From contig OX597829.1 in assembly GCA_951406725.2 (NCBI GenBank), positions 30,442,001 to 30,506,000 on the forward strand: a stretch of DNA of 64,000 nucleotides. The letters run 5' to 3'. Both the position numbers and the translations under genes were made by a program. Shown in pieces: positions 1 through 64,000 of the stretch. Origin of the DNA: Octopus vulgaris (lineage: Eukaryota). Under the pieces are notes generated by a model that ran no database searches, was not told the DNA's origin, and saw only the letters and a program-made list of their open reading frames with translations. The first letter of the stretch is position 1, and each line of letters begins with the position of its first letter.

Positions 1-628
1 AACAGAATCATCAATTTCTTTTTCAATCCGTGTGATTATTTCTCTTGTTCCAATGGAACTACCATTCTGCCGAGTGTATTTTATTTTCAAGCAACCTAAA
101 TCTTGCTTCTTGAAAAGTCTACTGGGCTTCTTTGTTCATACCATGTCCATAACTCGTTAGTATTGATTTTGAGCATAATAATTCCTTACCAAGGGAATCA
201 ATATCTTGTCAACAACAACAACAACAATAGCAGCAACACCAAAAGCATTGATTTTATTGATATTTCTAGTATTCATTTTAAATGTTTTTAAATTGTTCTT
301 TTATCTCGTTATTTTCTTCTTCTTCTTCTCCTTCTTCTTCTATCATTTATTATCTATTTACCTTTCCTTCTACCAAGCTCCATCATCATTGTGCAAGTCA
401 TTTTCTAACATTAAAAAAAAATTGAAGTAAAATTCAGGTTCACAAAATGTGTAGCACTTCAAATCCAGATGGTGTACTAAATATATGTGAAATATGGAAA
501 TATATGTACACACACACACACAAATGCATATATGTGTGAGCTTCTGTCTGTGTATGCATGTATGTATGTTTCTACTTACATAGATATATATGTGTGAGTA
601 TGAGTATATGTTAGTATGTAACTGTGCA

Positions 629-671
<43 letters not shown>

Positions 672-1228
672 GGAGATAGATAGATAGATAGATAGATAGA
701 TGCATCTAGGTTTACAAATGAGGGAAAAAACACTCAAATCTTGTAGAAGAGTTTTCTTATCTGAACCTGAGGTGTCCCTCTGTCCCAGCTCCAATTTTTG
801 CAACAACACAATGCACAAGTACATACACCAATATCTTTAACACAATATAGTGAATATACATTTATACATACATGCATGTGTGTGTGGATGGGTGATTGTT
901 TGTTTGTGTGTTTTATATGACTTAAATAGTCATTACACATGCTGAAAATGTGCAGTTTGATACATGTATAATTTCAAGCAACCAACCCTTTGGTTGACTT
1001 CACCAATTAGTGGTTTAAAAACATATGGAAAGAAAGAGAAAGAGAGAGAGAGAAAGAGAGAGAAAGACAAACACAGAGTGTGTGCATATGTATGTGTATC
1101 TATATATGTATGTGTGCATTTATATATGTATGTCTGGATGTTTGTATGTTAGCATGCATGTGTGTATATAAGCATGTATGTATGTGTTTATATATATATA
1201 GTTTTTGAAATCAATGAGTTGGTGGACC

Positions 1229-2560
1229 CATATCAATATGGACTAGAAGCCATTAAATTCTGGTTATTGGAATACCCCAATAAGGTCCCAGAAAGAATAA
1301 AAAAAGAATTTATCATCGAGGGCCTTAAGTTTATCCTCCAAAACAACTTTTTGAATTTTAATAATAATACCTACAGATGGCTATGAGGGACTGCAATGGG
1401 TACTGAAGTTGCCCCTACTTATGCAAACCTGATGATGGCCTATCTAGAATTAAAAAATTTATTAAGAGTCCAAATATAAATACAGCCTGTCTTTCCACAA
1501 ATACCTGTTGGAGAATTGGAAACACTACTTGGATGATTGCCTCATCCTATGGTCCCACACACTTGACCAACTCATTGATTTCAGAAACTTAATCAACAGT
1601 GTCAACAACCATATCCAATTTACAATGGAATATAGTCAAGACCAACTTCCTTTTCTTGACATTCTTATTATTAAAAAAGGCACCAACATTGAAACTGATA
1701 TCTACTACAAACCAACTGATTCCAAACAATACCTTCTGTTCACCTCCAATCACCCAAAGCACATGAAGACAAACATCCCCTTCAACCTAGCGAGAAGAAT
1801 CTGTACAATTGTCTCAAATTATAGAACATGAACTGAAAGACTCCAAGAACTAAAGGCAATTCTTCTCAAAAGACATTACCCAGCACCATTAGTTGACAAT
1901 GGAATAGAATGGGCTAAGACAATTGCTACCCAAGTCTTATGAAAACCAAAACACACTCATGGTACATTAAATAGTCTCCCATATCTCTCAACACACAATC
2001 CAAGAAATGCAGAAGCTCATGCAATTATATACAAGAACATCCCACTACTGAGTCAAGACCCACGTCTAAAAAAAGCACTTGAAACCCATAAAATAATAAA
2101 AAGCAAAAGACAACCCAAATCCCTAAAAAACTTACTCACCAATGCAAAATTATACAACACAAGCCCACACCCACCGTCAAAAAATGTGGTCGTTCCAACT
2201 ACAGGACTTGCATCCACCTCATTGAAGGAACAGTATACAAATTCCAGTTGAGACACACTTTGTCTTAAAAAATAACTTCATCTGCGCATCAAAGAATTTG
2301 CTTTATGCCATAAGGTGTGAAGGGTGCCAGAAAGATTATATAGAGCAAATGAGCCTTACCCTCAGAGAAAGGATTACAGTTCATGGCCAACAACTGAGGG
2401 ATCCCACCACAAGACAGACAAATACCACTTAGTGGTCACTAAGATCTCTGTGTACAAAACAAGTCCCCCAAATTCCTAGTTTTCCCACTATACCAATGCC
2501 CAGACAACACCATTGACCAAACACGAATAAATAGGGAAAATAATCTTATTCAAAAATTAA
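1229..2560 (+). mobile_element. Penelope-like retroelement (PLE) remnant, RT plus GIY-YIG endonuclease, disrupted by stops and frameshifts
   Basis: Translations give 'FILQNNFLNFNNNTYR*GTAMG...APTYANL', 'WKHYLDDCLILW' (YxDD) and 'LPFLDILI...ETDIYYKPTDSKQYL', then 'NLLYAIRCEGCQKDYI' (GIY-YIG-like) near 2295-2345. This is the typical PLE domain order. Confidence 0.9.
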
Positions 2561-3109
2561 CATACCCCGCCAGGTACACATCCACAACAACACATACAGA
2601 AACATATACAGATGTACAAAATAACTTTTCAACTCTATTTTACTATTATCAACATTTGCTGTTTTATTAAATTATGCTACCGAAATCCCAAAAGGATATT
2701 TTTCTCGCTCGTGTTCTGACCATCTTCACTTTGGTACCCCCCCTCTCTCTCTCTGTCTCACTCTGTTTCTGTCTCTGGGCCTCACTCTGTTTGTCTATCT
2801 GTCAGTCTCTCTTTCAATTACCTTTCGCTTCACCAAGACTTCCTCCTCCACCACCATCCCCATCCTATATAAACTAGTGCATGCACTCGGATTCCCCTAC
2901 TCAATTTTTTAATACCTCTGCCAAAAGAATACGTATTCAGAAGATGCTCTCGCCTAAATTTGCTAGTTAGCAGTACACCCACCCTCTCCACCTGTACCAG
3001 AAGTCCTATCCTCAAGTTGAATTGAAAGCTATTGTTTGTTTATGAATTCTACCAAATGTGAGCTTTCTTTTTAGGTACATGACACTGCTGTCCCTCGTCC
3101 CAGAGTCTC

Positions 3110-6100
3110 ATGGGCCCACACCTCCCACACCCTTAGGGTTGGCAGTCTCAATGTCGGCACACTGAAAGGTAGGTCTGGTGAGATTGTTGAGATGCTTGAA
3201 CAGAGACAAGTAGATTTATGCTGCCTCCAAGAAGTAAGGTGGAGAGGAGGTTCCACTTGGTTCCTCACAGGCAAACAACACAGGTACAAGATTTTCTGGG
3301 CAGGGAACACTGTCGGTGTTGGGGGCATAGATATAATTCTTGCAGAGAAATGGGTTGATAAGGTTATCGAGGTAGTCAGAGTATGCAACAGAATACTTAA
3401 GATTAGATTAGTGCTTCATCATGGGTTAGCAACCATTATCTTGGCCTATGCCCCTCAGCCAGGGCTACCCGATGGACAGAAAGACCAGTTTTATGACACC
3501 CTCTTGCAGACTACCTCGTTGACGAATGACAAGGACCTTCTCTTTGTGGCTGGTGACTTCAATGAACATGTTGGACAACATACAAGGTGTTTCCATGGCG
3601 TACATGGAGGTTATGGTTTTGGTTCCTGCAATGAGGAGGAAACCAGGCTGCTGGAGTTCTGCGATGCAAATGATCTTATGGTTTGCAATGCTAACTTCAG
3701 GAAACCTGCCAGTCATCTAGTTACCTACCGTTCTGGCAGACATACTAGCCAAATTGACTACATCTTCACCAGGAAAAGGGAAAGATGGCTGCTTATAAAT
3801 GCCAAAACCTTCCCAGGCGAAGAATGTACCCCACAACATAGACTGGTACTTAGTGACTTCAGGATCAGGACTAAATAGATGCCCAGAAGGCGACCAGCAT
3901 GGAGGAGAAGGTTCTGGAGCTTAAAGATCCTGCGAATGGACAGAGATTTAGAGACATATTACTTGAAGCCTTTGACGAAATAGAAGGGGATATATCCTCA
4001 CACAATGTAGAAGACAACTGGAGGTTTCTGCTGAGGGCCACTGACCAAATCTGTGGATTGTGCAAAGTCCCCTCTCAACCCAAAATAACATAGTGGTGGA
4101 ACAATGTTGTTGACAGGGCTATTAGAGTAAAGAAACTGGTTTGGAAGGACTGGAAGAATGGTGGTAGCAGGGAATAGTATCAGACGGGAAGCTAAGAGAC
4201 AGGTTTATTTAGCCAGAGGGGAAGCAGATAGGAAAAAAATTGCCAACATTCTGCACCGTGAAGACCAAAGACTTGAGGTATCTCATGTTGCAAGACAGTC
4301 TGTGAGAGAGAATTGTGATGTCATAGGAGAGAAATGTGTCCGCATGGATGATGGTTCACTTGCACTAGATGAGGCTGCAAAGAGAGAGATTTCGAGACGC
4401 CACTATGAAAGGTTGCTGAATAAAGAAAATGAATGGGAGAAAGAGAGTCTGCCGAATGTCGACCCAAAAGAGGGACCAGCTTTCTGAATTGACAGCACCT
4501 TGGTAGATAAAGCAATTAAGATTATTAAGACAGAGAAAGCCCCTGGCCCATCAGGAATCACTGCAGAGATGCTCAAAATATCTGGCGGTATTGGCTATAG
4601 CCTAGTCACCTGTATAGTTAACCAGGTGATACACGAAGTAGTCATGCCCAATGACTGGTGTAGCAGCATAATAGTCAACTGCTACAAAGGTAAAGGTAAC
4701 GCTTTAGATACAAATAATTAGAGGTATCAAGTTGTTGGATCAGGTAATGAAGGTCACGGAGAGGGTCATAGCCCAACTAATTAGAGAGAGAGTCAGTTTA
4801 GATGAGTTGCAGTTTGAGTTCGTGCCAGGGAAAAGCACCACTGATGCTATATTTCTGGTAAGACAGCTGCAGGAGAAATACCTAGCCAAAGATAAACCTC
4901 TGTACCTGGCTTTCATTGACATGGAGAAAGCTTTTGACAGGGTCCCCCAATCCCTTATCGAGTGGTCAATGAGGAAACTAGGGATAGATGAATAGTTAGT
5001 GAGAGCTGTGCAAGCCATGTACAGGGATGCTGTCAGTAAGGTGAGGGTTGGCAACGAGTACGGTGAAGAATTCAAGGTAGAGGTAGGGGTCCACCAAGGT
5101 TCAGTCTGCCCCCTCCTATTTATCATAGTCTTCCAGGCAATAACAGAGAAATTCAAGACAGGATGCCCCTGGCACCTCCTCTATGATGATGACCTTGCTC
5201 TAATTGCTAGTCACTATCAGAATGAGAGGAGAAGTTTCAGGTGTAAAAGCAAGGATTAGAATCGAAAGGCCTTAGAGTCAACCTAGCTAAAACCAAAGTC
5301 CTAATAAGCAGGAAGGCAGACAAACCACAAATCCCTCTAGGTAGATGGCCCTGCTCAATCTGTAGAAAAGGCGTAGGTAAAAACTGTATAAGATGTACCC
5401 AGTGTAAGCTATGGACACATAAGAAGTGCAGCAATATCAAAGGAAGGCTAACTGGGAAGATAGTTTTTGTATGTGGCAGATGCTCAGGAGCAATAAACAC
5501 TGAAAATATGCAGAGAACAACTTCCGCCAGATTCCAGGGAGAAAAACTAGAAGTAGTTGATAGCTTCCATTACCTAGGTGACCAAGTAAGTAGTGGGGGA
5601 GGGTGCACTGAAAGTGTACCTGCTAGAATAAGAATAGCCTGGGCAAAGTTCAGAGAGCTCTTACCTCTGCTGGTAACAAAGGGCCTCTTGCTCAGAGTAA
5701 AAGGTAGACTGTATGACGCATGTGTATGAACAGCCATCTACATGGCAGTGAAACATGGGCCATGACTGCTGAGTATATGCGTAAGCTCGCAAGGAATGAA
5801 GCTAGTTTGCTCTGCTGGATGTGTAATGTCAGTGTGCCTACTCGATAGAGTGTAAGTACCTCGAGAGAAAAGTTGTCCCTAAGAAGCATCAGATGTGATG
5901 TGCAAGAGAGACGACTGCATTGGTATGGTCATGTGGCAAGAATGGATGAGGATAGCTGTGTGAAAAAGTGCCACACCCTAGCGGTTGAGGGAACCTGTGG
6001 AAGAGGTAGACCCAGGAAGACCTGGGATGAAGAGGTAACGCATGAACATTAGGCCTCACTGAGGCAATGACTAGTGACTGAGACCTTTGGAAATATTCAG

Positions 6101-6120
6101 TACGTGAGAAGACTCAGCAA
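3110..6120 (+). mobile_element. RTE-clade LINE, near full-length ORF (APE endonuclease plus RT), inactivated
   Basis: ORF 3192-3878 has APE motifs (CCLQEVRW, AYAPQ, VAGDFN, SQIDY). Downstream fragments give KAPGPSGI, FIDMEKAFDRV, GVHQGS, LLYDDDL and RLHWYGHV. Several stops and frameshifts; the 3' UTR is missing. Confidence 0.95.
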
Positions 6121-6124
6121 TCCC

Positions 6125-6555
6125 CTACATAGAGCACAAACACACATTCCAAGAAAAAACACATACATATATACACTTGCAATATGATTCTAGCAATGAT
6201 AACCAGCATTCACACACACATACGTAAACACGTACATGCACACACCTACACATACCATCCTGACAATCACAAATTACATTCACACAAACACACATACACA
6301 GAATCACACACAAACACGCAAATACAACACAACTCCCCCACACACATATATATGCACACATATATACATACACACACACAAACACAATACGCCTGTTCCC
6401 CAGTAAAAAATCACACACAAACACACTCAAAATACACACAATGCAATCCCAACAATCACTCACAAACACAAACACACAAGCATGCACACACACAATGACA
6501 CCCCCCCCCCGACAAATACAAGACACACTCACACCCACACGTATACACACACACT
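6125..6555. repeat. Degenerate CA-rich low-complexity tract
   Basis: Interrupted (CA)n/(ACAC)n runs. The ORFs here (HT- and CV-rich) are repeat artefacts. Confidence 0.85.
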
Positions 6556-7720
6556 GTAACAGTCCAGTGTAGCTGGCTGTAAATAGGTACCACAGTGTGG
6601 TATACTTCACTGTACTATATCTATGACCAAGACACTTAACTGTCTACACTCCAGTCTACCTAGCTGTAAAACGATACCACAGTGTGGTATAGTTCAATGT
6701 ACTGTGTCCATGAAAAACACACTTACATGTGAACAGTCCAGCTTACCTGGCTGTAAGTAGGTACCACAGTGTAATATAATTCTCTATACTATGTTGTCCA
6801 TGACCAACACACACAATTGTCAACAGTCCAGTCTACCTAGCTATAAGTAGGTACCGCTGTGTGGTATACTTCCCAGTAGCATTTCTATGACCAACAAATT
6901 TAAGTGTCCAAAGTCCAGTCTACCTAGTTGAATGTAGTCTCCACTGTACTGTGTCCATGATGAATCCACTTAACTGTCAACAGTCCAGCCTACCTAACTG
7001 TAAGTAGGTACCACAATGTTTTATAGCTCACTGTACTATGTCCATAACACAAACACTTCAAGGTCAACAGTCCAGTCCACCTAGCTGTAAGTAGGTACCA
7101 CAGTGTGGTATAGTTTACTGTACTGTGTCAACAAACAACACTCTTAACTGTTCACAGTCCAGTCTACCTAGCTGTAAAGAGGTACCACAGTGTGGTATAG
7201 GTCCCTGTACTGTGTCCATGACCAACACACTAGTGTCCACAACCCAATCTACCTAACTGTAAGTAGATTCCTCAACGTGGTATAGTTCACTGTATTGTGT
7301 CTATTAACTACACACTTAACTGTCCACAGTCCAGTATACCTGGATGCGAGTAGGTAGCACAGTGTGGTATACTTCACTGTACTGTGTCCATGACGAATAC
7401 ATTTACATGTCAACAGTCCACTCTACCTAGGTGTAGGTAGGTATCACAGTGTAGATTAGTTCAATGTACTGTGTCTGTGACCAAAACACTGAACTGTCAA
7501 CAGTTCAGTCTACCTAGTTGTCAGCTTGTACCACAATGTGGTATACTTCACTGTACTGTGTTCATGACCAACACATTTAAATGTCAGCAGTCCATTCAAC
7601 CTAGCTATAAGTAGGTATCACAATGTGGTATACTCCACTGTACTGTGTCCACCAAAGTGTGGTATACTCCACTGTACTGTGTCCATAGCCAACACACCTA
7701 TCAACAGTCCAGTCTACCTT
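6556..7720. repeat. Tandem satellite/minisatellite, ~87-bp unit, ~14 copies
   Basis: The anchor 'cagtccagtctacctagctgtaagtaggtaccacagtgtggtata' recurs near 6560, 6648, 6734, 6824, 6911, 6981, 7068, 7155, 7241, 7327, 7413, 7501, 7588 and 7705. Confidence 0.95.
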
Positions 7721-8389
7721 TCAGTATCTTTCACTATCCATAGAAAAATGTCATTTACTCAACTGTTCTAATCAGACATTTTATTTTGATTCTCACATAT
7801 AAAAGTTATGATTTTCATCAAAGTACAGAGAGATTCCAAATAAGATATATGAAGCTTACAGTGTCATTTTGTAAGGTAAATAGATTGGGTACCCTCAATG
7901 TTGAACGTAAAATAATTTTCACTATAACAAACATACATGTATCAAGTGAGACATGCAGTTTTACATGAATGAAACAGACAGACTTTTAAAACATGTTAAT
8001 TTTCTTAATTATCTAGTTAATATTAAAGTACATGGATCGCTGAGCTTGTACAGAGTAGTTAACTGGAATTTGAGAAGTACAGAGGCTGATTCTCTGTAGT
8101 GGTTTGTTGGCCACTTTCTAAAAAAGGCAGTGAGCCAGCACATTGAGTGAGATGCTTAGTGGCACTGTGTCCGTTTTTACATTCTGAGAGTTCAAATTCT
8201 GCCAAGATCACCTTTGCTTTTCATCCTTTTGGGGTGCATAAAATTGCACACTGGGGGTTTAATGGTGTGCTAAAAAGAGGGAAAGTACATATTTTATTAC
8301 CATCACTTTTCAGAATAAAATTATTACTTAACTCTTAAAAATAACTTTATTCTATCAAGCTCAGCAAGAACTTTGTTATTTTACATATA

Positions 8390-9226
8390 CAGACTTGCCA
8401 AAACTTTGCATAGTCTCAAGATTTTACTCATAATTTCATGCACTCACAAAACTTTTCTCATACTTTTTCCAAAGATTAACTCTAAAAAACTTTAGAATGA
8501 CTAAAGATTTATCTCAGTCCCAAAGCACAATTTTAGCCTACATCTAGACCGCTCAATGAAGAGTTTGTTTATATTCCAAAAGTTTTTCCAACACAACAGA
8601 TTATTGGAACCAGCTATATTGTTTCAAACTGCAGCAATCCTTATTTTCACTAAAAGTTAGTTGTTCTGTATAGTCACATGAAACAGAAATGATTGTTCAA
8701 CACTGTTAGGAAGAATAAGTCAGACAGTCGCTCTAAGCCAGCTCTAGATGGTTCACTTTCTAGTATTCTGCGAAATCTTAGTGTCCAGAGCCCACAACAC
8801 CATTTTCAACTTCAAGCTTGAAGCAGAATTGCTGAAAAGTGCTAAGAATGCAGCTTTTAATTATAATAAGCACAAAAAGGGCTAAAAGCTTAAAAATGAC
8901 TTGAATGTTATTAACTTATGTTATATTTACTCTATGGTTCGGCTATTTATGTTCTTGACTCGACTGGTTCTGTTGTTTATGCTCTAACTTTGAATTATAT
9001 TTACAATACACGTTTGTTCTTTCTTATCACACAAAAAGGATATTAATAAAAGCACTACATTTCGTTGTTTACTGTAGATATCAACTGACACTGAATCTCA
9101 ATTGTGCTTACACTAAAACTGGTTCTTCCAGAAAATTTGACATATTTCACTACTTTTTATCATTTCTCACTACATTTTCTAGCTCCAGGTTCAAATTCTC
9201 ACGACTTTTCAGGGTAGGCAAGTCTG
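8390..9226 (+). mobile_element. hAT-type DNA transposon deletion derivative
   Basis: TIR 'cagacttgcc' (8390) and 'ggcaagtctg' (ends 9226). Internal 'LFNTVRKNKSDSRSKPALDGSLSSIL...ELLKSAKNAAFNYNK' resembles a hAT C-terminal dimerisation region. No TSD was recognisable. Confidence 0.6.
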
Positions 9227-9737
9227 GATTTAACGTTCGAGGGATTATGATTAAGAACTGTGTTAACTTTCAATTTAAATTTACAGACATATTTTTACGA
9301 ATGTGGATCCAGTTCTTTTTCTTTTTTTTTTTTTGTCAATCATGACAAAATCTAGAAATTTTGAATCCACAGAGAAACCTTTAGAAAGTATTCGAAAATA
9401 AATAAATAAATAAGATCCAAGTTTTGATAAAGTCAGAAATGAAAAGCAGAAATAAAGAATTTATTGAATTTTCTAATGAATTTTGGCGAGTGAATATGTC
9501 AAATGAAACTTTAGTTGAAAAATATCAAATAGTTTACTCGACAAAAAGAGCTCGGCTACAAACAAACCAATGTTTCTCGGATATAAATAAGAAAGAGAAA
9601 AATTATAAAGAGAAACCAAAAATATTATTGGAGAAGTCGTTGTCTGGGCCAGGTATTCAAATGTCAGGAGACAAGCTGGCAGAATCATTTATAACAAAAA
9701 TTTAAGATCAATGTTAGAGCTTGTGATGTAATAAGTT

Positions 9738-9828
9738 GGCGGAGGTAAAGAATACGTACACCACAGGTTTTCGGCGTAACTAAAACCCTAACCCTAACCA
9801 TCGTGTGTACGTATTCTTTACCTTCGCC
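9738..9828. mobile_element. 91-bp palindromic mini-element (Merlin-like ends) with an internal telomeric repeat
   Basis: TIR 'ggcggaggtaaagaatacgtacac' / 'gtgtacgtattctttaccttcgcc'. Flanks aataagtt / tataagtt form a 7/8 TSD. Spacer contains aaccctaaccctaacc. Confidence 0.75.
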
Positions 9829-9915
9829 TATAAGTTTACATTTGTGACTGATTTTTCATCATTTACTGTTTTTTCTTTCTATTTGCACAATTTACACTTG
9901 TAACAAGTTGGAAGC

Positions 9916-10321
9916 GGCGATCTTTCGTCTCTAGTAGACCTTTCCGTCGATTTCCGTAAAAAAATTTTTTTTTTACATATGGGCTTGCGGGAACTTTTGA
10001 AGTAATATACATACATATACACATACACCGAGTAAAAAATTTCAGTTATCTCTTTCTTTCACACACACACTAACAGAAGCACTTCACTTACACAACATAC
10101 TGTCTGTCTCCCACACCCCATCAAACACACACACACACACACATGTACATCAATGCTTCCCATGCACGGTAACTTCAAAAGAACTTCCCTCGTCATACAA
10201 TCGCTTTCTCTTAGACTCTTTCGCTCTCATTACTTCAAAAGTTCCCGCAAGCCCATATGTAAAATAAAAAAGATTTTTTACGGAAATCGACGGAAAGGTC
10301 TACTAGAGACGAAAGATTGCC
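9916..10321. mobile_element. MITE with ~90-bp TIRs and 9-bp TSD (Merlin- or Mutator-like)
   Basis: Starts 'ggcgatctttcgtctctagtagacctttccgtcg' and ends 'ggtctactagagacgaaagattgcc'. Perfect TSD gttggaagc at 9907-9915 and 10322-10330. Confidence 0.9.
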
Positions 10322-10415
10322 GTTGGAAGCTTAGTTTCTTTCTTTTCCTATTTTTTTTATTTGTTTAACTTATCTATAGAAGAATCGCTAGCGCATCGGA
10401 CAAAAAGTCATTTGA

Positions 10416-10625
10416 AGGCGGTGAGCTGGCAGAAACGTTAGCACGCCGGGCGAAATGCTTAGCAGTATTTCGTCTGCCGCTACGTTCTGAGTTCAAATTC
10501 TGTCGAGGTCGACTTTGCCTTTCATCCTTTCAGGGTCGATAAATTAAGTACCAGTTACGCACTGGGGTCGATTTAATCGACTTAATATCTTTGTCTGTCC
10601 TTGTTTATCCCCTTTATGTTTAAGA
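10416..10625 (+). mobile_element. tRNA-derived SINE, family M (Meta-domain-like)
   Basis: A-box-like 'ggtgagctggcagaaacg', B-box-like 'gagttcaaattc' and central 'gaggtcgactttgcctttcatcctttcagggtcgataaattaagtaccag'. Many copies occur in the window. Confidence 0.85.
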
Positions 10626-11888
10626 ATGACTAAAAGTTTATCTTAGTCAATTTCAGCCTACGTCTAAGACCGCCCAGTGAAGACTTTGTTGATATTCCAA
10701 AAGTTTTTCCAACAGATTATTGGAACCAGCTATATTGTTTCAAATTGCAGCAATCCTTACTTTCACCAAATTCAGTCTATAGTTACAACGAAATGAGCCA
10801 TGTATACATCTGCCATCCATGGAAACCCTTGGCAGATGTATTACTAATATAATTGTCTTACCTGGTGTGCTGTGCAAGATCGCCTCAGTGACAGAAACAA
10901 ATCTTGATGATAATTTTATATTCAAAGGAAAAAAGAATATTTCTCAGCGGAACAACAAGAGCAACATTAAACCAAGAATTAAACAGTGGAGACATTTCTG
11001 ATGTTCAGTACGTTGTGGGTGGAGCAGATTCGCATCAAAGAGTAAGGATCTACTAGACTGCTATCCAGGTAATATCGTCCATAGGTGAAGGGCTATCACA
11101 ATGAACATTGCATATCAGTGTTGTAGCTTACTTGTGATCATGAACTGATAATTTTGTTGTTGGGGTTCAAATTCCTACAAGTACAATACATTTTATGCTG
11201 CAACATGGGGAAATATTGAATATTTCTTAGACATGTTTTCATCAATAAAATCCTTAGAAAGCATTGATTTTGATTCCGTTCATGAGGAAATCGTTGATTA
11301 CTGTTTTTTCTTCTCTATTTGCGCAATGTACGTTTGCATTTTAGGTAACAAGTTAGAAGCTTACTTTCTTTCATTTTGTATTTGTTTTTTAAAGTTCAAT
11401 TTGCTTATCTGTAGAAGAATTTTTAGTGCGTCAGACAAAAATGTTTAGCGGTATTTCTCAGGCTCTTTTCGTTCAGAGTGCAAATCCGGCCTAAGTCAAC
11501 TTAACCTTTTACTCTTCAAGTGTCGTTAGTAATGAAGTACTGGACCAATGCAATCGATTTGCCCCCTACCCTCAACACTGCCAGCCTTGTACCAAATTTC
11601 TCATTTTGTGAAGTCTTCTTCGATATAGTGCTTAGTACCAAATGAAAGCTGATCGAGCAGGCGTTATGACCAAAGAATTCTGATAACCGACTCTTTTTAT
11701 TAAGATTATGTATAACTACATGATCTATTACATCTGTTCACTTTCTTTTATTTTTGGAGCAAAGTGTATATTAGACAACACTATTCATTGTGTCCTCCTT
11801 TTTAAGATGACAGTGTAGTTTGAGAGAGATTTGACTGCTATTTCTAGCAGGTCGAATATCTTCAGTGTCTTTACACCCATAAAAGTAA

Positions 11889-11941
11889 ATTTGCATTATT
11901 CAGCTGATGTCACTTCCGGCTCCTTTGTTTAACAGGTATGT
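11889..11941 (+). promoter_or_regulatory. Candidate housekeeping-type promoter with a short first exon and donor site
   Basis: Octamer ATTTGCAT (11889), abutting CRE-like/ETS motif TGATGTCACTTCCGG, pyrimidine initiator-like CTCCTTTG and AG|GTATGT donor at 11936. A matching acceptor 'tttctttctattttag' ends at 12182. Motif evidence only. Confidence 0.35.
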
Positions 11942-13716
11942 AAATTCCATCCAACTGGGCTCTGAGTACCACTTGACAATCTGTGTGGTACCAAGAAGCT
12001 GGAACTATTGTGCTTGAGCAACTCCACACCACCATTCAGAAGAAAAGAATAATGGTTTCCTATTAGCTTCAGATGATTTACCTTCTTATTACCTCGTATG
12101 TTACCTTTTATAGCAAATAATTCTTATATCATTGTAATTTATTTCTTATGTGTATCTTTATTCATTTTTCTTTCTATTTTAGATTGATACTCTACTTCTA
12201 AAAACAAACGACAGGCCAGAAATGCTGTTTATTAATTCACCTGTACTTAAAAGATTCCAAGAAATAATAGAACATTTATACATGGATTTTATACGTAAAG
12301 AATACATGATTTTCTGCAATAGCCATAGAAAAATTGACTCAAACTAGAAGTTTATTGGACAATTAATTCCATAGGTTCGATAGCTTTGGACTCTTCTATG
12401 TTTGCTAAGGGAACTGTAATCAAAAGCTGAAACCGTTCGGCGAAATTAGCTCGCTTGTTTATCTCTTGCTTCAAGAAAATTACTTTATATCGCAGTCTCT
12501 AATGGTTTTTCTTCACACATGGAAACTTAGCAGAGACCACTTTTCTAACCAGATTTTTTTGGTAAATTTCTGTATTAACACCTGCACGATTTTAACTAAG
12601 GAAAAAAAAAACTCGGACTTTTTGCTTGGACTAGAGTACCCTGACCCCCTAATATGCTGCAAATCTCCTTATTTTGGTTCGGAACGAGTAGACTCAAGAT
12701 CAAAAGGTCAGGGGGCATCACTAACACCTCGCTAAAGCGAGCCGCCAATGATAACGGGAACTTCACTGTTAGCGGCTCAGCCTACTCAAATGCTGGAAGA
12801 AATGATTCACTGACAGCTCCCAGTACTTACGAAGTTTGTTTGTTCGGCTACGGAAGCAGTGACCCTCCAAGTACTTGTGAAACCTAAAGTTTCATTTGTC
12901 AAATTCCCTTGGGTATCAACAAAAGTTTGTTTTGTTTTCGTAATATCAAATTGTAAGCCCGTTGTTGGTTACGTTAAATGTCTCGATTTTTTTTTTTGTT
13001 ATGCTGCAACACAGAATGGTGCGAGCCTCCCTAACCCACCGATGGTATGTTCGGTTTATCGTCGTTTCTGAAAATTGTTAATTTAAGAAAAAGTACCAGC
13101 ACTACCTTCCTGCAAAAATGAAGGAAAATAATTCCCTTCTTGAAATAATTTGCTTCACTTTTTTTCCTGTATAATGTTGGACAAGTTCAAAAATTTCGAG
13201 CACTCTTCATTTTATGGTAAAGTATGGCAATGTCTTTTTTCAATCCTTACTATCTACTGAACTTGGCTCATTGCTCTGCGAAACAGTGCTTTAGAGTAAT
13301 AATAATCGATGTTCAAATATAGTTTCAGTCTGTATCTGGTTAATGTTGGATTGTAAGCTGCTTTCTTTTGGTAAAAATGAAAGACTTACCTTTTGTTCCT
13401 GCGTGTCTGGTTGGACACTGAAATAACTAACAATTCATCATAGGTGAATATATGTGCTGACCATCTTAACGCACTTTAAAATTTTTCTGGAGATAATTCG
13501 ACCCTAAAGTGGGGAATTGCACCAACTTCATTTTCCTGTCGTTGTTGTAAAATTGAATGAGGTCAAATGTTATAAGCTATATTCTTCAGGCTTCTAAAGT
13601 TAGTCTTATGTATTGACCAATGCGAAGTAGCACAGGAACGTGCGCCAAAAACCCACCTTTCCTGTGGCATTCTACTTCTGTTGTATTTTCGTGAGATATT
13701 CAATTTTTTTATTTGT

Positions 13717-13998
13717 TACTAGCAGTATCGCCCGGCGTTGCTCGGGTTTGTAAGGGAAATAACTATATAAGCATTTTTAGAGAGTTACTTCCCTTATATA
13801 ATAGCAAAAAATGCATTAAAAATGGGAAAAAATGATGGTCAAATTTTTTTTTTTAAATCGTAGACTCACGTTAATACCCAGAAGGGCTCGATAAGAATCA
13901 CGACTATAAGATACCCGCTTTTGGTTAAACTGCACCGCAAAATGTGGGAGTAGTTAGGAATCTAAATCGTAGGAGACACACTCACAACTTCACTTTTA
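13717..13998 (+). mobile_element. Non-autonomous Helitron/Helentron-like insertion
   Basis: Begins 'tactagcagtatcgcccggcgttgctcgggtttg' (ACTAG plus a GC hairpin cccgg/cggg), an arrangement typical of Helentron/DINE-like ends. It ends in 'cacaacttcactttta'. Confidence 0.5.
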
Positions 13999-14053
13999 CT
14001 TTGTTCGAAAAATATTTAATTTGTGTAAAAAAAAATTAAATACATCGCGCAAG

Positions 14054-14243
14054 CTAGTCGTAAGTAGTCGATCCTGCGACTTTTTAACCCTAACCTTAGT
14101 TTGTTTATAAAAATAATTTATTTACTTAGTTTAAAAAATCATTTCCTTTGTTCGAAAAAATATTATTTAATTTTCTTTGATATGTATTCAGCCTTGAAAT
14201 ACAAACATACGCGCAAGTCGTAGGATCGACTACTTACGACTAG
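14054..14243. mobile_element. Small inverted-repeat element (MITE-like) with internal taaccctaacc
   Basis: 'ctagtcgtaagtagtcgatcctgcgactt' (14054-14082) is the reverse complement, with 1 mismatch, of 'aagtcgtaggatcgactacttacgactag' (14215-14243). Confidence 0.7.
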
Positions 14244-16403
14244 ATATCGCGGATGCGCGCACCGGGACCACTGTTCGCTAGTAGTACCCGGGTCGATCCC
14301 ATTGTGCCGCAACTTTTGAGCAACTGTTATGTTGTCAAGAGTGGAACAAAAATTTTAAGAAAATAACAAAAAAGTGGAAATTTTACCGATGAGTTATAAG
14401 GCACGAAAAGAAAATGACTCTGTCCAGACACAACTGTATTCTTTCATTTTGAAAAATGATTGTTCGGGGGTATGCTTAAAAATATACTAGATATTAAAAT
14501 TTTTTTTGTTAATTCACACACAGGGGTTGACTTAGCAGTTTGTCGCCGCTACACTGCCTTTTCCTTGGTGTCAGATTTAATTTTAAGAAGCAATTTGAAA
14601 GAATTAATCACTATCAATCGATTACTGTCTTCTATTTTTCATTTCATGTTAGGTGTATCGTAAGAATACGTTACCGTCCCCAACATTGCGGCTTTTTGGT
14701 ACCAGTGAATGTCTAGTATTGGTGTTGTCATGTTGGATGTACTGGCAGATGCTATAATCTCTTTTGGCAGTTTTTTTTTTTTTTTTTCTGAGTGGTGAGA
14801 CGAATCTGAAATTAAAATTCCAACCTTTTTTTAAAACCCATTCACATTTAGCACGATTGCTATACGTAAATGGGTTGATGTTATCAGAGACTTTGCTACA
14901 AACGCAACGGCCATTTTGAATGTTACATCCTTTGAATTGGATTTTGAAGCTTTGAATAATAGTGATGGCTGAAAATAAAAATAAGCTAAAGTATTAAATG
15001 GTTCATTGTTGTGAGTTTTACTATAATGTTAATTAAAAATATTCAATAGTTTAACATTTTAATTGAAAATATTTTAAAATTATTTCACTGGTTCTACTTA
15101 GCTCAAGCTTGAACGAGTGAACTCGAGATCAAAAACATTCCAGCCATAACCATACCATGTTTTCTTTGATGGTGGCAAGTGTAGCAATGTATTATTAATG
15201 TTTTTGCCCTTATTTCTAATTTTTCTTTCTCAGGTGGTAAAATGTGATCTGAGAGGATTAACTGAATGACAGGTTTAAGCATTTTTAGGTGGTAAAATGT
15301 TACCAGAGAGGTTTAAGTACTTCAGTTGTTTAAATCTTTTTGAGATAACAGAATGTCACTGGAAAGAGTTAACTGTTTGATAGGTTTCAATTTTTTTGTG
15401 GTGGTAAAATCTCCCTGGAGAGGTTTAAGTTCGTCACAGGTTTAAATTTCTGATGGTAAAAATGTGAAGCAGTTAGACCCTTCCAATCCCATTCTACCAC
15501 CTACATTTGATGTACTGGCAGATGCTAGCTAGAACTAGGTGACGGGCTAAGCAGGAAAAGTTGCTGGTCTGAGTTAATGGCTAAATCACTTCTGCTAGAC
15601 CACATAATTTATCCATTAGATTTCCTGATCCGAGGGGGCAAATTGAGTTTTGTTGCTAGGAGAATAGCTTTTGAAATTGTATATTCTGAGATAACTATGA
15701 ACATTGAGCATCTCTTTTGTTACACACTTTTTCCTTCTTGGTGTGTATCCAGTGAAAGACTTGTTGAAAAGGATCAAGTTGTTTTCTCTCCTATATATTT
15801 CATATATTACTAGTTTTGTCTTGCACATGTTTGGATACTGAAAATAGCTAAGAAACCCTCACTAGTTAATATTTTAATTTTTTGTTGGAAGTAATTCCAC
15901 ACTAAAGTGGTAAATTTCACCAGTATATGGCTGTTATTGTTGGGAAAATAAATGATATCGTGTCTTTTAAGCTGTATTCCTGAGGTTTCTAAAGTTTGTC
16001 TTAAATATATTCCATCGCAAAATAGCAGAGGTTCTCCACTAGACGTCTTTGTAGATAATGTAGGTGAAGGGATATGCTAAAAAATTTACCAGTGTACACA
16101 TGAGTCGGTGGATTAAATCACTTGTATCAGGTACATTGAATTCTAAGTTGGCCAATATTTTTTGTCTTGTGTCTGTTCAGACACCGGAAATAATTGAGAA
16201 TTTCTCCAGGTGTGATAAAAATAAAAAACTGTTTTTATGGACAGTTGAACAATGTAATGAATTTCCTCAACAACATTGCTATCCTCATTGTGGGACAAGC
16301 GTTGTCAAATATTATATGCTATATTCGTGAGGCTACTAAAGTTGGTCTTATTTATTTTGCTATCACAATATAGCAGAGGTATATTTGTATTCTACTTAGC
16401 TTA

Positions 16404-17469
16404 CCCTTTCGTTACTATATTTCTGACCAAAATACACCCCTTATGTGTTTCAATTAATTTCTAACATAATCATAAATTTAGTCTGGTTTCATTAAACAAC
16501 TATAACTTTTTTATTTATCAATATATTAATGTGAATTTTGGAAGATAATTTAATGAAATGTTCTCAACCAATTCTATACTATAATTTTTGTCACAAAGTA
16601 ACTCTTATTGCAGGTAGATACAGGTAAATTCAACAAAATATAAAATTATAAAAATTTTGTTCAAACATCGCTATAGAAAATGGGTTATTAGCTAATATTC
16701 AATAGGGTATTACAAGAAAATTTTACGATAGAATTTGTTATTCTGGGTAACTTTCTGATACCCATAATAATATTTATGGCAAAATAGTCTTAATTTCATT
16801 TAAGGTTGTGGGAAACCACTAACTATCCTTTCTTTCGCTTTGTTTACGCTTAGCGTAACGGTTCGTTTCCACTGTAATGATTTCAAATAGGCTCATTCGA
16901 AAAACTAAAAAGAAATAGTCTAAGGCTTTAACTCTTCTGGGAAAGTCTGTGGCTTGGTCCAGTTTCTTCAGAAAAATCACCGAAAGAAACAGTTTTTAAA
17001 TTTTCACTCCATTCAGGTGCACATTCATTTTCTTTATCGCTGTTGGAGCTCTCGGATTCACTGTTTTCACTTTCAGAAAATGAAACATCAGATTCATTAT
17101 CAAATACCACGTGCTTTTTTTTTTTCAGTCATAGTTAGATTTATGAAGGTCTTCAGTAGAAAATCCTTCGAATTCTGACTCGCTGCTTGATATAATGAAA
17201 TTCGTATCCATTTTTTGTCAGAATTACAAATTTTGAAAACACAATAGGAACAAATTTCAGAAAAAAATCTCCCAAAATTCACGGAATTAAAATTACACTT
17301 TGATTTTTGTACAAAACTGTAGTTGAACTCTTTACGAAGTATAATACGTATTTTCACGAATGTACTAGAGAATTTGCTCTGATATTCTCATTTAAATATG
17401 AATAGGTAAATTTGGGCGGTTTGGTGACATTAACCAAAATCTTTTTCGGGCGGTTTGGTAACGAAAGGG
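16404..17469 (-). mobile_element. piggyBac deletion derivative
   Basis: TIR 'ccctttcgttac' / 'gtaacgaaaggg' with TTAA on the right and ctta on the left. The minus strand has an acidic N-terminus (ORF 16928-17110) followed by 'LFEIITVETNRYA', a piggyBac/PGBD motif. Confidence 0.85.
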
Positions 17470-19616
17470 TTAAATATCATACATTCAAGTCATTTTTTCC
17501 CCTTTTGCAGAAGGCAAATGTAAATTTTCTCCATTTAATGATCGCTTTATAGGTAGAATCATATTATGATTTACTTGGGTATCCTGAAATTACTTGTTAT
17601 AATTTCCTTGCCTGTGCGTGTACACATGCACATTGAATTGAATTTGAAATTGTATTTTCTGACATGGCTCTTTTACTCATTTCAGCCATCTGGCTGCAGT
17701 CAACATTGAGTATATTTTTTATCATACACTTTTCCCTTCTCAGTGTGTATCTAGTGAAAGACGTGTTGAAATGGATAAAGTTCCTTTCTCTACTATAATT
17801 TTCAAATATGGCTAGTCTTGTCTCCCACATATCTGTTTGGACAATAAAAATAGCTGAGATTCCTTCAGTTAATATTTAAATGTTTGGACATAAATCTGCA
17901 CCAATATAAATTTCACCAACAGCATATGGCTATCATTGTTGAAGAAATGAAATGAGGTCATGCATTTTATGCTGTATTCATTAGGCTTAAGTTTGTCTGA
18001 AATTTTCTCCATGATGTAGCAGAGGTTTCTCTAAATTCTATTCGAAAGCTTATACTGTTTTAATTGTTCCTTCATGAACAAGAGACGTGTAAATTTTTCA
18101 CCATTTTAATTATTACTTTGCTGCTATTCCTCAGCTATATCAAAATGTTTGTCATGAAGTTAATAAACACACCGTGTTGATCTTTGTGCTGCAGCTTTTG
18201 AGCAACCGTTACGTAATTAAGAATGGAATTTGAAAAAAAGGGAATTGGAGAAATGGTTGGGTTAAATGTTATATGCTGTATTCATGAGGCTTCTAGATTT
18301 TGTCTTAAATATTTGTCCTTTCAAAGTAGTAGAGATTTCTCTATATTGTGCTATAAATTTTTGAGCATATCTTGCATTGTCAATGGGGGTATTTGCTAAA
18401 AATAGCATGGACACCAATGGCATACAGTTGATCTACATTGTTTGTTCAGCTCTCCTATGTTGATGCCATTTTGCTTTTTGCTCTCCAGATAGAATCATAT
18501 TCTCATGATTTACTTGGGTATCCTGAAATTACTTGTTACAATTTTCTTGTGTGTGTACACACACAGATCAAGTACTATGTTTGAAGAAGGTTTTATGCTT
18601 CTTTTTCAATGATGTCATGATTACATTTATATTTCAGCATGTAACATTTAAACTTATCAAAATCTGATCCAAATATTGTGTGTTTTATGTTCAAACTAGC
18701 CAGATCTAGCCTCTCTCGCCTATCCTACTGTCATTCTGAAAATAAACAACCACATCATTGAAATTTCAAATCTAGAAGACTATGTGTGATGGAAATAAAT
18801 ATTGACTGAGTAATCTGAATGCTGTGACCATCCCAGGTTTTCTTCCATGCTGGTGGTTGTAGCACTGTATTAAAGCCTTTGCCCTTATTTTTCACATTTC
18901 TTTTTGAGATTGTTCATGGGAATGCTTAGATATATTTAATATATTTTAGCGAATACATAGAGATCAACTCCACAGTTTGTTGATGTTACACTGCGTTTTC
19001 TTTGGTGTCATTGGATTTAATCTTAAGCACCATTGTGAAAGAATTGTTATCAATTGATTACTGTCTTCTATTTTTCATTTCATGTTAGGTGTATTGTTAG
19101 AATATGTTACCTAATGTTCCCAATAATGCGACTTTTTGGTACCAGTGAATGTCTAGTATTGATGTTGTCATGTTTGATGTACTGACAGATGCTAGCTGGA
19201 GCTAGGTGAAGGGATATATGCAGGAAAAGTTACTGGTCTGAGTTAATCACATGGCTAAATCACTTGTGCCTGACTACATAATTTGTCCCTTAGATTTTCT
19301 AGTTAACATTCTATGCAGGTTAATTGCTTTTCGTTTCTCAGAGCATTATAAAAAACAGAATTGCTTTTGGAGTTGCATTTTTGAGATAGATATGAACACT
19401 GAGTATATTTTTTGTTGTGCACTTTACCTTTTCAGTGCGTATCCAGTGAAAGACGTGTTGAAATGGATCAAGTTCCTTTCTCTGCAATATATTGCTAGTT
19501 TTGTCTTGCACATGTATGTTTGGATACTGAGAATAGCTAAGTAACTTTAAGTGGTCAATATTTTAATTTTTGTTGGAAAATAATTCCAAACTAAATGGTG
19601 AATTTTGCCAATAGTA

Positions 19617-20921
19617 TTGGGTTGGCCAAAAAGTCCGTTTTTTTTTTTTTATTTTTTTTTTTAAAAAAAAAAAAAATTTTTTTTTAGGTGAAAATCAAAA
19701 AGTAAACAATTGTGAAAAATGTATTTAATCAATACAATAGTTACCATTTGCTTCTGTAACCTTTCGCCACCTGTTGGGTAGATCTTTAATCTTCTGTTCA
19801 AAGAATTTAAGTTCTTTATAAGGAAAAAGTTTCCAAGCGAGTTTTCACATCTTCATCAGAATTAAAATTTTTTCCGTTCAATGAATTTTGCAGTGACCGA
19901 AACAGATGGAAATCTGATGGGGCCAGATCTGGAGGGTATGGAGGGTGAGGCAAAACTTCCCACTCAAGCTGCAGAAACTTCTGCCGAGTAATCAAGGCAG
20001 TGTGTGGCCTTGCATTGTCATAGTGGAAAACGTGTTTGCGATTCACCAGTTCTGGCTGTTTTTTATGAAGAGCCGTGTTTAATTTATCCAGTTGTTCACA
20101 ATAAACCTCTGAATTAATGGTTTCATTCAAGGGAAAGTTCAAAAAAGATAACACTCTTCCAGTTACACCATATCGATAACAGAACTTTCTTTGAGTGAAG
20201 ACCTGGTTTGGGTGATCATTTTGGAAAATCCCCTGCCATTTTCCATGATCTTCATTTCACATTATTGTAAACTACCCACTTTTCATCTCCAGTAACAATT
20301 CTTCTCAAAAAGGGTTCGTTGTTTTCCCTTTTCAGTAATGAATTGCAAATGGAAACCCTCTGGACAAGATTTACTTCTGTCAATTTATGGGGAACCCAAA
20401 CATCAAGTTTAGAAACGTAACCAAATTTATGCAATTCATTTTCCATACTGGTTTTGGATGTATTGAGAATATCTGTGATATGTCTGGTTGCAAGACTGCA
20501 GTCTTGTTTCACTACAGCTCTCAGTTAGTCGATGTCAATTTCTTTTTGCCAGCCAGAGTGAGGTGCATCTCTTACTGAAAAATTCCCTGATCGAAATCGA
20601 GCAAACCATTTCTAGCACACCCATTCTGAAACAGCATTCTCTCCATACACATTGCATAACTTTCGGCAAGTTCCTGTTGCTTTCTTTGCTTTTCTGAAGT
20701 AAAAAAGCATAAGATGCCGATAGTGCTCTGCTTGGTCTTCCATGTCTAGGCTCAAATGCAATCAAACAAGTTGCAATCTCTCTCCTTTCAGGCTTGTTAC
20801 ACACTGATGTAATCTTGGTCGTTCTACCGAATAGTTTCTAAAGAAAAAGAATATTGGAACAGTGATTAGAAGACCGGACAGTTGATAGTAAAAAAACGAA
20901 CAGACTTTTTGGCCAACCCAA
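19617..20921 (-). mobile_element. Full-length mariner (DD34D) transposon with a frameshifted transposase
   Basis: TIRs 'ttgggttggccaaaaagtc' / 'gactttttggccaacccaa', TA TSDs, length 1305 bp. Motifs WVPHKL, TGDEKW, DNARPH and YPPDLAPSDFHLF are present. Confidence 0.97.
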
Positions 20922-23232
20922 TATATCGCTATCTTTAAGGAAATTAGTTTGTGTTATTCTGAGGCGTCTAAAGTTTGTCTTAAATATTTGCCATCACAAA
21001 GTAGCAGAGGTTCCCCACCAGACGTTTTTGTCATAGGTTGTGTAGGTAAAGGTTTAAATTTCTGATGGTATAAATGTGAAGCAGTTAAACCATTCCAATC
21101 CCATTCTACCACCTACATTTGATGTACTGGCAGATGCTAGCTAGAACTAGGTGACCGGCTAAGCAGGAAAAGTTACTGGTCTAAGTTAATGTCTAAGTCA
21201 TTTCTGCTAGACCACAATTTATCCATTAGATTTCCTAATTCGAGGAGGCAAATTGTTGTGAGGAGAATTTAAAAATAGAATTGCTTTTGAAATTGTATTT
21301 TCTGAGATAACTATGGACATTGAGCATCTCTTTTGTTACACTCTTTTTCCTTCTTGGTGTGTATCCAGTGAAAGACTTGTTGAAAAGGATCAAGTTGCTT
21401 TCTCTCCTATATATTTCATATATTACTAGTTTTGTCTCATACATATTTGGATACTGAAAATAGCTAAAAAAAAAAAACCCTCACTACTTAATATTTTAAT
21501 TTTTTGTTGGAAGTAATTCCACACTAAAGTGGTAAATTTCACCAGTATATTGCTGTTATTGTTAGGAAAATAAATGATATCGTGTCTTTTATGCTGTATT
21601 CCTGAGGTTTCTAAAGTTTGTCTTAAATATATTCCATCATAAAGTAGCAGAGGTTCCCCACTAGACGTCTTTGTAGATCATGTAGGTGAAGGGATATACT
21701 AAAAAATTTACCAGTGTACACATGAGTCGGTGGGTTAAATCACTTGTATCAGGTTAGTTTTTCCCTTAACTCTTTAAAATATAAACTGGCCATATCCGGC
21801 CAAATGTATTCTACCTGTTTTATGTTCAAACTGCCAGATCTGGTCTCTCAGATTGACAGTATCAATCGATTACTGTCTTCTATTTTTCATTTCATGTTAG
21901 GTGTATTGTTAGAATATGTTACCTAATGTCCCCAATAATGCGACTTTTTGGTACCAGTGAATGTCTAGTATTGATGTTGTCGTGTTTGATGTACTGGCAG
22001 ATGCTAGCTGGAGCTAGGTGAAGGGATATATGCAGGAAAAGTTACTGGTCTGTGTTAATCACATGGCTAGATCACTTGTGCCTGACTACATAATTTGTCC
22101 CTTAGATTTTCTAGTTAACATTCTATGCAGGTTAATTGCTTTTCGTTTCTGGGAGAATTATAAAAAACAGAATTGCTTTTGGAGTTGGATTTTTGAGATA
22201 GATATGAACATTGAGTATATTTTTTGTTGTGCACTTTACCTTTTCAGTGCGTAACCAGTGAAAGACGTGTTGAAATGGATCAAGTTCCTTTCTCTGCTAT
22301 ATATTTCATATATTGCTAGTTTTGTCTCTCGCATGTGTTTTCAGATACTGAAAATAGCTAAGACAATTTCAGTAGTTGGTTTATTTCTGCTGGAAGTAGT
22401 TTTACCTACAATCTATCGCTGTCATTGTTGGAGGAAATGAATGACATGTATTTTATATTGTATTCCTGAGGTGTCCAGAATTTTTCTTAAATATAGCAGA
22501 GGTTCCCCATCAAACATGTTGTTAGTAGATCATGTAGGTGAAGGGATATGCAGAAAAATTTACTGGTGTACATGAGTCACTGAGTGAAGTGGCTTGTACC
22601 AGGTTAGTTTTTCCCTTAAATTCTATGCTTCAAATTCTTAGTGGGCCAATGTTTTTTCATTTCCCCCCAGGTGTGATGAAAAAGTGATTTTTACAGAGAA
22701 TTCAACATTGTAGTGAATTTGCCCAACAACATCACTATTATCATTGTGGGACAGTTGTCAAGTGTTGTATGCTATATTCATGAGGTTCCTGAATTTCCTG
22801 ATATAAAAGCCAATCACAATATACCAGAGGTATATTTGTATTTTACTCTTTAGCTTTGAAAAATCTGTCATGTTATTGTTTCCCTTTTGCAGAAGACAAA
22901 TGTAAATTTTCTCCATTTAATAATCATAGAATCATATTCTTATGATTCACTTGGGTATCCTGAAATTACTTGTTATAACTTTCTTGAGTGTACACACGCA
23001 CGCACGCAGGCAGGCAGGCAGGCGGGCGTGTAAACACCTGTGTGTGTAAAGGCAAGTTTACACTTTATTTCTCTTGACAGTTCCTTTGTGTGGTGAGGGG
23101 AAATTGAAATTAACAGTAATTCTTACCTTTTAGATCCTGTTCACATTGAGCATGATTCTTATATGTATATTGGTTACCACCTGAAAAATTTTAAACAAAT
23201 GACAACTTTCCAGTGACATTCTACTAATTTAA

Positions 23233-23450
23233 CCCTTTAGTGTTCAGATTACTCTGTTAAATGTGATAATTTTTCACTCATTGTTTTGAATTAATCATGC
23301 AATATGTTATAGCTTTGAGGTTTCAATGATGTGATTGTTTGTTTTTAGAATATCAATGTAGGTTAGGTGTGAGAGGCTAGATATCGCCCGTTTGAATGTA
23401 AAACATGTAGGATATCTGGGCCAGATATGGCCGGTTTAAACACTAAAGGG
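23233..23450. mobile_element. TTAA-flanked MITE (piggyBac-type)
   Basis: ttaa|ccctttagtgtt ... aacactaaaggg|ttaa. Related partial copies lie near 18650-18820 and 21767-21850. Confidence 0.85.
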
Positions 23451-24751
23451 TTAAGTGAAGCAGTTAAACCTTTGAAGCCATAAATTAGTGAAACTTTTAT
23501 TTTGTAGTAAAATTTTCATTTTGTTTGTGACTAATTTCATTCATAATGATTCTTATATTTTCAATGAAATTTGATAATTGTCTTTCTTATTGGTTAGGTT
23601 TGGGAGGCACTAAAATACATACTTCCAATCTTTACAGCACATGAAAGCATATTAAGAGTATACAAATGCTTATTGTGTGTACTGAAATATTTAGTCATGT
23701 TTGTATACATAAGTGATGGTTGCTATGTATGTAGCTTCTAAATATCCCTTAATATGTTGGCTCCCAGATGACTTACTGGAGCATTCCCCTGAGTTGTCTC
23801 TTTGTTTCTGTGAACAATTTGGGAGCTGGCATACTATGAAATTTTAAGTGTAATTAATGTACACTAGAACTTTTTTCTTTATGTATTTTATAATTTTTTT
23901 TCCTTTCTTTTGATTTTCACATCTACTGGATTTTACCATGTATTTAAGTAAAATTAAACACTGAATAGAGATTAAATTATGAAAACGATCCCCCACTGGA
24001 TTGTGGGTAAAAAAAAAACATTGTGATCTTTGACTCCCATGCTTTTGTATACAGATAGAAATTAAATTTATTGGGCGTGTTAAAAATGTTACTTAAAATG
24101 GAGTGTTTGAGAAAACTGTAGGGAGGTTAAACTCTTTTTTTCTTTAATTCTTATTACTTTGAATTGTGTTACATTTCTTATACGTACATACAAAGAGTAT
24201 AATTTATGTGAAATAAAGATGAATCTTTGAATTTCATTGTGTTCTTGTTTAGATTTATACTCAAAATGGTTGAATTTTAAGAATTTTTTTTTTTTTTTTT
24301 TTTTTTTTTGCTCATTTTGAAAAGTCTAATATATTTACTCATTTTCTAGTCTAACATTAGTGCAAGCAATGTGTAACATGTTCCTATATATTATAATTCA
24401 TACAAGGATGGTGGACTGGCTGGTTTGTTAGAGCATTGGGCATGTAATATTGTCTTGCAATGTCAAGGGGTTGATATAATGGACTGGACTGTTTCCTCCC
24501 TCCCCTCCTAAAACATTAGGAACAGTTATTCTTATTCTTTTACTTGTTTCAGTCATTTGACTGTGGCCATGCTGGAGCACCACCTTTAATCGAACAAATT
24601 GACCCCACAACTTATATTCTTTGTAAGCCTAGTACTTATTCTATCAGTCTCTTTTTGCTGAACTGCTAAGTTACGGGAACATGAACACACCAACATTAGT
24701 TGTCAAGAGATGGTGGACACACACATACATATAAAAAAAAATATATATATA

Positions 24752-26208
24752 AACACCTTCAGGTAGATGGCCTTGCTCGATCTGTAGAAAAGGCGTAGGT
24801 AGGAACTCTATAAGATGCCCCAAGTGTAAGCTATGGACACGTAAGAGGTGCAGCAATGTCAAAGGAAAGCTAACCAGGAAGATAGTTTTTGTATGTGGTA
24901 GATGCTCTGGTTCAATAAAGACTGAAGATGCGCAGAGACCATCTTCCGCCACATTCCAGGGAGAAAAACTTGAAATAGTTGATAGTTTCTGTTACCTAGG
25001 TGACCAAGTCAGTAGCGGGGTGGGTGGGCCGAAAGTGTAACTGCTAGAGTAAGAATAGCCTGGGCAAAGTTCAGAGAGCTCTTACCTCTGCTGATGACAA
25101 AGGGCCTCTCGCTCAGAGTAAAAGGCAGACTGTATGATGCATGTGTGCGAACAGCCATGCTACATGGCAGTGAAACATGGGCCGTGACTGCTGAGGATAT
25201 GCGTAAGCTCGCAAGAAATGAAGCCAGTATGCTCCGTTGGATGTGTAATGTCAGTGTTCATACCCGACAGTGTAAGTGCCTTGAGAGAAAAGTTGGACCT
25301 AAGAAGCATCAGATGTGGTGTGCATGAGAGGCGTCTACGCTGGTATGGACACGTAGTAAGAATGGATGAAGATAGTTGTGTGAAAAAGTGCCACGCCCTA
25401 GCAGTTGAGGGAACCTGTGGAAGAGGTAGACCCAGGAAAGCCTGGGACGAGGTGGTGAAGAACGACCTTCGCGCTTTAGGTCTCACCAAGGAAATGACCA
25501 GAGACTGAGACCTTTGGAAGTATGCTGTGCGCGAGAAGACCCGGCAGGACACATGAGGCCATAACCCATGGCCCCTACCTGGGACGTAGTCAGTCCACCT
25601 GTGCATACCTTCCTTCTTGGGACACTTATGAAGACCTGTTGAGGCAAGTGAAAATCAAACCAAATCAAAATCGATGAACATCAATGGAATTTGTATCTTT
25701 GTGGTACCAGTGCCGGTGGCACATAAAAAAACCCATCTGAACGTGGCCATAGCCAGTACCGCATCGACTGGCCTCTGTGCTGTGCGCACGTAACAAACAC
25801 CATCCGATCGTGGCCGTGTCAGCCCCGCCTGGCCTCCGTGCCGGTGGCACTTAAAAGACACCATCCGAGCGTGGCCGTTCGCCAGCCTCGTCTGGCACCT
25901 GTGTCCGTGGCACATAAAAAACACCATCCGAGTGTGGCCATTCGCCAGCCTCGTCTGGCACCTGTGTCGGTGGCACATAAAAACACCATCCGAGCGTGGC
26001 CGTTCGCCAGCCTCGTCTGGCACCTGTGTCGGTGGCACATAAAAAGCACCCACTACACTCACGGAGTGGTTGGCGTTAGGAAGGGCATCCAGCTGTAGAA
26101 ACACTGCCAGATCTGACTGGCCTGGTGCAGCCTTCGGCTGTCCCAGACCCCAGTTGAACCGTCCAACTCATGCTAGCATAGAAAGCGGACGTTAAACGAT
26201 GATGGTGA
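24752..26208 (+). mobile_element. 5'-truncated RTE LINE with complete 3' UTR and (GAT)n tail
   Basis: Matches the 3' part of the RTE at 5330-6120 (LYDACVRTAMLHGSETW, RLRWYGHV). The 3' UTR carries ~60-bp tandem repeats and ends 'gcggacgttaaacgatgatg'. Confidence 0.92.
25700..26045 (+). repeat. ~60-bp GC-rich tandem repeats in the RTE 3' UTR
   Basis: The unit 'ggtggcacataaaaacaccatccgagcgtggccgttcgccagcctcgtctggcacctgtgtc' occurs about 5-6 times. Confidence 0.9.
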
Positions 26209-27029
26209 TATATATATACAGTGGGCTTTCAGTTTCCATCTACCAAATCCACTCACAAGGCTTTGGTCAGCTGGAGGCTATAGTAGACACTTGCCCAAGG
26301 TGTCACACTGTGGGACTGAACCCAGAGCCATGTAGTTGGTAAGCAAGCTACTTGCCATACGGCCATTCCTGTGCCTTGTATAAATTTGACATTGAAAAAA
26401 AATAAACAAATTTACATTGCTTGAATTGTATCTATCACTACTTGCTGGTCAACTACAGGAACAATTACACTAACCTGAGTGTGTCCTTTTCTCTCACGAC
26501 AAATATAGCATAGAAATGTTCAACCTTTTATTTTTTAACTGAATTTATACATGCATATTGATAATTCTTGATCCCAACTTTGATCAACAGCTTGCTATAC
26601 TAGATACTGGTAGAAATGGCTTAATCTGTAAAAATGACTTAATTTGTAGGTGCTAGATGGCTGATGAGTGATGTTAGTCTAAGTAAAATATTTCCTTGTC
26701 ACATTCTAGATAACATAACAAAAATGGAAGCACAACCTCAGTAGTGTGGTATATATTCAGTCAGTTGCATGTCGGTATGGCAAATACTGAATTACTTGAT
26801 TCAAGTCCTGTTGGTAGTGTGTTCCTCTGCTTAACCTCAAATTGGTGTATAGATGGGTATAATGTTTAGATTTTAAGATATCTCAGCAGTTCTTTGGCAT
26901 TATTTGTAATACAAAATCCTTAGGAATGTCAGTCATGAACTTTTAGCATTGGATGCTTTTTATAGCCTTGTGTTTCAATATATGATTTAATAAAGCAGAG
27001 GTAAAGCAATGTATTCACATGATGTACTT

Positions 27030-27530
27030 TGACTGCTGCTACATGAGACTCCAAATGCCCTCTGTCATCTCAAAAGATGAAGTTACTCTTTATAAGAGTT
27101 CAAGGAGTCCAGCTTGTAATCACACAGGGGTGTTAATGTCTATCATCACAACAATCACAAAAGAATTCTTTAATAAGTCTCAGTATATCTGGTTGAAAGT
27201 GGTAGCTTTTAAATGTAGTAACTTTTAACTTTCACTTAACATTGAGCTTTTTTTCTTGTACTAACAATGTCATATTGTTTTCATAGCTGGTATTCTGGCT
27301 GTTTGAGAGCAAAAGACATTCTGGTTTCTGCTGGTGAAAATTTAAATGAGACCTGATGATAGGTCAATAGAATATAAGATAAAACACTTTGATGGCTAAT
27401 ATGTAGGATTTTCTTCACAATGCATTGACCACCATCACATCAAAACAAAGATGAGAGGGCATGATCCAGCTATTGTTAATTACCTCTTTGGGCTGGCAAT
27501 ATACATTGTTCCAACAAGTTGTAAAGTAGT
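27030..27530 (+). mobile_element. Possible highly decayed Helitron Rep/helicase fragment
   Basis: Weak peptide echoes: 'LLLHETPNA' (compare RLLLHHVxG) and 'FLHNAL...' (compare the PIF1 region TFLYNAL). Many stops. Confidence 0.25.
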
Positions 27531-27708
27531 TTCCATAGCCATTAATTTAGTTGATACGGGAACTACCATTAGCTGTATTCTCACAACAGTTCATGAACAA
27601 ATATACAAAATAAAAATTCAGGGTGGTTGGGGTGGAAGAATACATTTATACATCTGTTATACTGACAGTTCTTATTGCGTTCAGAATGATTGAATTTTTC
27701 TCAAAATA

Positions 27709-27772
<64 letters not shown>

Positions 27773-27888
27773 TCTCTTTGAACTTTCACCTTTTCTTTTT
27801 GTCATAAAAAATAAATGCATCATATTTTCTCACCACAACTTGATGTGATAAATCCATGTATAAATATACAGTAATTGATTGTAGATGT

Positions 27889-28595
27889 CAGTTGAGGGAA
27901 CCTGTGGAAGAGGTAGATCCAGGAAAACCTGGGATGAGGTGGTGAAGCATGACCTTCGAATATTGGGCCTTACTGAAGCAATGACTAGTGACCAGGACCT
28001 TTGGAGATATGCTGTGCTTGAGAAGACCCAACAAGCCAAGTGAGACCATAACCTGTGGCCTATGCCAGGGGTGTAACCAGCCCACTTATACGTACCTTTC
28101 CTTCATTGGACACTAAACTCTTCTTGCGAAGACCTGTTGAGGCAAGTGAAATCGAAATCAAATTCGATGACTGGCATCTGTGCTAGTGGAGTGCTAAGAG
28201 CGCCATCTGAGCATGATTGTTGCCAGAGCAGCTGACTGGCTTCCATTCCGGTGGCATGTAAAAAACACCATTCAAGTGTGATCGTTACCACCATTACCCT
28301 ACTGGCACATGAAAAAATATTCGAGCAAGGTCGTTGCCAGTGCCACTGTGCAGGTGGCATATAAAAACCACCATTTGAGCATGGCCATTGCCAGTACTGC
28401 CTGACTGGCCCTCATGCTGGTGGCATGTAAAGCACCCACTACACTCTCGGAGTGGTTGGCATTAGGAAGGGCATCCAGCTGTAGAAACTCTGCCAGATCA
28501 GATTGGAGCCTGGTGCAGCCATCTGGTTCACCAGTCCTCAGTCAGATCATCCAACCCATGCCAGCATGGAAAACGGACATTAAATGATGATGATA
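27889..28595 (+). mobile_element. 5'-truncated RTE 3' end with UTR
   Basis: 'VEGTCGRGRSRKTWDEVVKHDL' followed by UTR repeats, 'gagtggttggcattaggaagggcatccagctgtag' and a (GAT)n tail. Confidence 0.88.
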
Positions 28596-31054
28596 TTACA
28601 TTTAATATATGCACTGTTGCATTTTAGTAATTTTTACAAAATTATCTACCTCTTAGCAATCATACACATAAATGCTCTTACACACAAACACATAAAGCTC
28701 AAACAATATTTTCTTTGTTAATCTGCCTGGCTGGCTTGTAATGCTGTTATCAAAGATTTTTTAAAAATCTGTGGAAGCCAAAATTTGTGAGTGACTTTGA
28801 ATATTTATAATAGAATCTGAGGTTGACTTTGTGAATTCTCCTATTCTTTAAACTTGTTTGAGAAAGTTCCAACTAAAGTTATCACATTCATTTCTTCTGT
28901 TCCTTTTACCTATTTTTGAAAGAATATTTAACAACAAATTTAATTTTGAACAAAATTAAGTATTGGTCAACAATCTACAACAATAAAATTGAAGGATGTT
29001 GCTTATGATAGGGAGTCTCTGCAGGTTTTTTTTTATTATTGCTATCATCCTCCAAATATATTTGTGGAGAAGCACATATTAATCAAATACATTATGAATA
29101 AAGGAAACAAAAAAAAAAAAAACCAACAGTAATACACTGGGGGTGATGTGGGGAGGTTTTATCCATGATTCATCACTTAATATATTTCCTATCTTCATAT
29201 TCTTGCTTTACAAACCCTCACCACTACCCTGCCTGTATTCTATTCCAACTTTTCTAAACCTGTATTCTTTTACTGCATGGATTTAAAGACAGACTTGTTA
29301 ATATTAAAATTAAGAAAATAAAACATAAAATAAGTTTCTAAATAAAAAAAAAATCAACCAAAAACTAAGAAATTAAATGGTAAAATGTAGTTTTCAAATA
29401 TGTGAATTCCTGAGGCAATTAAAATATTTTCAAATGAAATCTTTTTTAATTTTATTTCTATTACAATGTTTTGATATGTCAATGGCAAACAGTTACTGGG
29501 TGTTTGTATGCTGAAACGTTTTGTTTCTGTTCTGAGATAACTCACAAGAATGATGTAATGGCATGGAATACTTCTTAAGTAGGAAAAAGAAAAAAAACTT
29601 GAAAATTAGTATGCATCTTCAGCTATGCTAGTGGAGAAGTTGCTGTGATTTTCTGAAATCAACAGGGTGGTCAGCAACAGCCATAGTTAGGTATCAGTAG
29701 CTAGTAGGTGGACGGCATGATGTTGTGTAACTACCATAATACCTGAGAGTAAATCACCTGGAAGGTGGTCTTTGGTGATTTTGCTCAACATTGGGTTGCT
29801 GTACTCAGCTGGTTTCTCCACTAGGCATTTAGGGTGTACTAATTGGACCTTACCTGATCAGAGGGATGGGGCTTTGGGCAGCATAAAAAAATCTTTTCTC
29901 TAGAATTATATTTCCAAAATCAGTGCGTCTATCATTCCATCTTTGGAATGATTGTTCTTGAAGCAGACAAAGCTAGATATTGGGTTAAAAATCCTCTGAA
30001 TAGAAAAGTTAAAGGTTACTTGTCAAACTCGCACCCACATTTCCTGTATATATGACAGGCATTTCTGCTTTGAGATCCACTGTTACAAAAAAGAATTATT
30101 TCAGTTCTTGGAGTTTGTAAATTCTTGACATCATGTGAACAACCTACAATTCTCACAAGAAAGAATAGATATTTTTAAACTGATAGAGAAATTCAAAGGA
30201 TTTCTTTGGTACAATGGTAGAACACTCGCCATATTTACAGGAGATGTGGGTTTTATCCAGAGGAATTTTTAACAATATTTACATGTTATTATAGTTTTGT
30301 CTGCTTCAAGATTCACTTTTCCAAAAACTTTTTTCACATTCTCTCAAAGTTTATAAATTCTTATGAAGTCAACAATATACATATGTATTAGGTTGGGACA
30401 TACCATTATTGAACTACATATGTCCCATTTTTTGTTCCACTACTTTTCACAATCTTTGAGGCAGCTTCTTTATCCTGTTCTCTCAGTTTTTAGTCTTCCA
30501 AATAATTGAAGTTCTTCACATTCCTTTGTTTCCAATCTTCTGTGCAAACATGTCTGGCCATGGATATCTAAATCGGAAACCAGTGAGCGTTGGCATCCAA
30601 CTAGAAAATCTTCCTCAACAAATTCTGTCCAATCCATACAAGTGTGGACGTTAGGAATATGACTGTGTGGATCACTTCAAATGGTAATGAAGGACATTCA
30701 AAGATGGAACATGTTTTCCCTTCAAGTCTTTATTTATTGTAATTGTCACAGAGGGCAAATGTTTATCTTCTATTAATAGAAAAGTAAAATGTCATAGGAA
30801 ACATTTTACAATAAATGTTTGGTCTTTATGCAATATATAAGTGCTATAAAAAAATTATCAGAATCTCAAGTTAAGGCATTGCTTTTTTATCCTTTTCTCT
30901 TGTTACAATATTTCTGTTGAAATAACACTGCCTTGGTTTTTAAGCTAGTGTTTGGAAAATATGCATGAAGGTTTTAATTTAAACCACTTTAAAACAGTAA
31001 GTTTGTATCGTAGAATCAAAAGTGGTCTTGGGTTGATATCAAATAGGTTGAAAG

Positions 31055-31260
31055 GCAGGAATGTTAGCACGTCAGATGAAATGCTTAGTGGTATTTCATC
31101 TGTCTTTATGTTCTGGGTTCAAATTCTGCCGAGGTCAACTTTGCCTTTCATCCTTTCAGGGTTGATAGTTGATAAATTAAGTACCAGTTGCATACTGGGG
31201 TCGATCTAATCAACTGGCGTCCTCCCCCAAAATTTCGGGCCTTGTACCTAGAGTAGAAAA
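31055..31260 (+). mobile_element. SINE family M copy
   Basis: Matches 10416-10625. Confidence 0.8.
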
Positions 31261-31309
31261 AAAAGAAAGATATGAAACAGGTTTAATTTCTTGGTGGAAG
31301 ATAGATTGT

Positions 31310-31797
31310 GACCATGCTGAGGCACTGCCTTGAATTTTTAATCAAATGAATCGACCCTAGTACTTATTTCTTAAGGCTGGTACCTATTGTATCAGTCTCT
31401 TTTGCCAAACCACTAAGTTATGGGGATATGAACACACCAAGTGGTGGTGTGAAGGGGTGGGACAAATACAGACACAAAGACACACGCACAAATCCACTCA
31501 CAAGGTTTCAGTCAGTCTGAGGCTATAGCAGAAGACACTTGCTCAAGGTGCCATACATATATATGTATGTATATATCTATGTATTTGTGTCTGTATTTCA
31601 CTGCCCACCATCACTTGGTGACCAGTCCCGTTGTGCTTACATCCCTGTAACTTAACTGTTTGGCAAAAGAGACTGATAAAATAAGCCTATGTAGAGCAAA
31701 TAAGTCCTGGGGTTGACACATTTGACAAAAATTTCTTTCAGTCATTTCTCCAGCATGGCCACAGTCTAATGACTGAAACAAGTAAAAGATAAAAGAT
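31310..31797. mobile_element. Two partial family C SINE copies in opposite orientations
   Basis: 31310-31555 (-) and 31565-31797 (+) match parts of 36600-37025. Confidence 0.7.
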
Positions 31798-31800
31798 GTC

Positions 31801-31841
<41 letters not shown>

Positions 31842-31943
31842 GTAATAAAACTCATTAAGGGATAATAAATCCAATGATAATACTGGTTAATTACCAATCT
31901 ATAGAAAGTTCAACTATAAGGTAACCATATAAACCGTAGTTTA

Positions 31944-32337
31944 TATATTTAAAGAATAAGGAGAAAATGGAGAGGTAATTAATAAAATTATTTATTAATT
32001 ATAAAATATAACAACATCTCTGACAGCTGTTTCGAGTCAGAAATCTTTAGATAATTTATAAAATTAAAATCATTATATGATTAATCTCTTCAGAAGTAGT
32101 AAAGATATATCGATTAGAAAAAGATGTTGAGATAACAGCTATAAACTGTTGACTAGTTTAACAGTTTATAGCCATTATCTCAACATGTTTTTCTAATCAG
32201 TATATCTTTACTACCTCTGAAGAGATTCATTATCTAAAGATTTCTGAATTGAAACAGCTGTCAGAAATGTCATATTTTATAATTTATAAATAATTTTATT
32301 AATTACCTCTCTATTTTCTCTTTATTCTTTATATATT
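31944..32337. repeat. ~390-bp palindrome made of inverted Penelope-like terminal repeats with hammerhead cores
   Basis: The arms 'aaagaataaggagaaaatggagaggtaattaataaaatt' and 'aattttattaattacctctctattttctctttattcttt' are reverse complements centred near 32152. CTGAAGA...GAAACAGCTGTC is present in each arm. Confidence 0.75.
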
Positions 32338-32534
32338 TATATGTTTGTATATATATGTGAGTATACATACATATGCAAGAGAGAGAGAAATGGATAGATA
32401 GACAGATTATGCAAGCTAGTGTGCTTAGGCATATTGTTCTTATTCCCATAGAGGGTGCAAATGGAAATGGTGAATAATGGAAACTTCAGTGGTGTAAACA
32501 GATCAAATATGATGATGAGCAAAAACCGTTAGAG

Positions 32535-33067
32535 CAGTGGTTCCCAAATTCATTTTTGTGCTGCTACCCTCTTGGCACCAAGGTTACACTCCTAACTCAC
32601 CACCACAGGCATAGACCATTTCCTGCAGCAAATTCAAAACAGCTGTGTTACACGATGTGTTCTTTTCATTCTTCTGGGGTCAATAAAATAAAGTACCAGT
32701 CAAAAAGCTGGAGTCAATATACTGGACTGCTCCCCTCCTCAGATTTCAGGTCTCGTGTGCCTATGCTAAAAACAATACTACTACTACTACTACTACCACA
32801 GCAACAGCTGGAGATCTGATGAGGCTGGCGATGACCATTTATTCCTGGATTTACATAGACTGAGTTCAATTTAAACCACTGAGAAAGTAAAACAGTTGGC
32901 GGAAAGTCCTTCGTTGAACACAATTAAAACTTAACCTAATTAACCCATTAGTTTGTTTGTTTTTACACCAATTACCCCCTTTTTTCCACCCCATTATTGC
33001 CTGACTTTTCTTTACCCTCACCTCCCGGATGTTTCCACTGCCCCCTGATGGTCAGTACCAACCACTG
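32535..33067. mobile_element. hAT (Charlie-like) non-autonomous element
   Basis: TIR cagtggtt / aaccactg with 8-bp flanks cgttagag / agttagag (7/8). Confidence 0.7.
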
Positions 33068-33969
33068 AGTTAGAGTATTGAATGGTGGATGAGCAGAATA
33101 ATTAAAGCATTGGTAAAATCCTTGTGTTATTTGACTTTGTGGTCTGAGTTCAATACTGTTGAGGTAAACATTATTCTTTTCATTCTTCTGGGGTCAATAA
33201 AATAATGTACCAGTCAAAAACTGGAGTCAATATAATGGACTGCTCCCCTCCTCAGATTTCAGGTCGTGTGCCTATGCTAAAAACAATTTTAAGATTAAAG
33301 CAATCAAGCTTATGTCATGATACATTCTCAAATGAATATTTTATTGGAGATTAAGGACTTGAAAGTTGTTTAGGAGTACCTTAGATGTTTGTACATTTTC
33401 TTGGAAGGAAAAGGGAGACTTAGAATTTAAGATGGCTGGTTGGTTATTTCAAAGACAAGAATGTTGCATGGAAATAGAATTAATTAGCTGAGTAGGAAAT
33501 TAAATGGAATATTACTGGAGTGGTATTGTAATGTAAATTGTGATATATGAGCGGCAAAAGAAATTCTTCTTGGCTGATCTTTAAACTGTGTCAGGGAAGT
33601 AAACAAACATTAAATTCTTGATAGCAATAAAAGAAGGAAACAAAACAATAAAAACATTTAAAGAAAGACAACATTTTGTACTACCATGTTCTGATATCAA
33701 TAAATAGCCTTTTGGAAATAATTTCGGTTATGTGTGTAGATGTGTTTGTGCCTGTGTGTGTATACATAAATATATATGCACACTCATATACATACGCATA
33801 AAAATATATGCATATGTGTGTGAGTGTATGTATATCTCTGTGTGTTGATGAAATGCTATAGCTGAGGTGTGTAGATATGTGTAGTGTGCAAGAGTTAAAG
33901 TGGAGGTGAACCTCAGTAAGATTCCCTGTAGGCAAGGTGATGTACTCTTTTGATTGGTGTAGGTAATAT

Positions 33970-34158
33970 ATTTCTTTACTACCCACAAGGGGACAAACAA
34001 GGACAGACAAATGGAATAAGTCGATTACATCAACCCCAGTGCATAACTGGTACTTAATTTATCGACCCTGAAAGGATGAAAGGCAAAGTCGACCTCGGCG
34101 GAATTTGAACTCAGAATGTAACAGCAGATGAAATACGGCTATGCGTTTCACCCCACGT
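33970..34158 (-). mobile_element. SINE family M copy
   Basis: Reverse complement of 10416-10625. Confidence 0.85.
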
Positions 34159-34174
34159 AGATAATAATGATAGG

Positions 34175-36110
34175 ATGGGTGGAGTAGACATACTTTTGGC
34201 AAACAAATGGACATATAATGTGATCTAGTTGAAATATTTTATGCTAAGCAGAGGGCAAAGATATAGGGCATACAAGATAGGTGGAAGTTCTCACAGGCAA
34301 TCAACTGAGGGCTATGGGGCAAATTTGTGGATGGTGGAAGCTTCTGGCCAGATCAAAGGTGACATGGTGGTGGAAGATTAGGTAAGCAAAGCTATAAAAG
34401 CAAAACAGATAAGCTTGGAAAACTGGAAGAATGATGATGGTGGTCGTGGGGGTAGGGAGAAAAGAGTTATATCAGGGAACTAGAAGAGATAGGTTTACTT
34501 ACTGAGAGGAGAAGCAGAAAGGAAGAGGTTTGCCAATGTTCTTCAGCATGAGGATTAGAGGCTTGAGGTGTTCCAAGTTGCAAGACTGTGTATGAGGGAG
34601 AATCAAGATGTGGGTGATAAGTGTGTGCAAATGGGTAATGGTACACTTGTACTTACTGATTCTGAAAAGAAAGAGGGATGGCAGTGCTACTATGAAAGAC
34701 TACTAAATGTGGAGAATGCATGGGAAGAAGATGGTCTTCCTAACATGGACCCAACAGAGGGACCAGCCATTCTAGTACACAGCAGTATGATAGATAAAGC
34801 AGTTAAAGATATGAAGACAAGGGATGCCTCTGTCCATCAGGAATTACTGCTAAAATGCTTAAAATATGTAGAATATGAGTTGCCAAGTTACCTGTGTAGT
34901 TTAATTAAGTTGTACAGGAGTTAGAGCTCAATTGATTAGGAAGATAGTTGGCCAAGATGAGATGCAGTCTAGCTTTGTACCAGGAATAAGTACAACTGAT
35001 GCTTTCATCCCAGCATCCCAGAGAAGTATTCATCTAAGAGTAAGCTTCTATATTTAGTATTTGTTGACCTGGAGAAAGACTTTGACAGAGTCCCTCTTTC
35101 TGTGATTTGGCAGTCGGTGAAGAAGATACAGGCATACCTCACCCTATGTCATTAATTGGTTCCAGGAGATATGACTTAAGTCAAAAAATGACTTTAGTCA
35201 AGAAAAGACCTAAGTCGAATGAACTTGTCTCTAGGCTAGGATAGGTCAAATTTACTTATCTCTAGGCTAAACTGATAATAACCATTCCCAGTTCTGTACT
35301 TTATTTATGAATGTGTTTTCAATTATACATAGTTTGATGTATGCTAAAATCTTGTCCTTATCATGTACAATTGTTGAAAGAGTTGTCTGATTCATCCCAA
35401 AAGATCGTGCGATTGTTACAACTTTTTCACCTTTCTCATGGCACTTTATCACAGCCAGTTTATCTTTCAACTTTATAGCATGACGCTTAGCACTTTCACT
35501 ATGAATTTTCTTAGGAGCCATGACAGCAAAAAATAAAATCACAAATGAATGAGAATGAAAAAGCAGCCGATAAACAGATGTAAACAAATCTGAATTCAAA
35601 GCAATCGCGGGAATCACGAGTGACGACGCCTAACAGTAGATATTGGAACTAGAGTGCAATATTAGTTCCGAAAGACTGATAAATAAGACAACACAGCTGA
35701 TATCATGATTTCGTTCACTAAGCTACACTATGGTGTGTATCTTAACATTTACTGTACATATTTTTATATGGTTTTATTCTTATTTACTGTACAGTAACAT
35801 GATTTTATGTGCTTTTAACAATTTTCTAGTGATTTTACAATCCCAATATTTGTGGCAGACAGATGTAAAGTCGAGTAAAATGACTTCACTTGATTTTTAT
35901 TTTTTCATATATCATTTTTGAAAATCAACATATAATCGAGAATGACTTAAATTGAAATGACTTAAGCCAAGGTATGCCTGTATAGGCAAATGGCTAGTGG
36001 AACCCAGACAAGCCTTGTACAGAAGTATTATTAGAAAAATAAGATTTAGCAATGAGTACAGCAACAAACTCAATGTTCAGGTAGGTGCTATCAGAACTCA
36101 GTTTTCAGTC
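34175..36110 (+). mobile_element. Old decayed RTE LINE fragment interrupted by a Tigger-like element
   Basis: ORF 34568-34924 (YYERLLNVENAWEE...PTEGPAI) and 'FVDLEKDFDRV' are homologous to the RTE at 3110-6120. The LINE resumes after 35982. Confidence 0.8.
35129..35980 (-). mobile_element. pogo/Tigger deletion derivative
   Basis: TIR caggcatacct / aggtatgcctg with TA TSDs. ORF 'MAPKK...KLKDKLAVIKCHEKGEKVVTIARSFGMNQTTLSTIV' is a CENP-B/psq-type HTH. Confidence 0.9.
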
Positions 36111-36599
36111 CTTTGCAACATGTGTGTATGTATGTGATATATGTGTATTTTCTTTAAAAGTTATAAGCTACAAGCAGTAATGATGTCATCTCTTCTGTTA
36201 ACAAATCATTCACTTACATTGTACATTCAAAGACGTGAAATAAAAGATCCCTTGCAGAATAAACTGGTTGTTGTTAGTGACTGGAAGGACAATGCCCTAT
36301 ATCCAACCAACTCATGTGAGCAAGGAAAAGTGGATGTAAAAACAAAAGGAATATATATAAAACATGAGAGAAAGAAAATGGCAATTATAAAACTCTTTAT
36401 TCATGATGAGTGTTTCAACACATCATGTACTGGTACCTTGCAGGTAAGATACTGGACAAATATTTGTGGTGCATCAAAGGTGCAGGTGTGTCTCCTCAGG
36501 TGATTTATTTAAAAAGCATTCTACAAGATGTATATCCAAATATAAAATTACTACCTATTTATGAATGTATGTACATATATATATATATAAGCATATATA

Positions 36600-36761
36600 G
36601 GTGTAGGAGTGGCTTTGTGGTAAGTAGCTTGCTTATGAACCACATAGTTCTGGGTTCAGTCCCACTGCGAGGCACCTTGAGCAAGTGTCTTCTACTATAG
36701 CTTCAGGTTGACCAAAGCCTTGTGAGTGGATTTGGTAGATGGAAACTGAAAGAAGCCTGTC

Positions 36762-36815
<54 letters not shown>

Positions 36816-37025
36816 ATATGTTTGTGTGTCTGTGTTTGTCGCCCCAACATCACTTGACAACCGATGCTGGTGTGTTTACAACCCCGTAACTTAGTGGTTC
36901 GGCAAAAGAGACTGATAGCATAAGTACTAGGCTTACAAAGAATAAGTCCTGGAGTCGATTTGCTCGACTAAAGGTGGTGCTCCAGCATGGTCACAGTCAA
37001 ATGACTGAAACAAGTAAAAGAGTAA
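36600..37025 (+). mobile_element. Full-length family C (CORE-type, OR-like) tRNA SINE with an internal microsatellite
   Basis: A box 'gtggctttgtggtaag', B box 'gggttcagtccc', CORE-like 'ggcaccttgagcaagtgtctt', internal (TA)n(TG)n and 3' end 'gactgaaacaagtaaaagagta'. Confidence 0.88.
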
Positions 37026-37860
37026 GCAGAAAAGACAGTAGTATAAGGAATGTATTTATATGGAAAGTTGCACATACAAAAAGAAAAAAAAAATGAATGA
37101 TATAATCAAGTTTTAGCTTTACAACTGTTTTAGATAAATAATGACTTGTGTCATAATGTTGTTGGTGTGTATATTAACAAGGATTTTGAGAGATCTTTAT
37201 GAAATTATGTTATCTTCATTAGAAGGCTCTAGCAAATAACTTAGTAGAGAATAATGTTTATGAATATAAAGAAGTTCAATGGGAAGTGAAGTAAGAAGGA
37301 TTGAGTGGAAAAAGGGGATGATAAAGTGAGGAACATAGAGGGAGAGATGGGATAGAGGAGAAGGGGGAAGCTTTTAAGGTATAGTTAGTAAACAATAAAC
37401 AGCACCAAGCAGAAGAGATAATTGGCAATAAAAATAGTGAAGTGGGCTAGATCAAAGGGAGACCAAATGAGAAATAAAAGACTAGTGGGTGGTTAATACT
37501 TTGCAAGCACATATCCATGATAGAAAAAATATAATGTGCACAGAACCATCCATAGAAATCTACACAAAGAAAACTATGCATCTGTCCATTTGTTATAATA
37601 CAAACAACTGTGCTAATCATTACACCAAGTACATCCAGCACATTCACATTCATTCAAATTAGGGCCCATAAAGTAGAATTACATATATTTCTTTATTGTT
37701 TTTTCTATCTCATCTCTGCTATGATAATCCTTGATATTTCATATAACCCTAGGCTGTATAAAGATCATTTGATATTTTCTTATTAGTTATTATTTGACAT
37801 AATTTTAACTTTGAAATGTCCCATATATATTTTTTTTTTTCAGCATACTAATAATTTAAT

Positions 37861-38060
37861 ACTCTTTTACTTGTTTCAGTCATTTGACTGCGGCCATGCT
37901 GGAGCACCACCTTTAATCAAGCAAATCGACCCCAGGACTTATTCTTTGTAAGCCTAGCACTTATTCTATCGGTCTCTTTTGCTGAACCGCTAAGTTACGG
38001 GGGATGTAAACACACCAGCATCGGTTGTCAAGTGATGTTGGAGAGACAAACACAGACACA

Positions 38061-38108
<48 letters not shown>

Positions 38109-38277
38109 TATACATATATATGACGGGCTTCTTTCAGTTTCCGTCTACCAAATCCACTCACAAGGCTTTGGTTGGCCCGAGGCTATTGTAGAAGACACTT
38201 GCCCAAAGTGACATGCAGTGGGACTGAACCCGGAACCATGTGGTTGGTAAGCAAGCTACTTACTACACAGCCACTCA
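37861..38277 (-). mobile_element. Family C SINE copy
   Basis: Reverse complement of 36600-37025. Confidence 0.88.
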
Positions 38278-38910
38278 TACACCTGTTTAATTATCATATT
38301 AAGGTGTGCAAGATAATTAATATTTAATTATCATCGTATCAAATTTTGTTACAAGGTCAGTAACTTTAATGGTAGCTCAGATTAATCAATTACATTCACC
38401 ACAATATTTGACAGGTATTTTATTTTAATGATCCCAAAAGGATGAAAGGCAAAGTTGATCTTGCTGGTATTTGAACTTAGAATGTAAAGAACCAAAAGAA
38501 ATGCTATTAAGCATTTTGTCCAATATGCTAACAATCTTACCAAGTTGCTGTTTTATGTTTTATTTATAACAGAAAAATCTTAACCCTTTTACTTAAGCAT
38601 CTTTGGCTAAATCTACTTCCCGTGTCTTCTTCAAACTTCTTCAGTAAGTTTCTTCCTTTTGGATTGCTTGGCACTTTTTCCTTACCAAACTATCACCCTT
38701 CATATGTGTCAGCACAGTCTTCCTGCTCATTTGTACCTTATACCTTATACTTCTTGTAACCACTTTTTTTCCTCCAAGATCATATGTGAATTCACATTCA
38801 AAAATGTTACAACATCCAATTGAACATTTCTTTCTAGCCTTTAACATATTATTTTCTTTTGCTTATTTTTAGCTGTCAAGCAATACAACTCTTTGTATAC
38901 AAGCATCGTA

Positions 38911-40625
38911 CAAGGTACATTCCAGAAGTTTTGAGACTTTTTCATGAGAGACATTATTAATTTCGAAGTTCAAAATTCTAATCTCTTTCAAAGTAGGATC
39001 CTTTAATTTCTATGCACTTGTTGTAGTGCTCCAACCACTTCGTGAAGGCCCCATGAAGTCCTCCAAAGTGAAGGTGTCCAAGATCTTTATAACAACCTTC
39101 TTCATCTTCTTAATGTCTTCAGAACAACTGTCCCTCAGGTTTTTCTTCAGCTTAGGGAACATTCAAAAGTCATAGAGAACAAGGTCTGGACTGTAGGGAG
39201 GTTGATACTCATCACTGTTGAGTAGCAGGTTACTAGGATGTAACTGTGGACTAGTGCATTGTCCTGGTACAGATACAACCAACATGAGTGGAAGAGTTCT
39301 GGCCTCTTATGACAAAATCTCTTCCTGAACTCCCTCAAAACCTCCACAAAGTACTCTGTGTTGACTGCCTAGCCAGAGGGAAACCAGTGGATGTAAATTA
39401 CATCCTTGATATAAAGTATATATAAATTACATATATAATATAAATTATACCCTTGATATAATTTATATTATATATGTAAATTATAACCTTGATATGATTT
39501 ATATTATATAATATATGTAAATTATATTCTTGATATGATTTATATTATATAATATTTGTAAATTATATCCCTGATAAATTATTTCCTGTTGAAAAACAGG
39601 ATCTTCATCATCTTCCTGGTGGATTTGCCTTACCTGGTATTCTTGGTGCTGGAGGTACTCTGCCCTTGGTGCCTGGATCTTAACTGTAGATTCAGCTTTC
39701 ATCACAAGTCACCAGAGACTCAAGTACTCTTGGAGTGGCAGTAATAAACTCAATCATCTTCCTGCTGTCAGCAACACGTCTTTCCTTTTATTTATTATCA
39801 AGCACCCTGGGAACAAATGTCTTTCGAGATTTACAACAATCTTCATCCAGAAAGCCTGAAAATTTTCTCAACTAGCTCTGATGATCTGATGTTCCTCTTC
39901 CACCCACACCACCTCTCTACCATCCTTGAATGTCTTGTGCCATGCTCAGCTCATGCAGGTTAATCCATAAGCAGCCTGGAGTATTTCATAAGTTTCTGTT
40001 ATGTTTTTGTTTAGTTTAACACAGAACTTTAATGCATAGCTAGCTTCCAAATTGTCCTCATACTCTGATTACATTCTGCAAACAAGTCATCATCATCATC
40101 ATTTAATGTCCGCTTTCCATGCTAGCATGGGTTGAATGATTTGACCAAGGTCTGGCAAACCAGATGGCTGCACCAGGCTCTAATCTGATCTGGCAGAGTT
40201 TCTACGGCTGGATGCCCTTCCTAACACCAACCACTCCGAGAATGTAGTGGATGCTTTTACGTGCCACCGGCACGAAGGCCAGTCAGGCAGTACTGGCAGT
40301 GGCCACACTCAGATGGTGCTTTTTATGTGCCACCTGCACAGGAGCCAGTCCAGCGGCACTGGCAACGATCTCGCTCGAATGTTTTTTCACGTGCCACCAG
40401 CACAGGTAATGATCATGCTCGAATGGTGCTTTTTACGTGCCATCGGCATGGAGGCCAGTGTTTAGTAGGGTATGTTCAAAGAGCTGTTACACCTACCACC
40501 TTCAATCTGGAATAATGAAAGTTGGCAGGTCAGCTTTTTAGATGGGTAGCGTTGATATACCAAAATTACAATAAACCATAACTGCCTCTCCTAAAAATGC
40601 CTCAAACTTTCTGGAATGTGCTTCA
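38911..40625 (-). mobile_element. Decayed mariner element with nested insertions
   Basis: TIR-like 'caaggtacattccagaagttttgag' / 'ctcaaactttctggaatgtgcttca'. ORF 'EVLREFRKRFCHKRPELF...QDNALVH'. It contains an AT-rich minisatellite (39400-39580) and an RTE 3' module (40088-40460). Confidence 0.75.
40088..40460 (-). mobile_element. RTE 3' UTR module (short truncated copy)
   Basis: (CAT)n tail plus 'ctggatgcccttcctaacaccaaccactccgag'. Confidence 0.85.
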
Positions 40626-41253
40626 TATGATGTGCCTCTCACTAACAGGCAAGGAATGCCTTTCTTGCCAACAGAGATAGCATAGGTCCTTAACATTTTA
40701 CATCTCTTCCTTATTATAGCAACCACACTTTCAGAGTAACCCCCCTATCACCATCACCACTACCACTACTGTTAATTACATCACCTTGGTAACAGAAGCT
40801 GTCAACTTCTAGGGAGCCTTTCAGATATTTGAAAGAATTCCTCTGTGTGTTCTTGCTGCTAACCACTCCTTTGCACCATTTTCTATAAATGAAGTATTTC
40901 TTCTCTATCAGCTTGCCTGTGATGCTGCTACTATTTCTAGTGCCTATAATTTACACTGGGTACACAATGCTAAATTCCTAGATATATATATATATACACA
41001 TACATATCTTGTCACGTCAGTGTTGCTTTTCTATACTGGGTTGAATTGCAAGGGACTTTTTGAGGGAGTGTTTTGCAGCTAGTTGCTCTACAAGACACCA
41101 AGCCTTTTAGTAACCTCTTACAACACATATGCATGCTCTCTCTCTCTTTATCTCTCTCTCTCTCTCACACACACATACTCTCACACATATACATGCATAC
41201 ATACATACATACATACACACACACATACATACATACATACATACATACATACA

Positions 41254-41284
<31 letters not shown>

Positions 41285-41340
41285 GCATATCTGTGAGAGT
41301 ATGTATGTATAAATATATATGTAAATAAATATATATATAT

Positions 41341-41547
41341 GACCTCGTGAGTACCGCTGGCGATTTTTTTCCTCTGTCTTCCCTTCTCGGGATCTTTCTT
41401 TCTCCTATGTTTCCGACGAGGAGCTCCGCTCGAAACGTTAAACCCTCCTTCTTCCCTTCTTTCCTGAGCGTCCAATAATACTTTATTTGTTCCACGTCCT
41501 CGCGTTGTTGTGTTTTTTTGTTTTTTTGTGTTTTCTTGTTTGGATTA

Positions 41548-41551
<4 letters not shown>
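41341..41551 (+). mobile_element. Penelope-like terminal repeat fragment with a hammerhead-like motif (mutated core)
   Basis: Near-identical to 56350-56549. Contains gttt-CCGACGA-g-gagc-tcc-gctc-GAAACGTT-aaac. Confidence 0.7.
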
Positions 41552-41597
<46 letters not shown>

Positions 41598-41608
41598 TAC
41601 TCTTACAG

Positions 41609-41643
<35 letters not shown>

Positions 41644-41989
41644 AGTGTGTGTATGTATGTATGTATGTATTTCATTTTGCAAATTTTAGAAAAAGTGTCA
41701 TTTTATACTGGCTGAGATTGACAGGAGTGATTCAAGGGCTTAGAGTTTTATTCCAATGCATTTATTTCATGTTTGGTAAGTGCCTCAGCCCTTAACCCAC
41801 TCTTGCAACAAACTCATCTAATAAAGGAGTGTATTTATGCATGTGCATGAGTGCATCTATAACTTCAAATAACAGATTTTCAATTCCTTGCAATGAAAGT
41901 ATTCAAGTTGTTTCCCTGCGAGTTCAGCCAGATTTTTGACCTTGCCAGAGAGGGAGAGGGGCAGAGAGAGAGTGAGAGAGAGAGAGAGA

Positions 41990-42039
<50 letters not shown>

Positions 42040-42929
42040 CCTACTGCTAGAATTGGTTCCATCTTCATCCACAGATCAACACTGTTTGAAGGGGTAATGG
42101 TTGTATTGCATTTCATACACAAAATCTTTATTTACTTTAAGGCTGAAATTTTTTTGCTTTTGAATACAATGCATTCAGATTTATTGTGAGACCAACCCCT
42201 TAACCACTGGGCTACACATACACACACACACATGCAAACACATGTCCACATTTCATATTTTGACAGTTCATTATTCGTTCATCAAATTTTGGAAAGATAC
42301 CTTCAGCCAAAGAATGATGGACTGCTTCACATGCCACAGATATATGGTAAAAATTCTTTGTACACGCACACACATACACACACACAGTCACTAGTACATA
42401 CACACACACACAATCACTTATTCACATACATAATATACTCACATATACACATACATAATATACCTACATATACGCACATAAGCAAAATACCTATCAGTAG
42501 ATTGTTTGTGCCAGGAAAGTTAAAGCAATTCTTTTGAACAAGATGTTTGACATGGTAAAAGGGTCTCACAATCTGTTGCCAGATAGTGAAATGCATAATA
42601 CTTTTCTTTTTTTCCAATTTATATAATTTCATTTTTGTTTCTTTGGCAGATTTAATATATTGATTTTTGAATGGAGAAAAAAAATCTTTTGTGAAAAGAT
42701 TTATTTGGAGGACAAATACAATTTCAAATAATCAAGAAAGTAATATTTGTCCAATTCCTCTGAGCCAATAATTAGCTATCTGAATATTTAGGAAGGAGTC
42801 TTTCAGGCCAAAGTTGAGAGTAAACTGACAAGAAACAAACTTGTGGTAGTTAATTCTATAACCATAATATAGGTACTTTCTTGTTGGAATCTCAATGAGT
42901 TTGAATATTTGACAATATTATATAGTTCA

Positions 42930-43220
42930 GCATGGCTCAGTGGTTAGAGTGTCAGGTTCACAATCACGAAGTAGTGAGTTCACTTCCCAGACAAGGCTGT
43001 GAGTTGTGTTCTCGTGAAAGACATTTTATTTCATGTTGCTTCAGTTCACTCACCTATATCGGCCTTTGCCTTTTCCTTGGATAACATCGGTGGCATGGAG
43101 AGGGGAGGCTGGTATGCACAGATGACTGCTGATTTCCCATTAACAATCTTGCCTGGACTTGTGCCTCAGAGGGCAACTTTCTAGGTGCAATACCATGGCC
43201 ATTCATAACTTTTACCCTAG
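42930..43220 (+). mobile_element. tRNA-derived SINE, family D
   Basis: 'gcatggctcagtggttagagtg' (A box) and 'gagttcacttccc' (B-box-like). A second copy lies at 53229-53555. Confidence 0.75.
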
Positions 43221-44329
43221 TCCAGCATGTAAATCATCCTTCCATGGCCAATAAAATAAATGACCAGTCAAGCACAGGAAAGGTTGATATAATTAATTGT
43301 AACCTCACCCCAAAATTTGTAGCCTTGTGCCCAAGTTAGAAATCAATGTTTTAATATGATGTTCAACTCTCACTTTTTATTCTTTCAGGATCAATAAAAT
43401 GAAGTACCAGTTATGTAGTGGGGTGTAGATATAATCAATTAGCATCCATATCACAAAATTCGAGGCCTTGGAGACAGACATTAGAAATCAATATTTTTGA
43501 TAACCTGAGTGGGATTTGAATATTCTTCTTGAGTTGATCAAATAAAATACGAGATGTACTTATAAGCTACTAATCTACTAATCCCCAAAGTTTGATGCCT
43601 CAAACTTTGAGGACGAATATTAGAAATCAATATTTTTGTTGGTTGTTCAAATCCCGTGCTGGCAAAATTTACCTTCTATCTTCCTGGGAGATGATAAAAT
43701 AAGCACCTCTCATGTACTGATATCTGTCAAGTTGACTCTTTCCTCTCCTAAAAATTGTTACCATGTGTTTATCTAACAAACCAGTATATCAACTCACTTT
43801 ATCTTTTTTTTTATTTTTTAGCCAGGAAGGAAGACCAGTGTCATTGGCCTGTTATAGGGCTTTCACAACTAGCTGGTACAGTATTTATCAAACCCAGGAG
43901 GATGAAAGACGAAATGATGTCTGCAGCTTTATAACTCTATAAAGCCCCACCCATCCATCTGTTTATCCACCCTTTTATCCTTCCATCCACACACACACAT
44001 GATTTAAAGTATAAGATATGGATTCAGAGAATCATCTGATTATCACAGAAAGCCCCTCTAATGGACTTGGCTATCAGGCTACATAGTAATCCAATACAGA
44101 GAAGTGTAATACAGAGTGTCCATGCAGATGCAGCTGAAATCCAGAAGACTCAATCAATGAAAATATTTGTTGAAGAGTATATATACATACACACACACAC
44201 ACATTATAAAATTCAGGAGGTATGAGAAGTGAATATATTTAAACATTTGATGGCCATAATCTGAAGGATGTTAAGTGGATAAATAAATACATTTATTTCT
44301 CATACCTGCTAAATTTTATGGTTTTGTGT

Positions 44330-45080
44330 GAGTCCATCCTTCTCTGCCCACTCAGTAGCATCTTCAGACACCACCTCCTTAAGGTCCTTTCAAAATCAAT
44401 TGTCATTAGAATTTCTGGTTCGGGTTGAAGTATCCATCTTGCAGTTTTTACCCCATAACATTTTAATCATATGTCTATGGTACTGAAGCTGTGGCCTCTC
44501 AAAGCAGAGAAGCAGCAAGCTCAAACTTCAGAGACTGCCTGTTCTCTGAGCTATGCGTTCTGTTAATAAACATAATTCCAGAGATCCTTTGGAGCAACTG
44601 TGTTTCAGCCGCTTGTATTCATAACCATTCTTTTTTACCCATTACCCAACATTCATGACTGTAAGACAGGTAGGAAAACTGAATTGAAGATAGTAAGTTT
44701 GACTTTTTAATTTCAACCACTCTCTCTTCTGAGAATCGAATGCAATTCAGTTCAGCCTTCTGCTTGTCACACTTGTGAATATAGTCTTAAGATGCTTAAA
44801 CTTCTCCACTTGTCTCAGTCATGTTCTACAAATGTGCCAAATGCACTGAGAAGACTTTCTTGAGGTGACCAATTTCTCATTCATTGCAAAACTATTTCTC
44901 ATCCTGGTCTTGCAATACTTGGCAGCTAACCTATTTGCTATATGCGGGAGATCATCTTCTGATGAACCAAACAGTACCGTGTTCCCTGCAAATATCAGCC
45001 AATTGATTTTACACCCACTGATTGAGATATCAAGTCTGAACAGGTGTGCATGTCAATCCAGTTCATGACGAATTATGAAA
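44330..45080 (-). mobile_element. Decayed LINE RT fragment (RTE-like)
   Basis: The minus strand reads 'CKINWLIFAGNTVLFGSSEDDL' (compare LLFADDVVLLASS) and 'LRQVEKFKHL' (compare VEEFKYLG). Confidence 0.55.
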
Positions 45081-45482
45081 AGGAGAGGTTTCAATACATA
45101 CCATGTCAATATTCAGTATCCATATGATGTGTGTGTATGTGTATGTGTGTGTCAGAATTTGTTGAAGCAAATTTTTTATGGTTCAGTACCCTTCCTGTCA
45201 CCAACTTCCACCGGTTTCCAGGGAAGCTAATATTTCCTCTAATATGGCCAGGTATGTTTTTCATAAAAAAAATGGAAATAATAATTTTCTCTTATATGAT
45301 CATGATACTTGTTTACAACCATCATGTAATGTCGAGACAGCAGCACACACAAACATTCACATGACAAGCTTTTGAAGTTTCCATCTACTGAATCCACTCA
45401 AAAGGCTTTGGTCAACTCAGGGACTGAACCTGAACCACATGGTTGGCAAACAAGCCTCCTGGCCACACACATTATATATATA

Positions 45483-45642
45483 GGCATAGGAGTGGCTGTG
45501 TGGTAAGTAGCTTGCTTACCAACCACATGGTTCTGGGTTCAGTCCCACTGTGTGGCACCTGGGGCAACTGTCTTCTACTATAGCCTCGGGCCAACCAAAG
45601 CCTTGCGAATGGATTTGGTTGACGGAAACTGAAAGAAGCCCG

Positions 45643-45694
<52 letters not shown>

Positions 45695-45922
45695 GTATGT
45701 ATATGCTTGTGTGTCTGTGTTTGTCCCACCCCCTCAACATCGCTTGACAACCAATGCTGGTGTGTTTACGTCCCCATAACTTAGCGGTTCGACAAAAGTG
45801 AATGATAGAATAAGTACTAGGCTTACAAGGAATAAGTCCTGGGGTTGATTTGCTCGACTAAAGGTAGCGCTCCAGCATGGCCACAGTCAAATGACTGAAA
45901 CAAGTAAAAGAGAGAAAAGAGT
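45483..45922 (+). mobile_element. Full-length family C SINE
   Basis: Matches 36600-37025. Confidence 0.9.
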
Positions 45923-47579
45923 ATATATATATATATATACTTAGACAGATAGGCAGAGACACAGACAGATAGATAGAGCCAGACTGAAATTATTGAAGTG
46001 GTGGGGATGATGTAATGCCCTCATCATGGCTACAGGCCAATGACTGAAACAAATAAATGAGTAGAAAAGTGCAAAAAACAAATCAATTTAGTAAGATAAG
46101 ACTGTATATAGTGCACTTCTGAAAGATCTAGTGGACGTAAGTAATTTATTTAACTTAATTACTCTCCAAACTAATAATCCATCACTCTGATTAATTGCCT
46201 GTTTTCTTGATCAATTGTCCATTGCCTTGACACCTGGTTTTACATTGGGCCTAATTATCAATTTGTCAACAGTTAAGTACTCTAATTGTGTCTCCTAAAT
46301 GAAACAGAATGCTTTTGGCTACTAGACATAACCAGTAACTCAATTAAAAAAAAAACCCTGGCTCATGGCACCCATCTGTTTCAGAACCCTTGAAAAGAGT
46401 TATAAGGCCATGATCATTGTCCTTGCTTTTTTTACTGAACCTTAAAAAAAAAAATAACACTCCATTTACCCACATGTAGCCCTCCTCCAAAGAAAAACCA
46501 TTGGTAATTTGATTGTAGTTTATTGAATTGTAAATTTCTTCAATTCTTAAGTTGATATCTTGCTATATTTTAGCAACAGGAGAGTTGTTAGAGCATTGGA
46601 TGAAATGCCTTGAAGTCTTTTTGGCTGGTTGCATTTCAGTTCAAATCCAGCTGAGGTCAATCTTTCAGGATTGATTGAAAAAAAGATAAAAAGAAAAACC
46701 CAATCCAGGACAATGGACTGGCAGAATCCTTAAAACATCAAATGAGATGCCCTGTTATATTTGTTCTGGCTCTTTGTGTTCTGAGTTCAAATCTTGCCAT
46801 GGCTACATGTATGGGTGGTAAACTTGATCCAACATCTGATTTAACACCAGCACTAATCCTTGGATACTTTTATTAAAGTCTTCTTTGTTTCAAGCATTTG
46901 TACCAGTTCTCTGGCTTGAGAATAATTCCTTCCAGCTTTGTTCCTACCAGTCTTGGAAACCATGTAATGCAGAGGTTCTCAAACCAGGTTATGTGTGCCT
47001 CATTTTTACTTACTTAAACCCTTTGCTTCCTATGGAACGTAGACAAACAACAATTTTCTCCTCTGTTCTCTATTCTGGTCTGTCTATTCTGCTTCTTTCC
47101 AGCTATTTCAACTATGTCACAGTATCCCACCTCCAGCTATTTTCAGAGCATCCCCTCTTCTGCTTTCCATGTGGGTTCCAAGCTAGGGTCTGTTGTGTAA
47201 TACAGGATGCTGGTTTTCTTCCAGATTTTGCTGTACCACTTCATATGTTTCCCTGAAGGAAGCCTTCATCTTCCAGGTCTTGTTGGTTCTGAATTGTCAT
47301 TGGTGCTTCTGTAGTTTTGATTTTTCTTCTTTAGGTAAGGGGTTTGGCCTCAGACAAACCCAATCTTACCTCCTCTGGGAAGAGGTGGATGGTGTTACTC
47401 TGGCTTCTGTCATTTTCCCTGCCTAGCATGAGAGGCCCTATCAAGAGCTTGTACTCAACTAGCATAGCTCTCGGGGTCATTGAGACATAAAAGCTACAGC
47501 AATTACAAAAAGATATTGGTCTTGTGGTAGATGCATGTTCCTAGAGGTATATAACAAATATTTCAGTTGTATCTTATTT

Positions 47580-47785
47580 TTTTACTTGTTTCAGTCATTA
47601 GACTGTGGTCATGCTGGAGCAAATTTGGAGAATTTTTTAATCAAAGAAATCAACCTCAGTACTAATTTTTTTTTAAGGCCTGGTATTTATTCCATTGGTA
47701 TCTTTTGCCGAACCACTAAGTTATGGGGATGTAAAAACACCAGCACCAGTTGTTAAGCAATGGTGGAAGACAAGATTAGACACAG

Positions 47786-47820
<35 letters not shown>

Positions 47821-47960
47821 AATGACAGGTGTCTTTCAGTTTCTGTCTACCATATCCACTCACAAGGCTTTGGTCAGTATGAGACTATAGTAGAAGACAC
47901 TTGTCCATGCTGTGGGACTGAACTTGGAACCATGTGGTTGGGAAGCAAGCTTCTTACACA
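47580..47960 (-). mobile_element. Family C SINE copy
   Basis: Diverged reverse complement of family C. Confidence 0.8.
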
Positions 47961-49304
47961 TGCACCTGAAATTTGTAAGAACACTAGGATTTCACAACAT
48001 TCACATGAACTACTTTCCAATGTTGCATTCTCAGAGTTAGTAGATAGTTTATAATTATGTTGTTTGCAAGAACTGACATCCAAATATTAATAACTAATAA
48101 TACATGGTCTATTTTTATGGTGTACCATGAAATGGTACCTGCTATTCTGTTTCATGCTGTTCAACCATCTTAGATTATGCTTTTCACAAGAGGTACATCA
48201 ATACTTTTGGATAAGACAAACAAATACAATCAGAAGAAACAGTTTGAGAAGCTTTGAAATAGAGTATCATGGAAACTACCATTGATCTTAGGTAATAAAA
48301 TAAAATAGTTAGGTTCAAAACAGAGAATGAAGATGTCATTTGAATTGCCGATCTTGTTCAATGTCCTTTGATTTACAGTTATCACTTTGGTAATTTGCTT
48401 AAGGAAAACATAGTAAATCGTGATCTTGTACCATCTTTTCGACTTGATTTAACTTGAATATTTTTCAGTCTTTTATAAAAAAACGGAAGAAAGAAATCGT
48501 TAAATATGCAAAATATTCAGTTCTTTATAACTCTGCTTGTATCTATGTCAATGCTATATTATAGTTTTTATATATCTGTCTACCTATCTATCTACATATA
48601 TACCAACATCTACATATATACACACACATGCATGCACATCTATGTCATACATGTGTGTGTATATATAAGTATGTGTATTTCTTTTTATATGTGTTTGTAT
48701 CCATCAGTATGTCTATGTACATGAATGTGTATACGTAGGTGGCTGTAACCAATAGCTGCAGAACAAAAGCTCTTTCTATAGTGACACAGAAATGGGTTAA
48801 ACTTTTATTTATGACCAAGTTTGTTTGGTTTTGTGTATTTTTACATAGTTGACATTACTCAGGATCTCTTCCTTATGCTGCCCACGCATGGGCTGGCCAG
48901 CCAAGAAATTGTGCTGTAACCATTAACAGAGCAAGGTACCAAAACAATTATTATTGTTGACATAGTCTCATTCTTTTCCTATTTCACTAGTTTCAGTTTC
49001 TAGTTTATAACTTGGCTGTGACTTCACCATCTTGGAAAGTTTCAGTCAATCATATTGACCCTACCGTTTATTTTTGTTAACTACTTAGTTTATCAATTTC
49101 TGTTTGTTAGACTGCTTAGTGGTTTATTCTGGTAAACAGAAGTATCCACATGGACACAGATGCATGAAGGCTGAAATTTCCAAGTCATTGTCAGCAACAA
49201 ACATTCTTGCATAAGAATAATAAATTTGTACTCCACAAAATATAGAATGACCCATTAGATTAATGTAAAATTGTTTATATTAAAACTGAACATAAAAATA
49301 ATAC

Positions 49305-49335
<31 letters not shown>

Positions 49336-50916
49336 CATACATACATACATACATACATACACACACACGTACACACACACACACGTACACACACACACAC
49401 AATTTTTTTTGTGCTATCACTTATTACAACATCCTCTTCCTTGCTGACCCAATTCTATTTCCTTTGCCCTCCTCCTCCCAAACTGATATTCACCATCAAC
49501 CACTCCTCTTCCCATGTTCACCATTCACTATATTCACCTCTAAACCCATCTCTAGTCATCTGACCCTCTCCTTTTACATGCTTGTGAACTTATCTCTCCG
49601 CCCACATTTTCTGATCCTCTGTCTGTATTCTCTCTTACATTCATCTTCTTGTACCTTGAAAGCATACCTTGACACATTATATCCACCATCATTTTTCCCT
49701 CTCTTTCCAGCTGTGATATCCATGTATCTCCTCTACAGCAAGACACATGCCTGGGTTAAAGAATGATAGAAGGAGTGTGATAGAGGAACAGGAATAACCT
49801 TTTGTGGAGAAGCGGTACTTTGTTTGCATGAGCAAAGCACTTCCTTTCATGTTGCTCCTGTCCACCGTCATCCATAAATGAGTTCCAGTGCTAGCTGGGA
49901 AAGTTAATCCTGTGATGGACTGTCATCCTGTCCAGGAAGGGGTGTGGTAGTCTCAATCATTTATACATCATGGAAACCAGGTTAAGCTTTAGCTTCATGA
50001 GCCCTAGGGCTCGGTAGAATCTTTTGCATGCCAGGCAATATGCTTAGTGGCATTCTGAATTCAAATTCCGCTGAGGTCAACTTTGCCTTTCATCCTTTCA
50101 CTGGGGTCAATTCAATCACTTTACTCCACCCCAAATTTCAGGTCTTGTGCCTTTAGTAGAAAGGATTATTTCTGTTTAATACTGAAGTGGAATGTCACAA
50201 CAAAGCCGCATCATCCAGCAGGCTGCATTACCAAAAATAAAGAAAAATTCAAGGTATACTTTTGTTGGTGTGCCATTGAGAAAGTCTTGCAGATCACAGT
50301 TTGCCCATAACTACTTTGACCTCTCAACATTTTGGCATAAAGCCACCTCCCTCAGTTTTCCGTCCCCTCTCAGTTGAGTTCTTCACTTATGAGTTACTTG
50401 GTGACCCCACTAATATCATCATCACTGTCATCGTTGTCATCATCATCATCATCATCATTTAGCATCTGTTTTCCATGCTGACATGGGTCACACAGTTTGA
50501 CTGGAACTGGTAAGCTGGAGAGTTGTATCAGGTTCCAGTCTCATTTGGCATGGTTTCTATGGCTGGATGCCCTTCCTGATGCCAAGCACTCCATAGAGTG
50601 TAGTAGGTACCTTGTATGTATCACTGGCATGGCTGCTTTTACATGTCACTGGCACAGGTGATTCTATGCAACAAAAACACACCCATGCACTCTGTAGAGT
50701 GGTTGGCATTAGGAAGGGCAAACAGCCATAGAAACCATGCCAGAGGGACATTGGAGTTCAATGCAGTCCTCTGGTTCATGAGATCCTATCAAATCTTCCA
50801 ACTCATGCCAGCATGGAAGATAAATATTAAATAATGATGGTCATGGCACTCACTTCCACATTTACACAAGCATAAAAATACACACACACACACACACATT
50901 CTTTTACTTGCTTCAA

Positions 50917-51130
50917 GGTGGCAAGTTGGCAGAATCGTTAGTACGCCAGGTGAAATGATTAGTGGTTTTTCATATGTCTTTATGTTCTGAGATCAAATTC
51001 CACTGAGGTTGACTTTGCCTTTCATCCTTTCAGGGTCAATAAATTAAGTTCCAGTTGCATACTGGGGTCAATTTAATCAACTGACCCCTCTCCCGCAAAA
51101 TTTTGGGCCTTGTGTCTAGAGTAGAAAAGA
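50917..51130 (+). mobile_element. SINE family M copy
   Basis: Matches 10416-10625. Confidence 0.85.
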
Positions 51131-51132
51131 TT

Positions 51133-51755
51133 TTTTTACTTGTTTCAGTCATTTAATTGCGTTCATGCTAGAGCACCATCTTTAGTCGAAGAAATCTACT
51201 CCAGGACTTATTCTTTGTAAGCCTAGTACTTATTTTATTGTTCTCTTTTGCTGAATCGCTAAATTATGGGGATGTAAATACACCAACATCGGTTGTCAAG
51301 CGATGGTGGGGTGACAAAAACTGACACACAAATACACACACACACACACATATATGATGGGCTTCTTTCAGTTTCTGTCTACTAAATCCACTCACAAGGC
51401 TTTGGTTGGCCTGAGGCTATAGTAGAAGACACTTGCCCAAGGTGCCACACTGGGACTGAACCTAGAACCATGTGGTTGGAAAGCAAGCTTCTTATTTCTT
51501 CATTGCCCACAAGGGGCTACACACAGAGGGGACAAACAAGCAGACAAATGGATTAAGTCGATTATATCAACCCCTGTGCATAACTGGTACTTATTTAATT
51601 GACCCCAATAGGATGAAACGCAAACTCGACCTCGGCAGAATTTGAACTCAGGACGTAGCGGCAGACGAAATACCGCTAAGCATTTCACCCTGCATGCTAA
51701 CGTTTCTACCAGCTCGCCGCCTTTTTTATCCTTCTTACCACAGAGTCACTCCTGC
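51133..51755 (-). mobile_element. Family C SINE with a family M SINE (51495-51722, minus) inserted in its 5' head
   Basis: Family C breaks at 'aagcaagcttctta' and resumes at 'cttcttaccacagagtcactcc'. The intervening sequence is family M. Confidence 0.8.
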
Positions 51756-51769
51756 ATATATGTATATAT

Positions 51770-52580
51770 CATCATCATCATTTAACATCCGTTTTCCACA
51801 TTGGCATGGGTTGGATGGTTTGACTGAAAACTGGTAGGTTGAGGAGCTGCACCAGGTTTCAGTCTGATTTAGCATAGTTTCTATGGCTGGATGCCCTTCC
51901 TAATGCCAATCACTCCAAGAATGTAATCGGTGCTTTTATATGCCACTGGCATGGATGCCAGTTGTGTGACACCAGTATCTGCCATGACTATGATTTCACT
52001 TGGCTTGCTGGATCTTCTTCTCAAGCATGGCATATTGCCAAAGATCTCAGTTATTTGTCATTGCCTCCAAGAGGCCCAATGCTTGAAAGGTGCTTTTTAT
52101 GTGCCACCAGGACAGATGCTAATTATGCAACACCAGCATCTGCCACAACTGCAATTTCACTTGGCATAACAGGTCTTCTTAAGCACAGCATATCACCAAA
52201 GGTCTCAATCACTAGTCATTGCCTATGTGAGGCCCAACGTTTAAAGATAATACTTCACTACCTTGTCCCTCTTCCAGAGATTCCCTCACAGAGATCAGCA
52301 CTTCTTCACCACAGCTGTCCTCGTCCATACACATTGTATGACCATACCTGTGGAGTCGTCTCTCTTGCACATCAAACCTGATGTCTCTTATGCTTAATTT
52401 TTTTCTCAAAATGCTTACACTCTGTCGTACATGCACACTGACATTGCACATCCAGTGAAGCATGCTAGATTCATTTCTTTCAAGCTTACACATGTCCTCA
52501 GCACTCACTGCCCATGTTTCACTGCTGTGTAGCATAGCTGATCACACACAGGCATCATACAGTCTGCCTTTCACTCTGAC
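51770..52580 (-). mobile_element. 5'-truncated RTE 3' end
   Basis: ORF 52212-52535 'MLHSSETWAVSAEDMCKLERNE...RLHRYGH' plus UTR and tail. Confidence 0.88.
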
Positions 52581-53228
52581 ATAAATTTTATCTGTCTATC
52601 TATCTATACACATATGCACACATGCAAATTGCTGGTAATATTATATCTGATGATACAGGATAAAAAATGCATACATTTAGTGCTCATGCTGCCTAAGCTC
52701 TAATTTGAACTGCAACTTAAAATGTGGGTATGTTATAGCTGCCTATTGAAAATTGGCTGTGGACAGTGTTTCAGTTGAGTTGGTACATGTATAACAGAAT
52801 AAAGGTACAGACAGGCAAACGACTGGTATCTGGTCTGATTATGACATTTGTATATTTAAACATTGACACATGTAGGTAGAACTGAATGTTACAGAAGTTT
52901 AAATCACAAGAGATTGAAAATATTTTAGCTGAAGAATGTTCATTATGGCTGTGATACATGCTGCTATAGTATTGCAATAGTTATAAGTCTGTATTATAGA
53001 TATTAGATTGTAGGTAAAATCTAAAGCTGACGGAGAAGGAAGAATGTGTGAAGATTGCCTGTTCTTTTAGTTTGGGAGTTTACCTATGAAGATCTGCCTT
53101 AACCTACTATATAATATCAATAATAAAGACTTATCTTGTAACTATTGCAGGAGTATAGCAATGTATACCACAACCATTGCTGAATTGATCTTTTTATTGA
53201 TCTCTTCTGATTTACACTCCTTAAGTAA

Positions 53229-53555
53229 AGGCACATGACTCAGAAATTAGAACATTGGGATCATGATCATGAGGTAGTGAGCTTAATTTGCAGAATGGGC
53301 TGTGTGTTGTGTCCTTGAGCAAGACTTTATTTCCTATTGTTCCAGTTCACTCATCTGTAGAAATGAATTGTGATGTCACTGGTGCCAAGTTGCATTGACC
53401 TTTGCTTTTCCCTCAGATAACATTGGCGGTGCGGAAAGGGGTGGCTGGTACGCATGAGGGACTGCTGGTTTTCCATAAACAACCTTGCCTGAACTTGTGT
53501 CTTGAAGGGAAACTTTCTAGGTGCAATCGCATGGTCATTCATGACCAAAGAGGGG
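53229..53555 (+). mobile_element. SINE family D copy
   Basis: Homologous to 42930-43220. Confidence 0.75.
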
Positions 53556-54313
53556 TTTCTTTATCCATTACCCACTCCTTAAGCATTCTTTTCTTCATTC
53601 AAATTCTATGAATATATAAATGTCATATTCTCACCAAATACCAGTCTTTTGCCTGTCTAGACCATTATTCCATCACACACACACACACTTATTTATTTAT
53701 TTTACATAGTTATTTGGGGCTCCTACACATCGTTATCATCATCATTTAACATCCATTTTCTATGCTAGTATGGGTTGGATGGTTTAACTGAAAACTGGTA
53801 AGCTGATTTGGCAAGATTTCTACAGCTGGATGCCCTTCCTAATGCCAACCATGCCAAGAGTGTAGTGGGTGCATTTTATGTGTCACCATCATGGGTGCCA
53901 GTTATAAAACACCTGCATCAGCTACAACTACGATCTCACTTGGCTTGACAAGTTTTCTCAAGCATGGTTTACTGCCAGAGTTCTCAGTTACTTGGCAAGT
54001 TCTATTCACCACAAAAATGGTTAACATAAGGCTGCAGTGGAAGAACTAAAAAAGAAAAATATTATTTTTTAATTGGTTGAATTGTTGTAAGATTCCTTCT
54101 TTTCCACAAATAGATACAAACTTTACAAGTTTGTGAGAAATGAGCAGGCAACACAATTTGAAGGCCTGTTGATGAATTGAGCTTATGATTCAAAGAGGTT
54201 GCCAGAGAAAAAGAGAGAGAGAGAGAGGAAGATGATTATATGGGGGTAGGCAAAAGCTTTCAACATTTGTCAAAATAAAGAAATTTAGAAGATTTGTTAA
54301 GTAATAAAGGATA

Positions 54314-54810
54314 TACCATAAATCTTCGAGTATAGACTGCCCTTGAGTATAATACGCAAGAGATTTTTAGGGGACTGTACTTCTGAAAACCTAAACCTTA
54401 TGTATAATACGCACTCCTTCTCTAACTTGAGTCAAGGAGGTCTATAAAACGTCCTTGGTTTTTAAACCTGATTACGGTAACGTCCTTTATTATTATTGTA
54501 TATATAACATAATGCAAACATGTAGCTTTTTTGTGCATTTTGTTTGCAGAAAATAAAGAAATAAGAGTAAATGTTGCTTATTGTAAGTTATGGATGATTC
54601 TTTTATGACTTCATTGCTTTCAGGCTTAGCTTAAGGTATTTTCGCACCTGACATCACAAAATCCGTCTGAATAAACATTGCAGGACAGCAAATAGAGACT
54701 CGGACATTGCGTAGAAAATATTTTTTATTTTTAACCTCATATACACACTAGGGATTTTGACCATTAAATTTTGGGGAAAAAATGCAGATTATACTCAAGG
54801 ATTTATAGTA
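54314..54810. mobile_element. Tc1/mariner-superfamily MITE
   Basis: TIR 'taccataaatcttcgagtata' / 'tatactcaaggatttatagta' with TA termini. Confidence 0.75.
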
Positions 54811-55852
54811 AATAATTTTACATACAGCAACTGTAAGTTTATGTTTATCTGTAATATTTGCTTGACATTGAATGTTTATAGTAGGAAACAGAGCATTGAG
54901 CTTTTATTGTGATATTCCACTTCAGTATTAAACAAGAATAAATGAAGATGCATTTAGAAAACATTGTCACAAGTCCTAGGACTCATTAAGCCAGAGCTTA
55001 ACCTGGTTTCAATGGTGTATAAGTGATTGAGATTATCTCACTCCTTCCTGGACAGGATGCCAGCTCATTGCAGGGTTAACTTCCCAGCTACTGCTGGAAC
55101 TCATTTACAGATGAGTGGACAACATTTCGGGTAGTGAATTAGCTGAATCATTAGACTTCTGGATAAAATACAACATTGTATATGTTCTGACCCTCTATGC
55201 TCTAAGTTCAAACCTCACCAATGTTAACTTTACCTTTCATCCTTTTTTTTGTTAGCAGAACTGTATAAATGTTGGGTGGGATGTCACAATAGGAGATTTA
55301 ACACCTCTACCTGGCACCTTTGGAATCCTTTAGCAAAGTCTGCATTGCAACAAGCATTCAGACCAGGTATCCATCCAGTTTGTGGATACTATTTTAATCT
55401 CTCCCAACCAGATATGGAGGCCCTGAAAAGAGTCCTGGCTTAAAGATATCATCATCATCATCATCATCATTCAATATCCACTTTTCCATGCTTGCATGGA
55501 TCAAATGAAATTTATTGAGGCAGAACTCACAACCTCACAATCGTAAGCTCAACACTCTAACCACTGAGCCATGCACCTTTACAAAGACAAGGATAAACAT
55601 GAGTTTATTAAGTATCAAAATTTAAAGAAGACGGAAAATGGAGAAATATGCTAAAATATTTATCATATTTGGTAATACCAATATGATAAATATTTTAGCA
55701 TATCAATGGCAATACCATACGACACTGGAAGCAGAAACAGCTGTTAGATGGGATGCAGTCTATTTGTATTGAATTAATAAATACTAGTTGATGTAAGTTA
55801 ATTGTTGTTCATCGATATTTCTCCGTTTTCTGTCTTCTTTTAATTATATATA

Positions 55853-56340
55853 TCATCATCATCATTATTGTCTTATGTCTGCTTTCCATGCTGGCATGGG
55901 TTGGACAGTTTAACTGAGGACTGGTGAGCCAGAGGCTGCACCAGGCTCAATCTGATCTGGCAAAGTTTCTACAGCTGGATGCCCTTCCTAACGCCAACCA
56001 CTCTGAGAGTGTAGTGGGTGCTTTTACGTGCCACTGGCACAAGGGCCAGTCAGGCAGTACTGGCAATGACCATGTTCAAAGGGTGTTTTTATCTGCTAAC
56101 TGTATGGGAGCCAGTCTGGCGGCACTGGCAATGACCACGCTTGAATGGTGCTTTTCACATGTCATCGGCACAGGAGCCAATCCGTGACCCTGGCAACAAT
56201 CACACTCAGATGTCCTTTTAACATTCCACTGTACATGAATGCCAATTAGGCGGTACTGTCATCGGCCATGTTAGCGATTTGATTTTTATTTCACTTTCCA
56301 CAATAGGTCTTTGCAAGCAAAGTTCATTGTCCAATGAATA
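55853..56340 (-). mobile_element. RTE 3' UTR module
   Basis: Same UTR repeats and (CAT)n tail as 27889-28595, inverted. Confidence 0.85.
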
Positions 56341-56421
56341 AGGGGTACTCGTGACCATGTGTGTACCGTTGGCGATTTTTTTTCCTCTGTCTTCCCTTCT
56401 CTAGATCTTTCCTTCTCCTAT

Positions 56422-56456
56422 GTTTCTGATGAAGAGCTCTGCTCGAAACGTTAAAC
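56422..56456 (+). ncRNA. Minimal type I hammerhead ribozyme (Penelope-type) within a terminal-repeat fragment at 56350-56549
   Basis: gttt-CTGATGA-a-gagc(tct)gctc-GAAAC-GTT-aaac. The core is intact, stems I and II pair, and palindromic AACGTT replaces stem III. Confidence 0.7.
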
Positions 56457-56547
56457 CCTCCTTCTTTCCTGAGCGTCCAATAATACTATATTTGTTCCAC
56501 GTCCTCGCGTTGTTGTGTTTTTTTGTGCTCTCTTGTTTGGATTAACT

Positions 56548-56910
56548 ATCATCATCATCGTTTAACGTCCGTTTTCCATGCTAGCATGGGTTGGACGGTT
56601 CAACTGGGGTCTGGGAAACCAGGAGGCTGCGCCAGGCCCACTCTGATCTGGCAGTGTTTCTACAGCTGGATGCCCTTCCTAATGCCAACCACTCCGAGAG
56701 TGTAGTGGGTGCTTTTTATGTGCCACCTGCACGGGGGCCAGACGAGGCTGGCAATGGCCACAATCGGATGGTGCTTTTTCATGCCACCGGCACGGAGGCC
56801 AGTTGGGGCGGTGCTGGCAATGGCCACGTTCGAACGGTTCTCTTACGTGCCACTGGCACTGGTATCTCAGCTACAATTTCCATTGATGTTGAAAGATTTC
56901 GATTTCGATA
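56548..56910 (-). mobile_element. RTE 3' UTR module
   Basis: Reverse complement of 25660-26208 with fewer repeat units. Confidence 0.85.
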
Positions 56911-57809
56911 TATATATATACATACATATACATCATGATGAGGTACATATTTGTGATTCGATCTAAGTCAGGTCTTCTACATTTGGTTGACTATTAGAAA
57001 ATGTTAAGTGTAACCACTTACATTTTGTAAAAGTCATATTACAAAATGTAAGTGGTGTGTATAGAATATATGCGTCCATACACATGTGTATATGGGTGTG
57101 TACATAAATATATATGTGTGTGTGTGTGTGTGTGTATTAGCATTGGTGTTTTTACATCTGTTTTCATCCCATACTTGCATGGGTTGGACCAGTTCTCTTT
57201 TACATGGCATTTCTTTATTTGTTGTATTCTTTTTCATCTCCTCTAAGAGATTCAACATCCTGATTAGCTTTCTCTATTTCTGTCCATGTCTTCTTTGGTC
57301 TTCCTTCCACTTGTTTTCCTTTCATATTTATCACATGACACCTCTTTACCCATATGTCATCATCCGTGTGTATTTCATGACCAGTACCAATGTACTTGGC
57401 AGCTCTGATACACACTGTGTCTGAATCTTATTCTTATCCTTATTACAGCAAGATTATTGCTTAGCTTCTTTGTACCACATCGACCATGAATAATAACATT
57501 ATACATCCAGCAGAGAGCAATGCTTGTTTCATTCCTCTTTAGCCTTTATGCATACCAACATATGAGAGAGAGAGTTTGTATGTGTGCATGTGAGTCATGT
57601 GCCAATTGGTAATTCCAGATCATATATATGACACATTTTATGTTTCATGCTTTGAGAGCTACTGAGACAAGCTTTAGCTTCAAACATACATTAAAAAATT
57701 CATTGAAATTAATTCAAAACAAGGTTTCCAGTTGCTATAAAATTCTATGCTGTAAACTAAACAAAAATAAAAAATAATAAAAGATAATACTAAGAAACAT
57801 TTTAAAACA

Positions 57810-59630
57810 GAACCAAAAATATAAAATAATGTTGGCATAGTTCTCTGCATTGATGGTGTGCTCCTTTTGAAGATAGCCAGTAAACACAATGCTTTTTGCA
57901 TCCCAATGAAATGAAGCCATCATCTGTACTGCAGATGACATGACCATGGCCTTCTTTGGGCAGGTGAGGAGGGGTGTTTCCACTGCATAGATTGTCTCTT
58001 ACTCTGGCTCAATGTGATGAACACAACACTCTTCTTGGGTTAGGAAACATTCAAGGAAACCTGTCGGATCTGCCTCAAGCAATGAAAGATTTTCCTGTGA
58101 TATGATCAACCAGGTGTGCTTTTGACCATGTGATAGAAGTCATGGCACTCACTGAATAGAAACATCATCAAGCCAAGTTCATTGTGCCTAATATTCTCAA
58201 CTCATGGCATATGCTAATAACATTGGCTATTTGATTTATAGTCAATTGCCTGACATCCATCAATTTGTGGTGAACACGACAAATGTTTTCCTTGGTGGCG
58301 GCAGTTGTATGATGTCCAGCTGCCCAATTTTGCACTGTTGATAAATCTGGAGTGTCATCCTCTAATGTAGCAACTATGTCAGCATGAATGTCCTTGGAGA
58401 CTAAACCTTTTTTCTGCATGTACTTGACAACACCACAATGCCAAATTTTGTCCATTTTTCAAGAGAAGTCCTCTACTAGTTACTTTTGAAGTTGTAGGAA
58501 TATGACCGTATGTGAGGAGGTTGGTGACATAGGTCTCCTTTGCAAGCTACACGGTCGCATCCCTAACGAAATAAGATAAGCCATAGTACAACTTATACAA
58601 CAGTGCCAACAGAATATAAATGAATGACGACAAGCCGTTCCACTGTTTGAGAGAAAATGAGATTTTATTTACAAGGTGTTAAGGTTAGATCGTTGTGAGT
58701 GCTAGCCTGTGTTGTGTATGTGTGCATGCACAAGTGTTTGTGTATGTGTGTTCGTGTGTGTTATAAGAGTGAACATCAAGAATAAATAGAAATGTCCAGA
58801 CACAAGATAGAGATAAATACCAGTTTGTAAGGTACACAATAGCAGTTCGTTCTGTGTCAATGAAGTTGGGGCAAAGAGGAGAGCAGTTACTACGCGTGTA
58901 GAAGTTGGGCTTCGATCCATTTGCCAGGTTACATCGGTACAGAAGATCTCGCCGGTAGAGTTGTGCTGTTAACCTTGGTGTGTCTACACGAACAGTGTGT
59001 AAGCTAAACTTGAGCGAGTTGCTGTGTACATATCATTGAGGTCGATGGTGGTGATGGCGATGATAGAGAATGGCGACAGTGGTGGAGACATCCTACATTG
59101 CTGGTGTATGTTGGCGTTGTCGCTGGCTGTAGCAGGAACATGGCTTGTGTGGTCATCACTCAAACTGGCTGCTCTGTGGTGGTGTGGTCAATGGCCGAAG
59201 ACCAAAGACCTGGAATGGTAAATTCTGAGGTATTTTAAAGCATTCTAGAGGCTCCAGAAGAACATCCAAAAGACTGCGTTATGTGACCTTATCCTAAGGC
59301 CGTGATTAGTTGGCTTTGGACAGTGGCGCAAAATAAAGTTGAGACAAACCGCGCCACATGTCAACCAATCAGATCAGTGGACACAACAAGAACAACCCAG
59401 CCAAGGATGGCTGTAATCTCAAACGAGATCATTCCTGCTGTGTCTCTCAAACAGTGAGGGTATCAGCTACCGCTACAAAGTCTTCTTTGAACAGTCAGAT
59501 GTCAGTTTACCAAGAAAGAAATAATGCAGTTATTAATAGGAAGAGTTTTAAATAAATACTTGTAAGATTTCGCAGCTCTAACATTACTCTTTCATAGTCA
59601 GCCTATGAACTTTTCAGCCCACCCATGTAT
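57810..59630 (-). mobile_element. Decayed mariner element interrupted by a solo LTR
   Basis: ORFs 58168-58455 (HTH region) and 57735-57983 ('MMASFHWDAKSIVFTGYLQKEHTINAENYA'). A terminal 'aacttttcagcccacccatgta' lies near 59630. Confidence 0.75.
58493..59477. mobile_element. Probable solo LTR (Gypsy-like)
   Basis: TGTAG...CTACA termini with a 4-bp TSD aagt at 58489-58492 and 59478-59481. The mariner sequence is continuous across the site. Confidence 0.8.
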
Positions 59631-59789
59631 TTATCTGTTTGAGGATGTTGGTGCACTTGATTGTCCCAAAGTAGAGGCTGGAGGAGAAATGTGGATTACA
59701 GAGTTGACATTAAAATCAAAGGAATTGTTTGATTCTCAGACATTTCCAGTTCAGACTGTTCAACTTTTAATGTTCAATAAGAACTTGTC

Positions 59790-60560
59790 AGGAGTACCTT
59801 GAATGGTTTTATTCTTTTTGTCATCCAAGTTAACCCTTTAAGGAGCATAAGTGTCTTGAACAGCCCTCATAATTCTAGCAAAGTACATAGCATTAGGATC
59901 CATCTGCTTGAAAAGAGATAGTGATTTATCCATATATGGAAAAACCTTGATGTATTTTGTTGACAGTGATGTGTCTTGATACTGGTTCTGTTCACTGCAT
60001 CTCTTCTTGCTGATGCTGTTCATGAAGTTCTATCAGCTCTTCATTTGCGAGTGGTTGCATATCAGCATTTACTAACACTAATGAACATTCACCTTGAACC
60101 ATAACATTGTTTTGAAATTCAAGCAGTGAGACAGTTTTCACAATCTTGAACTGGCCTTGAAATCTTGTCACATGGTCAGGCTATATCTTAAGGTATAATG
60201 AAAGTGCTTTCTCTTGAACTACCACCTACCATATGGAGATACGTTTATGAGTCAAGCCAAAGGGTAAAAAGTTGTTCCATTTCTTTGGTGATTTTTGCTT
60301 CTTTTCTTGGTGATTTTCAGTCTTGGAGCAGTATCTTGGCTATTAATTCAAATCTTTCCTTGTCAGGAATAGATCCTAGATACCATTGTTCAAGTTAAGC
60401 CATAAGCATGTACTAATACTACCACCTTTATATAATTTTCATAGCTTTTGATCATCATCAACTTATCCTTCAAAGAAATACCATGGACTTTGGCCCACCA
60501 GGATTAGATTTAGTTGTAAGAACTTTCTTGGTAGTATGACGAATGGAAAAAAAAAGTGAA
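59790..60560 (-). mobile_element. Decayed pogo/Tigger-like transposase remnant
   Basis: The minus strand gives 'MVSLKDKLMMIKSYE' (HTH start) and 'MDPNAMYFARIMRAVQDTY' (Tigger C-terminal-like). Confidence 0.45.
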
Positions 60561-60823
60561 AACCTTTTACACAATAAACACTCATTTAAATTTCCTGGTA
60601 CAAATTACAATGCTACCTCATGGTGGAATGCTGGAACTTTTAGTCCCAAAAGCCATGTAAATTAATGTAAACATTGTAACTATCTGGAGATGTACTTGCA
60701 TAGCAAGTGACCTGATCTGAGATCGTGTGCTGGAACGAAAACAACTGCAGCATCGAAGGTGTTTATAAGCCATTTAAGAAACACAGAAAAAACCGTTAGA
60801 TTCACTTCAACATTTATATTTAA

Positions 60824-60874
60824 TTTGTCAAAATATTTTCATCGCTTTGAGACTGCGACCTGTTCACTGACAAA
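60824..60874 (-). ncRNA. Hammerhead-ribozyme-like motif with G3-C8 core swap
   Basis: Minus strand: tttgtca-GTGAACA-g-gtcgc(agtctcaaa)gcgat-GAA-AATATT-T-tgacaaa. It has a 7-bp stem I, a 5-bp stem II and a palindromic stem III. Confidence 0.6.
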
Positions 60875-61660
60875 ATTCCATGCTGCATCTCTTGATTGTA
60901 ACTATCATTTATCTTTTATTTGTTTCAACCATTTGAAAAAAGTTTATTAGATTTTTATCTTTTTAAAGAGATTATTTGTACATATTTTCGCATGTATTTT
61001 ATTTGGTTTTCCACTTTAGCATTGGCTTTTAGGTGGTTTAAAAATTTTTTATGCTTTTAAATATGTTCGCTGAGATCAATGTTAGGTTAGATAATTAGAT
61101 TAATAAAGCTGAGGTTTATATTTTACATTAATTTCTTAAGAAAAAAAACTAACAATATAAAATCAAAAGAAAGACATTCCTTGAAACAATGTAAACTGAA
61201 GTATGCATGCATGTATGTATATATGTATGTGTGTGTGCATGTGTATGTGTGTGCACATGTGTGTGTGTATGTGTGTGCGCATGTGTGTGGTTGCACTGAA
61301 CACTCAACATTACCATAGAAGGTTGAGGACAATAATATGCACTTCAATTCTTAAAAATTCCAAGCCTTACACTATCAGCAAGCAAAACTAAATATAATGC
61401 AGACAAAACACACTGCAGCAGGATGGATTGTAGTCCCAGAATCACAATCAGTACATGACCAGGACATTGATATGAGTGCCGGGGGCACGTAAAAGAACTC
61501 ATTACACTCTCTCAGTGGTTGGCATTAGGAAGGGCATCCAGCCATAGAAAACCATGCCAAATCAGACTGGAGTTTGGTGCAGCCTTCCAGCATGCCAGCC
61601 TGGTCAAACTGTCCAACCTATACCAGCATGGACAACGGACATTAAATGATGATGATGATA

Positions 61661-62521
61661 TACAGGGTGCAATGGGTAAATTGTTGCCATTTTATATTAA
61701 TTTCACACATGCACATTGTTTGTTCTTAATTTTGTCAGCTACACAGTATAGTAGGGCCAATTGGACACTATCTGTGAGAAAAGCAGCACCATGATGCAAT
61801 TCACTCTGCCAGAAATTTGGAAACGATATGCTGTACTGCTTGGCATTCACATCAGAAGCTCCAATGCAAACATTGGGTGTCAATCTGAGGACATGTACTA
61901 AGAGTGGTAAAAATCAAACATCCAGTCAACATCATTATGTTTGGAGTGATCACTAGTGATGGTCATGTTATGCCTCCATTCATTTTCCCACATGGTCCCA
62001 GACTCAACATGGAGGCCAACATCAAGTGTCTGGAGGAGGTAGTGCTGCCCTGGATCAAGATGGGGCTGCTGGAAGCCCCGTGTCTGGCAAAAGAACTCTG
62101 CATCACACCACACAAGCAGGAGAATCCAGTCATGGCTGTCAGACAATTTCTGTGACCACATCACGCCTAACATCTGACCACCTAACTCCCCAGACTGCAA
62201 CCCCCTTGATTATTATGTGTAGGGTGCAGCTGAGCAAGAGACCAACAAAACTCCTTTAAAACCAAAGATGAATTGAAGGCAAGGATTATGGCAGTATTCA
62301 CCAACTTAAACAAGGAGACCATCAGACATCCAGAAAAATTGCAGGAGATTCTGAAGTTGTCTGGAGGGTGTGGTTGAAGCCAATGGCAATTTTATTGAAT
62401 AAATTTACTCTTTAGTATTTCAAGATATTTTTTTGTAATTTTGGTAAATATATCTGTTAAAATGAGTTATCTATATTATTTTCATTTTTGTGTAATTTAG
62501 ACGACAGTTTATTCCCCACAT
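61661..62521 (+). mobile_element. Tc1/mariner-superfamily (DD37D/maT-like) deletion derivative
   Basis: ORF 'KHPVNIIMFGVITSDGHVMPPFIFPHG...CLEEVVLPWIK' and a 'PPNSPDCNPLDY' motif near 62180-62215. The start 'tacagggtg' is TIR-like. Confidence 0.8.
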
Positions 62522-62639
62522 ATATATTGTATTTTTTGATTCTCCATCTAAAGAATTTCTAATAGAAAATTTATTACATGTTTATCCCACATGTAAAACT
62601 TTGTGATTGTTATTATCAAATGTATAATGGTGAATAAAT

Positions 62640-62778
62640 CATCATCATCATCGTTTAACGTCCGCTTTTCATGCTAGCATGGGTTGGACGATTTGACTGA
62701 GGTCTGGCACACCAGATGGCTGCACCAGACTCCAATCTGATCTGGCAGAGTTTCTACAGCTGGACGCCCTTCCTAACA
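62640..62778 (-). mobile_element. RTE 3' terminal module
   Basis: (CAT)n plus 'cgtttaacgtccgc...ctggacgcccttcctaac'. Confidence 0.8.
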
Positions 62779-63794
62779 TGTAACTCATATAACAATTGCA
62801 TTAACTTCATTCTGGATTGTAATTCTGGGATAAGCAGATATACTTCGGAAGGACACCTAGGATTTTACCCACCTACATAGTGTGTGTGTGTGCGTGTGTA
62901 TGCATACACAAATAAATACTGCCCCCCCCCCCACACACACGCAGATTTCACAGTTTGAGTCTTTTATTCTGAGTGCCTATGAAATGGTAATCCTCATCCA
63001 GGAATCTGTATATAACACTATGCAGAATGTAAGGATGTAGAGAAGAAGGCAAAGCCAACGAGGTCAACAATCTCTGGGACACAAATACCTTTTATTAATG
63101 AACAGAGCTTTTAATTTCTGAGCAGTTATTCTTAGCCTTTTGATTAGTTTTCCATTTCTATGAATCACCAAAGAATGTAGTTAAAGCAGGAATTAATTAA
63201 TCATTCTACTTCTCTCTTGTACAGACCTGGTACCAATGATTATGTCACGAAACTTTCATTCAATATTACATTTCACATTTTAGCTTTCACTGGGGGGGGG
63301 GGGAGGGAAAAAAAATCTTGGGCACTAGCTTTGCTGCCACATACATGTATATGAAACTATCAATTTGTTTCTGCTAACGAATAATTTTTTGTAATTCGTT
63401 CTGACCATCCAGGAAATGTTAAATATAACAATGGAGACACTAAAATTTATTTGAAGAAATAAAAGATAAGTTTTAAAATGTTTTTTTAAAAAAAATCTCG
63501 TAATCTATATGAAAATGATTTAATAATGTCTAATTATCTCCCTTGAATACTTCCCTGTATTTCTCTCATAATCCAATTTGATTTAAAATTAGCCAGACAT
63601 TTTTCACAAGGGGAATTCGTCTCCACTAAGCTATTTTATACGTCGGTACATCAAATGCCAATACAAAAAAAAAAAAAGAGAGAGAAAAGAAAAGGAAAAT
63701 AGAAAAATTTTATGACAATGTTTATAATGTAAACCAATAATTTCATCCCAATTTCAGTGTATCGAAGTTAAAACAAAAAATATTACACACTAAA

Positions 63795-64000
63795 TACACA
63801 CACACACACACACACACTCTCTCTCTCTCTCTCTCTCTCTCATACACACACAGGTATATGTGTGTATGTATGTTTGTATAAAGATTGATAGGTAGATAAA
63901 CAGACAGACACACAGACAGACAGACAGACAGACAGATAGATAGATAGATAGAGAGATAGATAAACAGACAAGAAGACAGATAGATAGATAGATAGATAAA
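63795..64000. repeat. Compound microsatellite (CA)n(CT)n...(GACA)n(GATA)n
   Basis: Directly visible. Similar compound tracts occur at 500-700, 27713-27770, 41130-41340, 41550-41670, 41950-42035 and 49305-49400. Confidence 0.95.

What the first reader, a model, noticed from the sequence alone, without database searches (positions are those of the whole stretch)
13390..22985. ~9.6-kb array of shuffled, duplicated non-coding modules of unknown origin
Seen in sequence: several 50-200-bp modules that match no TE I recognise recur in changing order and at very different divergences. Module D ('gctgtattcctgaggtttctaaagtttgtcttaaata...tagcagaggt') occurs at ~13576, 15971, 16318, 17971, 18276, 20954, 21593, 22458 and 22771. 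Module A occurs at 14610, 19048 and 21860; module B ('atccagtgaaagacgtgttgaaatggat') at 15746, 17748, 19441, 21362 and 22252; module G ('atgatttacttgggtatcctga') at 17566, 18505 and 22942. All copies share one orientation, and none was seen elsewhere in the window. Inference: a locus repeatedly expanded by tandem duplication, either a polycistronic structured-RNA locus (miRNA, H/ACA-like or lncRNA) or a decayed multi-copy gene. Coleoid cephalopods are known for lineage-specific miRNA expansions, so this is the best candidate for a new system here.
Basis: partly seen in the sequence, partly recalled or inferred. Interest (0 to 1): 0.8.

Follow-up and report, generated by a model that had tools for sequence, protein, structure and literature searches.

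The report
Decaying locus-private tandem repeat array
A 10-kb stretch holds five near-complete and several partial copies of one ~520-base non-coding unit that is low-copy in a related genome, and the copies have drifted apart with no clear sign of conserved small RNAs, so it is likely an ordinary, repeatedly re-duplicated local repeat, possibly inside a weakly transcribed RNA.

Summary
The modules are real and sit at the stated coordinates, but they are mostly not shuffled. Six of them (E/F-H-B-C-I-D) form one collinear ~520-nt unit, present as five near-complete copies plus at least seven partial ones. Copies differ by K2P 0.05-0.41 and are interrupted by high-copy DNA transposons. In a genome-sized run of a close relative, 9 module-only bins have depth 5-14 against 2x10^4-8x10^5 in the TE bins, so the core unit is not a dispersed TE. 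The miRNA/snoRNA reading failed most tests: no Rfam match, fold z-scores like the flanks, no conserved ~22-nt block in D or E/F, and strongly maintained hairpins excluded for five of six modules. D and B keep a weak + strand hint (p about 0.04 each, combined 0.08). No coding signal was found. Contigs of small runs, not on record as RNA, hint at unspliced transcription. Verdict: a degenerate local tandem array, probably neutral. A piRNA, hairpin-RNA or lncRNA role stays open until small-RNA reads are mapped. The scan's index held no related note.

The parts
11905..11935 (+). candidate promoter / first exon (CRE-like and ETS-like motifs, pyrimidine run, then a strong GT donor at 11936); inferred only
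   Evidence: read from the sequence; donor score 8 of 9; ETS-like 9-mer occurs once in the window, and 7 of 100 shuffles have one; CpG o/e 0.57-1.26 in 9-15 kb bins; motif names recalled
12183..13216 (+). candidate exon of a host transcript (acceptor ends 12182; donor-like GT at 13217)
   Evidence: acceptor; contig 18 of run X7 aligns 12973-13216 and leaves exactly at the GT; where its other 193 nt go was not shown
13376..13648 (+). partial unit P0 (C'-I-D)
   Evidence: K2P 0.33-0.37 to full units
13721..14290 (-). inserted high-copy elements: Helitron-like end plus MITE-like inverted repeats
   Evidence: depth 777,001 and 29,634 in run X8; arms 14046-14082/14215-14251; Helitron label from a recalled hallmark
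14302..14876 (+). side segment X-M-A-K (copy 1)
   Evidence: the bin 14419-14835 is high-copy in X8 (7,699), so M or K may be TE-derived
15149..15502 (+). L, four tandem 55-56-nt J units, and one inverted J that forms a long predicted hairpin with the last J
   Evidence: hairpin 15398-15502 z -3.55
15535..16042 (+). full unit U1 (F-H-B-C-I-D)
   Evidence: E 8.6e-163
16043..16391 (+). E plus partial unit P1 (C'-I'-D); this D copy is the best pre-miRNA-shaped hairpin
   Evidence: 16302-16390 z -2.68
16393..17474 (-). piggyBac-like DNA transposon relic
   Evidence: terminal inverted ends read; depth 2e4-5.8e4 in X8; family label recalled, no Pfam hit above cut-off
17485..18034 (+). G0-G, then near-full unit U2 (H'-B-C-I-D)
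18184..18565 (+). X, partial unit P2 (D), X', G
18672..18795 (.). MITE fragment (high copy)
   Evidence: boundaries approximate
18827..19200 (+). side segment L-M-A (copy 2)
19201..21021 (+). full unit U3, split by the mariner insertion
   Evidence: E 9e-145 on the TE-free array
19615..20923 (-). Tc1/mariner transposon, 34-nt terminal inverted repeats, TA duplication, broken transposase
   Evidence: PF01359 E 1.1e-6
21050..21754 (+). J'-inverted J-A2'-unit U4-E: recent block duplicate of 15438-16132
   Evidence: K2P 0.053
21757..21852 (.). MITE fragment (high copy)
21858..22513 (+). A plus full unit U5; 21860-22376 is a recent duplicate of 19048-19555
   Evidence: K2P 0.053
22516..23175 (+). 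E, partial unit P3 (C'-I'-D), G0-G, K
   Evidence: E copy 22540-22620 folds at z -3.06
23184..23477 (-). inverted J remnants split by a piggyBac-like MITE (23227-23453)

Best explanation
This is a locus-private, degenerate tandem array of a ~520-nt non-coding unit that likely grew by repeated local duplication (probably unequal crossing-over) and likely evolves without sequence constraint, possibly within the 5' intron or body of a + strand transcript. Shown: unit structure, collinearity, spread of divergence, TE insertions, low copy number at >=80% identity in a close relative. Inferred steps: (1) an ancestral E/F-H-B-C-I-D unit duplicated in tandem; (2) the repeats seeded further mispairing, giving partial copies that lack H-B, block duplicates that carried side segments (A, G, K, L, M) along, and one inversion of J; (3) DNA transposons then inserted; (4) the apparent shuffling is the result of offset breakpoints and deletions. 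If the organism is an Octopus and the rate is neutral, the duplications would date from about 45-55 My (oldest) to about 7-8 My (youngest).
For: Collinear unit copies. Graded divergences of 0.05, 0.06, 0.10, 0.20-0.24 and 0.31-0.41. All 9 bins that hold modules without TE (of 30 bins) have depth 4.9-13.7 in genome-sized run X8, against 2e4-7.8e5 in Helitron- and piggyBac-like bins. Site rates are uniform: gamma alpha near 1000 for 5 of 7 alignments, 2.6 and 10 for the other two. No conserved 20-nt window in D (p 0.71, power 1.0) or E/F (p 0.56, power 0.96). Fold z-scores match the flanks: + strand 17 of 313 windows below -2, against 22 of 331. Pair retention and two-sided changes equal neutral simulation in 4 of 5 simulated hairpin sets, with B at p 0.05-0.06. 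Covariation in D is within shuffles (210 of 500). Strongly maintained stems are excluded for D, E/F, C, I and J (at most 2% of simulations as weak as observed), while unselected decay fits all six. No frame with a synonymous excess in 15 pairs. The rate of 0.0036 per My is from PMC13282606 methods.
Against: Residual + strand structure: consensus-fold p 0.04 for D and for B, combined 0.079, with nothing on - (p 0.92). Stems chosen after the fact reach p 0.008-0.05. Half-strength selection is not excluded for D, E/F, B, C or I (11-21% of simulations). One C-module window is more conserved than expected (p 0.012, one of six tests). The 13.75-kb stretch 10770-24523 lacks the SINE/LINE-tail repeats that occur at 20 loci in the other 51 kb and lacks dinucleotide microsatellites; neutrality alone does not explain this. 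Indels in multiples of three make up 29 of 82, in non-independent pairs. Repeated duplication over tens of My at one spot can also reflect selection. The host transcript is not shown.
Confidence: 0.6

Rival explanations
1. A piRNA-cluster-like or hairpin-RNA (endo-siRNA) precursor: a long + strand transcript processed into many small RNAs, so that the sequence is free to drift while the locus keeps gaining duplications, inversions and DNA-transposon traps.
For: It predicts no site-level constraint, as seen. The three large TEs appear to lie on - (two orientations rest on recalled hallmarks; 3 of 3 is weak). Inserts are DNA transposons rather than SINEs; passages of PMC6128900 report DNA-transposon enrichment in snail piRNA clusters. 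Passages of PMC9925758 report that bird and mammal piRNA loci are hotspots of tandem duplication and inversion with low conservation. The inverted J gives a 105-nt hairpin at z -3.55. Unspliced contigs cover 21860-23008 in small run X7.
Against: No small-RNA data were seen. TE content is only about 33%, below the 54% genome mean quoted for O. vulgaris, whereas snail clusters are TE-enriched. No long near-perfect inverted repeat exists outside TE pieces. Contig depth is low and patchy.
Confidence: 0.14
2. A lineage-specific miRNA cluster, partly or wholly decayed, in which D, E/F, B and J were once pre-miRNA hairpins and one or two copies may still be processed.
For: Single copies fold like pre-miRNAs: D 16302-16390 z -2.68, E 22540-22620 z -3.06, J/inverted J z -2.76 to -3.55 (hand-picked windows). 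The D long stem is paired in 79.5% of cells. There are nominal + strand signals in D and B. PMC9699675 left out miRNAs found in only one Octopus species.
Against: Only 1 of 8 D copies and 0 of 5 B copies folded reach shuffle p < 0.05, against 89.9% of miRBase precursors (PMC3895842 table; its shuffles keep mononucleotide composition only). No conserved mature-sized block in D or E/F. No Rfam miRNA family at gathering score. PMC9699675 found 94 novel genes in 90 families, none co-occurring with another novel family on a scaffold.
Confidence: 0.1
3. A Firre/Xist-type lncRNA, or an intronic enhancer array, whose local repeats work as degenerate protein-binding modules in RNA or DNA.
For: It fits the definition of local repeats, and these are enriched in lncRNA loci (PMC4820808 passages). 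There is a candidate promoter and a contig that breaks at a GT donor upstream. The region is free of SINEs.
Against: No module shows exon-like enrichment or a visible splice joint among the rows shown (15 of 287 joints listed). No short motif is conserved beyond the uniform-rate null in D or E/F.
Confidence: 0.1
4. A decayed multi-copy protein-coding gene or exon array.
For: Some D-module indels keep one frame (read). 29 of 82 indels are multiples of three. Acceptor-like sites are more frequent on + (19 against 6 in 11.9-24 kb), which the T-rich strand also predicts.
Against: No frame has a synonymous excess, and stops occur in all frames. 0 of 21 array or flank ORFs reach a Pfam cut-off. No homologue for a 97-aa unit ORF at lengths 53-170. 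Atlas best score 0.78.
Confidence: 0.04
5. A nest of an old transposon family, or a snoRNA host gene.
For: One bin holding M, A and the start of K is high-copy (7,699) in X8. The candidate first exon has a pyrimidine-rich start, a trait recalled for snoRNA hosts.
Against: Core-unit, A, G, J and X bins are low-copy at >=80% likeness. There is only one C-box/D-box pair on + in the array, and it is not kept in the sister copy. No Rfam snoRNA reaches its gathering score.
Confidence: 0.04

Closest known systems
Local repeats (LRs) as defined for the mammalian Firre lncRNA locus (PMC4820808; passages seen)
   Same: Several 50-500-nt repeats recur discontinuously in one locus and are rare or absent elsewhere; they are non-coding and possibly within a transcription unit.
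   Different: Here most modules are parts of one collinear ~520-nt tandem unit in a 10-kb span. No exonic repeat, protein binding or function is shown, and no sequence relation to Firre is implied.
Degenerate tandem arrays / relic minisatellite-macrosatellite loci formed by unequal crossing-over (general knowledge, recalled)
   Same: Head-to-tail unit, partial copies, nested block duplications, graded divergence, TE insertions.
   Different: Low copy number and little homogenisation (up to 40% divergence); side segments and one inversion are mixed in; TRF does not report the unit.
Coleoid novel miRNA genes (PMC9699675; parts 1-2 of 8 of the text, passages, and part 1 of 3 of the tables supplement seen)
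   Same: Presumed same animal group; a few copies fold into hairpins of pre-miRNA size.
   Different: The novel families there are nearly all single-copy and unclustered. Here no conserved mature arm or maintained stem is found. Their sequences could not be compared (data supplement cut).
piRNA clusters of molluscs (PMC6128900, passages) and amniote pachytene piRNA loci (PMC9925758, passages)
   Same: Low sequence constraint, structural instability and DNA-transposon inserts.
   Different: Production of piRNAs is the defining trait and was not testable; TE content here is not raised.

Membership tests
Local repeat / degenerate tandem array | multiple copies within one locus | tested here: met
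Local repeat / degenerate tandem array | not dispersed elsewhere in the genome | tested here: met
   core unit, A, G, J and X bins at depth 4.9-13.7 in genome-sized run X8 at >=80% likeness; holds for a close relative's contigs only, older copies under 80% are not excluded, and M, K, L are not cleared
miRNA cluster | stable pre-miRNA hairpin in the copies | tested here: not met
   1 of 8 D and 0 of 5 B copies at shuffle p < 0.05; array equals flanks
miRNA cluster | mature ~22-nt arm more conserved than loop and flanks | tested here: not met
   D p 0.71 and E/F p 0.56 with power >= 0.96; B-C, A and G underpowered; C-I p 0.012
miRNA cluster | structure kept by compensatory change | tested here: inconclusive
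   neutral; nominal p 0.008-0.05 for stems picked after the fact; combined p 0.079; strong selection excluded except for B, weak selection not excluded
miRNA cluster | mature and star reads with 2-nt overhangs | not testable with these tools
   only contigs were offered
snoRNA host locus (C/D or H/ACA) | conserved C/D boxes or match to a known family | tested here: not met
   one C/D pair on +, not kept in the sister copy; no Rfam hit at gathering score; H/ACA boxes checked by eye only, rRNA targets not tested
piRNA cluster / hairpin-RNA locus | dense 26-31-nt (or phased 21-22-nt) reads from a long precursor | not testable with these tools
   no raw small-RNA run was listed
lncRNA or intron of a transcription unit | transcribed from a defined strand | tested here: inconclusive
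   contigs of small runs X7 and X1 cover parts unspliced at depth 2.6-7, and one breaks at a GT; no holder is on record as RNA, X5 has almost no module cover, and contigs give no strand
Transposable element family | many dispersed copies, terminal hallmarks | tested here: not met
   low depth of core modules beside high-depth TE controls
Pseudogene / exon array | codon-position bias or protein homology | tested here: not met

The most novel reading that the evidence does not exclude
The array is the body of an undescribed octopus small-RNA or local-repeat lncRNA locus: a promoter near 11.9 kb drives a long + strand precursor through a SINE-free 14-kb island that has kept re-duplicating for ~50 My and traps DNA transposons antisense, yielding piRNAs or hairpin-derived small RNAs from J/inverted-J, D and B without conserving their sequence.
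Probability: 0.2. Interest if true: 0.6.

Novelty: new member of a known kind. Interest (0 to 1): 0.22.

Why it matters
On the best reading it matters little: it is one more local repeat, useful as a dated record of recurrent duplication at one locus and as a warning that modular repeats with occasional hairpins mimic a miRNA cluster. If small-RNA reads prove it a piRNA or hairpin-RNA precursor or a repeat-built lncRNA, it would be a class of octopus regulatory locus that two-species miRNA annotation would miss. It would also link a SINE-free island and a duplication hotspot to small-RNA production in a cephalopod.

Tried and rejected
No whole genome is held for this window, so genome-wide BLAST and synteny stayed open. 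Rfam gave 0 matches at gathering score over 64 kb. At E <= 10 over 10.5-24.2 kb it gave 7 matches, all far below gathering score; the best lies on a MITE palindrome. No tRNA genes. A loose hairpin count did not discriminate (6.2 against 5.2 per kb on +, output partly cut). A stricter count was equal to the rest of the window overall and about three times higher on + only against low-GC hairpins, with non-independent copies and an unmatched denominator, so it was not used. No RNA holder is listed on record. Bins 15253-16086 and 19006-19422 had no cover in X7, X1 and X5; this is not taken as evidence. Divergence to organism C is similar in array pieces (38 differences in 3,668 letters, 5 pieces) and upstream pieces (11 in 902, 2 pieces), too close to test constraint; one mixed TE/array piece (0 in 418) was left out. 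Exact patterns of B in metagenome contigs and of G in viral contigs gave 0 loci. Deep homology of side segments (M, A, G, K, L, J) to the core unit was not established (z -0.4 to 3.2). A host protein gene was sought among 12 splice-flanked and 13 other ORFs; only TE domains passed a cut-off. A recalled likeness of short stretches in B and D to the seed regions of miR-71 and miR-2 got no Rfam support and was dropped. The bacterial promoter scan is irrelevant to this genome. The scan's own index returned two unrelated viral notes. Paper searches showed no description of this locus in their listings. The octopus genome paper PMC4795812 is not held. The data supplement of PMC9699675 was cut and its PDF supplement was not read; both may bear on whether a known miRNA lies here.


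Full report
Observation. Exact-seed repeat finding, blastn and iterated nhmmer over all 64 kb recover D 9 of 9, A 3 of 3, B 5 of 5 and G 3 of 3 listed copies on the + strand. Of 92 non-self blastn hits from 12.5-24 kb, only 2 fall outside that stretch, and both are a T-run. More modules were found (E/F, H, C, I, J, K, L, M, X), and the array spans about 13376-23480.

Anatomy. About 3.4 kb of the span is inserted TE: a mariner with TA duplication and a PF01359 hit, piggyBac-like and Helitron-like relics (labels from recalled hallmarks; high copy), and three MITE pieces. With these removed, 80% of 6,792 nt is covered by another local copy. A 523-position profile of F-H-B-C-I-D matches four full copies, one near-full copy, four 3'-partial and three 5'-partial copies, all collinear. 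E and F are the same module. The 'shuffling' is therefore mostly a tandem unit read through offset duplications and deletions, with side segments (X-M-A, G0-G, K, L, J) carried along in larger block duplicates. The J unit also occurs inverted. K2P distances fall in tiers: 0.05-0.06 for the two youngest blocks, 0.10, 0.17-0.24, and 0.31-0.41 for the partial copies and J units. With the rate of 0.0036 per My quoted in the methods of PMC13282606 (parts 1-2 of 3 read), these would be about 7-8, 14, 23-33 and 43-57 My. That assumes neutrality, an Octopus host and no gene conversion.

Is it a TE family? I laid four runs on 11500-24000 at 80% likeness. In the genome-sized run X8 (organism C, 2,225 million letters read), the 9 of 30 bins that hold modules without TE have summed depth 4.9-13.7. 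Helitron- and piggyBac-like bins reach 2e4-7.8e5 and mariner bins 107-173. The tool warns that summed depth is no copy number, but a gap of three to five orders of magnitude with internal controls is clear. The core unit, A, G, J and X are thus low-copy at this likeness. One bin with M, A and the start of K is high (7,699), and one with G, K and a short microsatellite is raised (332), so M and K may be TE-derived. Copies under 80% identity cannot be seen this way.

Is it transcribed? One search listed 24 runs, 11 of which hold part of 21000-23000; none is on record as RNA. Small run X7 (62 million letters) has a 1,307-nt contig covering 21860-23008 without a gap, plus other pieces at depth 3-7. 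Its TE-to-module depth ratio is about 100 times lower than in X8, which plain genomic DNA would not give. One X7 contig aligns 12973-13216 and leaves at a GT donor-like site. X1 covers three short pieces and X5 almost none. Upstream lie a CpG-richer zone, an ETS-like 9-mer found once in the window (7 of 100 shuffles have one) and a strong donor at 11936. T exceeds A on + from 11 to 25 kb. Together these suggest, but do not show, a + strand transcript with the array in its 5' intron or unspliced body. No host protein exon was found among 25 ORFs tried.

Is it structured RNA? Rfam gives nothing at gathering score and only seven sub-threshold matches at E <= 10. Sliding 80-nt folds have the same z distribution as flanks: + strand 17 of 313 below -2 against 22 of 331; - strand 25 of 313 against 26 of 331. 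Of hand-chosen hairpin windows, 1 of 8 D copies and 0 of 5 B copies reach p < 0.05, against 89.9% of miRBase precursors in a table of PMC3895842 (passages; a different shuffle). Site rates are uniform. A tree-based test finds no conserved 20-nt window in D or E/F despite power of 0.96-1.0; B-C, A and G are underpowered, and C-I gives p 0.012. Rooting on the best-folding copy, pair retention equals neutral expectation in D, two E/F sets and J, and B is borderline; D covariation lies within shuffles. Some results point the other way. Consensus-fold tests give p 0.035-0.04 for D and 0.04-0.07 for B on +, combined 0.04 by my hand sum and 0.079 with the dinucleotide null, with nothing on -. Stems picked after the fact give p 0.008-0.05. 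In magnitude, strongly maintained stems would fold far better than observed (at most 2% of simulations as weak for D, E/F, C, I, J; 7% for B). Half-strength selection is not excluded except for J, and an ancestral hairpin decaying freely fits all six. PMC9699675 (parts 1-2 of 8 and passages read) reports 94 novel miRNA genes in 90 families with no two novel families on one scaffold, which does not resemble this array. It omitted species-restricted miRNAs, and its sequences could not be checked.

Is it a dead gene? No frame shows a consistent synonymous excess in 15 pairwise alignments, and stops occur in all frames. 0 of 21 array or flank ORFs pass a Pfam cut-off. One unit ORF has no homologue at lengths 53-170, and the overlapping frame has no Atlas hit above 0.78. 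29 of 82 indels are multiples of three, in overlapping pairs; I treat this as unexplained but weak.

One unexplained feature. The stretch 10770-24523 is by far the longest gap in the window's interspersed repeats (13.75 kb; the next is 4.4 kb). It holds none of the 20 merged SINE/LINE-tail loci, and no dinucleotide microsatellite lies between 10125 and 27712, against 41 elsewhere. Its inserts are DNA transposons. The window was chosen after the fact, and a promoter-proximal or open-chromatin setting could explain the pattern, but it keeps a functional reading alive.

Mechanism and verdict. Most likely (0.6) this is a degenerate local tandem array that propagated itself by unequal exchange and drifts neutrally, perhaps within a weakly expressed transcript. 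It fits the known category of local repeats (PMC4820808 passages). Rivals are a piRNA or hairpin-RNA precursor (0.14; passages of PMC6128900 and PMC9925758), a decayed or species-restricted miRNA cluster (0.10), a repeat-built lncRNA or enhancer array (0.10), a pseudogene (0.04), and a TE nest or snoRNA host (0.04). Nine paper searches showed no description of this locus in their listings, and the scan's index held nothing related. Interest is 0.22. Mapping small-RNA reads is the one test that would move it.

Noticed in passing
window 10770-24523: 13.75-kb island free of the window's SINE/LINE-tail repeats and dinucleotide microsatellites, but with several DNA transposons; CpG o/e is higher at 9-15 kb than in the module bins.
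   Followed up: partly
window 15300: A 3,270-nt contig of organism C (run X8) aligns 14829-15300 and no further long piece of it is listed, hinting at an insertion or rearrangement inside the J repeats in that organism.
   Followed up: no
window 6558-7719: 87-bp tandem satellite, about 13 copies at 75% match, with no blast hit outside itself.
   Followed up: no
window 14830-14882: Short strong hairpin at the end of K copy 1 (z -4.3), not kept in K copy 2.
   Followed up: partly
window 13615-13686: Pre-miRNA-sized hairpin (z -3.1) made of the 3' half of D and unique sequence, present in one copy only.
   Followed up: partly
window 11070-11330: Short stretches resembling E, B and A modules upstream of the candidate promoter; profile hits are not significant (E 0.75-2.6).
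   Followed up: partly
window 8491-8654 and 10620-10770; 9915-10006 and 10229-10322: Two local duplicated pairs upstream of the array, the second inverted; probably DNA-transposon remnants.
   Followed up: no
window 12186-12347: Short open frame (54 codons stop to stop, ATG-led part about 41) just after the candidate acceptor; no Pfam match.
   Followed up: partly
window 3075-6120, 24700-25650, 35270-35629, 58171-58458: Other TE relics: LINE endonuclease/RT pieces, a CENP-B-type (pogo-like) HTH and a Mos1-type HTH.
   Followed up: no
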